Source: Candidatus Omnitrophota bacterium (GTDB taxonomy: Bacteria; Omnitrophota; Gorgyraeia; Pluralincolimonadales; Pluralincolimonadaceae). From it: 64,000 bases of DNA. The stretch covers positions 280,479-344,478 of the forward strand of contig JAQUPL010000001.1 in assembly GCA_028716565.1 (NCBI GenBank). The letters are read 5' to 3'. Made by a program: the position numbers and the translations under genes. Below the pieces are notes generated by a model, which saw only the letters and a list, made by a program, of their open reading frames with translations, did not search any database and had not been told where the DNA came from. This document shows positions 1 to 64,000 of the stretch, one piece after another (positions within the stretch are counted from its first letter, which is position 1; each line of letters opens with the position of its first letter).

Positions 1-440
1 ACCTTCAGTTCGTCTGGATTTTTGGAAGGCAGTTCCTCGAAGAACCTCACCATATCGTAACCCATGAAACCGACAAGCCCGCCGCAGAAACGCGGGAGGC
101 CTGCCGTATGGACAAATTTATACCTCTCAAGGATCTTCTTCATCTCGTCGAGAGGGTCGCCTGATGCGGCAAACCGCTTCGTCTTCCCGTCCTCGATCAT
201 CTCTATATTACGCCCCTTACTCTTGAAGACCAGGGACGGGCCCGAACCAAGGAACGAAAACCTCGCTATCTTCTCCCCGCCCTCGACCGATTCAAGCAGG
301 AACGAATAATCGCTATTGTCGATCTTCATGAAGGCCGAGACAGGCGTCCCGAGGTCCGCGGTGATATCCTTAAAGACGGGTATCAGGTTGCCTTTCTTGG
401 CAAGCCTTATAAATTCCTCTTTTGAAGGTGTGTAGCTCAT
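1..440 (-). CDS. trpE: Anthranilate synthase component I, N-terminal part (runs out of window at its 3' end)
   Basis: Reverse translation from ATG at 438-440 gives [23 protein letters not shown]...SFLLESVEGGEKIARFSFLGSGP, the typical TrpE N-terminus. Its start overlaps the hisI stop as TAATG. The ORF track does not list it because it is truncated by the window edge. Confidence 0.7.
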   Translation of the reverse strand, partial: MSYTPSKEEFIRLAKKGNLIPVFKDITADLGTPVSAFMKIDNSDYSFLLESVEGGEKIARFSFLGSGPSLVFKSKGRNIEMIEDGKTKRFAASGDPLDEMKKILERYKFVHTAGLPRFCGGLVGFMGYDMVRFFEELPSKNPDELK

Positions 441-829
441 TATTTTTTATAGACCTTATCCGGGTCGAATATCTTCTTGCCGGATACGGCGGTATTCCCT
501 TTCCTGTCTTTTAACTTGCGGTAAAAACACGAACGGTAGCCCGTGTGACAGGCCCCGCCTACCTGTTCGACCTTGACGAGAAGGCAGTCTGCGTCGCAAT
601 CGAACCTTATCTCCTTTACTTTCTGGACATGGCCGGACGATTCGCCCTTCAACCACAATTTCTTCCTCGACCGCGAATAGAAATGCGCCCTCTTCGTCTC
701 TAAAGTCTTCTTCACGGCGACGTCATTCATGTAAGCCACCATGAGTACCTCGTTATTCTTGTAGTCCTGTACGACGGCCGGTATAAGCCCGTTCCCGTCG
801 AATTTCAATCCGGAGATGAATTTATTCAT
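440..829 (-). CDS. hisI: Phosphoribosyl-AMP cyclohydrolase
   Basis: 129 aa; conserved HisI core with C-x-x-C...HTGY.SCF motif; standalone hisI, not fused to hisE. Confidence 0.85.
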
Positions 830-915
830 CCCGCACCTTCCTTTCTACACCTTTCGCAGAATACCCATTGCACCTTTAATGCGCCGAATAATAAGAAGGC
901 GCGGGATTCTTGGAT

Positions 916-1713
916 TTATAGCCTGACAGCGACTCCCTTTTTATTTAAGTATTGTTTTGCTTCCTTTATCGAAAACTCCTTAAAATGGAATATCGACGCG
1001 GCCAGTACCGCGTCCGCCTTTCCCTTCGTCAATCCGTCGTAAAGGTCTTCGAGCGTGCCCGCGCCGCCGGAGGCTATCACGGGTATTCCTACCGCCCCGG
1101 ATATGGCTCGGGTGAGCTCCAGGTCATAGCCTATCTTCGTCCCGTCGCGGTCCATCGAGGTCAACAGTATTTCGCCGGCGCCGCGCCTCTCGGCCTCTCT
1201 CGCCCACTTGATGGCGTCCTTTCCCGTGGGCGTCCTTCCGCCGTGGGTGTAAACTTCCCAGCTCTTTCCCTTGCGCTTTGCGTCTATCGCTACAACTATA
1301 CACTGGTCGCCGAACCTGCCGGAAGATCCGGAGATGAACCCGGGATCATTCACCGCTGCCGTGTTTATCGAAACTTTATCCGCCCCGGCTTTTAACAGGT
1401 TGCGTATGTCGGCGATATTCCTTATCCCGCCGCCGACGGTAAGCGGCATAAAGACCTTCTCAGCCGTTCGCCTCACGACCTCGAGCATGATATCCCTGTC
1501 CTCGTAACTGGCGGTTATATCTAGGAAGACCAGCTCGTCAGCGCCCTCTTTTTCATAAAATGACGCGTTCGTGACCGGGTCTCCCGCGTCGCGCAGGTTC
1601 AGGAATTTCACGCCTTTTACGACGCGGCCGTCCTTTACGTCGAGGCAGGGTATTATCCTTTTTGCGAGTCCCGTTAGAGAAGACTTAACGGGATGAACAT
1701 ATCTTATTGGCAT
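916..1713 (-). CDS. hisF: Imidazole glycerol phosphate synthase cyclase subunit
   Basis: 265 aa; [15 protein letters not shown]...[15 protein letters not shown], a typical HisF TIM barrel. Confidence 0.9.
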
Positions 1714-2413
1714 CTTTTAATAGTATCTTTCCGTCATAAATCGCGCGTCCGACTATGACGCCGATTATCTCTTTTTTGTTATATTCCTTCAGGATCCTCA
1801 GGTCGGCGAGGCTCGAGATGCCGCCGGAGACGATCATATCGATCTTGACCTTGCCTATGAAGTCCAGGATATTCGCGAAACCCGGCCCCTGGAGCGTGCC
1901 GTCCCGCGATATGTCCGTATATTCTACCGCCTGCACGCCTAGCGTTTTTATCCTTTTCGCGAAATCAGCCGCTTTTATATCGGTCGGGTTGACCCATCCT
2001 TTTGTCTGAAGGAACCCGTCTTTTACGTCGAGGCTTACGATTATTTTATCCTTGTATTTGTCCACAGCTTTTTTAAGGAACTCCTCGTCCTCGCAGGCCT
2101 TGGTGCCTAGTATGGCGTATGAGGCGCCGGCCCTGATTATCGTTTGGAGGTCCGCCTCGGTCCTTATGCCGCCGCCGACTTCAACCGGGATGTCGATCGA
2201 GGCGGTGATCTTGCGTATCCAGTCGAGGTTCTTTAATTTACCCTCCAGCGCGCCGTCAAGGTCGACCAAATGAAGGCGTTTCGCGCCTTCGCTCTGCCAC
2301 CGCAACGACATCTTGACAGGATCGTTCGAATAGACCGTCTCCTTGGAGAAATCCCCCCTGAAAAGCCTTACGACCTTTCCGCCCCTTATGTCTACCGCAG
2401 GCATGACTATCAT
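1685..2413 (-). CDS. hisA: ProFAR isomerase
   Basis: 242 aa; [13 protein letters not shown]...[11 protein letters not shown] HisA signature; overlaps the hisF start. Confidence 0.9.
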
Positions 2414-3021
2414 AGCTTTTCGAAATTCCTCAATATTTTCAGGCCCAGTTCCTGGCTTTTCTCCGGGTGGAACTGGGTCGCGTAAATATTATCCGAACAG
2501 ATCACCGACGGAAATTTGACTCCGTAGTCTGTCCAAGCAGCTACGCATTTCTTATCCGCCGGCGCCGCGTAATAAGAGTGGACGAAGTAGAAATATGAGC
2601 CTTCGGGCACGCCTTTAAGCAGCGGGCAATTCCCTTTTATCATTAATTGGTTCCATCCCATATGCGGTATCTTCAATCTCTTCGACTTGAACTTTACGAC
2701 CTTGCCTTTTAAAAGGTCCAGGCCTTTGCTTATGCCGCCTTCTTCGCTCTTGGAAAATATAAGCTGGAGCCCCAGGCATAGTCCGAGGAAAGGTTTTCCC
2801 CGGACTATAAATTCCTTTATCGGCTCTATCAGGCGCCGCGACTTGAGCTCCGCCATAGCGTCTTTGAACGCGCCGACCCCGGGCACGATCACCTTATCAG
2901 CGCGCAGGATATCGCGGGGTTTGCTTGAAATCATCACCCGCGTGCCGGCCTTCTCCAATGCCTTGGAGACGCTGCGGAGGTTGCCCATACCGTAATCGAC
3001 TACGACGATACCGGGTTTCAT
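2410..3021 (-). CDS. hisH: Imidazole glycerol phosphate synthase glutamine amidotransferase subunit
   Basis: The conserved N-terminus MKPGIVVVDYGMGNL begins at an internal ATG (3019-3021) of ORF 2410..3129; class I GATase catalytic Cys in the GLCLG motif. Confidence 0.85.
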   Translation of the reverse strand: MKPGIVVVDYGMGNLRSVSKALEKAGTRVMISSKPRDILRADKVIVPGVGAFKDAMAELKSRRLIEPIKEFIVRGKPFLGLCLGLQLIFSKSEEGGISKGLDLLKGKVVKFKSKRLKIPHMGWNQLMIKGNCPLLKGVPEGSYFYFVHSYYAAPADKKCVAAWTDYGVKFPSVICSDNIYATQFHPEKSQELGLKILRNFEKL

Positions 3022-3070
3022 ACTATTAAGCCGATCCCGGTATTCCGAAGATAATTTGGCGAGGTCGTCA

Positions 3071-3679
3071 TCATAACTTCCCTTTTGTAGACGGGACCCC
3101 TTTGATGCGCGGGTCCACCCTTGTCGCATCGCACAGGGCCCGGCCTAAAGCCTTGAATATCGCCTCGAGGACATGGTGCAGGTCCTCCCCGCGGTACTCG
3201 ATGTGCAGGTTTATGCCCGAATTCCTTACAAATGCCTCAAGGAATTGTTTAGCGCTGTTCAGGGAATAGCCCTGCCTGTCGATATATGTCGGCGGTACGG
3301 GTTTCCCCACGCACCGCATATAAAGCGAAGGCCTGCCGCTTATATCCAGGGCGATGCGGGCGAGGGCCTCTTCCATAGGCACCGCGACGTTCATCGAGCC
3401 GAACCTGCGGATGCCTTTTTTCTTCCCGAGCGCCTTAGCGAAGGCCTCCCCGAGCGCTATACCCACGTCTTCGTTCGTGTGATGGATATCCACCTCGAGG
3501 TCGCCCTTCGCGAGGATCTTAAGGTCGAAACAACCGTGCCTGGCGAACAGGGAAAGCATGTGGTCGAGGAACCCGACGCCGGTATAGACGCGGAATTTCC
3601 CGCTCCCGTCGATGTTGAGCTCTATTTTCACGTCCGTCTCTGTCGTCTTCCTGCGGTGTTTTACGGTCCTTTTTTTCAT
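3071..3679 (-). CDS. hisB: Imidazoleglycerol-phosphate dehydratase
   Basis: 202 aa; VGFLDHMLSLFARHG...DIHHTNEDVGIALG motifs. Confidence 0.9.
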   Translation of the reverse strand: MKKRTVKHRRKTTETDVKIELNIDGSGKFRVYTGVGFLDHMLSLFARHGCFDLKILAKGDLEVDIHHTNEDVGIALGEAFAKALGKKKGIRRFGSMNVAVPMEEALARIALDISGRPSLYMRCVGKPVPPTYIDRQGYSLNSAKQFLEAFVRNSGINLHIEYRGEDLHHVLEAIFKALGRALCDATRVDPRIKGVPSTKGKL

Positions 3680-4903
3680 CTAGAACCTCACTTTGATCGA
3701 TTCCATGTGCTTATTCAACCCCTCGAGCTTCGATATCTTCTCGATGGACTTCTTAGCTTTTTCCAACGCTTTTTTCGAATACGATATGATGTGCGATGAC
3801 TTGACAAAGTCCTCCACGCCGAGGCCGGAGAAGAACCTCGCGGTCCCGCTAGTCGGCAGGACATGGCTGGGCCCTGCAACATAGTCTCCTATGGCAGTGG
3901 GTGAATATTGGCCCAGGAATATGGCGCCTGCGTTATGTATCTTCTTAAGCCACTTCTGCGGGTTCTTGACCATTATCTGTAAGTGTTCCGGCGCAAGGCG
4001 GTTGACTATATCGCACGCCTCATCGAGGTTCTTCGCCAGGATTATATAACCGTTCGCGACCTCTTTCTTGAGCGTCTTCGCGAGCGGCTTGGATGTCGTC
4101 ACCAGTATCGGCAGTCCTTTGAAGTGCTCGCTCTGCGCCTCGAGGTCCTTTATCGCGAAAAGCGGGTTCGTCGACCTGTTCGCGAGGATGACCACCTCGG
4201 ACGGGCCGGCTATCATGTCTATATCGACATAACCGAAGACCTGACGCTTCGCTTCGGTGACGTAATCGTTTCCCGGGCCGACTATCTTGTCGACTTTCGG
4301 GATCGTCTTCGTGCCGAAGGCGAGCGCGGCTATCGCTTGGGCGCCGCCAACCTTATAGATCTCGTCGACCTTAAGCAGGTTCGCGACCGCCAGTATGTGC
4401 GGGTCGATGCTTTGATACTGGTTCGGGGGCGTGCAGAGGACGATGGATTTCACGCCGGCCACCTGCGCCGGCAGGACTGTCATGTATACCGTAGATATAA
4501 GCGGGGCTGTTCCGGCCGGGACGTATATACCGACCCTTTCGATAGGCGCGTATTTCTCGCCAAGCACCACGCCGTCTCCGTCTACGATCCTCCACGACTT
4601 CTTGCCTTTAAACTGTTTCTTATAAAATTTAGTGACGTTATCGATGATATTCTTGAGTTCGGATATGAATTCGGAGTCGATATCCTGGAATGCGCCGCTC
4701 GCTTCGCTCTCGGTGACCTTTAGCTGCCTGGCAGATAGTTTTACCTTGTCGAACTTGCGCGTGTACTTTATGACCGCGTCGTCGCCGTTCGCCTTGACGT
4801 CCTCTATTATCCTGTTGACGCACTCGGTGACGCGTTTCTTGCGGTTGTTATACCTGTTGCAGAGTTTCTCGAATTCCTTGCTGTAAAGTTTTATTACTTT
4901 CAT
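3680..4903 (-). CDS. hisD: Histidinol dehydrogenase
   Basis: 407 aa; HisD family; its ATG overlaps the alaS TGA as ATGA. Confidence 0.9.
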   Translation of the reverse strand: MKVIKLYSKEFEKLCNRYNNRKKRVTECVNRIIEDVKANGDDAVIKYTRKFDKVKLSARQLKVTESEASGAFQDIDSEFISELKNIIDNVTKFYKKQFKGKKSWRIVDGDGVVLGEKYAPIERVGIYVPAGTAPLISTVYMTVLPAQVAGVKSIVLCTPPNQYQSIDPHILAVANLLKVDEIYKVGGAQAIAALAFGTKTIPKVDKIVGPGNDYVTEAKRQVFGYVDIDMIAGPSEVVILANRSTNPLFAIKDLEAQSEHFKGLPILVTTSKPLAKTLKKEVANGYIILAKNLDEACDIVNRLAPEHLQIMVKNPQKWLKKIHNAGAIFLGQYSPTAIGDYVAGPSHVLPTSGTARFFSGLGVEDFVKSSHIISYSKKALEKAKKSIEKISKLEGLNKHMESIKVRF

Positions 4904-7563
4904 ATTTTAAGTTCCTTTACCGCCGCGATGCCGGCCTTCAGTGCCTCATCAAGCTTTGAGATATCCTTGCCTCCGGCCTGGGCAAGGTCTGGCCTTCCCC
5001 CGCCGCCGCCTAAGATTATCTTTGATATATATTTAATGACCGCGCGCGAATCGAGGCCTGACTTGGCCAGGTCCCGGGACATTCCTACGACTATAAAAGC
5101 CTTTTCATCATACGCGCCGAGCAATATGGATACTGCTTTCTCTTTCAGGACAGTCTTTATGGCGTCGGTGAGGCTCACGAGAGTATCGGGAGCGCAGCCG
5201 TCCATTCTCCTGGCGATAAGGGTGATACTATTATCCAATAATTCCTTCTTCGAAACAAGGTCTTTCGCCTTCTCCGAAATGTTGGCCGCCTCGTAATTCT
5301 TGAGCTTCTTTTCGAGGTCTTTTACCCGGTCCGCCAGTTTTTCTATCTGCGCGGGCAGGTTTTCCGGCTTTACCTTAAGCATCTCGGCCACGGCCTTCAG
5401 GTCGCTTTCGGATTCCTTTATTTTATTGTAAGCGGCTTCTCCCGCGATCGCCTCTATCCTGCGTATCCCTGCCGCGACAGACGACTCGCCGGTTATCTTG
5501 AATAGCCCTATCTCGCCGGTGGCATTCAGGTGCGTCCCTCCGCATAACTCCCTGGAGATATCCTCGACGCTCACTACGCGCACGTTCCTGTCGTATTTTT
5601 CCCCGAATAAGGCGGTCGCTCCGGACTTCTTTGCTTCCTCAAGGTCCATCTCTTTTACCTTGAGCGGAGCGTTGCGCCTGATATAATCATTGACCAGACT
5701 CTCGGCCGCCTCAAGTTCTTCCCCTGTTAGGCCCTTGAAATGCGTGAAATCGAACCTCAACCTCTCCGGCGCGACGAGAGAACCCGACTGGTTGACATGC
5801 GCCCCAAGCACTTTCCTTAACGCCGCCTGCAGCAAATGCGTGGCCGTATGGTGCCTGGCAATGGCCATCCGGCGGTGGATGTCGACCTTCGCATTTACCT
5901 TGTCGCCCGTCTTTGCACGCCCTTTTTCGAGCCTGCAGATATGCACCGGTATCTTTTCTATCAGTTTTGTATCTAAAACATCGGCCTTAAAATCATTGTT
6001 TTCGAGTACCCCTGTGTCTCCGACCTGGCCGCCGGTCTCACCGTAAAAAGGCGTAACATCGAGTATGACAGCGAACTCCGAAGGACCGGTCACTTCATTG
6101 GCCGGTTTATTATCTATTATTATGGCTTTTATGGCCGCGCTGGATTCTAATTTATCATATCCTATGAATTCAGACCTTACGCCGGAGCCCAAGACCGCGG
6201 CTGTCAGCGTCTCCGCGAATATATCTCCGGAGAGTTTTGTCGCGCCGCGGGATTTCTTGCGCTGCTCTTCCATTAACTTCTCATAACCTTCTAAGTCCAG
6301 TTTAAGCTGCCAATCTGCAGCATATTCTTTCATTAACTCGATTGATAATCCCTTTGTATCATGAAAATAAAAAATCATATCGCCAGGAATAGTATCTTTA
6401 CAGTTTTTCTTTAGGATCGTTGCCTGTATCTTTAAATGTTCCCATAATTCATTACTTATTACATAAAACTTTTCTTCTTCTGATTTTATAATTAAACTGA
6501 TATTTTCCCTACGCGATTCTATTTCAGAATAACCGCCTTTCATCACTCTTACAACAGGATCAACTAATTTATACAAAAAGGGCTTGTTAATATCAAAAAA
6601 TTTCCCATGCACTAGAGACCGTCTTATAAGGTGCTTAACAACATAACCTCTTCCTGTATTAGATGGTAAAACGCCATCAGCAATACAGAATACTGTCGCC
6701 CTAATGTGATCGGCAATTGCATTTATGTGTTTTTTACCATCTTCATCCAATGCATATAATTTCCGATCATCGTCTTCTATCAATTCTAATATTGCTTTTA
6801 TTATTGGCATGAAAATATCTGTTTCAAAATTCGTCTCGACGCCTTGTATGACAGAAGCTAGGCGCTCAAGCCCCATGCCTGTGTCTATATTTTTACTGGG
6901 CAGCGGCTCGAGCTTGTTCACCCCTACGCGGTTGAACTGCGTGAAGACGAGGTTCCATACCTCCACGTATCTCTTGCACTTGCCGCAGCCCGGCCCGCAT
7001 TTGGGATCCCCGCAGCCGTACTTCTCGCCCCGGTCGACATATATCTCGGAACATGGGCCGCACGGCCCGTTCGGCCCGTCCTCAGGCGCGTTCGCCGGCC
7101 AGAAATTATCATGCGCGCCGAATCTTGTGATTTTTTCCTTAGGGACTTTTATCCTCTCCGACCATATCTTATAGGCCTCGTCGTCATCCTTATAGACCGA
7201 GACCCAAAGGTCCTTCTCTTTCATCCCGAGCTCTTTTGTAAGGAATTCCCAGGCCCAGGCGATCGCCTCTTCCTTGAAGTAATCGCCGAAAGAGAAATTG
7301 CCGAGCATCTCGAAGAAGGAATGGTGCGACGGGGTCTTGCCGACATTATCGAGGTCGCCGGTCCTCATGCACTTCTGGCAGCTCGCCGCCCGTTTCATAT
7401 CCTTGCGCTTGCCGAGGAAATAATCCTTGAGCTGGTTCATCCCGGCGCCGGTAAATAGCAGCGACGGGTCGTCCTTCGGGACTAACGAGTCTGACGGGAT
7501 GACAGGATGGCCTTTCGAGGCGAAAAATGAGAGGAATTTACTCCTCAGTTGGTCCGTAGTCAT
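4900..7563 (-). CDS. alaS: Alanine--tRNA ligase
   Basis: 887 aa; class II aaRS motifs, IADHIRA...PSNTGRGYV editing/tRNA-binding region, and C-terminal DHHA1-like GGGGG motif. Contains an AT-rich in-frame segment (see findings). Confidence 0.95.
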   Translation of the reverse strand: MTTDQLRSKFLSFFASKGHPVIPSDSLVPKDDPSLLFTGAGMNQLKDYFLGKRKDMKRAASCQKCMRTGDLDNVGKTPSHHSFFEMLGNFSFGDYFKEEAIAWAWEFLTKELGMKEKDLWVSVYKDDDEAYKIWSERIKVPKEKITRFGAHDNFWPANAPEDGPNGPCGPCSEIYVDRGEKYGCGDPKCGPGCGKCKRYVEVWNLVFTQFNRVGVNKLEPLPSKNIDTGMGLERLASVIQGVETNFETDIFMPIIKAILELIEDDDRKLYALDEDGKKHINAIADHIRATVFCIADGVLPSNTGRGYVVKHLIRRSLVHGKFFDINKPFLYKLVDPVVRVMKGGYSEIESRRENISLIIKSEEEKFYVISNELWEHLKIQATILKKNCKDTIPGDMIFYFHDTKGLSIELMKEYAADWQLKLDLEGYEKLMEEQRKKSRGATKLSGDIFAETLTAAVLGSGVRSEFIGYDKLESSAAIKAIIIDNKPANEVTGPSEFAVILDVTPFYGETGGQVGDTGVLENNDFKADVLDTKLIEKIPVHICRLEKGRAKTGDKVNAKVDIHRRMAIARHHTATHLLQAALRKVLGAHVNQSGSLVAPERLRFDFTHFKGLTGEELEAAESLVNDYIRRNAPLKVKEMDLEEAKKSGATALFGEKYDRNVRVVSVEDISRELCGGTHLNATGEIGLFKITGESSVAAGIRRIEAIAGEAAYNKIKESESDLKAVAEMLKVKPENLPAQIEKLADRVKDLEKKLKNYEAANISEKAKDLVSKKELLDNSITLIARRMDGCAPDTLVSLTDAIKTVLKEKAVSILLGAYDEKAFIVVGMSRDLAKSGLDSRAVIKYISKIILGGGGGRPDLAQAGGKDISKLDEALKAGIAAVKELKI

Positions 7564-8113
7564 AATTTTCTTTGATTATCTTCCATATCGTGTTATAGGA
7601 GAACCCGCGCCTGCCCAGGAAATCGAGGAGCTTCTTCTTCGCCTTTTCTTTTTCGATCCCTTTCATGTGCGCCATCTTCCCGCGCACCAAAGGCATCGCT
7701 ATCTCATATTCGTTGAACGAGCCGTTTAGTTCGCCGAATGCCGCGCATATGGTCTCGTCATCCACGCCCTTGGCTTTAAGCTCTCTGGTGATGAGGTTCC
7801 TGCCGGCCGGCTTGATATGCATCCTGTCGCCGATCCAAAGCCTGCAGAAGACCCTGTCGTCCAGAGACTTTTTTTCTATCAACTCGTCTATGACCCGGGC
7901 TATCATAAAGCCGCGATGGCCCTTCTGCTTGAGCCGCTGGGCCATCTCCTTGACGCTGCGGGGACGGAACCTTAATAACCTTAAGGCATCCGCCTTCGCC
8001 TTCTGCAATGCCTCTTCGTCCGCCTCGACTTTATTTTTGTCCGTTTTCTTTATGTTCCTCTTTCGCTTCTTCTTTGACCACGGCGTATCCGCGCGAGGTA
8101 AGGACAAGCGCAT
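7538..8113 (-). CDS. recX: Recombination regulator RecX
   Basis: 191 aa; three-helix RecX repeats (ALRLLRFRPRSVKEM...); classic recA-recX-alaS neighbourhood; overlaps the alaS start and the htrA end. Confidence 0.8.
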   Translation of the reverse strand: MRLSLPRADTPWSKKKRKRNIKKTDKNKVEADEEALQKAKADALRLLRFRPRSVKEMAQRLKQKGHRGFMIARVIDELIEKKSLDDRVFCRLWIGDRMHIKPAGRNLITRELKAKGVDDETICAAFGELNGSFNEYEIAMPLVRGKMAHMKGIEKEKAKKKLLDFLGRRGFSYNTIWKIIKENYDYGPTEE

Positions 8114-9488
8114 CGCCCTTTACCGATTTTACCGCGTCATCGTAGTCTTTAATGTTCTTTATAGGTTTTTTATTTATTTCCAGGATAACGTCGCCGCGCC
8201 TAAGGCCGGCTTCGTCCGACGGGCTGCCCGGCTCTACATTCGTCACTACGACGCCCTTCTCGGAAACCTTATATTTCTGTGAGCTCGCGGGCGTCAACTC
8301 CTGGGCTTCCAGTCCGCGCCAGTTACCCAATTCTGCTTCGGCATATTCTTTAAGCTCTTCCGGCCTCTGCGCGATCTCAATATCAAGCGCGACATCTCTC
8401 TTGTCCCTGAGGACGACGACCTTTACCTTCTTTCCTATCGGGGCCCTTCCTACGAGCTTCAATAACTCGCGGACATTCTCGACCGGTTTGCCGTCGAACG
8501 TCTTAATGATATCCCCGTTCTTCATCTTGCCTTTCTCTGCCGGGCTGCCGGGAAGTATCCTGGCAATCAGGACGCCCTTTGTTTCAGTAAGGCCGAATTG
8601 TTTCGCGAGGTCCTCATCGAGGTCCTGCACGTTCACGCCGAGCCAGCCGTAAAGGACTTTCCTGCCCGAGATGAGGTCGCTTAACACGCGTTTCGCAGTA
8701 TTTATCGGGATGGCGAACCCTATGCCCTGGTAACCTCCTGTCGTGGATATTATCGCCACATTGATCCCTATGACCTTCCCTTCGATATCTACCAACGGGC
8801 CGCCGCTGTTTCCCGGGTTTATCGCCGCGTCGGTCTGTATGAGGTCGGAATAATCCTTATCTCCGTGCGTTCTTGGAAGGGAACGGTTGAGCGCGCTTAT
8901 CACTCCTACCGTAAGCGTCGGCTTACCTGCTATGCCGAACGGATTGCCGACCGCTATCGCGAATTGGCCGATCCTCACGTTGTCTGAATCGTCCAACTCG
9001 AGGGCCTTGAGGTTCTTGGCGTTTATCTTCAATACCGCGAGGTCGGCCCTCTGGTCCTGGCCTTTTACCTTTGCGGGAAATTTCCTGCCGTCTGATAAAG
9101 TGACCTCGATCTTATCGGCGCCGGAGATGACATGCTGGTTAGTGAGGATATAACCGTCAGCGTCGATCACGAATCCGGAACCGAGCCCGCGCTGCTGGAA
9201 CTCGCGCTCCGGGATATCCCCGAAGAAGTCCTTGAAGAACTGGCGGAACATCTCGTCGTTGCCCATCGGGCCCTGTCCGCCGCCCATCTTTGCCATATGG
9301 ACAGTCGAGATGGAGACGACGGCCACGCCGGCCTTATCCGCCACTTCGGAGAAAGTATTCTCGAGCGATTTCGCGACGCTTAAGTCCTGGGGGTTTGCCG
9401 GGGCCTGCCCATTCAAGCCAAATGCCGAAACCGCAAATACTAATACAAACACAAACCGCTTAAACATTTGAATTCCCCCCTTCCTCAT
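8031..9488 (-). CDS. htrA: Periplasmic serine endoprotease of the HtrA/DegP/DegQ family (signal peptide, trypsin-like domain, two PDZ domains)
   Basis: 485 aa; catalytic His in TNQHV, Ser in GNSGGPL; N-terminal signal sequence; two PDZ-like segments. Confidence 0.9.
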   Translation of the reverse strand: MRKGGIQMFKRFVFVLVFAVSAFGLNGQAPANPQDLSVAKSLENTFSEVADKAGVAVVSISTVHMAKMGGGQGPMGNDEMFRQFFKDFFGDIPEREFQQRGLGSGFVIDADGYILTNQHVISGADKIEVTLSDGRKFPAKVKGQDQRADLAVLKINAKNLKALELDDSDNVRIGQFAIAVGNPFGIAGKPTLTVGVISALNRSLPRTHGDKDYSDLIQTDAAINPGNSGGPLVDIEGKVIGINVAIISTTGGYQGIGFAIPINTAKRVLSDLISGRKVLYGWLGVNVQDLDEDLAKQFGLTETKGVLIARILPGSPAEKGKMKNGDIIKTFDGKPVENVRELLKLVGRAPIGKKVKVVVLRDKRDVALDIEIAQRPEELKEYAEAELGNWRGLEAQELTPASSQKYKVSEKGVVVTNVEPGSPSDEAGLRRGDVILEINKKPIKNIKDYDDAVKSVKGDALVLTSRGYAVVKEEAKEEHKENGQK

Positions 9489-9491
9489 TGT

Positions 9492-10532
9492 TTATGCGAT
9501 AGTTTTTTCTTTTATCTTTTTTTCCAGTTCGTGAAGGACTTTCGGGTTTTCCTTAAGGAATACCTTGGCGTTTTCCCTGCCCTGACCGAGCTTCTCGCCG
9601 TTGTAAATAATCCAGGAGCCTGATTTCTCGACGACGCCGAGGTTCGCGGCGAGGTCAATAATATCGCCGGTCCTTGAGATCCCTTCGTTATAGATTATGT
9701 CAAACTCGGCCTGGCGGAACGGCGGGGCGACCTTGTTCTTGACGACCTTGACCCTGACGTGGCTGCCGACAGACTGGTCGTTGATCTTTATGTTTTCGAT
9801 GCGCCTAATATCGAGCCTGACCGACGCGTAAAATTTGAGCGCGCGCCCGCCTGGCGTCGTCTCGGGATTGCCGAACATCACGCCTATCTTCTCGCGGATC
9901 TGGTTGATGAATATGACCGAGGTCTTGGACTTGCTTATCGAAGATGTCAGTTTGCGCAGCGCCTGAGACATCAGCCTCGCTTGGAGCCCTACGTGCGAAT
10001 CGCCCATCTCGCCTTCTATTTCGGCGCGGGGAACTAACGCCGCTACAGAATCGATAACGACCACGTCCACGGCACTGGACTTTACCAGCGTTTCACAGAT
10101 CTCAAGCGCCTGCTCTCCGGAATCCGGCTGGGAAATGAGGAGGTCGTCGAGGTTTACGCCGAGTTTCTTGGCATATGTGGAATCGAATGCGTGTTCTGCG
10201 TCAATGAAAGCGGCGGTCCCGCCTTTCTTCTGCGCTTCGGCGATCACGCTCAATGAAAGCGTAGTCTTTCCGGATGATTCAGGGCCGTATATCTCGACAA
10301 CTCGGCCCCTGGGTATGCCGCCTACGCCTATCGCCAGGTCAAGGGAAAGCGCGCCTGTCGGGATAGACTCTACCGCCGCGTGCGTCTCCTGGCCCAGCTT
10401 CATTATCGAACCTTTGCCGAACTGCTTCTCGATGTGCGCCAGCGCCAATTCGAGCGCCTTTGTGCGCTCGCCCTGCTCCTTCTGCGCCTCTTTTTCTTCC
10501 CTTTTTACTTCCTTTTCGTCCTTCTTTACCAT
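9492..10532 (-). CDS. recA: Recombinase RecA
   Basis: 346 aa; Walker [10 protein letters not shown] and canonical RecA core. Carries an unusual roughly 22-aa Lys/Glu-rich N-terminal extension. Confidence 0.95.
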
Positions 10533-10659
10533 ATCCTTCTCTCCTCTATGTTGAAATGTGGTTAAGGTACTTCGCCTATAGTAATAGACGAAGCCTTGAG
10601 TGATTTTCTTTCAAAAATCTTTCGGTTGGCATCAAATTATTAGATTAATTATACTTTTT

Positions 10660-11451
10660 TCAGGCAGGTTTGTAAAGCAAAAGTTGAGCGTTCCGGAAAA
10701 GGATTTTTTCTTTAAGTTCTTCGGATATATCGAGTTCCCGCAAGAAGGCCATGTCCTTCTTCTGCTCGACAATCGGGAAATCAGTCCCGAAAATGAGCCG
10801 GTCCGGGCGATGTTTCAAAAGAAGCTGTTTTGCCTCAACGTCCGGCAGGAATCCGAAGAAGAAAGACGTATCGAGGTAGATATCCTTGCCCAAGAGGTGC
10901 TCTTTGACCTCATCCCACAGCCGGAACCCGCCGAAGTGCGCGCCGATGATCTTAAGACGCGGGAACCTCTCTTTGACCTTAGAGATCCGGGAAGGCGACG
11001 AGCGAACCTTCATTGTGCCTGAGAGTTCCTCTCCGCAATGGAATAGGACAGGTATACCGAGTTTCTCCATTTCTCCGTAGATAGGCAAGAGATGCTCATC
11101 ATCGACGTAGAAATCCTGGAATTCCGGCTGGAACTTGATCCCGTCGCCCTTCTCGTTGATCCTTTTGAGCTCGTCTTTCCAGTTATCATACGCCGGGTGC
11201 ATCGCGCAAAAGACCTTAAGCCTCTCGCTCCTGGTCTCAAAAAGCCAGTCGTTGATGGCGATGACTTGAGTCGGGCGGGTCGCCACGGCGCATATGACGC
11301 TTACGTCTACGCCGTTCTTATCCATATACTTTAGGAGGTTCCCGACGGTGGGATCGCAAACCATCTTCACCCCGAAAAGCCGCTCGAGGCTATCCCTTGC
11401 TTTCGCCGATACCTTCTCCGGCCAGGCGTGGGTGTGAAAATCGATTATCAC
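10660..11451 (-). CDS. Amidohydrolase-2 family metal-dependent hydrolase (TIM barrel)
   Basis: 263 aa; IDFHTH...H...D motif pattern of the amidohydro_2 family. Confidence 0.7.
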   Translation of the reverse strand: MIIDFHTHAWPEKVSAKARDSLERLFGVKMVCDPTVGNLLKYMDKNGVDVSVICAVATRPTQVIAINDWLFETRSERLKVFCAMHPAYDNWKDELKRINEKGDGIKFQPEFQDFYVDDEHLLPIYGEMEKLGIPVLFHCGEELSGTMKVRSSPSRISKVKERFPRLKIIGAHFGGFRLWDEVKEHLLGKDIYLDTSFFFGFLPDVEAKQLLLKHRPDRLIFGTDFPIVEQKKDMAFLRELDISEELKEKILFRNAQLLLYKPA

Positions 11452-14400
11452 TGCTTCGCTTTCATCTCCTCGATCTTGAGGTCCTTGAACTCTTTCGGCA
11501 AGACGAATTTTACGCCCTTAGGCGGTTTGGCGGTGCCGTAGATGAAGTATTTGATGGTGTCGCCCTCTTTCTTTATCACGTAGCAGATCTTGCCGTAGGG
11601 CGTAGGCAGGTCCTTGACCTCGATACCCTGGTCAAACCATTCCGGGGCCAGGCCTTCGCCGAGGATAAGTTTGCCGTTATCATCATAGACGAACATCGTC
11701 CGGACCGCGTCGATATAACCCGACCCGACCCATGTATGCGGCATGTCGCCGATATACGAAGGCGTGCGCGGTTTGGCGTATACGACCTCAGCCATATGGT
11801 TCCAAGCGTATGGCCTGGTCGAGTCTTTGGTGAAATACCTTAGCATGGTGAGACCGCGTTCGCGCTGGTCCATCCTGAAATAGGCGTTCGCCGAGCGGAC
11901 CTCGTAAGGAGTGAATGTCCTCTCGTGGCCCGGCTCCATGCCTTTGCTAACGTCGTTATAATACCTGTCGAAAGTATTTTTCAGCAGGTCCTTCGGCATA
12001 TATTCCAGTTCACCTGCCGCCACGATAGCGATGGCCGTCGAGGTCGAGTCGAAGTCGCCCTTCTCGACACATCCCGCGATATAATTAATCTTGTCGCGCC
12101 CAGCGACCAGTTTTATCGAATCGTAAAGGCACTTGCGGAAATCGTCGACTTCCTTCTGCATCCATTCAGCGCTTACCGTATCTCCCATCATGTTCGCGAG
12201 ATAGACCCCGTCCTTGAAGCCTTTAAGCGCAAAGAAATCATCCCAGTAGCTTGTCATCGCGGGATAATAACCTTCGTGGCTGTTGGATTTGGGAAGTATC
12301 CCGTAATACGGCTGCTTCTTCGGGTCCTTCTTGAAATCGTCGCCCATAGTGCGGCGGCGCAGGCTGCGGGTAAATTCCAGGACCTTCACGACTTTCGGAT
12401 AGACCTTCGGCAGGTATTCCTTGTCTCCCGAATAGTCCACATAGTTGCGGACCGCGAAGACGTACTCGCCTTGCGCGTCCCACTCGACGCCCTCGCCCGA
12501 GCCGTTATCATTATTGCCTACGGCATTATCTCCCTCGAAAATAATATACGGGACAAAACCGTTATCCGTAACTTTTGAGGAGAACGCGTCGAGCCATTCT
12601 TTTACCGGCTCAACAACGCCCACCTTCAGGAGCGCCGAGCTCGTCAAACAGCCGTCGCGCATCCATGAATGGCTGTAATTGCGCGAGCCGGGCTTTATCC
12701 ACGGCCCGTCTTTATTTATGAGGATGTAGGCGATATTGGTCTTCATGACATCGATCAGGCGTTTCTCGGGAATATTGATAGTGAAGCGGTTTTCAAACCC
12801 GGCCCACATGGCCGCCTGTTTCTGGAGCTCGGTATCGAAATCCGCGATCGTCCCGTCACCCGGGAACCGGATGATGAAATCCTTTGCCTCTCCCGGTGCG
12901 GCTTTGAGCCCATAAGAAAACCCGGCCGAAGCTGTCCCTTCGCTGCTTTGCGCGGACGAGGAATCAGGCAATCCGCCCTTTTCCATGAAATCGATTATAT
13001 CCCCTGAAGAATAAGGCACCGCCGCCATCTTTACTCCTGCCGTGCCCGAGGCCAATTTGGCCTGTCCGTTTATCAGCAGTCTGGGAGGCACGCATTCCGC
13101 TTTGTTGATCGGGCTGAATCCGCCGTATTGCCATATGGGGTTCAACTGCACCGGGCGCACCGCGAGGTCGAATAACCCGCTGAACGCCTTGTTCCCGGTA
13201 TTCTTGAACCTGTACCTGACCTCCATCGTAGACCCGCCGGCCGAGATCGCCGTGACTTCAAGCGTCCAATCAGCGTGGTCCCACTTTACCGTCGGTATCG
13301 GCAGGTAATCTTCAAGCAGGCTCTGGGTTACTTTGCAATCATTAGCGGTGTAAAGTTTCTTGCCGTCGTAGATAAAGGGCATGACCGAGAAACCGCCCTT
13401 ATATGGCTCAAAACTACCCGTCTCGCTCAAAAGTCCTTCGTCATTAGAATCCGGCGCGCCGACAACCGTCCAGAACTCCTGGATCCTGCGCAGCCACATC
13501 GGATAATAACCTGCCGGGGATTGTTTCGCGAGCGACTGGTAGATCTTTATCGGCGTCGCCTGCTCTTCTCCGCTCTTCGGCTCGAAACTCTTTAGGACGC
13601 ATTCCTTCCCGGTCGCCGATGCGAGGCAGTTCACCCTGAATTCCCTGACAGGGCCGGCCTTAAAATAGATCCAGTTGTCTTTTGACGTATTCTTGTCAGT
13701 CTTGAATACTTCATTCCAGGCCTGTCCGTCAGCCGAGGCCTCAACGGTAAAGGATTTAGGGTAGTTCTCGTCCCATCTCAGGATGATACCGCCCAGGTTT
13801 ATTTTTGCAGGCAGTTTTATATTGGTCTGTGCGCCGTTCCTGGAGACTACCGGCGGCTTATCCCCGTCGAGGAAAGTCACTTCCCAGAGGGAATTGCCCC
13901 AGCCGGTGCCGCGCTGGATGCAGTTAATCTTGAGCGCCGTCGCTACAACCGGGTCAAAATAGATTATGTCGGTGTTACCGTCGCCCTCGGTGGTCTCGTA
14001 TACTTTCTTCCAGTTGCCTGAGGTGCCCTTAACTTCTATATTATATATCTCGGTAAAAGCATTCTCCCATTTAAGGACGACACCGCAAATGTTGTGGGGG
14101 GTGTCGAACTCGGCCTGCCACCACTGGTTGTCCTCGAAATTGCTCGACCAGCGCGACTGCATATTCCCGTCTATGGCCTTGTCGGCGCTGTAATCGTCCT
14201 GGCCGGACGATGAAGTCGCCTTTGCCTTTATCGGGTCAGGCGCGTTAAATTCTACCTCAAAAAAGGAGAAACCCCATTTGGTCGCCCGCTTGATAAGGTC
14301 AAGCTTCACGTAACGGGCTTTGACCGGAGTAAGCTTTATGATCTCGGTCCCGCCGGAACCGTTCTTCTTTTCATAGACTTTTTTCCATGAGGTCTTATCG

Positions 14401-14678
14401 TTGGAGACGAGGATGTCATAATCGCTCCCGTAGGCGGCTTCCCAGGTGAGAGTTATCTTCTTTATTTCGGTAGGTTGGCCGAGGTCGATGATCAACCATT
14501 GGTTATCTTCGAACGTGCTGGACCAACGTGTAGACGGGTCGCTGTCTATGGCGAACTGTGGATTGAGATTCTCTCCGCTTGAAGATGCGGATGCCTTCCA
14601 TTCCGCGGCGTGGGAAAACTGGCTGAAACAGGCAAGAACCGACAAAACCAGGACAAAACCGAGCTTTTTACCGGACAT
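11448..14678 (-). CDS. Large secreted protein: signal peptide, three F5/8 type C (discoidin) domains, C-terminal (alpha/alpha)6-like glycoside-hydrolase-like domain
   Basis: Likely start at MSGKKLGFVLVLSVLACFSQFSHA (signal peptide), inside ORF 11448..14750. Repeated N/D-x-A-x-D-G-x-x-x-[ST]-x-W-S discoidin signatures; a WMRDG motif in the C-terminal domain. Confidence 0.6.
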   Translation of the reverse strand: MSGKKLGFVLVLSVLACFSQFSHAAEWKASASSSGENLNPQFAIDSDPSTRWSSTFEDNQWLIIDLGQPTEIKKITLTWEAAYGSDYDILVSNDKTSWKKVYEKKNGSGGTEIIKLTPVKARYVKLDLIKRATKWGFSFFEVEFNAPDPIKAKATSSSGQDDYSADKAIDGNMQSRWSSNFEDNQWWQAEFDTPHNICGVVLKWENAFTEIYNIEVKGTSGNWKKVYETTEGDGNTDIIYFDPVVATALKINCIQRGTGWGNSLWEVTFLDGDKPPVVSRNGAQTNIKLPAKINLGGIILRWDENYPKSFTVEASADGQAWNEVFKTDKNTSKDNWIYFKAGPVREFRVNCLASATGKECVLKSFEPKSGEEQATPIKIYQSLAKQSPAGYYPMWLRRIQEFWTVVGAPDSNDEGLLSETGSFEPYKGGFSVMPFIYDGKKLYTANDCKVTQSLLEDYLPIPTVKWDHADWTLEVTAISAGGSTMEVRYRFKNTGNKAFSGLFDLAVRPVQLNPIWQYGGFSPINKAECVPPRLLINGQAKLASGTAGVKMAAVPYSSGDIIDFMEKGGLPDSSSAQSSEGTASAGFSYGLKAAPGEAKDFIIRFPGDGTIADFDTELQKQAAMWAGFENRFTINIPEKRLIDVMKTNIAYILINKDGPWIKPGSRNYSHSWMRDGCLTSSALLKVGVVEPVKEWLDAFSSKVTDNGFVPYIIFEGDNAVGNNDNGSGEGVEWDAQGEYVFAVRNYVDYSGDKEYLPKVYPKVVKVLEFTRSLRRRTMGDDFKKDPKKQPYYGILPKSNSHEGYYPAMTSYWDDFFALKGFKDGVYLANMMGDTVSAEWMQKEVDDFRKCLYDSIKLVAGRDKINYIAGCVEKGDFDSTSTAIAIVAAGELEYMPKDLLKNTFDRYYNDVSKGMEPGHERTFTPYEVRSANAYFRMDQRERGLTMLRYFTKDSTRPYAWNHMAEVVYAKPRTPSYIGDMPHTWVGSGYIDAVRTMFVYDDNGKLILGEGLAPEWFDQGIEVKDLPTPYGKICYVIKKEGDTIKYFIYGTAKPPKGVKFVLPKEFKDLKIEEMKAKQ

Positions 14679-14769
14679 CTTCCCTCCTAAAGTTGCATCC
14701 CCCTGAATGTTATACAATAATACATTAACATATCTCCCAATGCAAGCCATTTTGTGTTATCATTGCCCT

Positions 14770-16647
14770 ATGGAAAAAACTCCCCTCAGGCTTTCTCTTT
14801 TGGATGAAGATTTCCTGGAAGAACGGGAATGTTTCATGCTCTTCGAGACGAGCCTTTTTGACGGCGAAAATTCGAAAAGCTACATCCTCTTCGACCCGGT
14901 CGATACCATAAAGGTTGACAGGTTCAGTAATGTCAAACGGGCGTTCGAGCGCATAGAGGAGTATTCGAAGGGACACTTTCTTGCCGGATATTTTTCGTAT
15001 GAACTGGGATATTATTTCGAGAAAGCGTCTTTCGCCCCGAAAGATCCCTCTTCACGTCCGCTGATCCACCTGTGTATATTCAAAAATATGATGACCTTCG
15101 ACCACAGAACAGGAATGTTATCGCCCCGTATGCCCGGCCTTTTCACGGAAGAGGCCGGCCGGCGCGATTTTCGCGTCGATAATCCGAGGTTCAACCTTAC
15201 GAAGCATGCATACTTCCGTAAGATATCACGGATAAAAAAACATATTAAAAACGGCGACACCTACCAGGTCAATCTTACCGGGAAATACTCCTTCGGTTTC
15301 TCGGGCAGCGCCTTTTCTTTCTACCGGGACCTCAAGGAAAAACAGAACGTGCCGTATGGCGCCTTCTGCAAACTGGGCGGGGGATATCTCCTCTCGCTAT
15401 CCCCCGAACTCTTCTTCAGGAGAGACGGCAATACCATATACTCCAGGCCGATGAAAGGGACGATCGGACGAGGCGCGAATATGAAGGAGGACCGCAGCAG
15501 GATATCGGAGCTTAAACACAACGCCAAGGAAGTCGCGGGAAACCTGATGATCGTCGACCTGATACGAAACGACCTGGGAAAGATCTCAAAGGCCGGCAGC
15601 GTCAAGGTATCTTCGCTCTTCGACGTAGAAAAATACAATACCCTTTTCCAGATGACCTCTACCATAAAAAGCGTTTTAAGGGACGACGTGACCTATTTCG
15701 ATATATTCAGGAGCCTCTTTCCGGGGGGGTCTGTTACCGGCGCCCCCAAAATAAGGACGATGCAGATAATAAAGGATCTCGAGAAAGCCGACAGGAAGGT
15801 CTACTGCGGCGCGCTCGGCATCATCTTTCCAGGAAATAAAGCGGTCTTTAACCTGCCTATCAGGACGATATCCATATCGCGCGGGAAAGGCAGGGTCCTG
15901 AGCAAAGCGAAGGGCGAGATGGGCGTCGGCGGAGGGATAACAGTCGATTCCGACCCGGAGGAGGAATACCGCGAATGCGTCCTAAAGGCCAGGTTCCTCA
16001 CGGAAAGGCACAGCCCTTTCTCTCTTATCGAGACGATGCTGTGGGACGGGAAATTCAAGTTCCTGGACCGGCATCTCGGAAGGATGCGCGATTCGGCCGC
16101 GTATTTCGGGTTCGTTTTTGACCGCGCGAAGATAACCGGTAAATTGAAAAGCGCCCGGAAGGCCTTTAAAAGGGGTTTTCAATACAGGGTGCGGGTCTTG
16201 ATGCCTAAAGACGGCGAAGCAACTATAGAAGCCTCGAAGATCGAACGGAACCCGGGGCGCTCCGCAGCGCCTGTCGCGGTCTCGGGATCAAGGACTGATC
16301 CCGGCAACTTATTCCTCTACCACAAAACGACAAACAGGGGACTTTACGACGCTGAATATAAGCGTCATCGTGCGAAAGGATATTTCGACGTCATATTTCT
16401 TAATACGCAAGATGAAGTGACCGAGGGCGCCATAACAAACATTGTGGTAAAGAAAAACGGGAGATTTTACACTCCCCCTCTCTCCTCCGGCCTTCTGCCC
16501 GGCGTCTTCAGGGCATATTTGATAAAAACCGGCCGGGTGAAGGAGAAGAGGATATTTTTGGATGACCTGCGTAAAGCCGATAAGGTATTTCTTTGTAATT
16601 CGGTCCGGGGGCTCGTTGAAGTCAAATTGACTTCTCCCTGTCCTTAA
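14770..16647 (+). CDS. pabBC: Aminodeoxychorismate synthase component I fused to aminodeoxychorismate lyase (class IV aminotransferase fold)
   Basis: Chorismate-binding domain (SLSPELFFRRDG...GGSVTGAPK) followed by a class-IV aminotransferase-like C-terminal domain; likely start at MEKTPLRL (ATG 14770). Confidence 0.8.
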   Translation: MEKTPLRLSLLDEDFLEERECFMLFETSLFDGENSKSYILFDPVDTIKVDRFSNVKRAFERIEEYSKGHFLAGYFSYELGYYFEKASFAPKDPSSRPLIHLCIFKNMMTFDHRTGMLSPRMPGLFTEEAGRRDFRVDNPRFNLTKHAYFRKISRIKKHIKNGDTYQVNLTGKYSFGFSGSAFSFYRDLKEKQNVPYGAFCKLGGGYLLSLSPELFFRRDGNTIYSRPMKGTIGRGANMKEDRSRISELKHNAKEVAGNLMIVDLIRNDLGKISKAGSVKVSSLFDVEKYNTLFQMTSTIKSVLRDDVTYFDIFRSLFPGGSVTGAPKIRTMQIIKDLEKADRKVYCGALGIIFPGNKAVFNLPIRTISISRGKGRVLSKAKGEMGVGGGITVDSDPEEEYRECVLKARFLTERHSPFSLIETMLWDGKFKFLDRHLGRMRDSAAYFGFVFDRAKITGKLKSARKAFKRGFQYRVRVLMPKDGEATIEASKIERNPGRSAAPVAVSGSRTDPGNLFLYHKTTNRGLYDAEYKRHRAKGYFDVIFLNTQDEVTEGAITNIVVKKNGRFYTPPLSSGLLPGVFRAYLIKTGRVKEKRIFLDDLRKADKVFLCNSVRGLVEVKLTSPCP

Positions 16648-16663
16648 CCTATAATAGACCATT

Positions 16664-17896
16664 ATGATAGCCGAAATAATCTCTATAGGCACCGAGATTC
16701 TCCTTGGGCAGATACTGAACACTAACCAACAGTGGCTCTCTTTGAAACTCGCCGAACTGGGGATAGATGTCTATCACCAGTCTACCGTAGGGGATAACCC
16801 GGAACGTTTGGGCCGCGCGATACGGCAGGGGATGCTCCGCTCGGATATCGTGATAACTACCGGCGGACTGGGCCCTACCGTAGACGATATCACCCTCGAG
16901 GCGATATCGCGCGCGATGCCGAAAAAACTCATCTTTCACAGTGCGATAGCCTCTAAAATAAAAGCTCATTTCGGGAGCCAATGCCTGAATATGCCTTCCG
17001 GAAACCTCAGGCAGGCGCACATCCCCGAAGGAGCGAAGATCTTCGGGAACGATGTCGGCACCGCCCCGGGCTTCCTCGTCGAACAGGACGGAAAAATGCT
17101 GATAGCCCTTCCCGGGCCGCCGCGCGAATTAAACCCGATGTTCGAAAGATACGCAATGCCTTACCTGAAAAAGAAAGCCGGACCTGGCCGGGTAATGAAG
17201 ATCCGCACGATAAACATAACCGGCCTGGGCGAAGAGGCCGTAGACCTTAAAGTAAAAGACCTGTTAAAAAGCCCGCCGCCGGCCACTGTAGGCATTTACG
17301 CCAAACCGGCTTTGATAGAATTAAAGATAACGGCGAAGGCGAAAAATGAAAAAGCCGCGAAGACCCTGATAGACAGGATCGACAAAAAGATCTCCGCGCG
17401 GCTGAAAGGTTATGTATTCGGCCGCGATAATGAGACCCTAGAGGGCGCAGTGGGAAAGATCCTGGCCGCAAATGCAAAAACGCTCGCAATAGCCGAATCC
17501 TGCACCGGCGGGCTTATCTCGACCAGGATCACCGATATCCCTGGAAGCTCGAGATATTTCAGGATGGGGGTCGTCGCTTACTCGAACGACGCGAAGATAT
17601 CCCAACTATGCGTCTCGCCCGGCACAATTTCAAAATATGGGGCAGTGAGCCGCCAAACTGCCATAGAAATGGCAAAAAACATCAGGGATATCTCAGGGGC
17701 GGATATCGGACTTTCTGTCACAGGGATCGCCGGGCCCGGCGGCGCCACAAAGGCAAAACCGGTCGGGCTTGTCTATATAACTCTCGCCATGCCGGGAAAG
17801 ACTATCTGCAAGGTATTCCGTTTCAGGGGCGACCGGGAAATGATCAAATTCAGGAGTTCGCAGGCGGCGCTCGATCTTCTCAGAAGATATCTGTAG
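16664..17896 (+). CDS. cinA: CinA family protein (MoCF-like domain plus PncC NMN amidohydrolase domain)
   Basis: 410 aa; MIAEIISIGTEILLGQI N-terminus and the C-terminal CinA domain. Confidence 0.85.
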   Translation: MIAEIISIGTEILLGQILNTNQQWLSLKLAELGIDVYHQSTVGDNPERLGRAIRQGMLRSDIVITTGGLGPTVDDITLEAISRAMPKKLIFHSAIASKIKAHFGSQCLNMPSGNLRQAHIPEGAKIFGNDVGTAPGFLVEQDGKMLIALPGPPRELNPMFERYAMPYLKKKAGPGRVMKIRTINITGLGEEAVDLKVKDLLKSPPPATVGIYAKPALIELKITAKAKNEKAAKTLIDRIDKKISARLKGYVFGRDNETLEGAVGKILAANAKTLAIAESCTGGLISTRITDIPGSSRYFRMGVVAYSNDAKISQLCVSPGTISKYGAVSRQTAIEMAKNIRDISGADIGLSVTGIAGPGGATKAKPVGLVYITLAMPGKTICKVFRFRGDREMIKFRSSQAALDLLRRYL

Positions 17897-19406
17897 AGCC
17901 CTTCTTCCCTATATCCTTCACAAGGCAGACTTGGTCCTTCCCGTGTTGTTTTGCCCAGTATAAGGCGTCGTCCGCCTTCTTGAACAGCTGCTGCTGTGTT
18001 GTGCCGTCATCCGGATAGACGGCGATGCCCATACTTATGGTGAAAGAGATGGATTTACCGTCGACCTTTATCTCTTTGGCCTTGACCGCTTCCCTCAGCC
18101 TTTTTCCTACGGTGACGGCATTGCCTGTATCGGACCTGGCTAGAAGGACGACAAACTCATCCCCGCCGTACCTGCCTATCGCGTCCACGGGCCGGCCTTT
18201 GACATCGAAATTACGTATATGCACCTTTAGGATGTCCGCCAGCGAGGTTATTATCATGTCGCCCGCCTGATGGCCATAGAGGTCGTTATACCTCTTAAAC
18301 CCGTCGATATCGATTATGATAAGGGCGAATTTCTCTTTGGACCTTACGGCCCTCTTTACTTCTTCATCGAGGCGAGCGAGAAAAAAATTATGCACATAGA
18401 GGCCGGTGAGGCTGTCGCGGATGGAAAGCTCTTTCACCTCTTCGTATAATCTAGCTTTTTCTATCGTGATCGCCGCCTGGTTCGCTAGTATATCGATACT
18501 CTCCCGCTCGTCTTTTGTTATCGGCTGCTGGCTGAAGATATTATCTACCACAAGCACGCCTATCCTGGCGTTCTTCACCATCATCGGGACGTAAAGGAAC
18601 ATGCCTTCTGTCCCCTGCGCCCCGGGAACCGGGGGTGGCCCTTCATCGAACAGGCTGTCAACTATCGTGTTAACGCCTCTTTCGATCCGGTAATGTTCCA
18701 TTTCTATAGGCCTGGCGACTTTCCTGATATCGGCGCTGGCGACTCCTTTCAAGATATTCTCTTCCTTATCAATTAAATAGAGTTTTGCCCTGTCGAAATG
18801 CAGCACCTCGACAGCGCTCTTGAGGATTATCGAAAGCACGTGACTTAATTCCAGGGTGCTGGCCATGGCCTCGCTTATCTTGGAGAGGGCCAGGAGCATG
18901 CTTATCTTCCGCAGATTGGCGTGAAACACCTTTATGTGCCTTATACCCCTGCTGAATTCCCTGGCGTAGTCGCTTAGCATATTTTTTTCTTCGGGTGTTA
19001 TCTTCTTCTTGCTGGCCAGTTTATCCGCCATAAGGAACCCAAGTTTATAATCCGCGGTAATCAGCGGCAGGCATATCTGCAGACCGTCGTCCCATATTGC
19101 GGAATCGCTCTTTCCGAGGAATACATCGACCAGCATCCCGCCGCCATCGTCCTTTACGGGTATCCTGCTCTCTCCGGCTATTATCCCCTTTCCCCTCATC
19201 CGTGCCTGATAGCATTCCAGCGAGTTTGTCGTCTCCTCGTAGAGGAATATATAGACGGCGTCGAAACCGATATCTTCGAGAATAGACTTAAGCCCCGCCT
19301 TGAGGGTTTGGTCCAGCCCGGTCTCAAGCTGGAAGAATACCCTTACCGAATCCTGCAGGATCCTGAGGTGATCTTGTAATTTTTCTCTTCCGATCTTCTC
19401 TTCCAC
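17880..19406 (-). CDS. GAF-GAF-GGDEF diguanylate cyclase
   Basis: 508 aa; RYGGDEF active-site motif and two N-terminal GAF-like domains. Confidence 0.85.
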   Translation of the reverse strand: MEEKIGREKLQDHLRILQDSVRVFFQLETGLDQTLKAGLKSILEDIGFDAVYIFLYEETTNSLECYQARMRGKGIIAGESRIPVKDDGGGMLVDVFLGKSDSAIWDDGLQICLPLITADYKLGFLMADKLASKKKITPEEKNMLSDYAREFSRGIRHIKVFHANLRKISMLLALSKISEAMASTLELSHVLSIILKSAVEVLHFDRAKLYLIDKEENILKGVASADIRKVARPIEMEHYRIERGVNTIVDSLFDEGPPPVPGAQGTEGMFLYVPMMVKNARIGVLVVDNIFSQQPITKDERESIDILANQAAITIEKARLYEEVKELSIRDSLTGLYVHNFFLARLDEEVKRAVRSKEKFALIIIDIDGFKRYNDLYGHQAGDMIITSLADILKVHIRNFDVKGRPVDAIGRYGGDEFVVLLARSDTGNAVTVGKRLREAVKAKEIKVDGKSISFTISMGIAVYPDDGTTQQQLFKKADDALYWAKQHGKDQVCLVKDIGKKGSTDIF

Positions 19407-19416
19407 CGAGCCCGTC

Positions 19417-20673
19417 CTATAATGATAAGATATAATTTACCTGGTCGGCGTATCTGCGCGCCTCGGAAGCCAGGTACTTTTCGTTATACTTCCGGGTTTT
19501 TATCGCGTCGATGAGGTTCCCGAAAAACTCGGTTATAATGAATTCGACCCCGCCCCAGAAATCTATCTGCCTGTAGCTCCTGCCGTATTCGCTGTAAGTC
19601 TGTTTCAGGACCTTCTCCTGATCGGTCTCCCCGCGGAAGATCTCGGAGAATGGCTCGATGCCCGCGGGCAGTGTGCCTATAGACTTATACAGGTTGACCT
19701 GCGATTCATTCGAGGTAAGGAATTTCATGAAGAGCCAGGCCTCATGTTTATTCGCCGAATAGTTCGATATCGCCAGGTTGCTTCCTCCCGCGAAACTGAA
19801 ACGTCCGGCCGGCCCGGAAGGGAGAAAAGCCACCCCGAACTTATCGATTATCTCCGGCGACGCGCGATTTGAGGACGTCCCGAAGAAACCGGGGATGTAA
19901 TCTGCGGCGACGAACGCGCCGGCTATGCACATGGCGTATTTTCCGGTAATAAAAAAATCATGCCCCGGATATGCCGGGACTTTCCTTTCCCGGACCGGCG
20001 CGTAATCCCTGTTCATCAGGTCGAAGTAGAACTTTATCCCCCTCAGGGCCTCTTCCTTGTCAAAGGCCGCGGCAAGGCCGTCTTTTGAGAGGTAATCCCC
20101 TCCTGACGACCATATCCAGGGGACGGTATCATGGACAAGCCCCTGGTCTTTTATGTCAGAAACGCCGAGGACCCCAATAGGCCCGTTGCCGTGGTCATAC
20201 CCCTTGAGGACCGAGCATGTCTTTTCGAAAAGTTCCCATGTTGAGATATCGCCGGCTGAAAGATTGAACTTCTTGAACATATCTTTCCTGTAGAAGAGCA
20301 TCCTGGTCTCGGCGCCCCACGGGATGGCGTGTATCAGCCTTGTCGTTTCGTCCTCACAGGTAGCCCACGAGACGGGATGGAATTTGTTCTTCAGCCTCTC
20401 TTCAGAGGCCTCTGAAGTAAGGTCAGCTAATGAGCCTACGGATGCGAGGGTCTTCGTCCAGGTATTCCCTATCTGGAAGATATCCGGCAGCTGCTTGGTC
20501 TTGGCCGCGAAAATTATTCTTTTCCACGCCTGGGTCCAGGGGATTATCGAGAGGTCTATCTTTATTCCGGGGTGGGTCCTCTCAAATTCTTCTATCTCTT
20601 TGTCCATCATCGGGCCCGTGTCGACGCCGCCTATGGGCATGACCCAGAATTTGAGAGATACGGGATTTTTCAT
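19417..20673 (-). CDS. Solute-binding-protein family 1 fold protein lacking a signal peptide
   Basis: 418 aa; sugar-type ABC substrate-binding protein fold, but the N-terminus starts directly at the mature-like sequence MKNPVSLKFWVMPIGG; only 41 bp upstream to the divergent thpR gene. Confidence 0.7.
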   Translation of the reverse strand: MKNPVSLKFWVMPIGGVDTGPMMDKEIEEFERTHPGIKIDLSIIPWTQAWKRIIFAAKTKQLPDIFQIGNTWTKTLASVGSLADLTSEASEERLKNKFHPVSWATCEDETTRLIHAIPWGAETRMLFYRKDMFKKFNLSAGDISTWELFEKTCSVLKGYDHGNGPIGVLGVSDIKDQGLVHDTVPWIWSSGGDYLSKDGLAAAFDKEEALRGIKFYFDLMNRDYAPVRERKVPAYPGHDFFITGKYAMCIAGAFVAADYIPGFFGTSSNRASPEIIDKFGVAFLPSGPAGRFSFAGGSNLAISNYSANKHEAWLFMKFLTSNESQVNLYKSIGTLPAGIEPFSEIFRGETDQEKVLKQTYSEYGRSYRQIDFWGGVEFIITEFFGNLIDAIKTRKYNEKYLASEARRYADQVNYILSL

Positions 20674-20694
20674 ATTTAAAATTATACCACCAGG

Positions 20695-20723
20695 TTGATT
20701 AAAGTCAACGCGTAATGTATAAT
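20695..20723 (+). promoter_or_regulatory. Consensus sigma70-like promoter TTGATT-17-TATAAT upstream of thpR
   Basis: -35 TTGATT at 20695-20700, 17-nt spacer, -10 TATAAT at 20718-20723; predicted TSS about 2-3 nt before ATG 20733, i.e. a leaderless message. Confidence 0.5.
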
Positions 20724-20732
20724 CTCAGTCAA

Positions 20733-21326
20733 ATGGGTGAGACTATAAGGGTTTTCATAGCGATAGAGATTCCTCCAGAGGCGCGCGATGAACTCATCTC
20801 AGTCCAGGCAACGCTCAAAAGATCCGGCGCCGATGTTAAGTGGGTCGAACCGGAGAATATCCACCTCTCACTCCGGTTCATCGGGGACGTAGGGCCGGAT
20901 AAGGCGGAGGAGATAAAAAACCAGCTTGCCGTCGTCGCTTCCGCTTCCAAAGCATTTGAACTCACGATAAAAGGCATAGGAGCATTCCCCGACCTTGACC
21001 ATCCCGGGGTCATATGGGCAGGCGTGGACCGGGGGGCCGCCGAATCGGCGCGGATCGCGGATGACCTGGAGGCTAAATTACGCGCCATAGGCATCGCCGG
21101 GGAAGAGAGGGAATTTCATCCTCACATAACGCTTGGGAGGGTCCGTAGCGGGAGGAACGGCGACAAATTGCGCGGGCTTGTCGAAACGGTCGGGTTTGAG
21201 GCTGGCCCGGCGATAAAAGCGGAATACCTTACGCTCTTCATGAGCCGGCTGACGCCACAGGGCTCTGTTTATACCGCGCTTTTGAAGGCCAAGATGGCTA
21301 TAAGCCGGACCGAGAGGTTCGCGTAG
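20733..21326 (+). CDS. thpR: RNA 2',3'-cyclic phosphodiesterase (2H phosphoesterase, ThpR/LigT)
   Basis: Two H-x-[ST]-x motifs (HLSLRF, HITLGR); likely start at the second ATG (MGETIRVF), because the first ATG at 20715 lies inside the promoter spacer. Confidence 0.8.
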   Translation: MGETIRVFIAIEIPPEARDELISVQATLKRSGADVKWVEPENIHLSLRFIGDVGPDKAEEIKNQLAVVASASKAFELTIKGIGAFPDLDHPGVIWAGVDRGAAESARIADDLEAKLRAIGIAGEEREFHPHITLGRVRSGRNGDKLRGLVETVGFEAGPAIKAEYLTLFMSRLTPQGSVYTALLKAKMAISRTERFA

Positions 21327-21727
21327 GCAGCCGCAACCACATCATCCAGCACCACTCCCCACGGGCTCTCCATTTTTTCTATCCGTTTGATCGGGAAGGG
21401 TTTCGTTATGTCGAATACCCTGAACAATACGAAAGCAAGGGCGATCAACTCCGGCCTCATCGGTATGAACAGGAGCGCTATCATCATCCCTATCGCCTCG
21501 TCAATTACTATCCTCCTCGAATCCTTTTTTCCGAAGAGCTCCTCCGCGCCCCTTATAACCAGAAGCGCCGCCGCCGTCAATACCGATAAGGTTATGAACG
21601 TGACCGGAAGGCTGTAATTCACAAGAAGGAAAAGCAGCAGGCCGCACACAGAACCGGCCGTACCGGATACCTTGGGGATATAGCCCGCGTAGAAACACGT
21701 GCTCACAAGCCTGATGACGGTCTTCAA
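21269..21727 (-). CDS. pgpA: Phosphatidylglycerophosphatase A
   Basis: 152 aa; PgpA family membrane protein; 3' end overlaps convergent thpR by 58 nt. Confidence 0.8.
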   Translation of the reverse strand: MKTVIRLVSTCFYAGYIPKVSGTAGSVCGLLLFLLVNYSLPVTFITLSVLTAAALLVIRGAEELFGKKDSRRIVIDEAIGMMIALLFIPMRPELIALAFVLFRVFDITKPFPIKRIEKMESPWGVVLDDVVAAAYANLSVRLIAILAFKSAV

Positions 21728-22296
21728 TTGAACAGCTTCCTGTTCTTTATGAAAAAGGATATCCCGGACGTAAGCGTAAGCGCGACGGTAATGAGCATGA
21801 CGAAGAATATCAGGTTAAGGAGCCACTTCTCGGTATCGACATTCCAGAAAGCGAGGGAAGTTCCGGCGTCCTTGAACATCAAGAATATGAGTATCATCGA
21901 TACGGCTATCATCTGCGAGACGGTCTTGTGCTTTCCCGCTTCTTCCGCCTCGATGACTTTCCCCCTTGTAAGTGCGGCGATCCTCAACCCGGTGACCGTA
22001 ACTTCCCTTGCCATTATTACCACTACCGTCCACGCCGGGATGAGCTCAAGCTCGACGAAAGCCAGGAAAGCCGACAGGACGAGGATCTTGTCGGCTATCG
22101 GGTCCATCAATTTCCCGAAATCGGTTATCTTGTTTTCTTTCCGGGCAAAATACCCGTCGAAATAATCGGTAAGGGATGCAGCCGCGAAGGTAAAGAATGC
22201 GAAATATTTCGCGCCCTGCCATTTGGCAAAAAGGAAATACATAAGGACGAAAGCCAGGAATATCCTGGAGATAGTTAGTTTGTTCGAAAGGTTCAT
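21724..22296 (-). CDS. pgsA: CDP-diacylglycerol--glycerol-3-phosphate 3-phosphatidyltransferase
   Basis: 190 aa; CDP-alcohol phosphatidyltransferase motif D-G-x2-A-R...G-x3-D-x3-D. Confidence 0.85.
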   Translation of the reverse strand: MNLSNKLTISRIFLAFVLMYFLFAKWQGAKYFAFFTFAAASLTDYFDGYFARKENKITDFGKLMDPIADKILVLSAFLAFVELELIPAWTVVVIMAREVTVTGLRIAALTRGKVIEAEEAGKHKTVSQMIAVSMILIFLMFKDAGTSLAFWNVDTEKWLLNLIFFVMLITVALTLTSGISFFIKNRKLFN

Positions 22297-23633
22297 TTAG
22301 CCAGTTCTTTCTCGCTGATCAGATCATATTCCAGAGCGCCCGTTATCCTCGCGGTCGCGAAATCCCCTACCCTGATGCCGGGACCATTTATGTATACCCC
22401 CCCGTCGATCTCCGGGGCATCCATATATGTCCGGCCCAGGTAATGCTTTCCGCCGGAGGCCTCCTTTTCGTCGATAAGGACCTCAAACCTGCGGCCTATG
22501 CATCTTTTGTTATTATCCGAAGAGATGCGGCGCTGTGCCTTCATCAACTCGTTCCACCGCGCTAATTTTTCTTTTTCGGGTATACGGCCATTCGAACCCG
22601 CTGCAGGAGTCCCCTCTTCCGCCGAATACACAAAAGCACCGAGCCGCTCAAATCTTGTCTCTTTAACAAAATCGAGAAGTTCTTTGAATTCCTTATCCGT
22701 CTCGCCCGGAAAACCCGCGATGACGGCGGTACGGATGGCTATCCCCGGGATGCGCCCGCGCAATCTTGCGATCAGGCCCCTGATCGACGCGCTTGACGTC
22801 CCCCTCCTCATCGCCTTAAGTATCCTGTCATTGATATGCTGGACAGGCAAGTCGATATATTTGCATATCCTTTCCTCGCCGGCTATGACCGAGATCAACC
22901 CGTCATTTAAATGTGCCGGATGCGCGTACATGAGCCGCATCCACCGCGCCCCTTTGAGCCGCGCGAGCCTTTTAAGCAATTCCGCAAGCGCGGGCCGGCG
23001 GTAAAGGTCGACGCCGTAGAGGGTGGTATCCTGCCCTATCAGATTTATCTCTTTTACACCCCTGCCTATAAGGTCCTGTGCCTCGGCGACGATCGATCCC
23101 ATACCTCGGCTCCTGTGCCTGCCGCGTATCTTAGGTATGACACAGAAGGAGCATTTATGCGAACAGCCCTCGGAGATCTTTATGTAGGCGAAATGCCTTG
23201 GGGTAAGAGCCTGCCTGGGCGTTTTCCAGTCATAGAGGTATACGGGGTTACGTGTGACGCTGTAGATCCTCTTCCCGTCCATGATATCATTTATGATCCC
23301 GGGAAGCCTTGCGAAACCCTCGACGCCTATGAAACCGTCTATCTCGCCCATCTCTTTTTGCAGCGCCTTGCCGTATCTTTGCGGGAGGCAGCCCGCGACA
23401 AGTATCCCCTTTATTTTTCCGGAGTTCTTGAATTCGATGAGGTCGAGGATGGTCTCGATAGATTCTTTTTTGGCGTCTTCTATAAAAGAACAGGTATTGA
23501 CTATTACTATATCCGCGCCGCGGGGGGATGCCGTTACCGCGAACCCGGAATCTTTAAGCGTGCCTAAAATTATCTCGGAATCTACCAGGTTCCTCGCGCA
23601 GCCCAATGAGATAAGCGATATCTTGGTCGGCAT
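22293..23633 (-). CDS. rimO: Ribosomal protein S12 methylthiotransferase (radical SAM, MTTase N domain plus TRAM)
   Basis: 446 aa; ISLGCARNLVDSE N-terminus, CSHKCSFC radical SAM cluster, C-terminal TRAM domain. Confidence 0.85.
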   Translation of the reverse strand: MPTKISLISLGCARNLVDSEIILGTLKDSGFAVTASPRGADIVIVNTCSFIEDAKKESIETILDLIEFKNSGKIKGILVAGCLPQRYGKALQKEMGEIDGFIGVEGFARLPGIINDIMDGKRIYSVTRNPVYLYDWKTPRQALTPRHFAYIKISEGCSHKCSFCVIPKIRGRHRSRGMGSIVAEAQDLIGRGVKEINLIGQDTTLYGVDLYRRPALAELLKRLARLKGARWMRLMYAHPAHLNDGLISVIAGEERICKYIDLPVQHINDRILKAMRRGTSSASIRGLIARLRGRIPGIAIRTAVIAGFPGETDKEFKELLDFVKETRFERLGAFVYSAEEGTPAAGSNGRIPEKEKLARWNELMKAQRRISSDNNKRCIGRRFEVLIDEKEASGGKHYLGRTYMDAPEIDGGVYINGPGIRVGDFATARITGALEYDLISEKELAK

Positions 23634-23644
23634 TTAGGATAGCG

Positions 23645-24394
23645 CTACTTGTGTAATCTCAGGCCTTTTATCACGCCTTTTCCCAACGGGGCCAGGGGTG
23701 TCCCGTTCATATCCGCTGTCAGCGCCTCGCCCTTGCTGGCTGAGACCTCGAAAGATTCCTTCGCCTCCCATTTCTCGCTCGATCCCTTCTTCAGGATGCC
23801 GTCGTATACGACGCTGCCGTCGACCCTTAACTTCAAATATACGTCAGCGCGCGCCTTAAGCGAGAGCATGAGGTTTTCGCCTTTCGGTATCCGCAGGGCC
23901 TGCGCTGCCGCGGCCTTAGGCGCCGGCTTAGCCGCCGGTTTCGGCTTTACCGACACTACAACCTTATTTTCGGCCTTAGGCCTTGATTTGAAGAACGCGA
24001 TCGTCTTTGAGCCTGCAATGCCTATAAATTTAACGGTGAAGAAGATGACCAGCACGGCTATCGCTGCATAGATCATCTTTTTGAAGGGGAATTTGATTCC
24101 TGCGGGCGCCGTACCCCACCTATCATCCTTATTAAGGACAGAGATCTGCTCCTTGAACGCGGGCTTCTCCCCGGTAAAGCTCTCGGCCAGAGATGCGCCG
24201 TCAAGCCCCAGGTAATCGGCGTATTTCTTGATAAAGCTCTTTATATAGACCGGGCCTGATATAAATTCCTGCGCCCTGTCCGCCTCGATGGCGCTTAAGA
24301 TCTTCCCGCTTATGCGGGTTTCTTTTTGCGCCTCATCGATCGATATCCCTTTTGATTCCCGCGCGTCCTTTATTCTCGACCCGATTGATTCCAT
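23645..24394 (-). CDS. rodZ: RodZ-like cytoskeleton protein (XRE HTH, TM helix, C-terminal domain)
   Basis: 249 aa; N-terminal HTH, single TM segment, Ala/Pro/Lys-rich linker. Confidence 0.65.
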   Translation of the reverse strand: MESIGSRIKDARESKGISIDEAQKETRISGKILSAIEADRAQEFISGPVYIKSFIKKYADYLGLDGASLAESFTGEKPAFKEQISVLNKDDRWGTAPAGIKFPFKKMIYAAIAVLVIFFTVKFIGIAGSKTIAFFKSRPKAENKVVVSVKPKPAAKPAPKAAAAQALRIPKGENLMLSLKARADVYLKLRVDGSVVYDGILKKGSSEKWEAKESFEVSASKGEALTADMNGTPLAPLGKGVIKGLRLHK

Positions 24395-26661
24395 TTCGCT
24401 TTTACCGCCTCCATGGTATCTATCAGTATATCACGGGGTTTCGAACCGTTATAAGGACCGACTATCCCTTCGGCTTCCATTGTGTCTACGAGGCGCGCGG
24501 CCCTTGTGTAGCCGAGCCCGAGACGGCGCTGGAGCATCGAGACCGAAGCCTGTTTGGTCTCCAACACCATCCTTACCGCTTCCTCGTACATCTCGTCCTT
24601 CTCGTATGTCTTGCCGTGGGATTTCTTTTCTTGTTCTTTCTGTATCTCTTCGTCGTATTCGGCCGTCCTCTGTTCCTTTATAAAACTTATGACCCTCTCT
24701 ATCTCCCTGTCCTTGACAAGGCATGCCTGCGCGCGGGTCGGCTTCGCGTCTCCGGGGCGCATAAAAAGCATATCGCCTTTACCGAGCAGTTTATCCGCAC
24801 CGTTCATGTCGAGGACGGTCCGCGAGTCGACCTTAGAGGCGACCTTGAAGGATATCCTTGCCGGGAAATTGGCTTTGATGACGCCGGTCACGACGTCGAC
24901 CGAAGGCCTTTGCGTCGCGAGTATTATATGTATGCCCACCGCGCGGGAGAGCTGGGATAACCTTGTTATTGCGTTCTCAACCTCCTGCGGCGCGACGAGC
25001 ATAAGGTCGGCCAGCTCATCGATTATCACCACTATATAAGGAAGGACTTCCGGCACTTCCTCCTGGTCCTTGAATTCGCCCTTGCTTAATTTTTCGTGGA
25101 AGAACTCGATATTCCTTACCGCCAGGCGCGCGAAGAGCCTGTAGCGCGAATCCATCTCGCTGACGACCCAGTTCAGGGCGCCGGAGACCTTCTTATGGTC
25201 GGTCACGACTGGGCACAAGAGATGCGGAAGGCCGTTGAACATCGCCAGCTCGACCATCTTCGGGTCGACCATCAGGAATTTCACTTCATCGGGAGAGGCG
25301 TTAAAGAGCATGGAACTTATTATGGAATTGACGCAGACAGTCTTGCCGGAACCGGTCGTTCCGGCGATCAACATATGCGGCATCTCGCCGAGGTCTGCGA
25401 CGACAGGCGTCCCGGCAATATCCTTGCCCAGAGCGAGAGTAAGCTTGGATTTCGAATTCTGAAATTCGGATGACTGCAGTATCTCTTTGAGGTATACGAG
25501 CGAACTCGAGGAGTTCGGTACCTCAACGCCCACCCTCGCCTTTCCCGGGATAGGTGCCACTATCCTCACGCTCTGCGCCTTCATAGCCAGGGCAATATCG
25601 TCGGAGAGGCTCGTTATCTTCGTTACTTTTACGCCGGGCGCGGGCTCCAGCTCGTACCTGGTAATGACAGGGCCGCGCTCTACGGCCGTGATCTTTACCT
25701 CGATCCCGAAATCCGCCAGGGTCTCTTCGAGCACCTTGGCGCTCGCGTCCAGGTCGTCGCTTATCTTACGCTCTTCGAGCGGGGGCGGCGAATCAAGCAG
25801 GCTCATATCCGGCAGTTTATAATCACCTATGACCTGCTTAACCACCTTTACCTGGACCGGCTTCGGCTCTTCCTTCTTGATTATCTTTTTGATATCTATT
25901 ATTGTGGTGCGTTCCCCTGCGGGGACCTTGCCCTGCTCTCGCAGGACCTTGGGTTCTTCCTTGGCGGCCTTCGCTCCATTGATCGCCGCTTTCTCTTTTA
26001 TCTCCTTGCCCTTGGCTATATCAGCCTTTATCTGCTCAAAACTTCTCCTTAAAGGCGATTGGGCTTCGGCTTTCTCGAACCGTTTCTCTTTCGCCTGTCC
26101 CGGTTTCTTCTTGAAGACGATCGAGATGAGCTTCGAGACCGCGCTTGCGAGGGACATCACGATGGGAAATATAAGCAGCTCGGTCGCGAGGAGAATCGAT
26201 AAAGCGCCGAGGACTATAACCATCACCCACGCGCCTACCGGTCCGAGATATCTCACGAAAAAGTTAGAGGAGAAGAGGCCGAGCAGGCCGCCCCAATGGA
26301 CCTTGACCGCGTCGTTCTGGGGCGAAGAGGCGAGGCTCAATAAGGCGCTGCAAGCTATAAAAAGAAATAAGGTCCCGAGCAGCTTGAAATAAAACTTCTG
26401 CGGGACCTTATTTAAAAATTTGCCGAGCGACCATGTCAGCGTCAGCGCGGGTACTATATAAGCGCTGAACCCTGCCAGGGAGAAGAGTGCAAACGCGACT
26501 AACGCACCGAATATGCCGACATAGTTGTGGGTATATACGTTCGGATTAGACGTCAAAAACCAGAGGTCGTTCGGGTCATAGCTAACAAGGCTGACGAAGA
26601 CAAGGACAGATAAGGCAAAGAGAAGAACGCCCCAAATCTCGTTTTTCCTCTCCTGCTTCAC
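24370..26661 (-). CDS. ftsK: DNA translocase FtsK
   Basis: 763 aa; N-terminal TM helices, FtsK/SpoIIIE ATPase with GTTGSGKT Walker A, C-terminal gamma domain. Confidence 0.9.
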   Translation of the reverse strand: MKQERKNEIWGVLLFALSVLVFVSLVSYDPNDLWFLTSNPNVYTHNYVGIFGALVAFALFSLAGFSAYIVPALTLTWSLGKFLNKVPQKFYFKLLGTLFLFIACSALLSLASSPQNDAVKVHWGGLLGLFSSNFFVRYLGPVGAWVMVIVLGALSILLATELLIFPIVMSLASAVSKLISIVFKKKPGQAKEKRFEKAEAQSPLRRSFEQIKADIAKGKEIKEKAAINGAKAAKEEPKVLREQGKVPAGERTTIIDIKKIIKKEEPKPVQVKVVKQVIGDYKLPDMSLLDSPPPLEERKISDDLDASAKVLEETLADFGIEVKITAVERGPVITRYELEPAPGVKVTKITSLSDDIALAMKAQSVRIVAPIPGKARVGVEVPNSSSSLVYLKEILQSSEFQNSKSKLTLALGKDIAGTPVVADLGEMPHMLIAGTTGSGKTVCVNSIISSMLFNASPDEVKFLMVDPKMVELAMFNGLPHLLCPVVTDHKKVSGALNWVVSEMDSRYRLFARLAVRNIEFFHEKLSKGEFKDQEEVPEVLPYIVVIIDELADLMLVAPQEVENAITRLSQLSRAVGIHIILATQRPSVDVVTGVIKANFPARISFKVASKVDSRTVLDMNGADKLLGKGDMLFMRPGDAKPTRAQACLVKDREIERVISFIKEQRTAEYDEEIQKEQEKKSHGKTYEKDEMYEEAVRMVLETKQASVSMLQRRLGLGYTRAARLVDTMEAEGIVGPYNGSKPRDILIDTMEAVKAKWNQSGRE

Positions 26662-28844
26662 TTCTTATGATATCTCCTTTCGCCTCTTCCTTCCCCGTGC
26701 CCTCTCGATTCCCTCGGCTCGCGGGGTTCCCTGGGTTTTTCTTCCCCGGGAACGTAACCCGGCATGGCCTGCTTCCTGCTGAGGTTAAGCCTGTTCTGGT
26801 CGTCTATCTCCATGAGCTTTACCGGAAATTCATCGCCGAGTTTTACGACATCCTCGACGTTCTTGACGTACTGGTCCGACATCTCCGAGACGTGGACGAG
26901 GCCTTCCTGCCCGGGCAGTATCTCTACGAACGCGCCGAAAGGCATTATCCTCTTGACCTTGCCGTTATATATCTTGCCGACTTCCGGCATCTGGGTCAGG
27001 CTATTTATGATATCCAGCGCTTTCTGCAGCGCCTCACCGTCGGCTGATGCGACGTTCACCGTGCCGTCATCCTCTATATCAATCGTAACGCCGGTGTCCT
27101 CTATTATCTTGCGTATGACCTTGCCTCCCGGCCCTATGACATCCCTGATCTTGTCAGGGTTGATCTTGAAGGAGACGATGCGAGGCGCGTATTTTGAAAG
27201 CTCTGTTCTCGGCCCGGCAAGCGCCTGTTTTATCTTCTCAAGAATGATCATCCTCGCCTCTCTCGCCTGCTCGAGAGATTGTTTCACTATCTCTAGGTCT
27301 ATACCGTCTATCTTCAGGTCCATTTGTACGGCGGTAACGCCCTTCTCTGTGCCGGTGACCTTAAAATCCATATCGCCGAAATGGTCCTCGAGACCGGCAA
27401 TGTCCGTAAGGATCACGAAATTTTTGCCTTCCTTGACCAATCCGATTGCGATACCGCTGACAGGCGCCTTTATCGGGACACCCGCGTCCATCAAAGAGAG
27501 TGTACCGGCGCATACGGTCGCCATCGAGGAGGAACCGTTAGATTCCAGCACCTCGGAGACAACCCTTACCGTATAAGGGAATTCCTCTTTCGAGGGCATT
27601 ATCGGTTTCAGGCCCCTTTCAGCCAAGGCCCCGTGCCCGATCTCGCGGCGTCCGGGTCCCCTTACCGGTTTTACCTCACCGACCGAGAACGGCGGGAAGC
27701 TGTAATGCAGCATGAACGATTTTGACGACTCGCCTTCGAGCGCGTCTATCGTCTGCTCGTCTGCAGACGTTCCGAGCGTGGTTACTGCAAGGCTCTGCGT
27801 CTGGCCCCTGGTAAATAATGCCGAACCGTGCGTCCTCGGGAGCACCCCCACTTCGCAGGTTATCTGGCGTATATCCTTAAATCCGCGGCCGTCCACCCTC
27901 TTTTTCTCCTGCAGGATGGTGCGCCTGACCTCCTCTTTCTCTACTTTTACCAAGGCACTCTTTACCTCCGCCTCGGTCAATTCGGAGCCCTCGACCACAA
28001 GCTGCGAGATAAGGTCCTTGGCTATCATGGACATCATCTCCTCTCTCTCTTCTTTGGTGGCCTTATTCTCGACTTCCTTTATCTTGCCCAGAGATAGATC
28101 CTTGACCTTCTTGTACAGCCCTTCGTCTATCTTCTTTATCGTATAATCCGTCCCCTTCGGACTGCCGCATTCGGCCTTCATCTTTTCCTGCAGTTCTATC
28201 GAAGCGATGAGGCTCTTGTGCCCGAACTCGATGGCTTTCAAAACTACGTCTTCCGGCAATTCGTTCATCCCGGATTCTATCATGACGATAGATTCTTTTG
28301 TCCCCACAACAACGATATCCAGGGAACTCTTCTCGAGCTCGGCGAACGTAGGATTGACTATAAATTCTCCCTCTATCATGCCGACCCTCGCGGCGCCGAT
28401 AAAATAATTAAACGGGATATCCGATACGGCAAGCGCGCATGACGCACCGTTAAGCGCCAGTATATCCGGATCGTTCTCCCCGTCGTGCGACAGGACCAAA
28501 GCCATTACCTGGATCTCGTGCGAGATCCCGGCCGGGAAAAGCGGCCTTATCGGCCTGTCTATAAGGCGCGCGGTCAGGACTTCCTTTTCGGATGGCCTGC
28601 CTTCACGCTTAAAAAATCCACCGGGTATTTTTCCGGCGGCATAGTTCTTCTCCTGGTATTCGACGGTAAGGGGGACAAAATCTATGTCGGCGCCCTCCCT
28701 TGGCTGTTTCGATATTACGGCGGTTACCAGGACGACGGTCCCTCCGTATTGCACCATTACGGCGCCGTTCGCCTGTTTGGCCATCCTGCCTGTCTCAAAG
28801 ATCAAATTCTCCCTGCCTAATTTTGTCTCTAATCTTTTACTCAT
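26658..28844 (-). CDS. pnp: Polyribonucleotide nucleotidyltransferase (PNPase)
   Basis: Likely start MSKRLETKLGRENLIFETG; two RNase PH domains, KH and S1 domains, plus a basic Arg/Gly/Glu-rich C-terminal tail. Confidence 0.95.
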   Translation of the reverse strand: MSKRLETKLGRENLIFETGRMAKQANGAVMVQYGGTVVLVTAVISKQPREGADIDFVPLTVEYQEKNYAAGKIPGGFFKREGRPSEKEVLTARLIDRPIRPLFPAGISHEIQVMALVLSHDGENDPDILALNGASCALAVSDIPFNYFIGAARVGMIEGEFIVNPTFAELEKSSLDIVVVGTKESIVMIESGMNELPEDVVLKAIEFGHKSLIASIELQEKMKAECGSPKGTDYTIKKIDEGLYKKVKDLSLGKIKEVENKATKEEREEMMSMIAKDLISQLVVEGSELTEAEVKSALVKVEKEEVRRTILQEKKRVDGRGFKDIRQITCEVGVLPRTHGSALFTRGQTQSLAVTTLGTSADEQTIDALEGESSKSFMLHYSFPPFSVGEVKPVRGPGRREIGHGALAERGLKPIMPSKEEFPYTVRVVSEVLESNGSSSMATVCAGTLSLMDAGVPIKAPVSGIAIGLVKEGKNFVILTDIAGLEDHFGDMDFKVTGTEKGVTAVQMDLKIDGIDLEIVKQSLEQAREARMIILEKIKQALAGPRTELSKYAPRIVSFKINPDKIRDVIGPGGKVIRKIIEDTGVTIDIEDDGTVNVASADGEALQKALDIINSLTQMPEVGKIYNGKVKRIMPFGAFVEILPGQEGLVHVSEMSDQYVKNVEDVVKLGDEFPVKLMEIDDQNRLNLSRKQAMPGYVPGEEKPREPREPRESRGHGEGRGERRYHKK

Positions 28845-28943
28845 TTTCTCTTTCTCTTTTTCTCTTTTCTTTTTATTAAACGTATACAACAAACCGCCTG
28901 CCTTCACCGGGTCCCGGAACACTCTCCGAAAAGGTGAAGGGAC

Positions 28944-29213
28944 TTATTTCCTCAGGTCGAGCCTGTCCAGGATTTTCGTATAAGCCTCGGAACTCTCTCT
29001 CTTGAGGTATTCCAGAAGCTTGCGCCTTTGGCTGACAAGCTTGAGGAGACCCTGGCGGGAATGATGGTCTTTCTTGTGGATTTTGAAGTGGTCGGTCAGC
29101 ATGTTGATCCTCTCCGTGAGGATGGCTATCTGGACCGGAGCCGAGCCTGTATCCTTGTCATTTTGCTTGAAGCTGTTTATCAGGCTCTTTTTCGCTTCTG
29201 TGGTAATCGTCAT
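28944..29213 (-). CDS. rpsO: 30S ribosomal protein S15
   Basis: 89 aa; canonical S15 sequence; rpsO-pnp arrangement. Confidence 0.95.
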   Translation of the reverse strand: MTITTEAKKSLINSFKQNDKDTGSAPVQIAILTERINMLTDHFKIHKKDHHSRQGLLKLVSQRRKLLEYLKRESSEAYTKILDRLDLRK

Positions 29214-29275
29214 TAATTTGTTACCTCCTAATGTGTCAATATAGTATCACAGCAGGCCGGTTTTGTAAAGTATTA

Positions 29276-30163
29276 TTAGCCGGTTTTTAAGATCTTTCTC
29301 GCGAGCTTATCGTCGCGCTTTATCTGGGCGATAAGCGCCTCATGGTCGCGGAATTTACGGACGCCGCGCAGGCGGCTGACGAATTCCACCTCTATATCCT
29401 CGTGATATATGAATTCGTGGAAATCAAAGATATGGACCTCGATGACCGGCTCGGTCTCGCCGAACGTCGACGGTTTTCCGATAAAAAGCGCGCCGCCGTA
29501 TCTCCTGCGCCCGCGGCGGACCCGTACCGCGTAGACCCCGGCCGGCGGTATCGCCTCGTGGTGGGGATCGATATTCGCGGTGGGATACCCGAGGAGCCGT
29601 CCGCGCTTCTTCCCGCTTACGACGGTCCCGTAAATGCTGACCGGCCTTCCCAACATCCGCGCAGCCTCATTTAATTTCCCGTTTATTATATACCTGCGTA
29701 TGGCGGACGAGGAGACGGTCTCGCGCCCTGCCCTGACCATAGGGACTACTTTTACCTCAAAACCGTATTCCCGGCCCAATTCCTTGAGCGCTGCCGCATT
29801 ACCGGTGTTATCTTTCCCGAAGACAAAGTTACTTCCGATGAATACCTTTGAGGTATTGAATCCTGCGGAGAGTACCTTTCCGGCAAAATCCCGCGGAGAA
29901 AGTCTTGAGAATTTCCTGTCGAATTTGAGGACGCAGCACCTGTCCGCGCCGAGCGCGCAGATGAGCCTCAGGCGGTGGGAAGCCGACATTATCGAAGGGA
30001 CGCTTATATGCGGACTTAGGACCTTAAGGGGATGCGGGTCGAATGTCACGATAACGCTTTCCGCCCGCCTCTTTTTGGCTTCGCGTATCGCCGCGCTTAT
30101 TATCCTGCGGTGTCCTATATGGACGCCGTCGAAGATCCCTATGGCGAGGACCGTCTTTTTCAT
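29276..30163 (-). CDS. ribF: Bifunctional riboflavin kinase / FAD synthetase
   Basis: 295 aa; GIFDGVHIGH nucleotidyltransferase motif and C-terminal riboflavin kinase domain. Confidence 0.9.
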   Translation of the reverse strand: MKKTVLAIGIFDGVHIGHRRIISAAIREAKKRRAESVIVTFDPHPLKVLSPHISVPSIMSASHRLRLICALGADRCCVLKFDRKFSRLSPRDFAGKVLSAGFNTSKVFIGSNFVFGKDNTGNAAALKELGREYGFEVKVVPMVRAGRETVSSSAIRRYIINGKLNEAARMLGRPVSIYGTVVSGKKRGRLLGYPTANIDPHHEAIPPAGVYAVRVRRGRRRYGGALFIGKPSTFGETEPVIEVHIFDFHEFIYHEDIEVEFVSRLRGVRKFRDHEALIAQIKRDDKLARKILKTG

Positions 30164-30846
30164 ATTTTAACCAATCGCTCTTCCAATCCGGACCTTGAGA
30201 TCGATTTCAGGCCGGTTATATCAATCGAATCCTTTAATGCGAATTCGCCGGATGCGGTGCGGCGCAGGCCTGAGAGATACCCCCCGCAGCCGAGCCTGTC
30301 GCCTATATCGTCGCACAGCTTCCTTATATATGTCCCCTTTGAGCACCTTACGGTAAAATGGACCAGCGGCAATTCGATCCCGCTTATCCTTAACTCCTTT
30401 ATATTTATATTTCGCGGTTCGCGCGGCACCTCTACGCCTCTCCTTGCGAGCTGATAGAGCCTCTTGCCTTTGATCTGTATCGCGGAGAACATCGGAGGGA
30501 CCTGCCCTGTCTCCCCTTCGAAACCCTTGAATACATCCCGTATCTTCTCCGCGGTTATGTGCGCATAACCGGTTTCGGCCAATACCTTTCCTTCCGCGTC
30601 TCCCGAATCGGTCTTCCTGCCCAGCGTCATTATCGCCTCATATTCCTTGTCGCCGCTCATGAATTTAGAAGAAAGTTTCGTCGCCTTTCCTGTCAGTATT
30701 ACAAGGAGGCCCGTCGCAGCCGGGTCCAGCGTACCCGCGTGCCCCGCCTTTTTTATACCAAAATTGCGCCGTATAAGGTCGATCATATCGTGAGAGGTCA
30801 TGCCTGCGGGCTTATCCACCAGCAGTATGCCGTCCGGGTCAGACAT
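30160..30846 (-). CDS. truB: tRNA pseudouridine(55) synthase
   Basis: GILLVDKPAGMTSHD...GHAGTLDP motif; likely start at the internal MSDPDG (ATG 30844-30846). Confidence 0.9.
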   Translation of the reverse strand: MSDPDGILLVDKPAGMTSHDMIDLIRRNFGIKKAGHAGTLDPAATGLLVILTGKATKLSSKFMSGDKEYEAIMTLGRKTDSGDAEGKVLAETGYAHITAEKIRDVFKGFEGETGQVPPMFSAIQIKGKRLYQLARRGVEVPREPRNINIKELRISGIELPLVHFTVRCSKGTYIRKLCDDIGDRLGCGGYLSGLRRTASGEFALKDSIDITGLKSISRSGLEERLVKI

Positions 30847-31843
30847 GCTTCGAGATCTCCGCCAGCACCCGCTTTTCGGCTTCCTTGTGCGCAGCCCTGA
30901 TGCTGAAACCCGCCGCGGCCACATGCCCGCCGCCGCCGAATTTCATCGCTATCTTGTTGACATCAACGCCGTCCTTTCCCCTGATGCTGACCTTAATAAG
31001 CCCTTCATCCTTCGTCTCTTTGAACAGGAGCGCCACCTTACTGCCTCTTACGGCCCGGGGAAAACCGATGAAGTTCTCGGCGTCCTTGAGCTCGCCGCCG
31101 CTCTTCTTCAACATCTCCCTGGTTATCCACATCCAGACTATCTTGCCGTCGGCGCTCCTCTCCACGGTCGAAAGCGATCTGCCGAGGAGATGCGTGATCT
31201 CGAAGGTCTTCATCTCGAAGAGGCTTTCGTATATGAAATTCGTATCGAGCCCGTTCTTTATGAGCTCGGCCGCAACGATATGTGTTTTGGCCGATGTATT
31301 CGTATACCTAAATGAACCCGTGTCTATGAGGATCGCCGAATAGATATTTATCGCGTCATACTTAGACAATTTAAGGCCGAAGCGCTTAAATAGCTCAAAT
31401 ATCATCTCACCGGTGGCCGCGCCTTTTCCGTCCACCCAGTTGACGTTCCCGAAATAATCATTGCTTACGTGATGGTCGATGTTGACTATTTCCATATCCC
31501 GCGTGACCAGCTCGGCTACTTTCCCGGTCCGCTCGAGCGTAGGGCAGTCGACTATAAGCGCGCAATCGATATCCTTCAAAACTTTTTTGTTCAAGTTCCT
31601 GCATAATACGATAGATTTTATCCCGGGCATGAAATCACAGGATATCGGCGGCGGGTCCTGATCTATGATTATCGGGTCTTTGCCCAAGCGCTTTATAAGG
31701 CTGGCTAACGCGAGCTGGGAACCGATCGCGTCCGCTTCCGGGTCGACATGGCCCGAGATAAGGAACTTCTTGTGCCTGCGTATCGCGTTTACGACTTTAG
31801 GAAGGCTCATCTTTCTTCTCTTTCTCCTTATGTATCTTATCAA
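30839..31843 (-). CDS. nrnA: DHH/DHHA1 phosphoesterase: oligoribonuclease / pAp phosphatase NrnA
   Basis: 334 aa; DHH motifs, DHHA1 GGGH motif. Confidence 0.8.
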   Translation of the reverse strand: MIRYIRRKRRKMSLPKVVNAIRRHKKFLISGHVDPEADAIGSQLALASLIKRLGKDPIIIDQDPPPISCDFMPGIKSIVLCRNLNKKVLKDIDCALIVDCPTLERTGKVAELVTRDMEIVNIDHHVSNDYFGNVNWVDGKGAATGEMIFELFKRFGLKLSKYDAINIYSAILIDTGSFRYTNTSAKTHIVAAELIKNGLDTNFIYESLFEMKTFEITHLLGRSLSTVERSADGKIVWMWITREMLKKSGGELKDAENFIGFPRAVRGSKVALLFKETKDEGLIKVSIRGKDGVDVNKIAMKFGGGGHVAAAGFSIRAAHKEAEKRVLAEISKHV

Positions 31844-32159
31844 ATATCTCGTTCAGGTGTATGCTGTATTCCGCAGATTCATCGAGCCTGAAGAGCAGTT
31901 CCGGGACGAACTTAAACCTCATCCTCTCGCCGAGGGTCTTGCGGATGAAACCTGAGGCCGAATTAAGGCCTTCGGCAGCATCTTCCTTCTCCTCTTTTCC
32001 GCCCAAAGAACTGAAATAGACCTTCGCGTTCCTTATATCCGGCGTAACCTCGACCCTCGTTACCGTGATAAAACCTATGCGAGGGTCTTTAAGTTCCTCG
32101 CTTATTATGACCGAGATAATCTCCCTCATCTCGCTCGCGATGCGTTCCGGACGTATCCC
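31797..32159 (-). CDS. rbfA: Ribosome-binding factor A
   Basis: RbfA KH-like fold sequence (RIGFITVTRVEVTPDIRNAKVYFS); likely start at the internal MGIRPERIA. Confidence 0.85.
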   Translation of the reverse strand, partial: GIRPERIASEMREIISVIISEELKDPRIGFITVTRVEVTPDIRNAKVYFSSLGGKEEKEDAAEGLNSASGFIRKTLGERMRFKFVPELLFRLDESAEYSIHLNEIFDKIHKEKEKKDEPS

Positions 32160-32196
32160 CATTATTGTATCTCCGTGTTGTAATTGCCGCCTGTTA

Positions 32197-34863
32197 TCAT
32201 CTATCCCCCTTGAAATGCGATACAGCAAACGCGACCTCTTCGCCCTTAGTTTTTACCTTCCCGTCGAGCTTGGCGCGAAGCGTCTTCCTGATGATCTCCT
32301 TAAAATGCGGCCCCGGCTCTATCCCCGCCTTCTTTAGGTCATCGCCGCGCAGGTCGAGCTTCACGAGCGCGTATTTGGTCATATAGGATGCTATCCGCCG
32401 CCTTGCCGCCTGCGAACGCGTCTTTGCCATGAGCGCGACCATAGCCTCATGCGAAAACCCGTCGAGATGCGCGCAGACCACGCTAGGCCTCAATTTTTCC
32501 TTTTTGGATAAAGCGGCCAAGATTTTTTCGGAGTTCTTTTTGTAGGAGATAAGTTTTGCCGCGTCGGCCTTCCTGAAGACGAAATCACCGCAGATCTTTT
32601 TTGTCCGGGCCGGGTCAAGTTCATCAAGGAGGACAGCCAGATATACAAGCCAGCGCTCGAGCGCGTGCTTCTTACCCGTATGCATATTATCGTACCATGC
32701 CAGCGCCTCGTCGGCGGCACTAAAAAGCTCTATATTTTTGCTTTTTAGTGTCAGGCCGGGGTCGATGAACCGCAATTCATTCAATTCCGAAAGCCGTTTG
32801 ACCGCCTTAAGCGGTTTCTCCTCCGAGAGGATAGCTATAAGCTCCTCCCTTATCCTCTGTTTCTGAGTCCTGTCTACCATCTTCAGGCCGACTGCTTTTT
32901 TTATCAGGCTCTCCGTATGCGGCTCGATCCTGAAATCGAAGCGCTGCTCAAACCTGACGCCCCGGAAGATCCTTGTCGGGTCATCGACGAAACTCAGGTC
33001 GTGCAGGGCCCTTATAACGCCTTCCTTGAGGTCGATCCTGCCGTGGAACGGGTCGAGCAATTCCCCGAAATGCTGCCTGCCCAGCCTGAACGCCATCGCG
33101 TTTATCGTGAAATCCCGCCTGAAAAGGTCGTTCTCTATCGGTCCGAACTTTACCGTCGGGAGAGCGGCGGGCCTTTCGTATATCTCGGTCCTGGTCATGG
33201 CTATGTCTATCCTGAACTTCCCGCCGGAGGATTTTGAAGGCGCTATGCCGGCCGGGCACGGAAAGAATACTGTCGCGGTCCCGAACCTCTTGTGGTATAC
33301 GTATACGCCGCAAAGCTCCTTCGAGAGCTTCTTTGCGTATTCTATCGCGTTGCCTTCTATGACTATATCGACATCAAAATTCGTTACCCCCAGCAGGAGG
33401 TCCCTTACAAACCCGCCGACCGCGAAAGCGGTAAATTCCATCTCTTCGGCAAGCCTGCCCGCCAGCCTCAACAACTCGGCCATCTTGCCCGGGAACGCCT
33501 TTTTTATCCTCGGTGTGAGGTTCACCGTGACGCGGGGTTCCTCTTTCAGGTCCCCGCCCGACGCTGCGGCAAAAAGCCTTCCGTGGAAAGCGCGCAGGAT
33601 ATCGGACCTCGTGACAAGGCCCAGAAGGTTGACACCGTCGAATACAGGCACGCAGCCCACTTCCTTCTGCTGGATCATGTCCTGTATCGCGTAAACCGAG
33701 GTATCCGGTTTCACGGGAAAGATCTTTCGCGACATATAGCCCTTGACGCGCGCGTGGCCGAAACCGAGAGATACCGCCCTGTCGAGGTCCTTAAGAGCGG
33801 CTATCCCTTCCAGCCGCCCGTTAACTTTAACGACCGCATATTCGGAGAGGGCCTTGGCCAGTTTTTCCCTAGCCGCGCTCACAGGCTCGTCTATATCCAT
33901 CTCGACAGGTTTCCCGGTTACCAGTTCTCTTGCTTTTATATCGGAATGTATATGGGAGCGCAGGTATTCTATAAGTTTCGATTTTACCTCTGCCAGGCTC
34001 ATATCCCTGATCACGGCGCCTGCGGCCGAAGGGTGCCCCCCTCCCCCGAACAGGGCCGCAATCTTCGCGACATTCACGAAAGGCAGGCCGCTGCGCGCGA
34101 TGAACTGCACTTTATCCCTCGTCTGGACCATCACGAAGATGAGGTTGAAATTCTCGGCCTCTTCGAGCTTATGCGCCAGGAGGCTCAGGTCGTCGACGTA
34201 CTGTTCGCTCGTTATCGCCGCGATCGCGACATGGACGCTGTTTATTACATGCACCTCTGTTGACTGGATAAGGAGGGCCAGCAGGCTAAGTTCCTTGTCG
34301 GTCAGCTCCCTCCTCAGGTACGACGATACGAGGTGCAGGTCCGCGCCCATAGAGACGAGGAAACTCACCATATCAATATCTTCCCTTGTGGTAGTAGGGA
34401 ATGAGAGCGAACCGGTATCCTCGTATATGCCGAGCGCCATGATAGTGGCCTCAAGCGGCGAGATCTTTATCTCCCTGTCTTTTATCAGGTCTACAAGGAT
34501 AGTAGTGGACGCTCCGGTCTTTCCGTAAATATCCTTGTCAGCTTTAATATCTTCGCCGGTCCTCGGGTGGTGGTCATAAATATGCACATCCACCCCTTTT
34601 TTCCCGGCGAGCTGCGCCATTTTTCCTATGCGGCTCTTGAGCCTCGTCTCCACGATTATAAGCCGCGTCACGTTCTCGAGCGAAGCGTCTTTTTCATACT
34701 CGATCTTGACGAGGTCGGAGCACAGGGACATAAACTCCCGCACGGCCCTCTCCTGCGAACCGGGGAGGACAAGCCGCGCGCCCGGGTAGAGCTTGCGCGC
34801 CGCGACCATCGACGCGAGCGCGTCGAAGTCGGCGTTGGCGTGCGTCGTTATAAGGTCCGTCAA
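32197..34863 (-). CDS. Multidomain DHH-DHHA1 phosphoesterase / CBS pair / poly(A) polymerase-CCA tRNA nucleotidyltransferase fusion protein
   Basis: 888 aa. The N-terminus has DHH motifs and a GGGGH DHHA1 motif; the middle has CBS-like pairs; the C-terminus has the nucleotidyltransferase GG...RD...D.D motif (FAVGGFVRDLLLG...DVDIVIEG). Confidence 0.75.
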   Translation of the reverse strand: MTDLITTHANADFDALASMVAARKLYPGARLVLPGSQERAVREFMSLCSDLVKIEYEKDASLENVTRLIIVETRLKSRIGKMAQLAGKKGVDVHIYDHHPRTGEDIKADKDIYGKTGASTTILVDLIKDREIKISPLEATIMALGIYEDTGSLSFPTTTREDIDMVSFLVSMGADLHLVSSYLRRELTDKELSLLALLIQSTEVHVINSVHVAIAAITSEQYVDDLSLLAHKLEEAENFNLIFVMVQTRDKVQFIARSGLPFVNVAKIAALFGGGGHPSAAGAVIRDMSLAEVKSKLIEYLRSHIHSDIKARELVTGKPVEMDIDEPVSAAREKLAKALSEYAVVKVNGRLEGIAALKDLDRAVSLGFGHARVKGYMSRKIFPVKPDTSVYAIQDMIQQKEVGCVPVFDGVNLLGLVTRSDILRAFHGRLFAAASGGDLKEEPRVTVNLTPRIKKAFPGKMAELLRLAGRLAEEMEFTAFAVGGFVRDLLLGVTNFDVDIVIEGNAIEYAKKLSKELCGVYVYHKRFGTATVFFPCPAGIAPSKSSGGKFRIDIAMTRTEIYERPAALPTVKFGPIENDLFRRDFTINAMAFRLGRQHFGELLDPFHGRIDLKEGVIRALHDLSFVDDPTRIFRGVRFEQRFDFRIEPHTESLIKKAVGLKMVDRTQKQRIREELIAILSEEKPLKAVKRLSELNELRFIDPGLTLKSKNIELFSAADEALAWYDNMHTGKKHALERWLVYLAVLLDELDPARTKKICGDFVFRKADAAKLISYKKNSEKILAALSKKEKLRPSVVCAHLDGFSHEAMVALMAKTRSQAARRRIASYMTKYALVKLDLRGDDLKKAGIEPGPHFKEIIRKTLRAKLDGKVKTKGEEVAFAVSHFKGDR

Positions 34864-35462
34864 TAGAAGAGCGAGACTCCCGCCGTAACTGAATTAGTGT
34901 CGATGCCGCTGTTAGGCTTAGCTATGCCTAAGTTAGATATATGCCTGTAACGGTATCCGACGTTAAGGGCGATGTTATCTTTGACGAAGTAATAAAGACC
35001 TGCGCCCGCATGATCTACGAAATTTGCGTGGGAGCCCTGGTCCCTCGTCCTCTCGGATATATATATGCCGCCGGTGCCGCCCTCGATGTAGGGATAGAAT
35101 TTAGAGGTAAGCGGGTAGGCGTATTTAAGGCCGAAGCTGCAACCGGCCTCATAATTGGATGAGGGCTTTATGACCGGGTTGGCAAAAGGCTCGACCATGA
35201 ACAGGAACATGCCCGGTATCTTCCAGTTCAGGCATTTCTTGAGGTTGAAACCGAAACGCCCCGAGAGATATACATTATCGTATTTCCTGATCGTTTCGGT
35301 ATCGGAGCCGCGCCCGACGTCAGCCGTGCCCCATCCTGAGAAGAAACCTATCTCTTTAAGGCAGGTATCGCTCTTTACCGCCTCATTGTCTTCGGCCCCG
35401 CAAGCGGGAGCGCACACCAACACCAACGCCGCAACGCTAATGACCAAATACTTCACCATCAC
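34860..35462 (-). CDS. Outer-membrane lipid A deacylase-like (PagL / acyloxyacyl hydrolase family) beta-barrel protein
   Basis: 200 aa; signal peptide; C-terminal H-x-S-N catalytic-type motif (RYRHISNLG); ends in an aromatic residue. Confidence 0.55.
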   Translation of the reverse strand: MMVKYLVISVAALVLVCAPACGAEDNEAVKSDTCLKEIGFFSGWGTADVGRGSDTETIRKYDNVYLSGRFGFNLKKCLNWKIPGMFLFMVEPFANPVIKPSSNYEAGCSFGLKYAYPLTSKFYPYIEGGTGGIYISERTRDQGSHANFVDHAGAGLYYFVKDNIALNVGYRYRHISNLGIAKPNSGIDTNSVTAGVSLFY

Positions 35463-35477
35463 TTTTCCCCCTTTCTA

Positions 35478-35840
35478 TTATTTTCCGAAGATCATTTTCA
35501 ATGATACTAGGAACATCACCGCGCCGAACAATTTCTGTAAAAACATATTTGAAAGCCCTACGGCCGCTTTCGCACCAAAAAATCCCCCGATGAAAAAACC
35601 GAGGCAGATGAAGAGCGCCGCTTTCATGTCCACATAACCATTTTTATAATACACCATGGCGGCGAGAAGGCCTATAGGAGGAAGCAATAAAGCCATCGTT
35701 GTGCCTTGCGCCTGTAACTGAGAGAACTTGAAGAGATATATAAGCGCCGGGATCAATAAAAGGCCGCCGCCTATGCCCATAAGGCCGCTCAGCGCGCCCG
35801 CTGCCAGGCCTAAGACCAGGTAAACCGCTATAGTTGCCAT
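35478..35840 (-). CDS. TauE/SafE (DUF81) family membrane protein, single-repeat form
   Basis: 120 aa; four predicted TM helices with Gly-rich motifs typical of TauE/SafE half-transporters. Confidence 0.55.
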   Translation of the reverse strand: MATIAVYLVLGLAAGALSGLMGIGGGLLLIPALIYLFKFSQLQAQGTTMALLLPPIGLLAAMVYYKNGYVDMKAALFICLGFFIGGFFGAKAAVGLSNMFLQKLFGAVMFLVSLKMIFGK

Positions 35841-35889
35841 TTTACGCTCCTTGTTCTCATTTATAATTTCACTCTTTCCTTTTGATTAC

Positions 35890-35966
<77 letters not shown>

Positions 35967-36173
35967 GTAATATTTCAAAGTGAAAAATTTGGTCTTTTAC
36001 CTTTACTTTGCGTCTCGGCGATTGGTTCACTCGGGCTTTTTTATTACTCGCCGCATATCGATAGCCGGCTCCGTCATAAACCGCCTCTTCGTTCACCGAA
36101 TCGCCTCGCGCATAGCAGACCTACGCTTGACCCAAATTTTTCACAACCAAAAAATCCCTGCTCCTTCCGCACC

Positions 36174-37064
36174 TTACGGACGGGGGTGGAACTTCTGGTG
36201 GATCTGTTTCAACCGTTCCTTATTTATATGCGTATATATCTGCGTCGTCGAGATGTTCACGTGGCCGAGCAGTTCCTGGACTATCCTCAGGTCCGCGCCG
36301 TTCTGCAAAAGGTGCGTGGCGAACGAGTGCCTCAACGTATGGGGAGTCACCCTCTTTTTTATCCTGGCGTCCTTGACATAATGCTTTATGACCATCCAAA
36401 ATGTCTGGCGCGACATCGGCTTGCCAAGGCGGGTCAAGAAGATCGCCCCTGAGTCGGCTTTCTTTAAAAATTTCGGCCTCGCCTTCTCCAGATATTTCTG
36501 GATAGCATCCCTGGCTTTGCTGCCCACCGGTATTATGCGCTCCTTCTGGCCTTTCCCGAGGCATTTTACGAATCCCATATCAATATGGATATCCGTCAGT
36601 TTCAGGTTAACGAGTTCGGAGACGCGCATCCCGGTCGCATACATCAGTTCGAGGGCGGCCTTATCGCGGAGCCCCTGCTTAAGGCGCGTGTTCGGGCTAT
36701 CGAGTATCGCCTCGACCTCTTTCTCGTCCAGGACATCCGGCAGTGTCTTCCAGAGTTTCGGCGTCTCGATGACCGAGGTGACGTCCTCTTTAAGGAGGCG
36801 CTGGCTCGTCAGGTAACGGTGGAATACTTTTATCGCGACTAGGTTGCGCGCGATCGAGCTCGCGTTCAACTTGTCACTCTTCAGCCCCATCATGAAATCC
36901 TGGATATCCGGGCGTTTTACTTTATCCAGGCTATTTATGCCCTTCTTCTTCAGGTATCCGGCGTATTTATTCAGGTCGCGGCTGTACGACTCGAGCGTAT
37001 TCTTGCTCAGGCCGCGCTCGACCGAAAGGTAATCCATGAATTCCTTGATAAAATCTTCCATCAC
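36174..37064 (-). CDS. xerD: Tyrosine site-specific recombinase XerD/XerC family
   Basis: 296 aa; RHSFATHLL...GH...Y catalytic motifs and an N-terminal SAM-like core-binding domain typical of XerD. Confidence 0.85.
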   Translation of the reverse strand: MMEDFIKEFMDYLSVERGLSKNTLESYSRDLNKYAGYLKKKGINSLDKVKRPDIQDFMMGLKSDKLNASSIARNLVAIKVFHRYLTSQRLLKEDVTSVIETPKLWKTLPDVLDEKEVEAILDSPNTRLKQGLRDKAALELMYATGMRVSELVNLKLTDIHIDMGFVKCLGKGQKERIIPVGSKARDAIQKYLEKARPKFLKKADSGAIFLTRLGKPMSRQTFWMVIKHYVKDARIKKRVTPHTLRHSFATHLLQNGADLRIVQELLGHVNISTTQIYTHINKERLKQIHQKFHPRP

Positions 37065-37682
37065 TCAACCCGAGAAAAAAGGGTTATGTCCTTTCTCGTA
37101 GCCTATGGTAGTCGCGGGACCGTGGCCCGGGTAGACCTTCGTGGCGTCCGGCAAAGTGAAGAGTTTTTCTTTTATCGATCTCATAAGCACCGCTTCCGAC
37201 CCGCCCGGAAGATCGGTCCTGCCGACGCCTTCGGCGAAGAGTGTGTCGCCTGTAAAGACCGCGTCTTCGCACCAGAGGCAGATCGAGCCCTGCGTATGGC
37301 CGGGCGTATGCAAGACTTCCAGGACCAGGTTGCCTACCTCTATAGTATCGCCATCCTCGAGCAGCCTGCTCGCCGGTGGGGAACAGACCGGGATACCGAT
37401 CATCCCTGAGACATTCTTCATCGGGTTCGTCAGGCACTGCGCGTCGGAGGCATGTATGAATACCGGCAGCCCCATCTTGGAGTTAGCGCCGATATGGTCA
37501 GCGTGGCCGTGCGTGTTTATGACGCATTTCGGCGACAGGCCCAATTCGGCCACCTGCTGTTTTATATCCTTATCGTCCGCGCCCGGGTCTATTATCACGG
37601 CCTCCTTCGTCTCGGCGCAGCCGAATATATAACAATTTGCGGCGATAGGCCCCACCGGTAAAACCTTTAATATGTATTTCAT
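37065..37682 (-). CDS. MBL-fold metallo-hydrolase (glyoxalase II-like)
   Basis: 205 aa; THGHADH metal-binding motif. Confidence 0.8.
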   Translation of the reverse strand: MKYILKVLPVGPIAANCYIFGCAETKEAVIIDPGADDKDIKQQVAELGLSPKCVINTHGHADHIGANSKMGLPVFIHASDAQCLTNPMKNVSGMIGIPVCSPPASRLLEDGDTIEVGNLVLEVLHTPGHTQGSICLWCEDAVFTGDTLFAEGVGRTDLPGGSEAVLMRSIKEKLFTLPDATKVYPGHGPATTIGYEKGHNPFFSG

Positions 37683-38230
37683 TTTTTAGGCAGCGTCTGC
37701 TCCGTGATCTGGATCGGTTTGATGGGCTCCTCTTCCTTCAGGATGAACGCCTTGACCTCTGAAGGCTCGAATTTTCTCATTATCACTCTCCTACGGCTCT
37801 CGAGGTCGCTCCTTATGCTTGAGGCCTCCACCTTTCCGGGTTGGCCGAAGTCCACCTTCTTCTGCACGCCCTGATAGAACTTTATATACTTCGCAAGTTC
37901 TTCCTTCTTCGCGCCGGTAAGGAGGTCCTGCATCCTCTGCAGGTCTTCCACTGCCCTCGCCGCGGCAAGCCTCTCGCGCTTGTTGCTGCCCTGGTTATCA
38001 AGGCAATCCATAAGGTCCTCGGTCCACGTGCGCCAGTAATTATAATGGTTGCTGTATAAAACGGCGTTGGGATATATACCCTTGTAGTTCTGCGGCTGCA
38101 GGACCGGCGTGACCTTCTTGGGGCTCTGCTTTCTCGTGAACTTCTTCTTCAACGTCTCACAACCCGACATATTTATAACTGCCACCGCCACCGCTAAGAT
38201 CAGGACGGCTTTTTTATAAGCGACTCTCAT
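37679..38230 (-). CDS. Hypothetical lipoprotein
   Basis: 183 aa; signal peptide with lipobox (VINMSGC); no recognisable domain. Confidence 0.5.
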   Translation of the reverse strand: MRVAYKKAVLILAVAVAVINMSGCETLKKKFTRKQSPKKVTPVLQPQNYKGIYPNAVLYSNHYNYWRTWTEDLMDCLDNQGSNKRERLAAARAVEDLQRMQDLLTGAKKEELAKYIKFYQGVQKKVDFGQPGKVEASSIRSDLESRRRVIMRKFEPSEVKAFILKEEEPIKPIQITEQTLPKK

Positions 38231-38240
38231 CTCTTCTCCT

Positions 38241-40588
<2,348 letters not shown>

Positions 40589-40609
40589 AGGGATGCACCG
40601 GGATAAGTA

Positions 40610-40686
40610 TGGTCGGGGCGGACAGACTTGAACTGTCGACCTCTTCGTCCCGAACGAAGCGCTCTACCAAACTGAGCCACGCCCCG
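40610..40686 (-). tRNA. tRNA-Pro (anticodon CGG), CCA encoded
   Basis: Reverse complement folds as CGGGGCG-TG-GCTC-AGTTTGGT-AGAGC-G-CTTCG-TTCGGGA-CGAAG-AGGTC-GACAG-TTCAAGT-CTGTC-CGCCCCG-A-CCA; the 5' 23 nt overlap the end of the upstream nuclease ORF. Confidence 0.85.
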
Positions 40687-41185
40687 ACTTGATACCCCAA
40701 AGCCCGCGCTTCTCTTTTCTTGCCTCTTCCTGAAGCGCCTTAAACTTATCGACGTATTTCACGTTAGGGGGATAAGTGGCTATTACCGCATAACCCCCCT
40801 TAACCAATTCAGCGTTGACAAATATATCGCCGGCGTAGACGTAAGCGAGGATCCTCCCGTACTTGTCGGTCCTTCCTACGTCGTACTCCAGCTTGACGGT
40901 CTTTCCCCTGACAAGCCTTTCATTCTCCCTTTTGGCCTCGGTATAATACGGCATGCGCCTCTCGGGAGTATCCATGCCTATGTATCTTACGTGCCTGCCG
41001 TCCTCCAATACTACGGTATCGCCGTCAATTACTCTGGCGACGCGCAGCTCTTCCGCCTGTACGGATTTTACCGCTTCGGCCTTTGCGGAACCGCAGGTAG
41101 ATATTAATGATGCGGAAACAGCAAGGGCAAAAAATATGGCCGCAACGGGCCTTACCCTACTTAACATAATGATAGATTTTATCAC
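40664..41185 (-). CDS. Thermonuclease / staphylococcal nuclease (SNase) family secreted nuclease
   Basis: 173 aa; signal peptide; VIDGDTV...RYIGMDTPE...R...Y SNase Ca-binding/catalytic motifs. The C-terminal tail reads into tRNA-Pro. Confidence 0.75.
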   Translation of the reverse strand: MIKSIIMLSRVRPVAAIFFALAVSASLISTCGSAKAEAVKSVQAEELRVARVIDGDTVVLEDGRHVRYIGMDTPERRMPYYTEAKRENERLVRGKTVKLEYDVGRTDKYGRILAYVYAGDIFVNAELVKGGYAVIATYPPNVKYVDKFKALQEEARKEKRGLWGIKSGRGSVW

Positions 41186-41217
41186 GACTGGAGGAGATAG
41201 TCAATAAATTGGTGGGT

Positions 41218-41856
41218 CTAAATAAAGCCTTTATCCTTGAGGAATTCCTCGGTGATATTTGAAGGTTTTTCCCGGCCGGGATATTTCGCAGCGTATTTCC
41301 CGAGCATATCGGTCTCGAGGTTGACCTTATCTCCGGCCTTTCTCGAGCCCAGCGTTGTAGCCCGGGCCGTATGCGGGATTACATAAACGGAAAACGAACC
41401 GTCGTTTAATTCCGCCACAGTCAGGCTTACGCCGTCTACGGCTACCGAACCTTTAAGGACGATCCCATCGAGGATATCTCCGGCGGCTTTTATCTCAAGT
41501 AATATCTCGCCCTTGCCTTCTTTCTTTGACTTTATTATGCCGGTGCCGTCTACATGGCCGGTCACGAAGTGGCCGCTTACCTTACCGCCGCTCACGAGCG
41601 CCCCTTCGAGATTTACTTTCTCGCCTTTTTTCAGGTCACCGAGGCAGGTATTCTTCAGGGTCTCTCGTATCGCCTCTACGGAAAAATTGCCTTTCCCGGT
41701 CGCGACGACGGTCAGGCAGGCGCCGTTCACTGAGACGGAATCTCCCTTCTTCAGGCCTTCGAGCACCTTACCCGCCTTGACCGTAAATACCGAGGGCTCA
41801 CTTGACCTGTCTATCTTCTCAACGACCCCTAATTCTTCTATTATCCCGGTAAACAT
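41218..41856 (-). CDS. ribE: Riboflavin synthase (alpha subunit)
   Basis: 212 aa; MFTGIIEE...NGACLTV duplicated lumazine-binding repeats. Confidence 0.9.
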   Translation of the reverse strand: MFTGIIEELGVVEKIDRSSEPSVFTVKAGKVLEGLKKGDSVSVNGACLTVVATGKGNFSVEAIRETLKNTCLGDLKKGEKVNLEGALVSGGKVSGHFVTGHVDGTGIIKSKKEGKGEILLEIKAAGDILDGIVLKGSVAVDGVSLTVAELNDGSFSVYVIPHTARATTLGSRKAGDKVNLETDMLGKYAAKYPGREKPSNITEEFLKDKGFI

Positions 41857-41857
41857 T

Positions 41858-42895
41858 TTAGTTTATCACGTACCCTTCTGCCAGAAAATCATCACCGATC
41901 TTACGGAAAGAAATTTTTTTAAGCCTTATGGCCTTGCCGGCTTTACCGACACCTTTCCCCTCGACCGACGTCGTCGACTTGCGCCCGCCGATTATTTTAG
42001 GCGCTATAAAGAAATATACTTTATCCACCACCCCTGCATCCAGCGCCGAGGCAACCGTCTCGCCGCCTCCCTCAATCAATACGCTGGTTATCTGCCTTTT
42101 TGCCAATTCGACGAGCAGTGACTTTATGTCCACGCGTCCGTCTCTTTTTTTAGTCGCCGCTATTACCACGTCCCCGCCTTTACTGTTAAATATTCGCGCC
42201 TTATCCGGGATCCTTGTCCTGCCTGCCAGGATGACGCGCAAGGGCTGTTTAGCCCTCTTACCTTTCACCCTAGCCGTCAATAAAGGGTCATCTTTTAAGA
42301 CCGTCCCCGCCCCCACCATCACCGCGTCATGCTCGCTTCTCAGCTTATGGACGAATTCCCGCGCCTTATCGCCGGTTATCCATTTTGAATCGCCGGCCCG
42401 CGTCGCTATCTTCCCGTCAAGGCTTTGGGCGATTTTGACCGCGACAAAAGGCATCTTCTTGGTTATATATTTAATGAAATCCTCGTTCAGTTCGCGGGCC
42501 TCGGCATCCAGAAATCCCACGGAGGTCTTTATGCCGCGGATCCTTAATATTCTCAACCCCCTGCCGTTATTTACGGGGTTAGGGTCTTTGATCGCCGCCA
42601 CGACCCGCTTTATCCCGGACCGGATTATCGCGTCTGTGCACGGCGGCGTCCTGCCGAAGCGGCTGCATGGCTCAAGCGAGATATACATCGTCGCGCCTTC
42701 CGCCTCTTTGCCTGCCTGGCGCAGGGCGTATATCTCGGCGTGCGGCCCGCCGGCGAATTTATGGTAACCGGAGCCGACTATCCTGCCGCGTTTTACTATT
42801 ACCGCGCCGACGCACGGATTCGGGCTGGTCATCCCTTTGGCCTTTTTAGCGAGTTCCAGGGCTATCTTTATATATTTTTCGTCTTCGCTGCGCAT
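41858..42895 (-). CDS. ribD: Bifunctional diaminohydroxyphosphoribosylaminopyrimidine deaminase / 5-amino-6-(5-phosphoribosylamino)uracil reductase
   Basis: 345 aa; CMP/dCMP deaminase zinc motif HAE...PCxxC and a C-terminal reductase domain. Confidence 0.9.
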   Translation of the reverse strand: MRSEDEKYIKIALELAKKAKGMTSPNPCVGAVIVKRGRIVGSGYHKFAGGPHAEIYALRQAGKEAEGATMYISLEPCSRFGRTPPCTDAIIRSGIKRVVAAIKDPNPVNNGRGLRILRIRGIKTSVGFLDAEARELNEDFIKYITKKMPFVAVKIAQSLDGKIATRAGDSKWITGDKAREFVHKLRSEHDAVMVGAGTVLKDDPLLTARVKGKRAKQPLRVILAGRTRIPDKARIFNSKGGDVVIAATKKRDGRVDIKSLLVELAKRQITSVLIEGGGETVASALDAGVVDKVYFFIAPKIIGGRKSTTSVEGKGVGKAGKAIRLKKISFRKIGDDFLAEGYVIN

Positions 42896-43701
42896 CTTTT
42901 AAGTTCCTCGACGATCGTATACGGTACTTTGACCGTGCCCATAAGCATATGGCCTTTGTTAACTCCGTGGCAATCCGAGCCGCCGCTGACCAGGAGCCCG
43001 TATTCCTTCGCGAGTTCAAGATACTTTTTCGTGACCTGTTTCGAATGCTCGGAATGATAGGCCTCGATCCCGTCCAGCCCGTATTTTACGAATTTCGGGA
43101 TGAGCGCATCGCCGCCCATCAAATTAGGGTGAGCGTAGACCGCGACGGCTCCGACCCTCTTCAGTTCGGCAATGGCGTCCTTCGCCGTTATATCATAATG
43201 CGCCACATAACAGGGCCCCTTGTCCCCTATGAACCGCTTGAACGCCTCCTGGATCGAGGAGACGTAACCCCCTTCCTCAAGCACAGCTGCCACATGCAGC
43301 CTGCCGACCGAGCCCGGGCCGCTCAATTCAAATACGCGGGTGGGATCCAGGTTTACATTATATTTTTTAAGTTTTTCTACCATCCGGTATACCCTGTCTA
43401 CCCTGTTCTTCCGGATGGACTCCAGCCTCCCGAGAAACTTCTTGTCTTTTATGTCCGGATAAAACCCCAGAAGATGGACCTCATGGCCTTTCTCCTGGGC
43501 GGACATCTCGACCCCGGGGATTATTTCCAGCCCGGTTTTTTTAGCGGCCTTCATCGCGGACCCGATGCCGTCGACGCAGTCATGGTCGGTTATCGCTATG
43601 CACGAGAGCCCTACCTTGACGGCATTCTCGACGACCTCCTGGGGCGTAAAAGTCCCGTCGGAGAGATGCGTATGGACGTGGAGGTCAGCCGTTCTTTCCA
43701 C
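42868..43701 (-). CDS. PHP-domain metal-dependent phosphoesterase (TrpH/YciV-like)
   Basis: DLHVHTHLSDG PHP motif. The ORF track starts at a TTG (43731); a GTG at 43699-43701 preceded by AGGAAGAGG is a likelier start. Sits between nusB and ribD inside the rib operon. Confidence 0.75.
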   Translation of the reverse strand: MERTADLHVHTHLSDGTFTPQEVVENAVKVGLSCIAITDHDCVDGIGSAMKAAKKTGLEIIPGVEMSAQEKGHEVHLLGFYPDIKDKKFLGRLESIRKNRVDRVYRMVEKLKKYNVNLDPTRVFELSGPGSVGRLHVAAVLEEGGYVSSIQEAFKRFIGDKGPCYVAHYDITAKDAIAELKRVGAVAVYAHPNLMGGDALIPKFVKYGLDGIEAYHSEHSKQVTKKYLELAKEYGLLVSGGSDCHGVNKGHMLMGTVKVPYTIVEELKRCAAKTKNI

Positions 43702-44107
43702 CGGGTGCCTCTTCCTTGTTGATCTTGTCAAGGATGCCGTTCACAAATTTCCCGGATTCGGTATCCCCGAATTTCTTGGCGAGGTCGACGGCCTCGTTTA
43801 TGGACACCTTCGGGGGTATGTCTTCGCAAAAGAGCAGCTCATAAGCAGCCATCCTGAGGACGTTGCGGTCGATGACAGCCATCCTGCTGAGTTTCCAATT
43901 GCTGGCATATTTCGAGATCATTTCGTCGATCTTCTTTTTGTTCCTGATCGCACCGATGACGATCTTAGCGGCGAAATCCGATACCTCAGGCTCCGTCTCT
44001 ATGTTCTTCCAGAAATCCACCAGGATCTTGTCCTCGGGGTCGTTCCTGACGTCGATCTGGTATAATATCTGGAGCGCGTATTCGCGCGCCTGCGTGCGTT
44101 TTCTCAT
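43685..44107 (-). CDS. nusB: Transcription antitermination factor NusB
   Basis: 140 aa; canonical NusB; ribH-nusB adjacency. Confidence 0.9.
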   Translation of the reverse strand: MRKRTQAREYALQILYQIDVRNDPEDKILVDFWKNIETEPEVSDFAAKIVIGAIRNKKKIDEMISKYASNWKLSRMAVIDRNVLRMAAYELLFCEDIPPKVSINEAVDLAKKFGDTESGKFVNGILDKINKEEAPGGKNG

Positions 44108-44108
44108 C

Positions 44109-44579
44109 TTAGATGTTTTCTAAGAGGTTAGCCATCTCTATAGCGGATATCGCAGCGTCGCGGCCCTTGTTCCCGTCCTTGGTCCCGGCCCGCTCGATAG
44201 CCTGCTCGAGGTTTTCGGCGGTTATGACGCCGAATATCACCGGTATGCCCGTATCAAGCGATACCTTCGCGACGCCCTTCGCCGCTTCACCGGCCACATA
44301 CTCGAAATGCGGGGTCGAGCCCTTTATGACAGCACCGATGCATATCACAGCATCGAATTTCTTCGACTTCGCGATCTTATTCGCCACGACCGGTATCTCG
44401 AATGCGCCCGGCACCCATATGGCTTCGATCTCGCTGTCCTTCGCGCCGTGCCGCATCAAGGTATCGATAGCCCCCTCCAGAAGGCGTTTCGAGATGAAAT
44501 CGTTGAACCTTGAGACGACTATCGCGAATTTCTTTCCTTTCGCGATCAACTGCCCTTCGACTGTCTTTACCATCTTCAT
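44109..44579 (-). CDS. ribH: 6,7-dimethyl-8-ribityllumazine synthase
   Basis: 156 aa; canonical lumazine synthase sequence. Confidence 0.95.
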
Positions 44580-44591
44580 CCTCCTTCTCTT

Positions 44592-45791
44592 TTAACGGAT
44601 CCCTTTTAACACGTGTCCCATTTTCTCTTTCTTTACCCTTAAATACCGCAGGTTCCTCGGGTTCGAGGGCATCTCGATAGGGACGCGCTCGACAACTTTT
44701 AACCCGTATCCCTCGAGGCCGACTATCTTCTGCGGGTTATTGGTGATGAGGCGTATCTTTTTTATGCCGAGGTCTGCCAGTATCTGGGCGCCGGTGCCGT
44801 AATCACGCAGGTCGGCTTCGAAACCGAGCGCCTTATTCGCCTCGACAGTGTCCATCCCTTTATCCTGCAGCGCGTACGCTTTTATCTTGTTCTCAAGCCC
44901 TATCCCCCGGCCTTCCTGCCTCATATACAGGAGAACGCCGCGGCCTTCCCTCTTTATCATGGACAAAGCCTGCCTGAGCTGCCCTCCGCAATCGCAGCGC
45001 AGGGAACCAAATACGTCGCCTGTCAGGCACTCCGAATGGACCCTGACCAAAACCGGCCTCTCCGATATTTTTCCCAACACAAGCGCGACATGCACTTTCT
45101 TATCGATAATTGATTCGTAAAGCCGGAGCCTGAACTCGCCGTATCCGGTCGGCAGGGTGGTCTCTTCTATCTCTTGGACAAGCTTTTCGGCGGCCATGCG
45201 GTATTTAATAAGGGCCGCTATGGAACAGATCCTGAGTTTATGCTTCCGGGCGAATTTTATAAGCTGGGATGTCCTGGCCATCGTCCCGTCGTCATTCATT
45301 ATCTCGCAGATGACGCCGGCCGCCTTCAGCCTCGCCAATTTAGCAAGGTCTACCGCAGCTTCAGTATGGCCGGTCCTGACGAGCACCCCGCCCTCTTTCG
45401 CCCTCAACGGGAAGATATGGCCGGGCCGGCTGAAATCCACTGGCTTCGACCTGGGATTTACGAGCGCCTTTATCGTCTTTGACCTGTCTTGGGCGGATAT
45501 GCCGGTAGTGACGCCTTCCTTCGCGTCGATCGACATCGTCCACGCGGTGTTAAAATTACCGCCGCCGGTCTCGGATAGCACCTCTATCCCCAGCTCGCGA
45601 AGGCGTTTCTCTTCCATGGGGACGCATATTAGGCCGCGGCCGTATTTCGCCATGAAATTTATCGCCTCGGGCGTGACGAATTCCGCGGCCATAAGCAGGT
45701 CCCCCTCGTTCTCGCGGTCCTCGTCGTCGATGACGATGATCATCCTGCCCTTTTTGATATCCTCTATTGCTTCTTTGATCGTGTTGAACAT
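44592..45791 (-). CDS. ribBA: Bifunctional 3,4-dihydroxy-2-butanone-4-phosphate synthase / GTP cyclohydrolase II
   Basis: 399 aa; DHBP synthase N-domain ([10 protein letters not shown]) and GCHII C-domain with a Cys-x2-Cys...Cys zinc site. Confidence 0.95.
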
Positions 45792-45844
45792 TATATTCTT
45801 TCCATCCTGTAGCCTGAACGGCTACGGGATATTTTCCTTCGGAA

Positions 45845-46040
45845 AATAAAAAACCCGAAGATCTCTCTTCGGGTCAAAATACGCGATATGGCGGCATAAA
45901 AACCGCTTATCTTCTCCCATCTAGACTTTGACTATTGGCTCCGTGGTTACAACGGATCTGTCCCATCCTTAAAACATATGGATTTGGGACTCGCAGGCTT
46001 TAACTGCCAGTGGGGAATTTCACCCCTCCCGAAGATGTAA
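45845..46040 (-). ncRNA. FMN riboswitch (RFN element) with intrinsic terminator expression platform, leader of ribBA
   Basis: The minus strand reads CTTCGGGAGGGGTGAAATTCCCCACTGGCAGTTAAAGCCTGCGAGTCC...AAGGATGGGACAGATCCGTTGTAACCACGGAGCCAATAGTCAAAGTCTAGATGGGAGAAG, matching conserved RFN blocks. Downstream is a hairpin CCCGAAGA-GAGA-TCTTCGGG followed by TTTTTT (45845-45875). Confidence 0.85.
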
Positions 46041-46042
46041 TA

Positions 46043-46071
46043 ATTTTATACTATATACCGCTTATTGTCAA
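46043..46071 (-). promoter_or_regulatory. Candidate rib-operon promoter (TTGACA-17-TAAAAT) placing the TSS at the riboswitch 5' end
   Basis: -35 TTGACA (complement of 46066-46071) embedded in the palindrome CCGCTTATTGTCAAGCGG; -10 TAAAAT (complement of 46043-46048). Confidence 0.5.
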
Positions 46072-46173
46072 GCGGTATGGTTCATGCGGGTGACTGCCGA
46101 CGGAGCCCTTGCCCGCGAACCATAGTGAGCGGGCGAGGTGCTCGGCAGGCAGGACCCGTTCACATGGGTCTTA

Positions 46174-46202
46174 TTGACAAGCCGGGGGTTATAGGGTATC
46201 AT
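46174..46202 (+). promoter_or_regulatory. Consensus sigma70-like promoter TTGACA-17-TATCAT for the divergent GAF-GGDEF gene
   Basis: -35 at 46174-46179, -10 at 46197-46202, only 10 nt before ATG 46213 (near-leaderless). Confidence 0.5.
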
Positions 46203-46212
46203 TAATCCCGTT

Positions 46213-47382
46213 ATGGAAAAAAAGAACGTACAGGAAAGGCTTGACAGGATACGCGCTGAATTGGCGATCTTCTATGAGATCGGCAACGCGATGCGCTCTA
46301 CCCTCAATCTTGAGGAGATCCTCTTTATCATATTGACCGGAGTGACCTCCCACGCGGGCCTCGGCTTCAACAGGGCCATGCTCTTCCTTGTGAACGAGCA
46401 GGAGAACACTCTCGAGGGAAAGATGGGTTTAGGCCCCCATTCCGGCGAAGAGGCCGGCCTCATCTGGAGCAGGATATCTTCCCAGCAGATGTCGCTCGAA
46501 GACCTCATATCGGCCTATACCTTCTATAAAAAGGGCGGGTCAGACCTCGACAAGGCAGTAAGGGGCATAAAGATCCCCTTACGCGAGGATGCCGGAGTTC
46601 TTGCCGTGACCGTTCTTGAAGGTATGAGCATGGAGGTAACCACGGACGAGGCTCGTCATAAGACAGCCAACGACCCTGTCCTGCAATTCTTAAGGACCGA
46701 GTATTTCGTGACCGTCCCGCTCAAGGCAAAGGATAAAGTTGTAGGAGTGATACTGGCGGACAACCTATTCACGAAGAAACCCATACTCAAGGACGACATA
46801 AGGACTTTGACGATGTTCGCGAACCATGCCGGCCTCGCGATCGAAAATTCACGGCTTTATGAGCAAACGGTTTACGAATCCAATACCGATACTCTCACGC
46901 GGCTCTGGAACCACGGATATTTCCAATTCCTCCTGACCGAGGAACTGAAGAAGGCTTACGAGAGCAAGTCCCCCCTCTCCATGGTCATGTTCGACATAGA
47001 TAATTTCAAGAACTATAACGACACGATGGGGCACCAGATGGGAGACCAGATCCTCCGTGAGGTAGCGAGGATATTAAAGACCGTCTGCGACGGGAAGGGT
47101 TTTGTGGCACGCTACGGCGGCGAGGAGTTCGCCGTGATACTTCCCAACCAGGGTAAAAACCCCGCTTATACTATCGCGGAAAACCTCAGGATGGCGATAG
47201 AAAACTTCGAGTTTAAAGGACAGCAAGTCCAACCTACCAAGAACCTTACCATAAGCGCGGGCCTCTCTACCTACCCAGAAGACGCGCCCGATAAAGAAAA
47301 GCTGATCTACTTAGCTGATATGGCGCTGTATGAAGCGAAGAGGACCGGCAAAAACAAAGTCTGCGCCTATAGGTCCAGATGA
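46213..47382 (+). CDS. GAF-GGDEF diguanylate cyclase
   Basis: 389 aa; N-terminal GAF domain, C-terminal GGDEF domain with RYGGEEF motif. Confidence 0.85.
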   Translation: MEKKNVQERLDRIRAELAIFYEIGNAMRSTLNLEEILFIILTGVTSHAGLGFNRAMLFLVNEQENTLEGKMGLGPHSGEEAGLIWSRISSQQMSLEDLISAYTFYKKGGSDLDKAVRGIKIPLREDAGVLAVTVLEGMSMEVTTDEARHKTANDPVLQFLRTEYFVTVPLKAKDKVVGVILADNLFTKKPILKDDIRTLTMFANHAGLAIENSRLYEQTVYESNTDTLTRLWNHGYFQFLLTEELKKAYESKSPLSMVMFDIDNFKNYNDTMGHQMGDQILREVARILKTVCDGKGFVARYGGEEFAVILPNQGKNPAYTIAENLRMAIENFEFKGQQVQPTKNLTISAGLSTYPEDAPDKEKLIYLADMALYEAKRTGKNKVCAYRSR

Positions 47383-47384
47383 CC

Positions 47385-50300
47385 TTAAGCTGTCTTCGCC
47401 TCCAGCTCTTGTGAAAACTTAACCGAAACGATCTTCGATACACCCGACTCCTCCATAGTGATGCCATACATTACGTCGGCCACCGAAATCGTCTTCTTGT
47501 TATGTGTTATTATTATGAACTGCGAAGTCTTCACGAAATCCTTCAGCACTCTGCAGAACCTGTCTATATTAGCCTCGTCGAGCGCCGCGTCCATCTCGTC
47601 CATCACGCAGAACGGGCTGGGTTTCACCTTAAATATGGAGAAGAGGAGCGCTATCGCGGTCATTGAACGCTCGCCTCCGGATAGCAGCGATATGGATTGA
47701 GGCTTCTTACCCGGGGGCCGCGCGATTATCTCGATGCCGCTCTCGAGGATATCCTCCTGGTCGATGAGCAGAAGTTCAGCGTCGCCTCCGCCGAAGAGCA
47801 GCCTGAACATATCCCTGAATTCGGCCTGTATCTTTTGGAATGTCTCGAGGAACATCTCTCGGGTCGTCCTGTTGAGCTTGTTTATCGCCTTATGCAGGTC
47901 ATCTTTAGCCAGGACGAGGTCCTGCTGCTGGGTTGTCAGGAAGTTATACCTCTCCTGCAGTTCCTGGTGCTCTTCTATCGCGACAAGATTTACCGGTCCC
48001 ATGCCTTCTAGCTTGGAGCGCAGGGCCTCCATCTTGTCGTTCATCTCGTCCCAATTTATGTCTTCGGGTATGGCCGCTTGCTCAAGGTCGGTCTCGACTT
48101 TATAGACCTGGATCAGCCTGTCGCGCAGGCTGTTCTTCCTGTAATTGAACTCGGTGGTCTTGACCTCAAGGGTGTGCAGGCGACCGCTCAATTCATTAAA
48201 GGACTTCTGGGCCTCCTTTGACTCGTTCTCTACGCGGGATATGGAATCGCCTGCAGTTTTCCTTTCATCCAATATCTGGCGCGAATCGGATTCCGCCGCT
48301 ATCCTGGCGCTGACGAGCTCCTCATTCCTCTTGGCAAGCTGTTCCGATTCGACCATCAATTCCGAGATCCTCATCTTGGAATCCCTGATCTCTTTCTCTT
48401 TCGAGGCCAGACCGGTTTTTTCGTCTTCGAAAGACCTCGCCATCATGGAGAGGGCGTTGGTTACCGAGACCTCCTTGTCCTTAAGCATGTCCAACTCAGT
48501 CTTGCTCTGGGTTATAAGGACAAGCGTATCCTCCCTCTCTTTCAGCTTGAGGGTTATCGTATCCTGGTTCGACTTGATCGTATCCTGGACTTTCGCGTCT
48601 TCGTCGTCGAGCAAGGCGAGCTCTTTCTTAAGCTCCTCCTCCTTGGTCACGTAGGTGTCTATCTCGGAGTTCACCTCCCCGAGTTCAAGGTTCAACAGCG
48701 ACTCCTCCTCGTTAAGCTTGTTCATGGCTTCTTCAAGGCCGGCTTTTTCGCTGATCTTGTTGGCGTTATCTATCTGAATCTTATGTATATCTTCGGCGAC
48801 AGCCTTCGTCTCTGCCTGGAGCGAGTCCCTGAGTTGCTTCTTCTCCTGGAGGCCGCGTTCGAGGGCCGCGGACTTCGCCTTCAGGTTTTCTATTGTTATC
48901 CTCAATTCCTTTATCTTGGCGTCCCTTCCTATCAGGCCGAAACCTTCCGCCTTCTGGACCTTGCCTCCGGCCGAAAGCCCTTTCTCCACGACTTCGCCGT
49001 TCTTGGTTATGAGCCTGACATGGTCCTGCCGCCCGGCTATCGAGCCGAACGCGGACTCCAGGTCATCCGCAAGGTAAGTATCGCGCAACATGAATTCGAT
49101 GACGCACTTTACGCTTCCTTCCGCCTTTATGTAATTTATGAGGTCTGTCCTTGATCCTGAACGGGAGACGCCTTCCAGCGGTATGAATGTGGCGCGGCCG
49201 AGCGAACCTTCGTCCAGGAATTTGATGAGCCTTTTCGCGGTCTCATTATCTTTGACGATAACGGCCTGTACCAGGTCCCCTAAAGCCGCCTCTATAGCAT
49301 TATCGTAACCCTGGAAAGGTTCGATCAGGTCGGCAACTATGCCCACTACCCCCTGAGATATGGGCGAACCCTTCTCCACTTCTTTCAGGACACTCTTTAC
49401 TCCGAGCGAGAAACCCTCATATTTGGCCTTGAGGTCTTCAAGGAAAGTGAGCCGCGATTGCGCCGCGGTCAATTCCGAACTGAGGCCCTGGAATTCGACC
49501 TCGAGGTTAGTTATCTCTTCACTTAGCGAGCTTAAGTCCCCCTCGGCCTGGGCTTTTTTCCAGTTAAGGTTCTCTATATCCTTGGATATCCTTTCCACGA
49601 AGGCCACCAGCTCACCGAGTTTCTGGCCGGAGGCGGCCCTTTCCTCATCGACCTTCCTCTTCTCTACTTCTATCCTTCTCTGGCGCGCGCCCAGGTGCTG
49701 GGTGTGCGCGACTAATTTCGTCAATTCGTTGCGGGCCTTCGTCTGACCCGCCGCAATATCCACGACGTAGAGTTTCGCCTTTTCTATGTTCTGCTGGCAG
49801 GTCTTTATAGTTTCGGCGATGGCCTCAAGATATTTGGTCTTTTCTTCTATCTCAGACTTCTTATTTTCCTCGTTGCTCCTGAAAAGGCCGGCCTCGGAAT
49901 TCAGGCGGCCTACTTCGTTCTCCAGGCTGGAAAGCCTTTCGCGGTTACCGGCGATATCTTTTTCCAGCCCCGCGATCCTGGAATTGATCTCGTTAGACCT
50001 TTCGGAATTATAGGATATTTTGTCCTTATTCCTTTCGACCTGGCCTTCTATATTGACCGCATTGGCCTTCGCGTCCGACAACCGCTGGTCGACCTTCGCC
50101 AGGTCGTCGCGCAGCGAAGCCAGTTTCGTATCCAGCCCCGAGATGACGGAATTAAGTTCAGACTCCTTCGCCGCCAGGGAATCCCTGTCGGACGATATAC
50201 TGCCTTCTTCCTGCCTTATCTTCTTGAATTCCGCCGCAGCGGTCCATACCTCCATCTCCTTCAGCTTCTCGAAATCTTCCTTATATTTCCTGGCTTTATT

Positions 50301-50927
50301 GGCCTGGCGCTCGATGGAATTTATCTGGCGCTTTACTTCGGTTATCACGTCGCTTACCCTGAGGAGGTTCGCCTCTGTCTGCTCAAGTTTTCTCAAGGCT
50401 TCTTTCTTCTTGGCCTTGTACCTGGTAATGCCGGCGGCCTCCTCGAATACATAGCGCCTCTCTTCCGGGCGCGAGTCTAATAATTCGGCTATCCTGTTCT
50501 GTTCCATGAGGGAATAGGTGGACGTGCCGATGCCGGTCCCCATTAAAAGCTCGTTGATATCTTTTAGCCTTACGGGAGTCTTGTTTATGAAATATTCGCT
50601 CTCTCCTGAACGGAATACTCTCCTTGTTATTGTGACTTCGTCATATTCCGTAGGGAGGATCTTGGGCTGGTTTACTATCGTGAGGGATACTTCCGCGAAT
50701 CCAAGGGCTTCTTTTCCGTCGGTGCCGCTGAAGATGACGTCTTCCATCTTTGTACCGCGGATCTCCCTGGCCGAGGTCTCTCCGAGGACCCACTTGATCG
50801 AGTCAGAGATGTTCGATTTACCGCAGCCGTTAGGGCCGACTATCGCCGTTACTCCCGGCTCAAAATTCAGCTCGGTCTTGTTAGCGAACGACTTGAAGCC
50901 AAAAAGTTCCAGGTTCTTAAAATGCAA
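47385..50927 (-). CDS. smc: Chromosome partition protein Smc
   Basis: 1180 aa; N-terminal Walker A GPNGCGKSN, long coiled coils, hinge, C-terminal LSGGE signature and Walker B. TTG start with a GGGAGGG Shine-Dalgarno. Confidence 0.95.
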   Translation of the reverse strand: MHFKNLELFGFKSFANKTELNFEPGVTAIVGPNGCGKSNISDSIKWVLGETSAREIRGTKMEDVIFSGTDGKEALGFAEVSLTIVNQPKILPTEYDEVTITRRVFRSGESEYFINKTPVRLKDINELLMGTGIGTSTYSLMEQNRIAELLDSRPEERRYVFEEAAGITRYKAKKKEALRKLEQTEANLLRVSDVITEVKRQINSIERQANKARKYKEDFEKLKEMEVWTAAAEFKKIRQEEGSISSDRDSLAAKESELNSVISGLDTKLASLRDDLAKVDQRLSDAKANAVNIEGQVERNKDKISYNSERSNEINSRIAGLEKDIAGNRERLSSLENEVGRLNSEAGLFRSNEENKKSEIEEKTKYLEAIAETIKTCQQNIEKAKLYVVDIAAGQTKARNELTKLVAHTQHLGARQRRIEVEKRKVDEERAASGQKLGELVAFVERISKDIENLNWKKAQAEGDLSSLSEEITNLEVEFQGLSSELTAAQSRLTFLEDLKAKYEGFSLGVKSVLKEVEKGSPISQGVVGIVADLIEPFQGYDNAIEAALGDLVQAVIVKDNETAKRLIKFLDEGSLGRATFIPLEGVSRSGSRTDLINYIKAEGSVKCVIEFMLRDTYLADDLESAFGSIAGRQDHVRLITKNGEVVEKGLSAGGKVQKAEGFGLIGRDAKIKELRITIENLKAKSAALERGLQEKKQLRDSLQAETKAVAEDIHKIQIDNANKISEKAGLEEAMNKLNEEESLLNLELGEVNSEIDTYVTKEEELKKELALLDDEDAKVQDTIKSNQDTITLKLKEREDTLVLITQSKTELDMLKDKEVSVTNALSMMARSFEDEKTGLASKEKEIRDSKMRISELMVESEQLAKRNEELVSARIAAESDSRQILDERKTAGDSISRVENESKEAQKSFNELSGRLHTLEVKTTEFNYRKNSLRDRLIQVYKVETDLEQAAIPEDINWDEMNDKMEALRSKLEGMGPVNLVAIEEHQELQERYNFLTTQQQDLVLAKDDLHKAINKLNRTTREMFLETFQKIQAEFRDMFRLLFGGGDAELLLIDQEDILESGIEIIARPPGKKPQSISLLSGGERSMTAIALLFSIFKVKPSPFCVMDEMDAALDEANIDRFCRVLKDFVKTSQFIIITHNKKTISVADVMYGITMEESGVSKIVSVKFSQELEAKTA

Positions 50928-51059
50928 ATTGGCACCCTCCCTTCCGACAGTTGAACACCCAAAATTGTTCTCGGTCGGGGAGTGCCAAGATTATTTTGTT
51001 ATCTTTGTTCCGAATTGTTAGTTAAAAAATAACATATATCGCGTATTTTGTCAATAGAT

Positions 51060-52844
51060 TTATTCGAACGATAGCGTTATTTTGAAGGCCTTCGTCCCTT
51101 TCCCCAAGTCTTTCGGAAAAGGCGGAAAAGGAGTCGAATCTTTGACGCTTTTTATGGCCAAGTCGGCCAACGCCGGCTCTGCTTTATTTATTATTACCGG
51201 CTCGCCGAAAAGCGAACCGTCATCGAAAAGGGAAAAAGCCACTACGGCGTTTCCGGTAAGCTTCTCCTGCGGCATCGACCGCAGCGCGGTATTAAGGATC
51301 TTCGTCCTCACCATCTGGTTATACAGGTCGAGGTTGACTATCCTGTCCCGGACACTTCCATAGTAGTCGGAATAGGATGAATCTTTCATATTCGGGATCG
51401 GCTGCGACGTATCTCCCGATATAATCGTGGGCGTAAGGAAAATGACCAACTCGGTCTTTTTTGTCTCGTCTACGACATTCCTGAAAGCCGCGCCGAAAAA
51501 GGGAATATCGCCGAGGATCGGAAGCTTGTTGACTGTCCTTATTTTGGTATCTTCTATGAGCCCTCCCATCACGATAGTCACACCGTCCTTTACCACTACG
51601 CTCGTCTCGGCCTCGGAGGTCTTTACTATAGGCACGCCGTCCGGGGACGCCGTGGTCTTGATCCTGCTGCCGACCGAACTGACCACAGGCCTTATCTTCA
51701 TCGATACATAGCCGTCTTTGTTCACGGACGGGGTCACGTAAAGCTGTATACCGACATCTACGAAATTTACCGACTCCGCGGTGGTTACCGCTCCGGCAGC
51801 CGGCGTCGTGGTAGTACCGGTAATATAGGCCTCTTTCGTGCCCACCATTATCTTTGCCTCCTGGCCGTCGAGCGCGGTAATGCGCGGGCTGGAGATGATC
51901 TTGGTATTCCCTACCAACTTAAGGGCCTGGATGACTGAATTGAAGGTATTGCCGTCCCCGAAGCCCGTGCTTATCGTCAAGGTGCCGCCTGAGGTCAGGT
52001 TGGCGGTAAGCTTCTGGTCGACAGTGACTTTCTTTAAGATCGTCTGCCAATCTATCCCGGTGGTCAACTTGTCATCTAACTCCACCTGGACTATCTTGGC
52101 ATCGATGAGGACTTGCCGGGTCTTTTCATCAAAAGCATTTATTATCCTCTCGATGTCCGCCACCTTCCCGGGCAGGTCGGTCACAACCACGGTATTCGTG
52201 CGTTCGTCAAACCGGACCGAACCCAGTCCTTTCGTGATCATATCCTGTATCTTGGGGTTCAATTTATCGCTCTTAGCGTAATCCAGCGTGAAGACCTTCG
52301 TGACCGTAGGGGAATCGAGCGAGGCGACCATCTCCTTCATCTGCTCGAGCCTTCCGGCGCTATCCATCAATATAAGGGAGTTCGAACCTTCATCCACTAT
52401 GACCCTCCCTATGGTCGTCTTGACCTGCGTGACGGCTTTAGCCACTTCTACCGCCTTCGCGTAATTAAGCTTGATAGTGACCAATTCTTTCTTATCCTTG
52501 AAATGCTCTCCGTACATCGCCTCGTATTCCCGGCCGGTCATGACGTTCACGATATCATTGCGCACGTCGTAGGCCAGGTCGTTCGAGAGGAGTATTATCT
52601 CGAAGGCGTCCCAGACATCGACATCTTTCAGGAAGATAGTGACCTTGCCGGTCACGCTCTTCGACGCGATGATGTTCATGCCGGTCCTCTGCGATATTAT
52701 CTTAAGGGTGTCGATTATGTCTATCCCCTTCAGGTCGAGCGTGATCTTCTGCGCGGAGATAGGGGACTGGGCGAAGGAACCGGCCGCGAAGGAGATGAAA
52801 ATAAAGCATGCCAGAAACCCCGTGAGATACCTTGAAAACTTCAT
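51060..52844 (-). CDS. Secretin (GspD/PilQ family) with a C-terminal TonB-C-like extension
   Basis: Signal peptide, N0/N1-like domains, secretin core (VLIDAKIVQVELDDK...GGLIEDTKIRTVNKLPILGDIPFFGAAF). The extra roughly 80 C-terminal aa match the TonB_C pattern (G.AVVAFSLFDDGSL...V...A.P.LADLAIKSV...FPPFP). Confidence 0.8.
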   Translation of the reverse strand: MKFSRYLTGFLACFIFISFAAGSFAQSPISAQKITLDLKGIDIIDTLKIISQRTGMNIIASKSVTGKVTIFLKDVDVWDAFEIILLSNDLAYDVRNDIVNVMTGREYEAMYGEHFKDKKELVTIKLNYAKAVEVAKAVTQVKTTIGRVIVDEGSNSLILMDSAGRLEQMKEMVASLDSPTVTKVFTLDYAKSDKLNPKIQDMITKGLGSVRFDERTNTVVVTDLPGKVADIERIINAFDEKTRQVLIDAKIVQVELDDKLTTGIDWQTILKKVTVDQKLTANLTSGGTLTISTGFGDGNTFNSVIQALKLVGNTKIISSPRITALDGQEAKIMVGTKEAYITGTTTTPAAGAVTTAESVNFVDVGIQLYVTPSVNKDGYVSMKIRPVVSSVGSRIKTTASPDGVPIVKTSEAETSVVVKDGVTIVMGGLIEDTKIRTVNKLPILGDIPFFGAAFRNVVDETKKTELVIFLTPTIISGDTSQPIPNMKDSSYSDYYGSVRDRIVNLDLYNQMVRTKILNTALRSMPQEKLTGNAVVAFSLFDDGSLFGEPVIINKAEPALADLAIKSVKDSTPFPPFPKDLGKGTKAFKITLSFE

Positions 52845-52871
52845 ATTGACCCTGTCCATGGCATTCTCCTC

Positions 52872-53546
52872 TTATAAGGTAAGTTCGAGCACTTCACCGT
52901 TTATCGACAAAATTACCTTGTCCGACTGTATATCCTCAACCCTTATATTGTCCAACGAATCGCCCTTGTAAAGGAAATATGATTTCTTGTTCTTCCCGTC
53001 CTCCAGGATCACCTGGGGTTTATCACCGGCTATTATCCCCTTCAGCGTAAAATCCTTTAACTTGTCGAAGGAGGCCTGGGCAGGCCTTGCCGCGGGAGCG
53101 GCCTGGACCGGGGAGGCCTTAAAAAGATCTTTCGACGCCAGCAGCGCCGGATTATCCTGGATCTCAACGGATACGGAAGATGGATCTGCCTGGACCGGGG
53201 AGGCAGATCCTATTTGCGGTTCCTGGCGCACGGCTGCCCCCTTGGCGGGCTCGGGTATATAGGCCGGACGTTTCAGGTTGAAACTTATGACGTCGATCAA
53301 AAGGACGGCGGCGATGACAATAAGGACGGTTATCAGGGTTATGTTTATAAATTTGACGTGATCTCCGCTTTTAAGCTGCGGTGGCGCAGTCCTGCGGTCC
53401 TGACCGGCAGGAGCCGGACCGGCCTCACGCTCGCCCGGGACGGAACTCTCCCTCTCCTGGAGCGGAGCGGACCTATTCTTAGGTTTCTTTTCGCCGCGGA
53501 TGAGCCTCAAAAGTTTTTCTTCCGGGCTTGTGAATTCCTCGGGCAT
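52872..53546 (-). CDS. Secretin-interacting inner-membrane protein, PilP/GspC-like
   Basis: Likely start MPEEFTSPEEK. Cytoplasmic N-terminus, one TM helix, Pro/Ala-rich linker, and a C-terminal beta-domain pattern (L.G.I.G....VILEDG...Y.LYKGD.L....V.DI....V.L) as in PilP / the GspC HR domain. Lies directly upstream of the secretin. Confidence 0.5.
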   Translation of the reverse strand: MPEEFTSPEEKLLRLIRGEKKPKNRSAPLQERESSVPGEREAGPAPAGQDRRTAPPQLKSGDHVKFINITLITVLIVIAAVLLIDVISFNLKRPAYIPEPAKGAAVRQEPQIGSASPVQADPSSVSVEIQDNPALLASKDLFKASPVQAAPAARPAQASFDKLKDFTLKGIIAGDKPQVILEDGKNKKSYFLYKGDSLDNIRVEDIQSDKVILSINGEVLELTL

Positions 53547-54361
53547 TAACTTACCTCCCTGCCTATCACAGCCTGGACGATTTCGCGGTCTATGGCGGTC
53601 CTCTCGTCCATTATGACGGTCTCCACGCAATCGTGGCAGAGCAAGGCTATCTTCCTCGGATATCCCTGCGTATGTTCATATATATATTTTATCGCGTCGT
53701 CCGTAAAGAGCGGGGCCTGGGCCGAATAACCCGCCTGTTTCAGCCTGAACTCTATCATCTGTTTTGTCTCAGCCTCGTCCAGGGGATTTATCAGGTATTT
53801 AAGGGCGATCCTGTCCATGAAATTCTTTATCTTCCTTATCCTGGGCAGCAGCTCGACCTGGCCCAGTATGACAAGCTGCAGGAGCTTGTATTCATTGGTC
53901 TCGTAGTTCAATAATATCCTAAGGAGTTCGAGTTGGTTGGCGTCAAGCTTTTGGCCTTCGTCTATGAGGAGGATTATCGTCTTGTTCTCGTCGACGCCTT
54001 TTTGGAAGAGGTATTTTTCTATGGCATCCTTGAATTCAAGAGTCGACCTGAATGCCGGTTTGATCCCGAACATCTTCGCGAGGTTTGCGAGGAATTGGAA
54101 TTCCGTCTTATAACTGGGGTCGAGGATCATGTGGAATATGAAATTATCGTCCCCGTGGAATGATTGCAACAATGTCCGCGAGAGCGTCGTCTTTCCCGTC
54201 CCTACGTCGCCCAGGACCACGCTCAGGCCGCGCCTCAACCTTATCGTGATCTCCAGCCTGTTGAGGGCCGATTCATGCGATTGGGAACGGAAGAAAAAGG
54301 CGGGGTCCGGACTTGTCGAAAACGGTTCTTTCTCAAGGGCAAGCGCTTTATAATAGCTCAA
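53546..54361 (-). CDS. exeA: AAA+ ATPase ExeA/GspA (MshM-like)
   Basis: 271 aa; Walker A GDVGTGKTT, Walker B LLIDEGQ; ExeA-family length and layout. Confidence 0.7.
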   Translation of the reverse strand: MSYYKALALEKEPFSTSPDPAFFFRSQSHESALNRLEITIRLRRGLSVVLGDVGTGKTTLSRTLLQSFHGDDNFIFHMILDPSYKTEFQFLANLAKMFGIKPAFRSTLEFKDAIEKYLFQKGVDENKTIILLIDEGQKLDANQLELLRILLNYETNEYKLLQLVILGQVELLPRIRKIKNFMDRIALKYLINPLDEAETKQMIEFRLKQAGYSAQAPLFTDDAIKYIYEHTQGYPRKIALLCHDCVETVIMDERTAIDREIVQAVIGREVS

Positions 54362-54603
54362 CTTGAGGCCCTTCCGGGTTCCAGTAGTTCGAGGATCTTC
54401 TTTATCGGGTATTTATCCCGTCTTAAACTTATTATCCTGTTCAGCCTGTTTATAGTAGATTCATCAAAATATCTGAAATTCGTCTCAGGGCTCCTGCCTA
54501 CCTCAGAGATAAGCCTTATTTTGAGATAATATTTCACCGTTTCTATGGAAAGTCCGGTCAATCTTGCTAAATCTTTAACTAAATATAGGTTATGAGCGCT
54601 CAT
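54358..54603 (-). CDS. Small MerR-family HTH protein (DNA-binding domain only)
   Basis: 81 aa; LYLVKDLARLTGLSIETVKYYLKIRLI matches the MerR HTH and wing; no effector domain. Confidence 0.6.
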   Translation of the reverse strand: MSAHNLYLVKDLARLTGLSIETVKYYLKIRLISEVGRSPETNFRYFDESTINRLNRIISLRRDKYPIKKILELLEPGRASS

Positions 54604-54626
54604 CTTCTACTCCCTACTCAGGGAGC

Positions 54627-54655
54627 AGTATATAAAATCATACTTATCTTGTCAA
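54627..54655 (-). promoter_or_regulatory. Candidate internal promoter TTGACA-17-TATACT upstream of the merR-like gene, followed by palindrome CTCCCTGAGTAGGGAG that includes the SD
   Basis: -35 is the complement of 54650-54655; -10 is the complement of 54627-54632; the 6-bp-arm inverted repeat at 54610-54625 overlaps the AGGGAG Shine-Dalgarno. Confidence 0.4.
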
Positions 54656-54674
54656 GTATTTTTTGAAGAAAGGG

Positions 54675-55208
54675 TTAATGGATAGCTATTTTGGAAATTA
54701 CGATACCGCACCTGAGGATGTTAGAGCGGGCCTGTTTCGGATTCAGCGATAATCTATCGATAGCCAGCAGATGAGCGGAATTCTGCACTTTTCGCATAAA
54801 ATCTGATATCTGTATCATGTCCCCTTCCAGCTCGAGGCCGGCGTAAAACTTCCTGTAAAGGCTGAATTTTTTCGTGGGCAGGGGTTTTATCTCGTTTATG
54901 TGGACTCCGGTCGTATTCGCGAGGGATTCGATCTCGGTGAGGAATTTAGCCATCTCCTCTTCCGCCGAACCGGCCATCCTGAGGGCCGACGCGGCTTTTT
55001 CATAATCGCCGGTTATCGGCCCTGTCCTGCCGATGAGGCGCTCGCTCTTTTCCAGTTTGAGGGTGTCCGCGGCTATCTCATCGTTAAGCCGCTTCCATTT
55101 TGTCGAGACCGGTTTTAAGATGAACGCCTGGGCGGCCCATGCGACTATCACCGCCAACGTAAGATAAAAAAGCTTGCTCTCCCGGCCGCTGAGGTTTAAT
55201 AATGTCAT
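54675..55208 (-). CDS. PilO / GspM-like bitopic inner-membrane assembly protein
   Basis: 177 aa; short cytoplasmic N-terminus, TM helix, coiled coil, and a C-terminal ferredoxin-like region, as in PilO/GspM. Confidence 0.55.
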   Translation of the reverse strand: MTLLNLSGRESKLFYLTLAVIVAWAAQAFILKPVSTKWKRLNDEIAADTLKLEKSERLIGRTGPITGDYEKAASALRMAGSAEEEMAKFLTEIESLANTTGVHINEIKPLPTKKFSLYRKFYAGLELEGDMIQISDFMRKVQNSAHLLAIDRLSLNPKQARSNILRCGIVISKIAIH

Positions 55209-56638
55209 TTGGCCGCCTTTCCGGATAACGGGCAGGATATCTCGAAATCCACGAATTCGGCTTGCGGGGTCTTTCTCTTTGCGGCGTATTTCACTTCGAC
55301 GTTCTCAAAATACGGCGAGTCGTCGAGCAGCTTGACGAACCTGAACACCTCGGACAAAGCTGATGACGTCCCCTTTATGTCCACCCTCCCCTCATCGTAT
55401 TTATACAGCGCGAGGTTTATCGAAGGGGGCGCGATCCTGTAGAATTCGTTCAATATCAAAAGCGGCCGCGCCCTTTGTGATGATTCGGACCTGACGATAT
55501 CGGCTAACTCCTTCTTCCTGCCTATCTCCTGCGCCGACGGGGCCGTCTTCTTCAGCCTCAGTTCGAGCACTCTCAATAATTCTTCCTTTTGGTGCAGTTT
55601 GTTCACGACCACGAGAGATAGAAGTATAAGGACAGCCGCGGCCAGCGAAAGGGAGACCATAGCCTCGTTCCTCCTTATCTTCACCGACCTGGCAACCTTA
55701 AATCTCCCGGGCAACAGGTCTACCCTGTCCGGTCCGGCCGCATTGCCTATAAGGGAGGCGAACGAACCTGTTGAGGTGAAAGGCCTGGATCTTTCAGGTA
55801 CCCCGGAAGGGAACACCTTGAACGCGTCCCTGAATTCAACCTTTATCCCCATCGCGTTTTCAAGCGATTCCTTGTGCGCTTCCATCCCGGGCAAATAACC
55901 GGTAAAGACAGCCTTTACGGGTTTCAAGGTCAAGGATTCCTTTTCGAATGTCACCAGGGTCCTTGTTATTTCTTCCTTAAGCCTTTCGATGTAATCCGCG
56001 CCCCCGCCGGAGCCGAAAGTGAGTCCGCGTGTATATATTACCTTCTCTTTATCGGCGATCACGATGTCCGTGGCCGACTTATCGCATTCCACGACGATAA
56101 CAGGCGCCGCGCCCGCCCCGGCCATGAAATCCGGGTCCATCCTTAGCCAGTTGAGGATACCGATAGAGCTCAGCGTCACCTTCGAAGGGGAGAATCCGCA
56201 GGACCTCATCACCTCAAGCGGCCTCTCGACCATATCTTTGTGGCAGATGACAAGCATCACCTTCGAATAGCCCTCGGCCGTCGTCTCTATCGGGCTGACG
56301 CCGTATGTTATCTCCTCTTTTGGATAGGGTATCTGTTTTATCGCCTGGAACCCGGCCATCTCTTCTATCTCCGCCGGGTCATGGGACGGAAGGCTCAGCG
56401 TTTTGGTCGTCACGGATTGCCTGGGTATTACGAGGACTGTCTCTTTGGGTTTTATGTTAAAGTTTTTGAGGATCTTGCTTAACGCCTCTGAAGCCGCTTT
56501 GACGTCATTCGACGGCACCGCTTCGCTGACGCAGGCCTCTATCGCCGCGGCCGGGCCGCTCACCGATATCTGGATGACTTTTATCTCAGATTCGCGTATC
56601 TCGATCGCCGTCTTAGTCTTGTCGGTAAATAATCCCAT
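55205..56638 (-). CDS. PilM-PilN fusion protein (GspL-like architecture)
   Basis: 477 aa. An N-terminal actin-like PilM domain is followed by a PilN segment beginning VDLLPGRFKVARSVKIRR, then a TM helix and a periplasmic domain. Confidence 0.65.
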   Translation of the reverse strand: MGLFTDKTKTAIEIRESEIKVIQISVSGPAAAIEACVSEAVPSNDVKAASEALSKILKNFNIKPKETVLVIPRQSVTTKTLSLPSHDPAEIEEMAGFQAIKQIPYPKEEITYGVSPIETTAEGYSKVMLVICHKDMVERPLEVMRSCGFSPSKVTLSSIGILNWLRMDPDFMAGAGAAPVIVVECDKSATDIVIADKEKVIYTRGLTFGSGGGADYIERLKEEITRTLVTFEKESLTLKPVKAVFTGYLPGMEAHKESLENAMGIKVEFRDAFKVFPSGVPERSRPFTSTGSFASLIGNAAGPDRVDLLPGRFKVARSVKIRRNEAMVSLSLAAAVLILLSLVVVNKLHQKEELLRVLELRLKKTAPSAQEIGRKKELADIVRSESSQRARPLLILNEFYRIAPPSINLALYKYDEGRVDIKGTSSALSEVFRFVKLLDDSPYFENVEVKYAAKRKTPQAEFVDFEISCPLSGKAAK

Positions 56639-56641
56639 CTC

Positions 56642-57613
56642 CTATTCCTCGTTCCAGTAGAGAACGCTTCCGCCCGTTACCGAGATGACACAGGTAACGG
56701 TTTTTACCGCCCTGCCGCCCGAAGCGTAACCTTTCGATATCACCCTGTAATAATTGGAACCGCAAGATACGAGCGCCTTGTTCGCTTCCGTCAGCGACGT
56801 AATATTCGCGCCTGACAGGAAATCGATGAAGTCATTCTTGTCGACGAAATGCGTATTATCCGGCGTATCCGGGCCGATCCTGGCGGCAATTATAGTCTCG
56901 GCCTCGGGTTGCGAAAAACCCAGCGCCATAAGTACAGGCAACGGGGCTGTATTCACATTTATCTGGCAGCCCGTGCCGGTTATCGGGTATACAGTGATAT
57001 ATCCCTTTATCTTATCGAAGAGCTCGCGGTTTACGCCCTTGACCAACAAGACCTCATCTATCGAGTCAAAAGGGAGATCCTTTTTCTTGTATCCCTCTCC
57101 AGTGTAATCATATTCATTATATTCCTGGGAACCGTCCTTGCGGATATCGTCTTCGTCGCGCCAATCTTCTATACTAGCCGCGATCTCGCCGGCGTCTCCT
57201 GTAAGGTCAAAATACTCGATAAGCCGCTTGATGACATCCCCGGGCGCGTTATTGATATTTATACGCGCTTCCTCGTCCTGGACGCCGTAAAAGACCCGTT
57301 TATCGGAAGAGGGATAACTTACGGTAAAGGTACCGGCCTCCCCTATCTTGATATCCTTAAAAAGCGGGTTGGCTTCCTCATCATTGCATGACCATTGCTC
57401 GTTCAAGGTATCCATAGTGTGGTTCTTCTTGCTGAGGATGACGGCCGCCGCGCGTTCTACACCGGCCTCGGAAAGGTACAGGGCAGCCGCGCTGTCCCTG
57501 TTAAAACCGGTAAGTTTCAGTTCAAGCCCCATCCTGCCGCCTATCCCAATTGAGAGTATAGCCAAAATCGCCAAAATCCACAAGGTTATAATAAGGATGG
57601 CGCCCTTCTTCAA
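56642..57613 (-). CDS. gspK: Minor pseudopilin GspK-like
   Basis: 323 aa; N-terminal hydrophobic ILIITLWILAILAIL, characteristic INVNTAP motif; size typical of GspK. Confidence 0.7.
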   Translation of the reverse strand: MKKGAILIITLWILAILAILSIGIGGRMGLELKLTGFNRDSAAALYLSEAGVERAAAVILSKKNHTMDTLNEQWSCNDEEANPLFKDIKIGEAGTFTVSYPSSDKRVFYGVQDEEARININNAPGDVIKRLIEYFDLTGDAGEIAASIEDWRDEDDIRKDGSQEYNEYDYTGEGYKKKDLPFDSIDEVLLVKGVNRELFDKIKGYITVYPITGTGCQINVNTAPLPVLMALGFSQPEAETIIAARIGPDTPDNTHFVDKNDFIDFLSGANITSLTEANKALVSCGSNYYRVISKGYASGGRAVKTVTCVISVTGGSVLYWNEE

Positions 57614-58200
57614 GGAATAATCACCTCTTCGTCTTTCAGTATTCCTGTAGGTATCAATACCGTCCGGGTGACCGTAAGCGGTTCCGCCGAACCATCGGGG
57701 GTATACGTCAATAACACCTTGACGCCGAACGGAACTTCTTTATAATCTTCCTGCCAGGAATCACCCCATACAGGTCTTCCGTCTTTTTTGTATAAATACT
57801 GGAATTTAATGACTGACATCCCGGACGCCAACCGGGACCTCACCCCGGGGCCGCCCGAGGCGTTATCCTTATAGGTCTGCAATACCCTGTATACCGCTTT
57901 CTCCCCTTCGTCAAACTCGTATGTCACCCTGAATAGGCCGTTAACCGCCCTGCAGAAAGAGAGGGAATCCGCGCTCCCGGAAAATACTATCACCTGAGAA
58001 TTGACGGCGTTCTTTAATTCGCGCGAGAGCATGCCCAAAAGATACCGGGCCTCCTGCCTGCTGCGGTAACTCCCCTCACCCTTCTGCCAGGCGCAGATGC
58101 CCACATTAAAGGAAAGATATATCGAGATAGAGACGATGGAGAATATCAGCATCGCTATCAATAATTCGATAAATGTGAACCCTGCGCGGCACTTTCTCAT
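57610..58200 (-). CDS. gspJ: Minor pseudopilin GspJ-like (prepilin N-terminus)
   Basis: 196 aa; prepilin-type cleavage/methylation motif AGFTFIELLIAM. Confidence 0.6.
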   Translation of the reverse strand: MRKCRAGFTFIELLIAMLIFSIVSISIYLSFNVGICAWQKGEGSYRSRQEARYLLGMLSRELKNAVNSQVIVFSGSADSLSFCRAVNGLFRVTYEFDEGEKAVYRVLQTYKDNASGGPGVRSRLASGMSVIKFQYLYKKDGRPVWGDSWQEDYKEVPFGVKVLLTYTPDGSAEPLTVTRTVLIPTGILKDEEVIIP

Positions 58201-58595
58201 TCTACGCCTGCCTGGCCCTTAAGGTAAGTGCCTATTTCGATCTTCTCGTTGCGTTCCTTATTCGTCCAGGATATTATGGTAATGACCTGGTTAAGAGTAT
58301 CCCCGTCACTTATCTTCGTTATCTTTGTTTCCAGGCTGTACGGCGTCCCGGATATCTGGGTGGATGACTCGGACGCGGCGACACCCCCGGCCAATTCCTC
58401 CTCTATCTCGAGGCCGGCAATCTTGTCCTGCACCAAGAGCGACGCCTTAAAATACTCCTGCGCTATCTTCGAGGCGCGCAGGGATGATGTGAAAGAGCGC
58501 AATATGACCGCCAGGCCTATCGCGATGACGGCGATGCTCGCCACCACCTCGAGGAGGAGGTATCCCTTCCTATTCCGTCTGCTTGACATTGACAT
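58197..58595 (-). CDS. gspI: Minor pseudopilin GspI-like
   Basis: 132 aa; variant prepilin motif KGYLLLEVV (G-Y-L-L-L-E with Glu at +5). Confidence 0.55.
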   Translation of the reverse strand: MSMSSRRNRKGYLLLEVVASIAVIAIGLAVILRSFTSSLRASKIAQEYFKASLLVQDKIAGLEIEEELAGGVAASESSTQISGTPYSLETKITKISDGDTLNQVITIISWTNKERNEKIEIGTYLKGQAGVE

Positions 58596-59055
58596 AGCCT
58601 GTCCCCGGGTCTACCGATACCGAATATTTCCCGCCGTATTTCCCCTTGATCTCGAAATCAGCCCTGTCCGACGTCCCGTCCGGATAGAAGACTATCTTGG
58701 CCTTGCCCTCCTTCAGGTCAATCAGGACGGAATCGGGTATCGACTTCACCTTCCCGGTCACCCACTGGTCGACGTCAACCCCGTAAGGGTCTCGGAATAC
58801 GAGGTGGTCTTCTGTCAGGACGCGTTTCTGCGGCAGGTCGAAATCCACGCTCGCCTCGGCGCTACCGCTTATCGCCTTCGCCTGGGCATACATCGCCAGG
58901 GAAGTAAGATCAGAGACGAAATTCTGAAGGACCAGGGAATCGAACGATCTCCTGAACTGCGGGACCGCGACTGCCGCCAGAATAGCCAGGAGCGTTATAA
59001 TGAATATCAATTCTATGAACGTAAACCCTCGGTGGCAGCGGCGTTGAAACGCCAT
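58570..59055 (-). CDS. gspH: Pseudopilin GspH-like
   Basis: 161 aa; prepilin motif RGFTFIELIFIITLLAILAAVAVP. Confidence 0.6.
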   Translation of the reverse strand: MAFQRRCHRGFTFIELIFIITLLAILAAVAVPQFRRSFDSLVLQNFVSDLTSLAMYAQAKAISGSAEASVDFDLPQKRVLTEDHLVFRDPYGVDVDQWVTGKVKSIPDSVLIDLKEGKAKIVFYPDGTSDRADFEIKGKYGGKYSVSVDPGTGYVNVKQTE

Positions 59056-59065
59056 GGATAATTGC

Positions 59066-59473
59066 CTACTGCTGCCCGGAGACGGGTTGTTTATTGGAGA
59101 TGGTGTCGCTGCCCGCGACGCCGCTCCTGCCGTAACTCATCAAGTCGTAATCTTTCTTGTCGGTGCTAGGCTTATAGACGTAGTCGCGGCCCCACGGGTC
59201 AACCGGCCTCTTCTTAAGATATGGGCCGTTCCACGATTTCAGGTCTCCCGGTTTGACGAGCAGGTCGTCTAATTTATCGGGATATTGCCCGTTATCAAGT
59301 TCATACATGTCCAGGGCCGTGGCTATACTAGTATTTATATCCGACATGGCGACCTGCCTCCTGGCGTCCTCCGACCTCCCGACGAACCTCGGCAATACCA
59401 TCGACGCCAAGATCCCGATTATCACCACTACAAGCAATATCTCTACGAAAGTGAACCCGCTCCTCGCGCGCAT
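59066..59473 (-). CDS. gspG: Major pseudopilin GspG
   Basis: 135 aa; SGFTFVEILLVVVIIGILA and the GspG-specific DPWG..Y.Y...G....YDL.SYG.DG motif. Confidence 0.85.
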   Translation of the reverse strand: MRARSGFTFVEILLVVVIIGILASMVLPRFVGRSEDARRQVAMSDINTSIATALDMYELDNGQYPDKLDDLLVKPGDLKSWNGPYLKKRPVDPWGRDYVYKPSTDKKDYDLMSYGRSGVAGSDTISNKQPVSGQQ

Positions 59474-59483
59474 GATCCCTCCT

Positions 59484-60692
59484 TTATTTTACCATAAGGT
59501 TCAATTGGAATATCGGCAGGAGCATCGCGACCACTATAAAAGCCACGACCGCTCCCATGCCCAGTATCATAAGAGGCTCTATAAGCGACGTCATTATCTT
59601 AATAAGCCTGTCGGCGTAATGTTCATACGAATCCCCGATGCGGTAAAGCGAAACCTCGAGCGAGCCGCCCTCCTCCCCGACGGATATCATGTTCTTCACG
59701 AAGGCCGGGAAGTGCGGGCTGTTCTTTATCGCCCCGGAGAATGAGAGGCCATCTTTTATCGACTTCCCTATCCTCTCGAACTCTTGCCTCAGCACCTCGT
59801 TGGTCGCTGTCGCGGATATTACCTCGATAGAATGGAGTATGGGGACACCGTTATCGAGAAGAGTGGCGAGCGATTTGCAGAGCCTTCCCACCTCGACCTT
59901 TTTGAGGAAATCCCCGAGAAGCGGCAGGCCCAGTAAAAACCTGTCGACCTGTGTCTTTCCCTGCTTTGTGGAGTTTACCCTTACGACCAGGAAAAATATG
60001 ATAGCGGCAGCCAGGACCATCAGCCACCAGAATTGAGCGAAGAAATCGCTTATCCCTACGAGTATCCTTGTGGGGAGCGGAAGGGACTGCCCGAATTCGG
60101 AAAATATCACCGTCAACCGCGGGATGACGAACGACAGGAGGACAAAGACCGTCAAGACACCGACCGAGAGGACGAGCGCCGGATAGGCCATGGCAGCCTG
60201 GATCTTGCTCTTTACGTCCTCCTCTTTCTCGTAATGGTCGGAGAGCCTCTTGAGGATCTTCTCCAACACGCCTCCCACCTCGCCCGCGCTTATCATGCTC
60301 ACGAAAAAATCGGAGAATATCCTGGGATGCTTGGCGAACGCGCCTGAGAGAGAGGCGCCGGCCTTCACTTGGACTATCACATCCTGCAGAGCGGACTTTA
60401 ACGCCTTGTTCTCTATCTGGTCGGATAGGACGCCGAGGGCGTTTATCAGGGTAAGGCCGGAACCCAAAAGGTCGGAGAACTGCTGCGTGAAAACAGCCAT
60501 ATCCCTGGTGCCGACGCGGTTCATGAACGCAAACCCTGCCTCTCCGCCGCGCGCCTCCTGCCTATCCACCCTGAGGGGATACAATCCCATCTGCGATAAT
60601 TTGGAGACGGCTATATATTCGGTGTCGGCCTCTATATAGCCTTCCGCGACGTCGCCGATCCCCTTCTTAGCCCTGTAAAAAAATCTCGCCAA
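59484..60692 (-). CDS. gspF: Inner-membrane platform protein GspF/PilC family
   Basis: 402 aa; two T2SSF repeats with three TM helices. Confidence 0.85.
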   Translation of the reverse strand: MARFFYRAKKGIGDVAEGYIEADTEYIAVSKLSQMGLYPLRVDRQEARGGEAGFAFMNRVGTRDMAVFTQQFSDLLGSGLTLINALGVLSDQIENKALKSALQDVIVQVKAGASLSGAFAKHPRIFSDFFVSMISAGEVGGVLEKILKRLSDHYEKEEDVKSKIQAAMAYPALVLSVGVLTVFVLLSFVIPRLTVIFSEFGQSLPLPTRILVGISDFFAQFWWLMVLAAAIIFFLVVRVNSTKQGKTQVDRFLLGLPLLGDFLKKVEVGRLCKSLATLLDNGVPILHSIEVISATATNEVLRQEFERIGKSIKDGLSFSGAIKNSPHFPAFVKNMISVGEEGGSLEVSLYRIGDSYEHYADRLIKIMTSLIEPLMILGMGAVVAFIVVAMLLPIFQLNLMVK

Positions 60693-60711
60693 TCGAAACT
60701 CCGTCCCCGTG

Positions 60712-62415
60712 TTACATATTCGGGATATCTTCCTTCGGCGTTACCCTCATTACTTCGCCGGCCGTCGTCAAACCCTTTAAGATCTTCTCGATGCCCGCGT
60801 TGCGCAGCGTCCTCATCCCGAGGGCTACGGCCTTTCTTCCTATCTGGTCGGCCGATTTGTGGTTGAGCACCATCTCGCGTATCTCCTCGTTCAATACGAG
60901 GAACTCATGTATGGCGGTCCTTCCGCGGTAGCCGGTAAATTTGCACGCCTCGCATCCTTTCCCCTCGTATATCTCGGCGCCCTTCGGCGCGTCCTTCATG
61001 CCGAGCTCCTGCAGGACCACTTTCGCGTCTTTCGCCGGCCGTTTGCATTTCGGGCAGATAAGGCGGACTAGCCTCTGGGCGATGACGCACTCGACCGACG
61101 AAGCCACGAGATACGGCTCGATGCCCATATCAAGGAGTCGCGTCGTCGCGCCGGCCGCGTCGTTGGTGTGCAAGGTCGAAAAGACGAGATGTCCGGTGAG
61201 GGCTACCCTTATCGCTATCTCCGCGGTCTCGACGTCCCTTATCTCTCCCACCATCATCACGTCCGGGTCGTGCCTGAGCATCGACCTCAGCCCCTTGGCG
61301 AAAGTCAGTTCGACCTTATTATGGACCTGGATCTGCGTGATCCCCTTAAGGTGGTATTCTATAGGGTCTTCGATAGTAAGTATCTTAAGTTCCCTGTTAT
61401 TGATCTTCGATAGGCAGGCGTAAAGCGTCGTCGTCTTCCCTGAACCGGTCGGGCCGGTCAAAAGTATTATGCCGTGCGGCTTTTTTATCATCTCGTTCAG
61501 TATCTTGAGGTCGAAATCGGCCAAGCCAAGGTCCTCAAGGCTGTAAAGCATCTTCGCGAAGAGAAGCCTTATGCCTACGCTTTCGCCGTAAGGCGTCGGC
61601 AATATCGAAACCCTCAGATCGAGGTCCTCCTGGCCTACTTTCACCTTCATCCTGCCGTCCTGGGGCAGGCGGTGTTCGGCGATATTGAGGTTCGACATTA
61701 TCTTGATCCTGGAGATTATCGCGGACTGGAAATACTTGATATTCGGGGGGATCGCGGCGTCGTATAAAACGCCGTCTATCCTGTAGCGGACCTTCAGTTC
61801 GTCCTCGTAAGGCTCTATATGGATGTCGGTCGCCCGGTCGTGGTAGGCCTGCTGGATTATCTGGTTCACGAATTTTATTATAGAGGCGTCCTCGACAAGC
61901 TCCTCGGCCTCCTCGACGGCAAGGGACGGCCCGCCTGAGGCGGCGGTCTCTGCCATGATGCTTTCGATCGTGTCGGCGCCGATGCCGTAATACTTCTTGA
62001 CAGCTTCTATGATATCCTTCTCACCGCCGAGAAGCGGCCTGACTTCGCAGCCTAAAATGAGTTTTATGTCGTCGAGGGTGTGCAGGTCGAGCGGGTCGGT
62101 CACGACTATGGAGAGGATGCCGTCCTTCTCTTCCAGGGGCATCAACTTATAATGGACCGCGAACCTCGCCGGGACTTTCTCCGCTACCGGTTTGGGTATA
62201 TTCCTTTCCTTGAGCTTTACGTAGGGTATGCCGAGCTGCCTGGAGAGGACGGTCAGGACCTTCTCCTCGGCGGCGAAACCGAGGTCGGCGATTATCTGGC
62301 AAATAAATTTCCCGGACTTCTTCTGTTCATTAAGGCACATCTCCAGCTGTTCCGGAGTGATCACCTTATCGATTATCAGCATCTCGCCTATGAGAATGCC
62401 GTCCTTAATAGCCAT
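60712..62415 (-). CDS. gspE: Secretion ATPase GspE (T2SSE_N domain, ATPase, tetracysteine Zn site)
   Basis: 567 aa; N-terminal MshEN/T2SSE_N-like domain, Walker A GPTGSGKTTT, Asp and His boxes, Cys-x2-Cys...Cys-x2-Cys zinc motif. Confidence 0.9.
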   Translation of the reverse strand: MAIKDGILIGEMLIIDKVITPEQLEMCLNEQKKSGKFICQIIADLGFAAEEKVLTVLSRQLGIPYVKLKERNIPKPVAEKVPARFAVHYKLMPLEEKDGILSIVVTDPLDLHTLDDIKLILGCEVRPLLGGEKDIIEAVKKYYGIGADTIESIMAETAASGGPSLAVEEAEELVEDASIIKFVNQIIQQAYHDRATDIHIEPYEDELKVRYRIDGVLYDAAIPPNIKYFQSAIISRIKIMSNLNIAEHRLPQDGRMKVKVGQEDLDLRVSILPTPYGESVGIRLLFAKMLYSLEDLGLADFDLKILNEMIKKPHGIILLTGPTGSGKTTTLYACLSKINNRELKILTIEDPIEYHLKGITQIQVHNKVELTFAKGLRSMLRHDPDVMMVGEIRDVETAEIAIRVALTGHLVFSTLHTNDAAGATTRLLDMGIEPYLVASSVECVIAQRLVRLICPKCKRPAKDAKVVLQELGMKDAPKGAEIYEGKGCEACKFTGYRGRTAIHEFLVLNEEIREMVLNHKSADQIGRKAVALGMRTLRNAGIEKILKGLTTAGEVMRVTPKEDIPNM

Positions 62416-63144
62416 CTACCACCTCAATTCATAATTTAAGACCGAAAGCGCGCAGATAGCCGCGGTCTCTGACCTGAGGACCTCCGGGCCGAGCGAGACC
62501 GGCACGGCGCCCGCGGTTTTCGCGTCATTTATTTCCTTATCCGTAAAATCCCCTTCCGGGCCGATCAAGACAGCGGCCGATCTTACCTTCCTGCCTCCCA
62601 AAACTTCTTTTAGGGCCTTCGTATTCCCGGAAAGGCAGGGTATTATCTTGATCTCCGCGTCGTTTAAAATTTTCAAGGCATCCCCGAACCCTGTTACCGG
62701 CATTACCTCCGGTATCGTGGTCCTGCCGCATTGTTTGGCGGCAACGAGGGCTATCTTCCTCCAACGTTCCGTCTTAGAATTTTCCTTTTTCGCGTCCGAC
62801 CGGACAACGGTCCGTCCTGTCGTGACCGGAATTATCTTCGCGGCCCCCAGCTCCGTCGCTTTTTCGATGATCAGGTCCATCTTGTCCGATTTCGGGAGCG
62901 CCTGGACCAGTATCAGCCTGCAGCCTTCGTCCTTCCTTTCGACCGTCTTTTCTACCGCGACGGTCATCTGCTCCTTATCGACGTCCAATATGACGCCGTG
63001 GTATTCCTTGCCTGTCCCGTCAAAGACCGCTATCCCGTCTCCGGCAGCGAGGCGCATGACATCCCTGGCGTGATGGAGCTCGTCGCCGCGGATAATGATC
63101 TTTCCTCCTGCCACGCATTCCGGCGGCACATAAAATCTGCTCAA
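62416..63144 (-). CDS. rsmE: 16S rRNA (uracil1498-N3)-methyltransferase
   Basis: 242 aa; RsmE PUA-like N-terminus and SPOUT C-terminus (GPEGDFT motif). Confidence 0.85.
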   Translation of the reverse strand: MSRFYVPPECVAGGKIIIRGDELHHARDVMRLAAGDGIAVFDGTGKEYHGVILDVDKEQMTVAVEKTVERKDEGCRLILVQALPKSDKMDLIIEKATELGAAKIIPVTTGRTVVRSDAKKENSKTERWRKIALVAAKQCGRTTIPEVMPVTGFGDALKILNDAEIKIIPCLSGNTKALKEVLGGRKVRSAAVLIGPEGDFTDKEINDAKTAGAVPVSLGPEVLRSETAAICALSVLNYELRW

Positions 63145-63146
63145 GG

Positions 63147-63992
63147 TTATTCCTCTCCGAAGACCTGCGCGGTGAAGCTATACAATTCCGTCTTCTTGTC
63201 TTTCCAGGCATCTGCCGGAAGTCCGGCCTTATGCGCGCAGAGGTTGGAAAGGAACTCGTCCCTGGACCAGCCTGTCTCCGTCGCCACCTGCGGCAGGAAG
63301 ACGCCGCTATTAAAACCGCGCTTTACTATCACACCGTGTGTGCCCATCTTTATCTCGGTTATCTCCTGGACGCGTTTCGGCTGGGAAAGGACCGATATCT
63401 CTATCTTTATATCCTTGAGCTCACCGGGGGAGACCGGTTCGAATCTCGGGTCGTGCGAAGAGGATTGCACCGCCATATCGCGGACCGTCATCCAAAGGGG
63501 CTGGGTCCCGATTATGTTGCCGATGCACCCCCTGAGCTCACCCTTCTTGTGTAAAGTCACGAACGCCCCTTCCTGGGCGAGCAGGCCGGGATCGGTCTCT
63601 TTGAATTCCGGTATCTTGCCGTTCCTGACGGATGACTCGACGGTCTTCCGCGCTATATCCAGTAGTTCTTTCTTTTGCCCGGAGTTCAACATGCCTCCCT
63701 CCTCTTTATATTTATAAATGACCGCGCTGGCGTAACCGACTACCCGGCTTTTGTCCCCGGCCGTATCGCCGGAATTGGCGTATTTAAGGATCTGGACCTT
63801 ATCTGCGCCGAGGGCCTTGCCCGCGATCATAGCGGTTACTACCGGACCTGAGCCGCAAAGTTCGCACTCGCGGGCCGATGCCGATTCGGCGAAACGGGCC
63901 GCGTCAAAATTGAGCAGTTCGGATAATGTGACCCGGTCCTTAGCTATAGCGTCGTCATATTTGAGGTAATGCGAAAGGTCTGTGCTCGCCAC
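63147..63992 (-). CDS. AMMECR1-domain protein with an N-terminal extension resembling the C-terminal end of a Memo-like (AmmeMemoRadiSam protein B) domain; probably continues beyond the window
   Basis: C-terminal 180 aa carry the AMMECR1 GELRGCIG motif. The N-terminal 100 aa (…GDKSRVVGYASAVIY…) look like the end of a class-III extradiol-dioxygenase-fold protein. The ORF reaches the window edge. Confidence 0.55.
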   Translation of the reverse strand: MASTDLSHYLKYDDAIAKDRVTLSELLNFDAARFAESASARECELCGSGPVVTAMIAGKALGADKVQILKYANSGDTAGDKSRVVGYASAVIYKYKEEGGMLNSGQKKELLDIARKTVESSVRNGKIPEFKETDPGLLAQEGAFVTLHKKGELRGCIGNIIGTQPLWMTVRDMAVQSSSHDPRFEPVSPGELKDIKIEISVLSQPKRVQEITEIKMGTHGVIVKRGFNSGVFLPQVATETGWSRDEFLSNLCAHKAGLPADAWKDKKTELYSFTAQVFGEE

Positions 63993-64000
63993 TATAAGGA

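Follow-up and report, generated by a model that had tools for sequence, protein, structure and literature searches.

Classic mosaic genes are the penicillin-binding-protein genes of Neisseria and Streptococcus. Fragmentary lateral genetic transfer, which places breakpoints inside open reading frames (ORFs) and thereby creates mosaic genes, is an established process (Chan, Beiko, Darling & Ragan 2009, PMC2817436). Equally established is the replacement of aminoacyl-tRNA synthetase (aaRS) homeoalleles through conserved flanks in the course of biased gene transfer, as described for TyrRS, ThrRS and SerRS (Andam & Gogarten 2011, PMC3191353). Bacterial alanyl-tRNA synthetase (AlaRS) follows a four-domain prototype, whose tRNA-recognition domain reads the G3:U70 pair of tRNA-Ala by means of a conserved Asn and a conserved Asp (PMC8887476).

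Here we describe an AT-rich segment within alaS of a Candidatus Omnitrophota bacterium, located in a 64-kb stretch of DNA that was analysed as a whole and is called the window in the following. As in fragmentary transfer, an internal segment of a single-copy orthologue differs from its flanks in phylogeny and composition, the breakpoints lie within the ORF, and the frame and apparently also the function are kept. Unlike there, the unit corresponds to a single region of structure and function in an essential informational enzyme and was replaced repeatedly. With aaRS homeoalleles the locus shares divergent forms of the same function within one higher taxon, a distribution that is patchy against the backbone phylogeny, and mutual replacement by recombination in conserved flanking sequence at unchanged synteny. 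However, homeoalleles as described comprise entire genes and have their flanks in the genes next to them, whereas in alaS a domain of 185 codons is exchanged while the N- and C-terminal parts follow the backbone, the "flanks" are conserved motifs within the gene, and the alternative alleles are AT-rich. Beta-lactams are the selective agent behind the mosaics of penicillin-binding proteins. The kind of event at alaS is already known, and what is unusual is that it is domain-precise and recurrent.

The alaS gene and its AT-rich block

The alaS gene (alanine--tRNA ligase; 4900-7563, minus strand) is an intact ORF of 887 amino acids according to the ORF list, overlaps recX upstream by 26 nt and hisD downstream by 4 nt, and is the single alaS copy within the window. 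A plus-strand ORF of the same list (6725-7174) was dismissed as an antisense shadow ORF of the alaS region. The window AlaRS is identical to protein P0001, which is named "alanine--tRNA ligase [Candidatus Omnitrophica bacterium]" and contains the domains PF01411, PF07973 and PF02272. The AlaRS architecture of tRNA-synt_2c, tRNA_SAD (editing) and DHHA1 (C-Ala) is found in one uninterrupted ORF, and the protein matches the A. aeolicus AlaRS structure 1RIQ with E = 3e-123. Domain order, class-II motif 3, the PSNxGRGYV and DTxG motifs and the Asn/Asp pair for G3:U70 correspond to canonical AlaRS (1RIQ, 3HXU). Unlike canonical AlaRS, the protein appears as a chimera of two lineages at the tRNA-recognition domain, and AlaRS of this clade carries a Cys-rich insert in the catalytic domain, which is absent from solved bacterial structures. 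The order recX-alaS-hisD was found in all loci retrieved (hisD wherever the contig extends downstream), and recA and the downstream his genes in every locus long enough to include them. The replacement took place in this unchanged syntenic context with crossovers in conserved motifs, as is characteristic of homeoalleles.

The AT-rich block, termed the type Q allele (6274-6831, minus strand; alaS codons 245-430), was delimited by composition, change-points, identity and trees. The first-pass annotation had reported an AT-rich block with A/T-ending codons at 6290-6840 and an abrupt return to high GC on both sides. The block is confirmed, with a GC content of 32% and a GC3 of 0.25, and the return is indeed abrupt, but it leads to flanks of only moderate GC (54%, GC3 0.66). 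In 150-nt sliding intervals GC is 0.50-0.62 before the block, drops to 0.28-0.37 from about 6250 to about 6850, and is 0.58-0.62 beyond it. The lowest-GC 550-nt interval of the whole 64 kb is 6281-6830 (0.322), which corresponds to a z-score of about -6.8 (mean of 550-nt intervals 0.525, sd 0.030); the next-lowest non-overlapping interval (54349-54898) has a GC of 0.405. GC3 per 20 codons drops from 0.7-0.9 to 0.15-0.35 in the block. A two-breakpoint likelihood fit on GC3 assigned codons 245-427 (6831-6283) to the block, with an AT3 of 0.75 inside and 0.34 outside (2*dLL = 101), and on codon-level inspection AT-type codons reach codon 430 (6274). The amino acids of the block are AT-skewed as well (FYMINK 0.366 and GARP 0.175, compared to about 0.30 and about 0.26 in the blocks of the majority type), a skew which a long residence in an AT-rich genome would give.

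No Rfam element was detected at E ≤ 1 in positions 4500-8500, and the block region contains no meaningful repeats. Promoter-like hexamers are enriched in the block (7 vs 2.5 ± 1.4), an excess that AT-rich DNA gives and that does not point to a function.

The gene-5′ crossover zone (6808-6834, minus strand; codons 244-252) coincides with the conserved motif TNF(E/D)TDIFxPII and sits just after class-II motif 3 (DTGMGLERL). At this junction the final host-type codons GGC GTC GAG ACG (241-244) are followed by AT-type AAT TTT GAA ACA, while block-specific residues begin with M252 (codon alignment, six homologues). Elsewhere the switch occurs at about codons 250-252 (L085) and 254-256 (L122), inside or at the distal edge of the same motif, and in L084 the divergent stretch likewise begins at about codon 250. 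The gene-3′ crossover zone (6265-6288, minus strand; codons 426-433) coincides with the conserved motif GYEKLM(E/D)EQRxKSRGATKL, where AT-type GGT TAT GAG AAG TTA is followed by host-type GAG CAG CGC AAG AAA TCC CGC GGC GCG. The switch of L122 back to L123, its backbone partner, also falls at codon 430/431. Change-points in mismatches (aa 252-429) agree with those in GC3 (codons 245-427), so that the breakpoints can be defined inside the ORF. Among carriers with DNA across them, the breakpoints agree within about 10 codons and are located in conserved motifs.

According to alignment, the block matches the AlaRS region that holds both G3:U70-reading residues, the tRNA-recognition domain; it aligns to residues ~236-417 of A. 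aeolicus AlaRS and ~252-430 of the 441-residue fragment of E. coli AlaRS (3HXU). Preservation of the frame and of conserved AlaRS residues had been claimed from the outset, and indeed the frame is intact, and IADHIRA and PSNTGRGYV lie inside the block and are kept. The Asn302 codon (PSNTGRGYV; 6658-6660, minus strand) aligns with the Asn at chain index 302 of 3HXU, and the Asp402 codon (FHDTKG; 6358-6360, minus strand) with the Asp that E. coli and A. aeolicus have in their YDTYG motif. The N302 column is invariant in 21 clade sequences representing all three block types, and the D402 column is invariant in the clade alignment. Both G3:U70-reading residues are kept inside the imported block in this alignment. 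The intact frame, the conserved residues, a dN/dS of about 0.1 (see below) and the position as sole alaS in the 64-kb window suggest that the chimeric AlaRS is active in aminoacylation.

Histories of the block and its flanks

Neighbour-joining (NJ) trees on Kimura distances were calculated and bootstrapped for the N flank, the block and the C flank separately, with Q denoting the alaS allele of the window. The flanks of Q share 95% (N) and 87-91% (C) amino acid identity with its closest relatives P0004-6, which were compared as protein only. In the block this identity is 64-70%, and it is flat at 59-70% to the entire clade, while majority-type blocks are 78-91% identical among themselves. The group {Q, P0002, P0004-6} received bootstrap values of 99% in the N flank and 100% in the C flank, but 0% in the block. 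Conversely, the block supports {Q, P0002, L085} at 99% and {L085, P0012} at 0%, while the N flank supports the former at 0% and the latter at 98%. L085, a contig from JGI, shares 97% identity in its flank with P0012, a lineage other than that of the window. The clade including the Q block has a bootstrap of 99-100%, and the block is only 38-49% identical to other bacteria; no other part of the aminoacylation half is as poorly conserved, and this holds among majority-type sequences too. The trees of segment and flanks are in strong conflict, which supports the initial suggestion of an intragenic mosaic formed by recombination with a lower-GC donor. Checking relatives for the composition dip had been proposed as well. 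The dip is absent from L003/P0007, the closest majority-type locus with DNA, and from L123/P0019. Since these loci lack it and P0004-6 carry a different block protein, the AT dip is not lineage-wide.

A local assembly chimera, which the first-pass annotation had offered as an alternative, would mean that the assembler jumped into the alaS of a co-occurring low-GC organism and back. The window does come from a metagenome-assembled genome (MAG), and chimeric joins classically fall in conserved genes. Nevertheless, two further MAGs (L001 and L002; GCA_028714115 and GCA_028711645) have the identical block and junctions. Per 13.6 kb, 30-34 SNPs (~0.25%) separate them from the window, scattered in flanks and block; four are inside the block, marginally more than the 1.4 expected there (P about 0.05). 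The independence of the three MAGs rests on these SNPs, because the accessions share a series (JAQT...) and may belong to one study. Furthermore, comparable mosaics occur in unrelated JGI, Logan and NCBI assemblies, and the databases hold no matching low-GC alaS as a jump target. A chimera is therefore rejected, and we give it practically no weight.

Recurrent exchange and the source of the AT-rich alleles

Three block types (majority, Q and 8) are present in the clade. Judged against the flank tree their distribution is patchy, with Q in two backbones and 8 in three. Type Q comprises the window lineage and L085. Type 8, found at the same position, is carried by P0008/9/11/12, P0037 and P0361, the last of which was recovered via a 391-aa search centred on the block. 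Block GC3 is 0.25-0.36 in four of four carriers of AT-rich types with DNA and 0.59-0.69 in both majority-type controls. At the nucleotide level, L084 and L085 are 92-96% identical in most of the N flank, the exception being one divergent patch (aa ~151-207), vs 43-73% in the block. Similarly, the flanks of L122 and L123 differ by a dS of 0.73-0.75 and a dN of 0.03-0.05, and their blocks by a dN of 0.28 with saturated dS. The two AT-rich allele families span at least five backbones, and the swap is recurrent: related uncultivated bacteria exchanged the tRNA-recognition segment on at least four or five occasions, and the remainder of the enzyme was left undisturbed. Within a type, a block dN/dS of about 0.1 reveals purifying selection. 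Across backbones, alleles of the same type have a block dS of about 1.0 (Q vs L085) or a saturated dS (type 8). Such alleles are old, yet AT-rich in hosts with a GC3 of about 0.66, which implies either several independent recent AT-rich imports or retarded amelioration.

Accelerated evolution in situ, by local AT-biased mutation or relaxed constraint and without transfer, would agree with the low conservation of the block within the aminoacylation half, majority types included, and with its nesting in the same clade. It is already contradicted, however, by the block allele that Q has in common with L085, the flank of L085 being of another lineage (99% vs 0% bootstrap). As the identity to clade members is flat and not graded, type 8 likewise occurs in three backbones, the boundaries are sharp on both sides and selection within types is purifying, we consider this explanation very improbable.

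A donor with the segment in its native context was not found, and apart from P0001-3 no block above 70% identity was retrieved among 5.8 billion protein clusters. The best block match beyond the species is the L085 fragment (82-83%), which is itself mosaic and not uniformly AT-rich. Word-index protein searches, which return targets of similar length only, yielded no type Q block fragment, either with the block alone or with the 391-aa query. Exhaustive HMMER comparison of the block with 50%-identity representatives gave 48% at best, at a clustering level too coarse to inform on the donor. A scan of genome contigs with the clade alignment, relying on universally conserved AlaRS peptides, revealed only relatives of 40-48% among the matches listed. 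L124, a clade member of lower GC, has a locus GC of 0.437 and a uniform alaS GC3 of 0.44. The donor was probably an unsampled member of the same family-level clade with roughly 30-40% GC.

Other sources were considered. Viral contigs contain no match to the block, and tblastn against 50,697 phage records gave nothing above 43%; a phage or mobile source was rejected, as viral contigs and phage records are without a copy. Gene conversion from a paralogue was discarded, as a second block copy is absent from the 64-kb window (blastn, tblastn), and DGR-type hypermutation was dismissed on the tract length of 555 bp and the differences at all base types. No tRNA-Ala gene, looked for with regard to co-variation with AlaRS, is present in the 64-kb window.

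The AT-rich alleles might also be long-lived alternative tRNA-recognition modules under balanced or diversifying polymorphism, with recombination still the mechanism and the composition intrinsic to them. They would circulate among GC-richer Omnitrophota or on a small AT-rich mobile cassette and would be maintained by selection, e.g. by a toxin or inhibitor directed at AlaRS or tRNA-Ala. Both allele families indeed occur in two or three backbones each with identical boundaries, divergence within types is old (dS ≥ 1) while GC3 is still 0.25-0.36, and in L085, whose flank nests within the type-8 group, one AT-rich type apparently displaced another. In addition, crossovers are always tight to the block without a tract of donor flank, protein searches found no uniformly AT-rich donor gene, and the marginally raised SNP density in the block points in the same direction. 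On the other hand, we know of no mechanism that keeps GC3 at 0.25 in a genome of 52% GC, the dN/dS of about 0.1 within types is ordinary purifying and not diversifying selection, and neither a viral or phage copy (viral contigs, phage records) nor a second copy in the window was found. Since lower-GC members of the clade exist, the simpler donor model suffices, and we regard a maintained polymorphism as unlikely.

Very probably, the block is a genuine intragenic recombination tract by which a tRNA-recognition domain was acquired from a divergent, lower-GC alaS. Crossovers in two strongly conserved stretches, one on either side of the tRNA-recognition domain, would have replaced about 555 bp (codons ~245-430) of the alaS resident in the ancestor of this species-level Omnitrophota lineage by the homologous segment. 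The outcome would be a full-length, in-frame chimeric AlaRS, with a foreign but functionally equivalent tRNA-recognition module alongside a catalytic core, an editing domain and a C-Ala domain of vertical descent. The likely route is uptake of DNA followed by homologous or short-homology recombination, and the majority block type is presumably ancestral. The same module was replaced several times in the clade by either AT-rich family, Q or 8, and the segment thus behaves like a sub-genic homeoallele.

A more far-reaching interpretation, which we put forward tentatively and hold to be rather doubtful, is that the AlaRS tRNA-recognition domain is an exchangeable cassette, with at least two ancient AT-rich families moving between co-occurring lineages at fixed motif boundaries. 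These may stay AT-rich and polymorphic by selection (e.g. escape from a toxin or inhibitor that targets AlaRS or tRNA-Ala, or co-variation with tRNA-Ala) or through an unseen AT-rich carrier. If true, an essential translation enzyme would possess a homeoallele system that is sub-genic and works at the level of a domain.

Implications for the clade

The aaRS are core informational genes and are often treated as vertically inherited markers. In this clade it is not safe to use alaS as a marker, be it alone or within concatenated alignments, and composition-based filters for MAG chimeras could wrongly remove such real biology. In nature, modules for tRNA recognition that diverge by about 35% in sequence seem able to replace one another in AlaRS. 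With this clade, nature provides a test of what drives sub-genic transfer in essential genes, selection on tRNA recognition or the mere mechanics of recombination with conserved motifs as anchors.

The alaS gene and its AT-rich block

The alaS gene (4900..7563, minus strand) comprises an 887-aa ORF that overlaps its neighbours recX (7538..8113) and hisD (3680..4903) by 26 and 4 nt, respectively. Its product is identical to P0001, the 'alanine--tRNA ligase' of a Candidatus Omnitrophica MAG (625-kb contig). Positions 3680-10532 were compared with the loci L001-L003, L084 and L122-L124. The order recX-alaS-hisD is kept in all relatives retrieved whose contig extends downstream (L122 stops inside alaS), and where the locus extends far enough it is joined by recA, a gene for an HtrA-like protease and hisB-hisH-hisA-hisF.

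The AT-rich dip within alaS that a first-pass annotation had described is real. A 150-nt profile gave a GC content of 0.28-0.37 at about 6250-6850 versus 0.50-0.62 on either side, and GC3 in 20-codon windows drops from 0.7-0.9 to 0.15-0.35. A likelihood fit of two GC3 breakpoints assigned codons 245-427 (6831-6283; 2*dLL = 101) to the block, with a GC3 of 0.25 and a GC of 0.32 compared to 0.66 and 0.54 elsewhere in alaS; the refined coordinates are 6274-6831 (minus strand). The lowest GC of any 550-nt stretch in the 64 kb is found here (0.322 at 6281-6830; z about −6.8 against a mean of 0.525 and an sd of 0.030 over all such stretches), and no other gene within the 64 kb has a comparable sub-genic dip. 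As also described before, the reading frame is unbroken and the conserved motifs are present.

A milder GC3 dip (0.35-0.5) lies 3′ of the block at about 5960-6180 (alaS codons about 461-535); at codons 461-490 L084 and L003 are also more divergent (amino acid identity 0.5-0.6). The runner-up among non-overlapping 550-nt stretches (0.405, at 54349-54898) covers an 81-aa HTH-like ORF (54358..54603, minus strand) and intergenic DNA and looks ordinary. Judged by translations alone, genes for a PilM-like protein (55205..56638), a small membrane protein and an ExeA-like ATPase surround it, and type IV pilus genes could have a bearing on DNA uptake. The sole plus-strand ORF over the block (6725-7174) was rejected as an unsupported shadow ORF. 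No Rfam matches were obtained in 4500-8500, and neither significant repeats nor a tRNA-Ala gene within the window.

The block starts a few residues past class-II motif 3 and aligns with residues ~236-417 of A. aeolicus AlaRS (1RIQ) and ~252-430 of the 441-residue E. coli fragment (3HXU). AlaRS is built from a catalytic, a tRNA-recognition, an editing and a C-Ala domain, and in A. fulgidus the conserved residues N359 and D450 of the tRNA-recognition domain hydrogen-bond the G3:U70 identity pair (PMC8887476). Their counterparts N302 (PSNTGRGYV; codon 6658-6660, minus strand) and D402 (FHDTKG; codon 6358-6360, minus strand) both lie within the block and are invariant across all three allele types, namely type Q of the window, the second AT-rich type (type 8) and the majority type. 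In the aligned 3HXU chain the PSN Asn and the YDT Asp have the indices 302 and 399. We take these residues to be N303/D400 in E. coli numbering, and the bacterial domain limits are presumed likewise; a one-residue offset in the deposited chain would fit the difference.

The catalytic domain carries a clade-specific Cys-rich insert (about 6976-7029, alaS codons about 179-196), which faces a 10-residue gap in the structure sequence of A. aeolicus AlaRS, the enzyme used for this comparison. Three of its cysteines (C184, C189, C196) are invariant, a fourth (C193) nearly so; by its sequence the insert looks like an extra metal-binding knuckle.

Different histories of block and flanks

Two further MAGs, L001 (GCA_028714115) and L002 (GCA_028711645), encode AlaRS proteins that are 3-4 residues off that of the window. 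Over 13,563 aligned bases they show 34 and 30 substitutions, respectively, and zero gaps. The substitutions are spread over the region, four of them inside the block (6274, 6432, 6433 and 6448). For L001 this means that 4 of 34 SNPs lie in the 558-bp block, where 1.4 would be expected (P about 0.05). Two replacements, K378E and E372D, stem from those at 6432-6433 and 6448. Except for these SNPs, the AT-rich block and both junctions match the window base for base in both MAGs. A local assembly chimera, the alternative offered by the first-pass annotation, is rejected as scarcely conceivable, because the artefact would have to repeat identically in the assemblies of three distinguishable strains, although the accessions of these MAGs belong to one series and may stem from a single project.

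The closest other proteins (P0004-6), compared at the protein level, share 95% identity with the window's AlaRS over aa 1-235 and 87-91% over aa 430-887 but only 64-70% over aa 240-424. The window's block shows a flat 59-70% identity to every member of an Omnitrophota clade of about 36 proteins, while majority-type blocks (P0004-7, P0013, P0019) share 78-91% with one another. In separate distance-based NJ trees (300 bootstraps), the group of Q (the window's protein), P0002 and P0004, P0005 and P0006 has a bootstrap support of 99% in the N flank and 100% in the C flank, compared to 0% in the block. The Q block nests within the clade (99-100%), yet outside every sampled subgroup.

A metagenome scan with block-specific peptide seeds revealed one relevant contig, L085 (JGI Ga0105164_10079342; 1.7 kb), a fragment with recX and the first 375 alaS codons. 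Its N flank is 97% identical to P0012 at the protein level and, over most of its length, 92-96% identical at the DNA level to L084, the locus of P0009. In the block, L085 shares 83% identity with the window and only 61-64% with P0012. The bootstrap support for {Q, P0002, L085} is 99% with the block but 0% with the flank, and that for {L085, P0012} is 98% with the flank but 0% with the block. Accelerated evolution of the block in situ is thus very improbable, since Q and L085 share a block allele across different backbones. A patch around the Cys-rich insert (aa ~151-207, window equivalent ~6943-7113; YGCGDPKCGPGCGKCKRY in the window, YGRCFVGKPCPDPDHCAPGCPCGRF in L085) has a nucleotide identity of only 0.64-0.82 between L084 and L085 and could represent another, smaller mosaic segment of alaS.

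The type 8 block is common to P0008, P0009, P0011 and P0012 (mutual identity 90-93%); against all other blocks it scores 58-69%, with a value of 61% for that of the window. The flanks of these proteins are those of ordinary clade members. P0037 (L122, GCA_028712765) has flanks with 94-96% and 90-91% identity to P0016, P0017 and P0019, but in the block it shares 81% with P0012 and 61-64% with P0019. Similarly, in the protein fragment P0361 the C flank shows 88% identity to P0020, while the block shows 84% to P0009 and 66% to P0020. In the six sequences compared, the allele type exactly predicts block composition: GC3 in block and flanks is 0.25 and 0.66 in the window and 0.33 and 0.66 in L085 (both type Q), 0.36 and 0.61 in L084 and 0.36 and 0.72 in L122 (both type 8). 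The relatives with a majority-type block lack the dip (0.59 and 0.67 in L003, encoding P0007; 0.69 and 0.66 in L123, encoding P0019).

Crossover zones and putative donor

Mismatch change-points bound the block at aa 252-429 for Q versus P0004-6, 250-420 for P0009 and 255-425 for P0012, and L085 leaves P0012 at about residue 254 (L085 numbering). In the codon alignment every recombinant tracks its backbone partner through ...DTGMGLERLASV.QGV.TNF(E/D)TDIF.P on the 5′ side (crossover zone 6808-6834, minus strand) and returns to it at ...GYEKLM(E/D)EQR.KSRGATKL on the 3′ side (6265-6288, minus strand). No stretches around the segment are more conserved than these two motifs, and at the codon level no donor-type flank tract is visible past the block in Q, L085 and L122.

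The incongruent trees and the allele sharing with L085 make recombination with a low-GC donor, as proposed in the first-pass annotation, the best explanation. The block is very probably an intragenic recombination tract from a divergent, lower-GC clade module, and the event recurrent with two AT-rich families. The resident tRNA-recognition module would have been swapped for its homologue from a divergent clade member of lower GC by crossovers inside the conserved motifs that bound the domain, and the same replacement would have been repeated within the clade. The polarity, with the majority type as the putative ancestral state, rests on prevalence and rough congruence with the flanks.

Searches for the donor of the Q block yielded no qualifying database sequence. 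The full-length protein search returned no protein with >80% block identity and clade-level flanks, though such a protein would rank near the top, and fragment-range searches returned no type Q block; a 50%-identity representative library was too coarse to inform on the donor. The sole metagenome match, L085, is also a mosaic. No source was found among viral contigs and phage records, and no paralogue of the block within the window. A GC3 of 0.25 would be expected in genomes of roughly 30-40% GC. We infer an unsampled clade member of still lower GC as donor, which is reasonable because base composition varies within the clade, with 43.7% GC at L124 (P0034) and an alaS GC3 there of 0.44 throughout. 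Two database proteins from outside the window (P0041, P0349) combine an AlaRS-like part with PF02091 (glycyl-tRNA synthetase alpha subunit), perhaps as fusions or perhaps because gene calls were wrongly joined.

Selection, age and relation to known systems

Nei-Gojobori estimates for Q versus L085 gave a dN of 0.106 and a dS of ~1.0 in the block, and 0.102 and 1.41 in the N flank. Between the type 8 blocks of L084 and L122 dN is 0.10 and dS is saturated. For the backbone partners L084 and L085 the N flank shows a dN of 0.064 and a dS of 0.53, the block a dN of 0.336 with saturated dS; for L122 and L123 the values are 0.03-0.05 and 0.73-0.75 in the flanks, and 0.28 with saturated dS in the block. 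Since dN/dS is about 0.1, the alleles are under ordinary purifying selection. The allele families are old, and the replacements postdate splits of moderate age. The window's block has the most AT-skewed amino acid composition of all (FYMINK 0.366, GARP 0.175; majority type about 0.30 and 0.26), which speaks for a long stay under AT pressure, beyond mere synonymous codon change.

The AT-rich blocks might instead be long-lived, possibly selected variants that circulate among hosts of higher GC or on an unseen carrier. This reading accounts slightly better for the low GC3 that persists despite old divergence within types, for the replacement of one AT-rich block by another that L085 implies and for the tight junctions; nevertheless, we consider it unlikely, as no known mechanism would hold such a composition and dN/dS is unremarkable.

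The proposed event is of a kind that has precedents. In prokaryotes, breakpoints often fall within ORFs, as in 19.6% of 1,462 orthologue sets (PMC2817436), and whole-gene aaRS 'homeoalleles' (TyrRS, ThrRS, SerRS) replace each other with conserved synteny by recombination in flanking sequences (PMC3191353). Mechanism and patchy distribution are alike in alaS. In contrast to these whole genes, however, the alaS unit is sub-genic and coincides with one functional region, its anchors are motifs within the gene and its alternative alleles differ in composition. In the open-access literature searched, neither a domain mosaic of alaS nor such a phenomenon in Omnitrophota was found.

Sigma-70-like promoter hexamer pairs are enriched in the block (7 versus 2.5 ± 1.4 in shuffles; 6333-6827, both strands), probably as a by-product of composition. 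AT-rich imported DNA could nevertheless generate spurious intragenic promoters.

Follow-up and report, generated by a model that had tools for sequence, protein, structure and literature searches.

Gene content of the cluster

The DNA analyzed here is a 64-kb window from a Candidatus Omnitrophota MAG. Positions 51060 to 62415 hold 13 co-directional open reading frames (ORFs) on the minus strand, in the order E-F-G-H-I-J-K-MN-O-MerR-AAA-HR-secretin (D). An initial annotation had described this region as a type II secretion (T2SS)-like cluster with an unusual parts list; all 13 ORFs are present, and Pfam and NCBIfam profile searches found the expected domains in each.

The assembly ATPase E (567 amino acids [aa]; 60712 to 62415; Pfam T2SSE, 452 bits; MshEN, 66 bits) combines a GspE-like core and a tetracysteine motif with a PilB/MshE-style N-terminal MshEN domain. 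What had been listed as a T2SS-specific GspE N1 domain is this generic MshEN domain, common to PilB and MshE. E scores 609.7 against TIGR02533 (GspE; cut-off, 630) and 587.6 against TIGR02538 (PilB; cut-off, 675) and passes the c-di-GMP motif model NF053729 (42.7 > 38); in a PDB search, full-length PilB/PilF gave ∼480 bits and GspE ∼390 to 398 bits. The inner-membrane platform F (402 aa; 59484 to 60692; two Pfam T2SSF matches, 215 bits) has hydrophobic stretches that fit three membrane helices and scores 401 against TIGR02120 (GspF; cut-off, 424) and ∼300 against PilC models. Among profile models, GspE and GspF give the highest scores for E and F, both below cut-off.

The major pseudopilin G (135 aa; 59066 to 59473; Pfam T2SSG, 86 bits) carries a prepilin leader that ends G/FTFVE and scores 118.6 against TIGR01710 (cut-off, 88.85), making it the one component to pass an NCBIfam T2SS equivalog cut-off. 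The H-like (161 aa; 58570 to 59055; N_methyl, 26.5 bits) and I-like (132 aa; 58197 to 58595) minor pseudopilins have prepilin leaders and subthreshold matches to XpsH/GspH (E values of 3e-7 to 5e-6) and XpsI/GspI (2e-7 to 6e-6), respectively, and both genes hold conserved positions across loci, the H-like gene following G. Pseudopilin J (196 aa; 57610 to 58200) passes Pfam T2SSJ (29.1 > 28; N_methyl, 33.6). K (323 aa; 56642 to 57613) lacks Glu5, is above cut-off for both T2SSK_1st (48.4) and T2SSK (34.5), and scores 115 against NF037980 (GspK; cut-off, 130). The motifs that had been cited, DPWG in GspG and INVNTAP in GspK, are both present in the sequence.

The 477-aa MN protein (55205 to 56638; Pfam PilM_2, 58.8; PilN, 40.1) is a PilM-PilN fusion and the GspL equivalent. 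A cytoplasmic actin-like domain (residues 1 to 301) precedes a retained PilN-type VDLLP motif (306 to 310), a membrane helix (324 to 350), a long helix, and a periplasmic ferredoxin-like domain (405 to 471). Matches in a sequence search of the PDB were to PilM only, and the fold predicted by AF2 (pLDDT, 85.5) is PilM-like at full size, with Foldseek matches to PilM (2.5e-22) and also to the GspL cytoplasmic domain (2.2e-10). Relatives fall into at least 2,002 50%-identity clusters at E ≤ 1e-30; among the best 150 of these, every match is full-length and single. A PilM-PilN fusion is also the established view of GspL (PMC10191384), and published work has PulL/GspL in this form anchoring GspE (PMC10191384, PMC4471445). 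MN therefore has the expected architecture and is only less diverged, remaining recognizable as PilM plus PilN; the single fused gene is real, but it is not the unusual part it had been taken for.

The start of O, a 177-aa bitopic protein (54675 to 55208), overlaps the end of MN by 4 bp. As proposed for a PilO/GspM-like gene at this place, the PilO model passes (30.9 > 22) and GspM models fall just under their cut-offs (T2SSM_b, 21.2 against 21.7; NF040576 GspM_XpsM, 43.8 against 60). No GspL-specific or GspM-specific model reached its cut-off in the profile searches of the cluster.

Secretin and associated genes

The AAA gene encodes a soluble 271-aa AAA+ ATPase of the GspA/ExeA/MshM family (53546 to 54361; Pfam AAA_22, 68 bits) with Walker A (GTGKTT) and Walker B (LIDEGQ) motifs, aligning over its full length to TIGR03015 (184.5 bits; cut-off, 324). 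It is the most conserved component (minimum identity, 64%). Homologs carry the JGI label “general secretion pathway protein A.” The name ExeA, given to it initially, fits in part: the AAA+ module is present, but neither a membrane helix nor a peptidoglycan-binding domain was found in the 271 residues.

The adjoining homology-region (HR) protein is GspB/GspC/PilP-like (52872 to 53546). The correct start codon is the ATG at 53546, which shares 1 nt with the stop codon of AAA and yields a 224-aa protein rather than the 252-aa TTG ORF. It consists of a conserved cytoplasmic N-terminal peptide, SPEEKLLRLIRG (alignment of 16 orthologs), one membrane helix, and a C-terminal HR domain. T2SSC passes (33.4 > 27), T2SSB is subthreshold (17.1), and the GspC HR domain is matched in the PDB (3oss_C; E value of 0.004), which agrees with the PilP/GspC-like protein predicted to precede the secretin. 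Immediately downstream of these two genes comes the secretin gene. Proteobacterial T2SSs are known in which genes for a GspA-like ATPase and GspB adjoin the secretin gene (PMC9239104). GspB has one membrane helix and binds N0 of the secretin through its HR domain; gspB usually lies beside gspA, and in some bacteria GspB pairs with a GspA that has no periplasmic region (PMC9239104). Because the AAA-HR pair resembles these secretin-assembly partners, GspA and GspB, the absence of GspB is not clear, and the earlier statement that none was recognizable is doubtful.

The secretin (599 aa; 51060 to 52859; Pfam Secretin, 161.5; Secretin_N, 85.3) has a signal peptide, an N0/STN domain, two Secretin_N domains, and a core at residues 313 to 480. 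Its scores are 263 against the PilQ subfamily (cut-off, 284), 238 against GspD (351), and 185 against MshL (250); PDB matches to GspD and PilQ are equal (∼1e-35). Residues ∼481 to 599 (51060 to 51419) form a tail that matches TonB_C/TonB_2 weakly in the window protein (E value of about 2.5e-3) and in 9/9 orthologous tails (best E value, 3.9e-6); in locus L020, a Pro/Lys/Glu-rich linker joins it to the secretin. A low-confidence single-sequence AF2 model (pLDDT, 54) has an alpha-beta-beta-alpha-beta topology, and its top fold matches, to HasB and TonB C-terminal domains, are not significant. The profile matches support the extra TonB_C-like domain that had been noted, as a remote homology only.

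A prepilin peptidase, reported as missing from the cluster, was found nowhere in the 64-kb window; the enzyme that processes the prepilins must be encoded outside it. The window likewise holds no retraction ATPase and no second E, F, or D paralog. The F5/8 protein suggested as a substrate has a Sec signal peptide, but its gene lies ∼36 kb away across genes that, where sampled, are housekeeping, and it gained no specific support; no substrate was linked to the T2SS-like locus.

Conservation and a separately promoted module

More than 20 Omnitrophota loci share the E-F-G-H-I-J-K-MN-O-(MerR)-AAA-HR-D order (L001 to L021, L026, and L027 among those fetched, several of which end at contig ends), and identity of the MN fusion among them drops to about 25 to 30%. 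Because the fusion and the MerR gene recur across this uncultured phylum, they are not frameshift artifacts. In L001, L002, L012, and L014, O and the MerR gene stand 5 to 9 kb apart, with other genes in between, and L003 has genes E to O alone. Rather than being a mid-operon insertion, as initially described, the MerR gene heads a separable MerR-AAA-HR-secretin module. The E-to-O module would supply the inner-membrane motor and filament, and the MerR-led module, probably transcribed from its own strong promoter, would supply the outer-membrane channel.

The consensus promoter that had been annotated for the MerR gene does exist: the 71-bp O-MerR gap contains a sigma-70-type TTGACA-17-TATACT (54627 to 54655, minus strand; 11/12 consensus positions), and TTGACA-17-TAnAyT, mostly TATAyT, occupies the same place in 16 loci. 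Directly after the −10 hexamer starts a 7-4-7 palindrome, gCTCCCT-GAGT-AGGGAGt (54609 to 54626), with a single copy in the window and a single copy per locus in the 11 loci matching the exact pattern. It begins 0 nt past the hexamer in 15/16 loci and 1 nt past it in L019, and its arms change in step between loci (CTCCCT/AGGGAG versus CTCTCT/AGAGAG). The MerR-like protein (81 aa; 54358 to 54603; Pfam MerR_1, 45.6 > 21.6), whose gene shares its last 4 bp with the start of AAA, is a winged HTH without a dimerization helix or effector domain; residues 5 to 75 align in a PDB search to N-terminal DNA-binding domains of MerR-family proteins. Two fetched loci, L013 and L021, lack both the MerR gene and an intergenic gap at that junction.

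From its sequence and placement, the palindrome is a probable operator, and the MerR-like protein would probably repress its own promoter by binding there, over the transcription start. We consider it improbable that the palindrome is instead a 5′-leader RNA hairpin for translation or mRNA stability, with the MerR-like protein acting elsewhere. The right arm in the window does hold the ribosome-binding site, GGGAG, 7 nt ahead of the ATG, arm covariation would keep base pairing, and a T-G pair in one locus would be tolerated by RNA; however, with the palindrome directly at the −10 hexamer, normal transcription would start inside its left arm or loop, and the full hairpin therefore could not form. 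The palindrome is also fixed relative to the promoter but lies about 4 to >25 nt from the start codon, has a C-A mismatch in L007, matches no Rfam family, and, among fetched loci with a readable O-AAA junction, is confined to those with the MerR gene.

Type of machine and proposed function

The mixed parts list proposed initially holds: T2SS-specific cut-offs are passed by G, J, K, and the HR domain, alongside T4aP-type PilM, PilN, and PilO and a secretin nearest PilQ. Compared with E. coli proteins, E, F, and G score higher against GspE, GspF, and GspG than against HofB, HofC, and PpdD. The best reading is a T2SS-like type IV filament machine, and we think it probable that such a machine, built from two transcription modules, is encoded in every recovered Omnitrophota locus. 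Rather than a new machine type, it is a known one in variant form, distinguished by four unusual accessory features.

An adhesive pilus is possible, although we rate as fairly unlikely an MSH-like or T4aP-like surface type IV pilus that attaches to prey, hosts, or surfaces and does not secrete. Departing from T2SS, E keeps the full-length PilB/PilF/MshE architecture, aligning with PilB/PilF end to end; the PilM, PilN, and PilO models pass, and the secretin is closest to PilQ and, in E. coli, to HofQ. MSH pili also have an ExeA-like ATPase, a fused PilM/PilN-type protein, and no peptidase gene (PMC6668835, PMC4624765): the MshM/ExeA-like ATPase is mandatory in the MSH model, MSH loci lack the peptidase gene (PMC6668835), and MshI is described as GspL/PilN-like (PMC4624765). 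Adhesion would matter in a predatory lifestyle, and two Omnitrophota preprints read secretion and pilus loci beside giant genes as supporting one. Against a pilus, the major subunit is short and at GspG equivalog level, the four minor subunits fit the GspH-I-J-K pattern, with Glu5 missing from GspK, the MshL score is below its cut-off, the window has no PilT-like ATPase, and the Pfam search found no AMIN domains on the secretin.

A competence pseudopilus for DNA uptake is very improbable: HofQ is the best E. coli match of the secretin, H and I weakly match ComGD and ComGE, and a helix-hairpin-helix segment of K weakly matches ComEA-type HHH_3, but that segment (175 to 207) sits inside the T2SSK_1st match (120 to 210), all Com matches are far below cut-offs and never stronger than the Gsp matches, and a search of the cluster found no ComEA, ComEC, or DprA gene.

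For the T2SS-like machine, we infer the following contacts. Hexameric E would dock on the PilM-like cytoplasmic domain of MN, as GspE does on GspL, and F and E would polymerize G beneath a tip of H, I, J, and K, with the MN-O pair around F in the periplasm. The conserved cytoplasmic peptide of the HR protein is the probable binding site for the GspA-like ATPase, and the HR domain, in the periplasm, would bind N0 of the secretin. Such an arrangement would act like GspA/GspB in helping the secretin assemble and like GspC/PilP in linking the channel with the inner membrane. In Vibrio, mshM deletion left pilus production unreduced (PMC4624765), so the probable secretin-assembly role of the ATPase is proposed by analogy to ExeA only. 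The TonB_C-like tail would replace the pilotin-binding S domain and may attach the channel to the cell wall or to a partner strand. Secretion of folded periplasmic proteins would be the likeliest output of the machine in these bacteria.

Cluster layout and the pseudopilus module

The initial annotation described 13 co-directional genes of a secretion machine, and we found the same set as 13 consecutive minus-strand ORFs at 51060-62415, assigned with Pfam and NCBIfam models. Genes overlap by 1 to 4 nt or are separated by gaps of 3 to 19 nt, with the sole exception of a 71-bp gap ahead of a small MerR-like gene. The first module reads E-F-G-H-I-J-K-MN-O, where MN is a PilM-PilN fusion equivalent to GspL and O is a PilO/GspM-like protein. 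The second reads MerR-AAA-HR-secretin, where AAA is a GspA/MshM-like ATPase and HR is a one-helix protein with a homology region (HR) domain. Hydropathy profiles indicated no hydrophobic segment in E, the MerR-like protein, or AAA, stretches consistent with three membrane helices in F, one membrane helix each in MN, O, and the HR protein, and an N-terminal signal sequence on the secretin. As claimed earlier, the cluster holds no prepilin peptidase gene.

The motor and platform proteins score highest with models of type II secretion systems (T2SS). E (60712-62415) combines T2SSE with an MshEN domain and F (59484-60692) carries two copies of T2SSF; their best-scoring models are GspE (609.7 against a cut-off of 630.25) and GspF (401.2 against 424), both slightly under cut-off, and Escherichia coli GspE, GspF, and GspG score better against cluster E, F, and G than HofB, HofC, and PpdD do. 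G (59066-59473) exceeds both the GspG equivalog cut-off (TIGR01710, 118.6 against 88.85) and that of Pfam T2SSG (86 against 21), as expected of a GspG-type major pseudopilin, and resembles PilA models over the N-terminal helix only. The minor pseudopilins have the count and order of the GspH-I-J-K set: J (57610-58200) passes T2SSJ; K (56642-57613) passes T2SSK and T2SSK_1st and scores 115 against a cut-off of 130 with the GspK model NF037980; and H (58570-59055) and I (58197-58595) have prepilin leaders and reach the GspH/XpsH and GspI/XpsI models only below threshold. The DPWG and INVNTAP motifs previously read in G and K are both there. At the G position, one related metagenomic locus has a LacI-family regulator gene instead (L027, 3617-4633) and another an ORF without a T2SSG match (L026, 4817-5302), and the major subunit gene may have been displaced or replaced in some lineages.

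One feature initially counted as T2SS specific, a GspE N1 domain, points the other way. Its N-terminal MshEN domain lets E align over the full length with PilB/PilF, a link to pilus systems. Residues 1 to 60 of E (62236-62415, minus strand) pass the NCBIfam c-di-GMP motif model (42.7 against 38). Unlike in the mannose-sensitive haemagglutinin (MSH) pilus ATPase, the arginines of both RLG motifs of the MshEN domain appear to be replaced (LIG and FIC, by eye against the published motif), so c-di-GMP binding is uncertain. Elsewhere in the window, 17880-19406 (minus strand) encodes a GAF-GGDEF cyclase.

Domain models identify MN (55205-56638; 477 amino acids) as an N-terminal PilM_2 domain (58.8 against 27) joined to a C-terminal PilN domain (40.1 against 22.8), and searches of Pfam, NCBIfam, and PDB sequences gave no GspL-family match. 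Among solved structures, sequence matches were to PilM only. With a confident AlphaFold model (pLDDT, 85.5), Foldseek placed PilM on top (2.5e-22; target TM-score, 0.6 to 0.71), followed by FtsA and by the cytoplasmic domain of GspL (2.2e-10; target TM-score, 0.70). Ahead of the membrane helix, the linker keeps the motif VDLLP, in which L and P are nearly invariant, the counterpart of the PilN-type N-terminal motif (INFLP in E. coli HofN). Where PilM and PilN are separate proteins, it is the short N terminus of PilN in the cytoplasm that binds PilM (PMC4471445). The fusion had been regarded as an unusual stand-in for GspL. PulL/GspL is already viewed as a PilM-PilN fusion anchoring GspE (PMC10191384, PMC4471445), so a fusion is what one would expect here; MN stands out in that both halves are still recognizable by sequence. 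The next gene, O (54675-55208), passes PilO (30.9 against 22) and falls below the cut-offs of the GspM models (GspM_XpsM, 43.8 against 60; T2SSM_b, 21.2 against 21.7).

The fusion is intact in all 22 fetched loci that cover MN, and we rejected a frameshift artefact, one of the outcomes named at the outset as a refutation. A search of 1.84 billion cluster representatives with the MN profile returned at least 2,002 50%-identity clusters at an E value of ≤1e-30, and the best 150 of these were, bar one, full-length matches in one stretch. PilM-PilN fusions occur in at least one other filament system, since a metagenome contig (L022, 4094-12351) carries a separate type IV pilus (T4P)-like cluster in which a 544-amino-acid fusion follows E, F, and three prepilin genes; that cluster has no T2SSG or T2SSK matches and no adjacent secretin.

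The secretin module and its regulator

AAA (53546-54361; 271 amino acids) aligns end to end with TIGR03015 (184 bits, under the cut-off) and also matches AAA_22 (68 bits); its Walker motifs are GTGKTT and LIDEGQ. Many homologs bear the JGI name "general secretion pathway protein A." The earlier label ExeA thus holds for the family but not for the whole protein, which has no membrane helix and none of the peptidoglycan-binding region of ExeA/GspA. AAA is the most conserved gene of the cluster across loci (minimum identity, 64%, versus 59% for E and 25 to 39% for most other parts, with 39% for F and the secretin and 25% for MN). A database search yielded 5,904 matches at an E value of ≤1e-10 and, being saturated by relatives at ≥68% identity, did not reach beyond the phylum. 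Deletion of mshM in Vibrio did not reduce pilus production (PMC4624765).

The HR gene (52872-53546) starts at an ATG at 53546 that shares one base with the AAA stop codon; a longer ORF starting at TTG is not a real gene. Its product consists of a conserved cytoplasmic N-terminal peptide, SPEEKLLRLIRG, a single membrane helix, and, at the C terminus, an HR domain with matches to Pfam T2SSC (33.4 against 27) and the solved GspC HR domain. GspB had been called unrecognizable, and by profile this stands (T2SSB scores 17.1, its cut-off being 28.4); phmmer likewise found no match between E. coli GspA or GspB and cluster proteins. The published description of GspB, however, is of a one-helix protein, usually encoded beside gspA, whose HR domain binds secretin N0 and which in some bacteria pairs with a GspA that has no periplasmic region (PMC9239104). 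The AAA and HR genes, overlapping by 1 nt and directly preceding the secretin gene, are colocated as gspA and gspB are, and the pair fits this description. As in GspA/GspB pairs (ExeA/ExeB, OutB; PMC9239104, PMC4098917), an AAA+ gene lies beside a gene for a one-helix protein with the N0-binding type of HR domain, both adjoining the secretin gene; in Alteromonas and Pseudoalteromonas, there are GspA variants that lack the periplasmic region. Unlike GspA, the ATPase here has no hydrophobic segment at all, no membrane helix, and no periplasmic peptidoglycan-binding domain; it is also the most constrained part of its system, and no separate GspC accompanies the pair. With no second HR protein in the set, it is possible that this one doubles as the connector, the role of GspC/PilP.

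The secretin (51060-52859; 599 amino acids) passes Pfam Secretin but reaches only 238 against 351 with the GspD model TIGR02517 and 185 against 250 with the MshL model TIGR02519; the PilQ subfamily model scores higher than GspD. It had been credited with an extra TonB-C-like domain. In the window the C-terminal tail matches TonB_C and TonB_2 at E values of about 2.5e-3, with scores below gathering thresholds (18.6 against 24.6 and 18.4 against 22). Of the orthologous tails, nine of nine match both families (best E value, 3.9e-6), and two further secretins (L026, L027) carry TonB_2 in precomputed Pfam annotation. A single-sequence structure model of the tail is of low confidence (pLDDT, 54), has alpha-beta-beta-alpha-beta topology, and retrieved HasB and TonB C-terminal domains on top, although not significantly. 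A profile of the tails, run on ORFs that were to include E. coli TonB and may have lacked TolA, gave no match at an E value of ≤1 beyond secretin tails. Assignment of the tail to TonB_C as a remote homolog is reasonable. In one 779-amino-acid secretin (L020, 15650-16189), a linker of about 150 residues leads to the tail, its visible part rich in Pro, Lys, Glu, and Val and resembling the proline-rich spacer of TonB. The tail is absent from four loci (L014, L015, L017, L018), and in L009, at about 7350, an in-frame stop separates it from the secretin core, which could reflect a sequencing error, a pseudogene, or a separately expressed tail. Downstream of the secretin gene lies an SMC gene (47385-50927), a pairing that L006 and L010 retain. 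Within the intervening 132 bp is a second strong promoter-like site, TTGACA-17-TATTTT with an extended TG (51026-51054, minus strand).

The second module opens, in every case, with the MerR-like gene (54358-54603 in the window), whose last 4 nt, in the window and in L001, are shared with the start of AAA. Its product scores 45.6 against 21.6 with MerR_1 (PF13411), with residues 5 to 75 aligning to the DNA-binding domains of MerR-family proteins of known structure. It stops at residue 81 and is a winged helix-turn-helix (HTH) only, without the coiled-coil dimerization helix or an effector domain. It had been described as a regulator with its own consensus promoter sitting in the middle of the cluster. 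The promoter is there (TTGACA-17-TATACT, 11 of 12 consensus positions), but the gene heads a separable second module rather than being an insertion: 5 to 9 kb of unrelated genes lie between O and the MerR-like gene in L001, L002, L012, and L014; L003 has the E-to-O module without the second; and L013 and L021 have no MerR-like gene, AAA following O with little or no gap.

The promoter directly abuts a 7-4-7 palindrome, gCTCCCT-GAGT-AGGGAGt (together 54609-54655, minus strand). The same layout of TTGACA, a 17-bp spacer, TAnAyT (mostly TATAyT), and the palindrome 0 nt later (1 nt in L019) recurs in 16 loci. The site ACTCyCT-N4-AGrGAGT occurs just upstream of the small MerR-like gene in every case (L001, L002, L004-L010, L012, L014, L015, L017-L020, L027). 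Across loci the arms change jointly (CTCCCT/AGGGAG versus CTCTCT/AGAGAG) and the 4-nt center varies. This conservation, the paired arms, and the fixed distance to the promoter argue for a candidate DNA operator overlapping the transcription start, through which the MerR-like protein would repress its own gene. A hairpin formed by the same inverted repeat in the RNA is the weaker alternative, as the spacing is fixed to the promoter and variable to the start codon. A known RNA family at the palindrome was also considered and discarded for want of any match. Neither the window nor the loci gave evidence of a wider regulon for the putative operator, with one copy in the window, one per locus in the 11 loci with the exact pattern, and extra copies (two or three in all) in L019 and L020.

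In classical MerR regulation, the operator lies within a 19- to 20-bp spacer. Here, the spacer is 17 bp and the palindrome follows the -10 hexamer, positions that do not fit the classical activation mechanism. The 68-residue BldC of Streptomyces (PMC5859096) is similar in being a MerR-type winged HTH without the coiled-coil helix or effector domain; BldC, however, assembles cooperatively into multimers on direct repeats at many promoters, whereas the candidate site here is a single inverted repeat at the MerR-like gene's own promoter, and the gene is dedicated to the secretin module.

Distribution and genomic surroundings

An NCBI protein from a Candidatus Omnitrophica MAG matches MN at 100% identity. 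A genome scan with the MN profile, which rested on one narrow peptide pattern, found 18 loci, all from Omnitrophota (a few records are labelled Planctomycetia), and metagenome contigs supplied further loci. When the 13 proteins were mapped onto these loci, the order E-F-G-H-I-J-K-MN-O-(MerR)-AAA-HR-D, D being the secretin, held throughout, with MN identity down to 25 to 30%; the fusion and the MerR-like gene are therefore genuine, not frameshifts. For the MerR-like gene, we likewise rejected a frameshift artefact given this recurring order across Omnitrophota loci. Looking beyond the phylum, we searched a word-indexed protein database with the fusion profile and obtained only four weak extra matches, one of which (P0056) sits in a different T4P-like cluster. 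Among 10 cluster representatives looked up, one carried a name, Omnitrophota.

In two relatives, the region between the PilO-like gene and the MerR module (L001, 10520-16064; L002, 9207-14751) encodes two TPR proteins and a 1,321-amino-acid RHS/YD-repeat protein (DUF6531, RHS_repeat), followed by small ORFs. This region may be toxin cargo or a substrate inside the secretion locus.

A large protein with F5/8 type C domains had been put forward as a plausible substrate of the window's own machine. Encoded at 11448-14750 (minus strand), it is about 1,076 to 1,100 amino acids long and has three such domains, its remaining ~700 residues having no Pfam match, and initiation at the second Met would give it a Sec signal peptide (MSGKKLGF...SHA|AE). 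The gene lies about 36 kb from the cluster; the genes sampled in between are housekeeping genes, among them ftsK, ligA, and one for a CCA-adding-type enzyme, and beyond it lie recA and alaS. We therefore set this candidate aside as exported yet without a specific link to the cluster. Other features of the window include an FMN riboswitch (RF00050, 94.4 bits; 45905-46040, minus strand) upstream of a minus-strand ORF at 44592-45791 and genes for tRNA-Arg(CCG) (35890-35966, minus strand) and tRNA-Pro(CGG) (40610-40686, minus strand).

Placement among type IV filament systems

The cluster shares with proteobacterial T2SS (Gsp/Pul/Eps/Xcp) the E, F, and G proteins, the last above its GspG equivalog cut-off, and the same H-I-J-K set in the same order. 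In MN, as in GspL, one polypeptide links an actin-like domain in the cytoplasm with a ferredoxin-like domain in the periplasm, and as in T2SS there are a bitopic partner like GspM, an HR-domain protein, a secretin, and no retraction ATPase. Unlike in those systems, the secretin and HR genes come last rather than first as C-D; MN still scores as PilM and PilN, and its PilM-like domain is of full size; E is extended at the N terminus by an MshEN-type domain; PDZ and coiled-coil domains are lacking from the HR protein; GspN, GspO, and GspS are missing; the TonB_C-like tail stands where the secretin S domain would be; and a small MerR-like regulator is dedicated to the secretin module.

Other features recall the MSH pilus of Vibrio and Shewanella, namely a short ExeA-like ATPase (MshM), a GspL/PilN-like MshI, a PilO-like MshJ, an ATPase with an MshEN domain of the c-di-GMP type, a locus devoid of a prepilin peptidase gene, and TPR proteins, which some relatives (L001, L002) encode next to the cluster. 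MshM has been likened to ExeA and MshI to GspL (PMC4624765), and an ExeA-like ATPase, a fused M/N-type protein, and the lack of a peptidase gene are also features of MSH loci (PMC6668835, PMC4624765). The pilins here, however, are GspG-H-I-J-K instead of MshA, B, C, D, O, P, and Q, the secretin falls short of the MshL model, the gene order differs, and the window has no MshN. From the PilM-PilN-PilO-PilP set with PilQ of type IVa pili (T4aP), the cluster passes the profiles of PilM, PilN, and PilO, keeps the N-terminal motif of PilN, and has a secretin nearest the PilQ subfamily; unlike in T4aP, PilM and PilN form one polypeptide, no PilT/PilU or PilA-type major pilin is present in the window, AMIN domains are lacking, and the HR protein is bitopic rather than a PilP lipoprotein. 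E. coli GspA, GspB, GspC, GspL, GspM, HofM, HofN, HofO, and HofP gave no phmmer match to the accessory proteins, being too distant as references to discriminate between systems.

We consider it fairly probable that the cluster, known here from its genes, encodes a T2SS-like secretion machine. Toward this reading point E and F, which match GspE and GspF best, G, J, K, and the HR protein, which pass T2SS-type models, and the lack of a second E-like ORF, and so of a retraction ATPase, in the 64-kb window. The T2SS model of PMC6668835 makes gspC mandatory and asks for at least four mandatory and at least five total genes, a quorum that would probably be reached as judged from Pfam and NCBIfam matches. 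An adhesive pilus, to which the full-length alignment of E with PilB/PilF and the PilQ-like secretin would lend themselves, seems unlikely to us. The cluster had been read as a hybrid or ancestral arrangement mixing T2SS and T4P parts; "hybrid" is a fair word, as models of both types are matched, and that interpretation as a whole is partly supported. According to Denise et al. 2019, T2SS and MSH both derive from T4aP, and atypical T2SS exist outside Proteobacteria; a text search of that paper found no mention of Omnitrophica.

Although the cluster is present in every relative recovered, we found no published description of it, nor secretome data for the uncultured host, in the literature searched. 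Two Omnitrophota preprints read secretion and pilus loci beside giant genes as supporting a predatory lifestyle; those loci are of the Tad type (rcpC, Flp pilins, and paralogous GspF-domain genes) and are distinct from the Gsp-like cluster.

We regard as doubtful, with the odds well against it, the more far-reaching proposal of an undescribed, Omnitrophota-wide class of type IV filament machine between T4aP/MSH and the classical T2SS. Its joint marks would be a GspL that is fused but undiverged from PilM and PilN, a soluble GspA-like core ATPase, a TonB-like secretin tail, and a dedicated MerR-type autorepressor, and the GspA-like ATPase would be a core component more constrained than the motor ATPase. 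If such a class proved basal in the T2SS clade, it would reveal the form in which the T2SS emerged from type IV pili; if the proposal were true, the main export or attachment organelle of ultra-small, possibly predatory bacteria, widespread and uncultured, would have been identified. The understanding of how such machines work is left unchanged. What the Omnitrophota loci offer to filament research is a natural GspL equivalent still recognizable as PilM plus PilN, an ATPase of the GspA/MshM type that is dispensable or absent in model systems and is the most conserved part here, and a simple putative promoter-operator-repressor unit that can be tested in E. coli. The system is conserved across the recovered loci, and several of its accessory features are testable.

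Follow-up and report, generated by a model that had tools for sequence, protein, structure and literature searches.

A TonB_C/TolA-III-type domain behind the core of an Omnitrophota secretin

What does a secretin gain from a TonB-like domain at its C-terminus? Secretins need help in reaching the outer membrane, in inserting into it and in staying fixed there, and the known aids are pilotins that bind the S-domain, AMIN or LysM cell-wall anchors, and the GspA-GspB factors. The question is raised here by a T2SS/T4P-like operon in a 64,000-nucleotide stretch of DNA (the window) from a member of the Omnitrophota. Bacteria of this phylum are tiny, often predators or dependent on a host, and their T2SS-like loci border giant genes for adhesion and degradation (10.1101/2023.11.21.568195).

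The secretin and its operon

The last gene of the operon, an open reading frame on the minus strand, encodes a secretin of 599 amino acids followed by a stop codon (Table 1), and its product is 100% identical to an NCBI protein from a 'Candidatus Omnitrophica' MAG. The protein belongs to the secretin superfamily by its matches to PF00263 (161.5 bits against a cutoff of 27.5) and to Secretin_N (PF03958; 85.3 bits against 28.2), by its alignment with solved GspD, PilQ and RcpA structures, down to E = 9.6e-36, and by the N0/STN domain and Secretin_N repeats that follow a Sec signal peptide. Cys 18 of that peptide lies in the context F-L-A-C, which by eye does not fit a lipobox. The N0/STN region, modelled as a beta-alpha-beta-beta-alpha-beta-beta unit, is the best-conserved part of the secretin, with 65% identity to distant relatives. 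Pfam searches gave no AMIN domain for the protein.

Table 1. Features of the secretin gene and of its operon, in window coordinates
Feature	Position	Strand	Basis
Secretin gene	51060..52859	-	Pfam Secretin E = 1.8e-47, Secretin_N E = 3.4e-24, weak STN/N0
Signal peptide, about aa 1-30 (...AAGSFA/QSP), without lipobox	52770..52859	-	Sequence inspection; AF2 N-terminal helix aa 2-28
N0/STN-like domain, aa 38-108	52536..52748	-	PF07660 STN 22.4 bits, PF21305 GspD N0 21.4 bits, both sub-threshold
Two Secretin_N (N1/N3-like) domains, aa 125-243	52131..52487	-	PF03958 in two stretches; AF2 secondary structure
Secretin core/beta-barrel domain, aa 249-480	51420..52115	-	PF00263 at aa 313-480
Flexible linker, aa 481-495 (about 15 aa)	51375..51419	-	pLDDT < 50 in full-length model
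TolA-III/TonB_C-type C-terminal domain, aa 496-599 (104 aa)	51063..51374	-	Profile matches, AF2, Foldseek
GspC/PilP-like protein, TM helix and HR domain	52872..53630	-	PF11356 T2SSC E = 7e-8, weak T2SSB
ExeA/GspA/MshM-like AAA_22 ATPase, 271 aa, cytoplasmic part only	53546..54361	-	PF13401 E = 1.3e-18; conserved in 68/80 loci
Small MerR-family HTH protein, within operon	54358..54603	-	PF13411 E = 7.6e-12; conserved in 59/80 loci
PilO-like gene; PilM-PilN fusion gene	54675..55208; 55205..56638	-	PF04350, PF11104, PF05137
GspK, GspJ, two more pseudopilins, GspG, GspF, GspE with MshEN N-terminal domain	56642..62415	-	Pfam T2SSK_1st/T2SSK, T2SSJ, N_methyl, T2SSG, T2SSF, T2SSE, MshEN

The other genes include GspC, GspE, GspF, GspG and the minor pseudopilins with GspK, as in a T2SS operon, with PilM/N/O-type proteins standing for GspL/M. 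The neighbour of the secretin, which the sequence-only reading had called PilP/GspC-like, is confirmed as GspC-like by the T2SSC match; its true start is probably the ATG at 53549 (MPEEFTSPEEKLLRLIRG...), and the gene lies upstream of the secretin in 74 of 80 related loci. The PilO-like gene and the PilM-PilN fusion are conserved in 48 and 45 of these loci respectively. Across the same 80 loci no conserved neighbour came to light as a candidate partner or pilotin, the secretin being the last gene of the operon and followed by different genes from locus to locus.

Within the secretin family the protein falls between the named classes. It scores 238 bits with the GspD equivalog TIGR02517, below the cutoff of 351.35, and 263.4 bits with the PilQ subfamily TIGR02515, which is its best-scoring secretin subfamily and still under the cutoff of 284.35. 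Alignments to the solved GspD, PilQ and RcpA chains end at residues 480-498, the PilQ chains, which have no S-domain, themselves ending there and the GspD chains running on for another 40-60 residues. Where GspD has the pilotin-binding helices of its S-domain, the model of the window protein shows a disordered linker and then a TolA/TonB-type domain. It had been proposed that this tail replaces the usual S-domain of GspD. The position is indeed the same, but with both cutoffs missed, the PilQ score the higher and PilQ itself without an S-domain, a more fitting description of the tail is that of an extra module appended by a variable tether to a PilQ/GspD-like core.

Identity and spread of the C-terminal domain

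The proposal that the C-terminal residues follow the TonB_C pattern was borne out by family profiles, a PDB match, AF2 and Foldseek, all of which point to a TonB_C/TolA-III-type domain of about 100 residues. Its extent had been given as 51060-51300, which takes in residues 520-599 and the stop codon; the domain begins earlier, at residue 496, with a long N-terminal helix (496-527) that is followed by strands at 536-544 and 550-556, a helix at 562-574, a loop at 575-582 with the conserved sequence (A/S)PFPPFP, and a strand at 590-598.

Taken alone, the window protein stays below the cutoffs, with 16-19.2 bits for TonB_C (PF03544; E 0.0016-0.017, cutoff 24.6), 13-17 bits for TonB_2 (PF13103; cutoff 22) and 16.4 bits for TIGR01352 (cutoff 27.1), although these matches span nearly the full length of the profiles. 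In the family as a whole, TonB_C is matched at E <= 0.01 by 47 of 51 non-redundant homologous tails (best 2.5e-9) and TonB_2 by 45 of the 51 (best 1.5e-10), and many homologues have precomputed PF03544/PF13103 annotations. A profile of the tails finds the H. pylori TonB-CTD structures 5lw8/6sly in the PDB at E = 2.4e-7. Structure prediction gave the anticipated TonB-C-type fold, with alpha-beta-beta-alpha-beta topology and a pLDDT of 92.1, superposable on solved TonB/TolA C-terminal domains; the best 19 Foldseek matches of this model are all C-terminal domains of TonB, TolA, HasB or FusB. The family-wide profile matches and the structural evidence together take the likeness to TonB_C beyond chance, and on these sequence and model comparisons the tail is homologous to the TonB_C/TolA-III domain and has the same predicted fold.

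The same genomes encode TonB proteins of their own with which the tail can be compared. Encoded immediately downstream of Plug/beta-barrel TonB-dependent receptors are standalone proteins of about 240 residues with an S-x3-H transmembrane helix, seen in loci L020, L031 and L065; the tail HMM detects them at 1e-19 to 1e-23, and they have the A.PFP.FP loop in common with the tails. By sequence comparison the secretin tail is related to, and a paralogue of, these TonB C-terminal domains, with an identity of only 25-30%. The phylum's own domains score 23.3 and 16.6 bits, likewise under the Pfam cutoff, and the low score of the window tail is therefore put down to lineage divergence. The receptors of the phylum carry the TonB box I[VL]VTP. 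The last barrel strand of the window secretin (...ELVIFLTPTII) resembles this box. As a TonB box for the tail, however, it was rejected, for it lies within the core and aligns with all solved secretins.

The TolA domain III and TonB C-terminal domains known elsewhere (PF03544, PF13103, TolA PF06519) are borne on an inner-membrane anchor with the SHLS motif and a periplasm-spanning spacer, whereas this tail ends an outer-membrane secretin and has a G-E-P motif of its own, conserved in strand 2 across the tails and absent from TonB. In the window protein a cleavable signal peptide and then N0 take the place of the N-terminal S-x3-H (SHLS) helix, and the core and a 15-residue linker, not a Pro-rich or helical spacer, precede the tail. 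Because the membrane anchor of TonB is absent, the secretin is not an energy transducer, and a tail without inner-membrane anchor and spacer cannot be pulled by ExbBD or TolQR.

A comparison with the secretins of related genomes showed the tail to be widespread. Of 80 species-level genomes, almost all with Omnitrophota in their titles, whose loci were collected with a full-length secretin alignment, 78 have it, as do 117 of 117 full-length homologues from a protein search that also used the full-length secretin as query (the tail alone as query gave two close fragments). The tail is under selection: besides this spread, it retains 35% identity to distant relatives against 15% for the linker, and its Y, G, F, G, P, L, PF..P and F positions are invariant or nearly so. 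Between the core and tail HMMs lies a tether of 8-76 residues (median 36) across the relatives. A linker motif, E(I/L)KPKEGAVAKMVKGKIVTEKI, is conserved in the majority clade; it is missing from the clade of the window protein, which does have the tail. Surplus 'secretin-like' ORFs in the clustering proved to be single-linkage noise, and no locus has a second secretin core. The names given to the relatives are inconsistent and include 'TonB family protein', 'MshL', 'GspD', 'PilQ' and 'secretin N-terminal domain-containing protein'.

The number of tails per secretin ranges from 0 to 3, with three in tandem in one protein (P0123). Lineages L075 and L077 have kept the operon and lost the tail, which is thus dispensable in some backgrounds at least. 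A second class of secretin, the CpaC/RcpA type of Tad pili, has the tail after its core in a few clusters, the sole named member of which is from Omnitrophota; these secretins lack the N0/STN domain, and the CpaC secretins from other phyla among those listed are without the tail. Proteins built of 2-5 or more tandem copies of the tail-type domain also exist, and two of them (P0126 and P0133) are found in genomic contexts unrelated to secretion genes.

Could the tail have arisen by misassembly or read-through into a TonB gene that is really separate, or be a decaying remnant without function? Sub-threshold Pfam scores of the window protein and loss of the tail in two lineages would agree with this. 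However, the tail is in frame in those 78 independent assemblies and in all the full-length homologues, its core positions are strongly conserved, its fold is confidently predicted and it occurs on another secretin class, so that for practical purposes we regard this explanation as refuted. In the literature searched we found no earlier description of a secretin-TonB_C fusion; what is new is the combination of two known parts, a secretin and a TolA/TonB-type domain.

Possible roles of the tail

The end of the core in a secretin lies outside the barrel, at the periplasmic face of the outer membrane. Tails attached there would form a crown around the multimer, and by analogy with known secretin structures a 12-15-mer would carry this crown on its tethers of 8-76 residues. 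As the mutual arrangement of the domains is undefined in the full-length AF2 model (pTM 0.48), we infer from that topology where the tail sits with respect to the barrel. Our leading, still tentative reading, to which we give somewhat less than an even chance, is that the tail is a TolA-III/TonB-type domain on a flexible tether that serves the secretin as a passive docking or anchoring adaptor. A passive role is suggested by the missing transmembrane and motor elements: with a signal peptide in place of the motor-binding helix of TonB, the tail itself can transduce no energy. Each subunit would be fastened through its tail to another component of the envelope, which would aid the assembly, stability or positioning of the secretin and make the tail a functional analogue of the S-domain/pilotin pair, of the AMIN domains of PilQ or of the GspA-GspB assembly factors. 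For the contact we favour, by analogy with the biochemistry of the family, beta-strand augmentation with a short strand of a partner protein that would resemble a TonB box or the TolB N-terminus, strand addition to protein partners being the documented mode of TolA/TonB C-terminal domains (PMC12204202). The presence of the tail on CpaC/RcpA-type secretins as well, and its copy number of 0-3, suggest a role that is generic and linked to secretins.

That same copy number, together with the tandem arrays, speaks against specific docking, for such a pattern is commoner among domains with a polymeric ligand, peptidoglycan for example, than among those that recognise one particular peptide. Perhaps, then, the secretin is fixed to the sacculus by a tail that binds peptidoglycan or some other polymer of the envelope and does in cis the job that falls elsewhere to AMIN (PilQ), to LysM proteins (TsaP, FimV) or to the periplasmic domain of ExeA/GspA. 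Copies that range from 0 to 3 on secretins and to 5 or more in arrays are what avidity-based polymer binders typically show, tethers of 8-76 residues could bridge the outer membrane to the wall, and the fact that secretins of two classes, unlike in their N-domains, bear the same tail speaks for a generic ligand in the envelope. In the 271-residue ExeA/MshM-like ATPase of the operon no periplasmic peptidoglycan-binding domain was detectable with Pfam, and the secretin, as noted, has no detected AMIN domain. PilQ secretins, which the window protein resembles in subfamily score and in the PilM/PilN/PilO homologues of its operon, carry peptidoglycan-binding AMIN domains at the N-terminus, and the number of these differs between lineages as that of the tails does; the accessory domain here, unlike AMIN, is C-terminal, has another fold and is not known for binding peptidoglycan. 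Kaserer et al. (2008) reportedly proposed that the TonB C-terminus binds peptidoglycan. Such binding is not established for TolA/TonB C-terminal domains, for which strand addition is described (PMC12204202). Moreover, the tether of the window clade is short, with about 15 disordered residues, and the tails have no consistent charge (pI 4.6-9.9, net charge -7 to +5), which gives no signal for or against peptidoglycan binding. We consider a cell-wall anchor possible but rather unlikely.

That the tail sits exactly where the S-domain does suggests another use. In cryo-EM structures of GspD the S-domain packs on the neighbouring subunit, and TonB C-terminal domains form strand-exchanged dimers. 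The tail might likewise bind the linker or the barrel wall of the next subunit, so that an outer ring would stabilise the multimer or let it pilot itself, as a structural replacement of the S-domain. The lack of a pilotin-like gene in the operon is consistent with this, and the linker motif of the majority clade could provide the strand. With the GspD secretins of T2SS (PulD/PulS, GspD/AspS) the window protein has in common the core, N0 and N-domains, the accompanying GspC-like, E, F, G, J and K genes, and an extra C-terminal module in the same place after the last barrel strand; the module here differs, however, in being a globular domain of about 100 residues on a flexible tether and not a helix-turn-helix S-domain, and no pilotin gene is nearby. 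An obligatory pairing of linker motif and tail was rejected because each occurs alone, the tail in the window clade and the motif in L075. The linker is otherwise unconserved, variable in length and disordered in the model, the three tandem tails of P0123 are hard to fit with a fixed ring geometry, and the relatives that have no tail presumably still assemble. A staple between subunits is, in our judgement, improbable.

The adaptor that we prefer would be passive, but TonB-like action on secretins has been proposed before, of ExeB on the N0 domain of ExeD (PMC4098917) and of PocAB-TonB3 on the N0 domain of PilQ (PMC5285504). The window operon resembles the GspA-GspB (ExeA-ExeB) and P. aeruginosa PocAB-TonB3 systems, where 'TonB-like' periplasmic proteins are required for secretin assembly or T4P formation, in that an ExeA/MshM-like ATPase and a GspB/C-like protein adjoin the secretin. 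It differs from them in that their TonB-like element is a separate inner-membrane protein, whereas here a domain of TonB_C fold is covalently part of the secretin, and in that the ExeA-like protein, unlike ExeA, has no periplasmic part detectable with Pfam. As a coupling device, the tail could in principle pair up with the cell's TonB/TolA-type transducer through that protein's C-terminal domain, or compete with it for partners, and bring a pmf-driven motor to bear on gating, assembly or localisation. Its relation to the phylum's TonB, with the A.PFP.FP loop in common, is in keeping with such a device, as is an N0/STN domain of the type common to TonB-dependent receptors. Against it stand the low identity to these TonB domains and the G-E-P motif that they lack, the tail-bearing CpaC-type secretins without N0/STN, and a scan with the tail HMM that found no second tail-like (TonB/TolA-type) domain among the window ORFs, all of which leave direct coupling very unlikely. 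A more speculative idea, to our minds a long shot, takes the fusion as a 'Rosetta stone': contact between TonB_C domains and secretins would be general and ancient in T2SS/T4P assembly or gating and hard-wired in Omnitrophota, and the tail might signal to a pmf-driven Ton/Tol-type motor through pairing with the TonB C-terminal domain of the cell itself.

Significance for secretin assembly

On the practical side, the names now in use for relatives of the window secretin are inconsistent. For the biology of the group, the whole phylum Omnitrophota appears to use an add-on other than the established ones, a TolA/TonB-type domain fused to two classes of secretin. If the tail is indeed an anchoring or docking module, it would represent a new class among the strategies of secretin assembly, and it would offer a testable handle on the long-suspected and unproven link between TonB-like proteins and secretins.

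The C-terminal domain of the secretin

The peptide that the sequence-only reading had assigned to a TonB-C-like domain is the C-terminus of a 599-codon secretin ORF. Pfam assigns it a secretin domain (PF00263) at aa 313-480 with E = 1.8e-47, along with a pair of Secretin_N domains and a weakly matched STN/N0 domain, and it scores under both NCBIfam cutoffs (PilQ, 263 bits versus 284; GspD, 238 versus 351). It is 100% identical to a protein of a Candidatus Omnitrophica MAG. The full-length model (pLDDT 79.6, pTM 0.48) places the tail after a disordered linker.

Taken alone, the window protein matches TonB_C (16-19.2 bits, cutoff 24.6), TonB_2 (13-17 bits, cutoff 22) and TIGR01352 (16.4 bits, cutoff 27.1) only below threshold, with matches that span almost the entire profiles. 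These scores are weak because the C-terminal domains of the phylum's own TonB proteins also fall under the Pfam cutoff (23.3 and 16.6 bits). Family-level and structural evidence nevertheless confirmed the assignment, and the tail is almost certainly a TonB_C-type domain. Among 51 non-redundant tails, 47 matched TonB_C (best E = 2.5e-9) and 45 matched TonB_2 (best E = 1.5e-10), and a profile built from the tails matched the TonB C-terminal domain of H. pylori, whose structure is solved (E = 2.4e-7). Run on the alignment of the tails, AlphaFold2 gave a helix-strand-strand-helix-strand topology (pLDDT 92.1), and a Foldseek comparison with the PDB had TonB, TolA, HasB or FusB C-terminal domains in all of its top 19 places. 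In structure, the tail is closest to the TolA-III/TonB_2 flavour, with a long N-terminal helix. The C-terminal block was kept in all 117 full-length homologues retrieved, a conservation that refutes the idea of an artefact or relic, whose probability we consider negligible.

The earlier observation thus stands with refined boundaries, its interval having been about 75 nt too short, and its interpretation is partly supported. Part of that interpretation is that the tail replaces the S-domain of GspD. Alignments with solved secretins end at aa 480-498, where PilQ chains finish and GspD chains run 40-60 unaligned residues further as the S-domain; the replacement is therefore true for position only. 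No helix-turn-helix S-domain was present in the full-length model.

Conserved tail positions are mainly core residues (Y513, G536, F542, G548, L564, F592). Two further conserved elements are likely surface-exposed: the loop (A/S)PFPPFP, which precedes the final strand and also occurs in Omnitrophota TonB, and the strand-2 motif G-E-P, whose E is 80% and P 98% conserved, found specifically in secretin tails. Identity to distant relatives is 65% in N0, 51% in the secretin core, 49% in N1-N3, 35% in the tail and 15% in the linker, which ranges from 8 to 76 aa (median 36). The tail is a domain under constraint, attached by a free tether. In relatives of 45-50% identity (homologues P0034-P0122) the linker has a conserved motif, E(I/L)KPKEGAVAKMVKGKIVTEKI, which is absent from the window clade.

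Features of the window and of the compared loci
Feature	Position	Strand	Remarks
Secretin ORF	51060..52859	-	599 codons; tail at 3' end
Signal-peptide helix	N-terminus		full-length model
N0	aa 38-108		full-length model
Two N-domains	aa 125-243		full-length model
Secretin core	aa 249-480		full-length model
Disordered linker	aa 481-495		pLDDT below 50
Tail	aa 496-599; 51063..51374	-	full-length model
AAA_22 ATPase (ExeA/GspA/MshM-like)	53546..54361	-	271 aa; kept in 68/80 loci
MerR-family HTH protein	54358..54603	-	81 aa; between PilO and AAA_22 genes
PilM-PilN fusion	55205..56638	-	477 aa; PilM_2 aa 12-210, PilN aa 395-469; kept in 45/80 loci
GspE ATPase	60712..62415	-	N-terminal MshEN domain
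ORF ending in GGDEF-type sequence	46213..47382	+	~4 kb beyond secretin
Tail-less secretins	L075:9752-11473; L077:9668-11383
BtuB-like receptor, then ~240-aa TonB	L020:11246-14037; L031:18511-21236; L065:15697-18529
P0198, CpaC/RcpA-type secretin	L081:1851-5126

Distribution and operon context

Scanning one genome per species yielded 80 loci, nearly all titled Omnitrophota and a few under other, unverified submitter labels, and the tail HMM matched the secretin C-terminus in 78. In the two exceptions, L075 and L077, the operon context is the same and the secretin is tail-less. Each of these secretins has ~60-80 aa of acidic low-complexity sequence, with E, A and V abundant, inserted after the signal peptide and ahead of N0, an insertion that the tail-bearing window protein does not have. 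The L075 secretin ends before the tail domain and keeps the conserved linker motif. Searched exhaustively with the profile, 1.84 billion representative proteins gave 1,094 matches at E <= 1e-10. The best 150 comprised 39 with a secretin core, 45 tandem arrays without one, 31 proteins of TonB length, 30 fragments and 5 other long proteins; the 39 bear one tail in 37 cases, two in P0198 and three in P0123. That the tail staples neighbouring subunits together is improbable, given that linker motif and tail occur independently and that three-tail variants exist.

A conserved operon ends with the secretin gene; its products are, in order, GspE with an N-terminal MshEN domain, GspF, GspG, three further pseudopilins (one GspJ-like), GspK, the PilM-PilN fusion, PilO, the MerR-type protein, the ExeA/MshM-like AAA_22 ATPase, the GspC-like protein and the secretin. 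Across the 80 loci compared, no conserved neighbouring gene points to a dedicated partner. The MerR-family gene keeps its position in 59 of the 80 Omnitrophota loci; a small DNA-binding protein as a fixed component of a T2SS/T4P-like operon is unusual. Pfam detected no transmembrane or periplasmic peptidoglycan-binding part in the AAA_22 ATPase. The ATPase gene extends over the TTG annotated as start codon of the GspC-like ORF, which probably begins instead at the ATG at 53549, where a conserved SPEEKLLRLIRG motif opens. The MshEN domain is reported to bind c-di-GMP (PMC12448109), and the GGDEF-type sequence (...RYGGEEF...) was read from the translation by eye. c-di-GMP may regulate the secretion or pilus machine.

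Origin of the tail and its occurrence on other proteins

Standalone ~240-aa proteins in three loci matched the tail HMM (E = 1e-19 to 1e-23). All have an N-terminal TM helix with an S-x3-H motif, and their genes lie near cobalamin-related genes and directly downstream of a TonB-dependent receptor (Plug + beta-barrel; TonB box I[VL]VTP), an order that recurs in three distant genomes. They are real TonB proteins of the phylum. The receptor-TonB pairs lie ~9 kb downstream of the secretin and adjoin an ORF with a IQVYTGNGKGKTTAA motif, putatively CobO-like as read by eye. Among themselves, the C-terminal domains of these TonB proteins share 53-65% identity, and with the secretin tails 25-30%; because of this identity and the motifs they share, the tail seems to have arisen long ago by duplication of the lineage's own TonB-type domain.

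P0198 belongs to the CpaC/RcpA type of secretin and has T2SS-T3SS_pil_N at its N-terminus; its gene sits in a Tad operon, flanked by those for RcpC on one side and a CpaE/CpaF-like ATPase on the other. The same architecture is seen in its close relatives P0281-P0284, of which P0284 is named Omnitrophota; other CpaC secretins among the matches listed, the named ones from other phyla, had no TonB_C. Two secretin classes of the phylum therefore carry the add-on. P0198 contains an exact ~190-aa tandem duplication (TonB_C plus a K/E-rich segment), which could be recent or an assembly artefact; beyond it come a long coiled-coil-like stretch, rich in K/E, and a TPR-like end.

Tandem arrays of the same TonB_C/TonB_2-type domain (P0124, 2378 aa; P0178, 1954 aa; P0125, P0126, P0133, P0135; loci L082, L083) have 3-5 copies by Pfam and up to 17-27 matched stretches in the longest. 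P0125 is from Omnitrophota, and others lie in contexts unrelated to secretion; L083 encodes two side by side, adjoining ankyrin-repeat giants. Such arrays, the varying tail copy number and the fact that no AMIN or ExeA-type wall-binding domain is present support a peptidoglycan or polymer anchor. However, binding to the wall is not established for the fold and charge analysis of the tails was uninformative, and we regard this as rather unlikely.

Possible role and the link between TonB and secretins

Going by the known topology of secretins, the core would end on the outside of the barrel, at the outer membrane's periplasmic face, and the multimer would present 12-15 tethered tails at this place. 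The motor-binding TM helix and the spacer of TonB are both absent, so the secretin is not an energy transducer. That its tail couples it to a Ton/Tol motor is very improbable. The TolA/TonB fold is documented to bind partners through beta-strand addition (PMC12204202), and for this reason we favour, at somewhat less than even confidence, a passive docking or anchoring adaptor. Such a tail would tie every subunit to another envelope component, and might help assembly, stability or positioning of the secretin.

Both parts are already known; of their combination we found no description in the searchable literature. A 2025 survey of TolA/TonB evolution does not mention a secretin fusion, and a 2026 Omnitrophota preprint reports 'TonB-domain content' beside T2SS and giant-gene loci, not tied to a secretin. 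Automated pipelines already tag many relatives PF03544/PF13103 and name some 'TonB family protein', so the architecture is visible in databases yet uninterpreted.

The fusion connects to two old and unproven proposals, that TonB-like ExeB contacts N0 of the secretin ExeD (PMC4098917) and that PocAB-TonB3 acts on PilQ, which has an N0 similar to the signalling domain of TonB-dependent receptors (PMC5285504). N0 is unlikely to be the universal target, since the tail-bearing CpaC-type secretins have none. By domain-fusion logic, the Omnitrophota proteins indirectly support the view that TonB_C domains and secretins are functionally linked.
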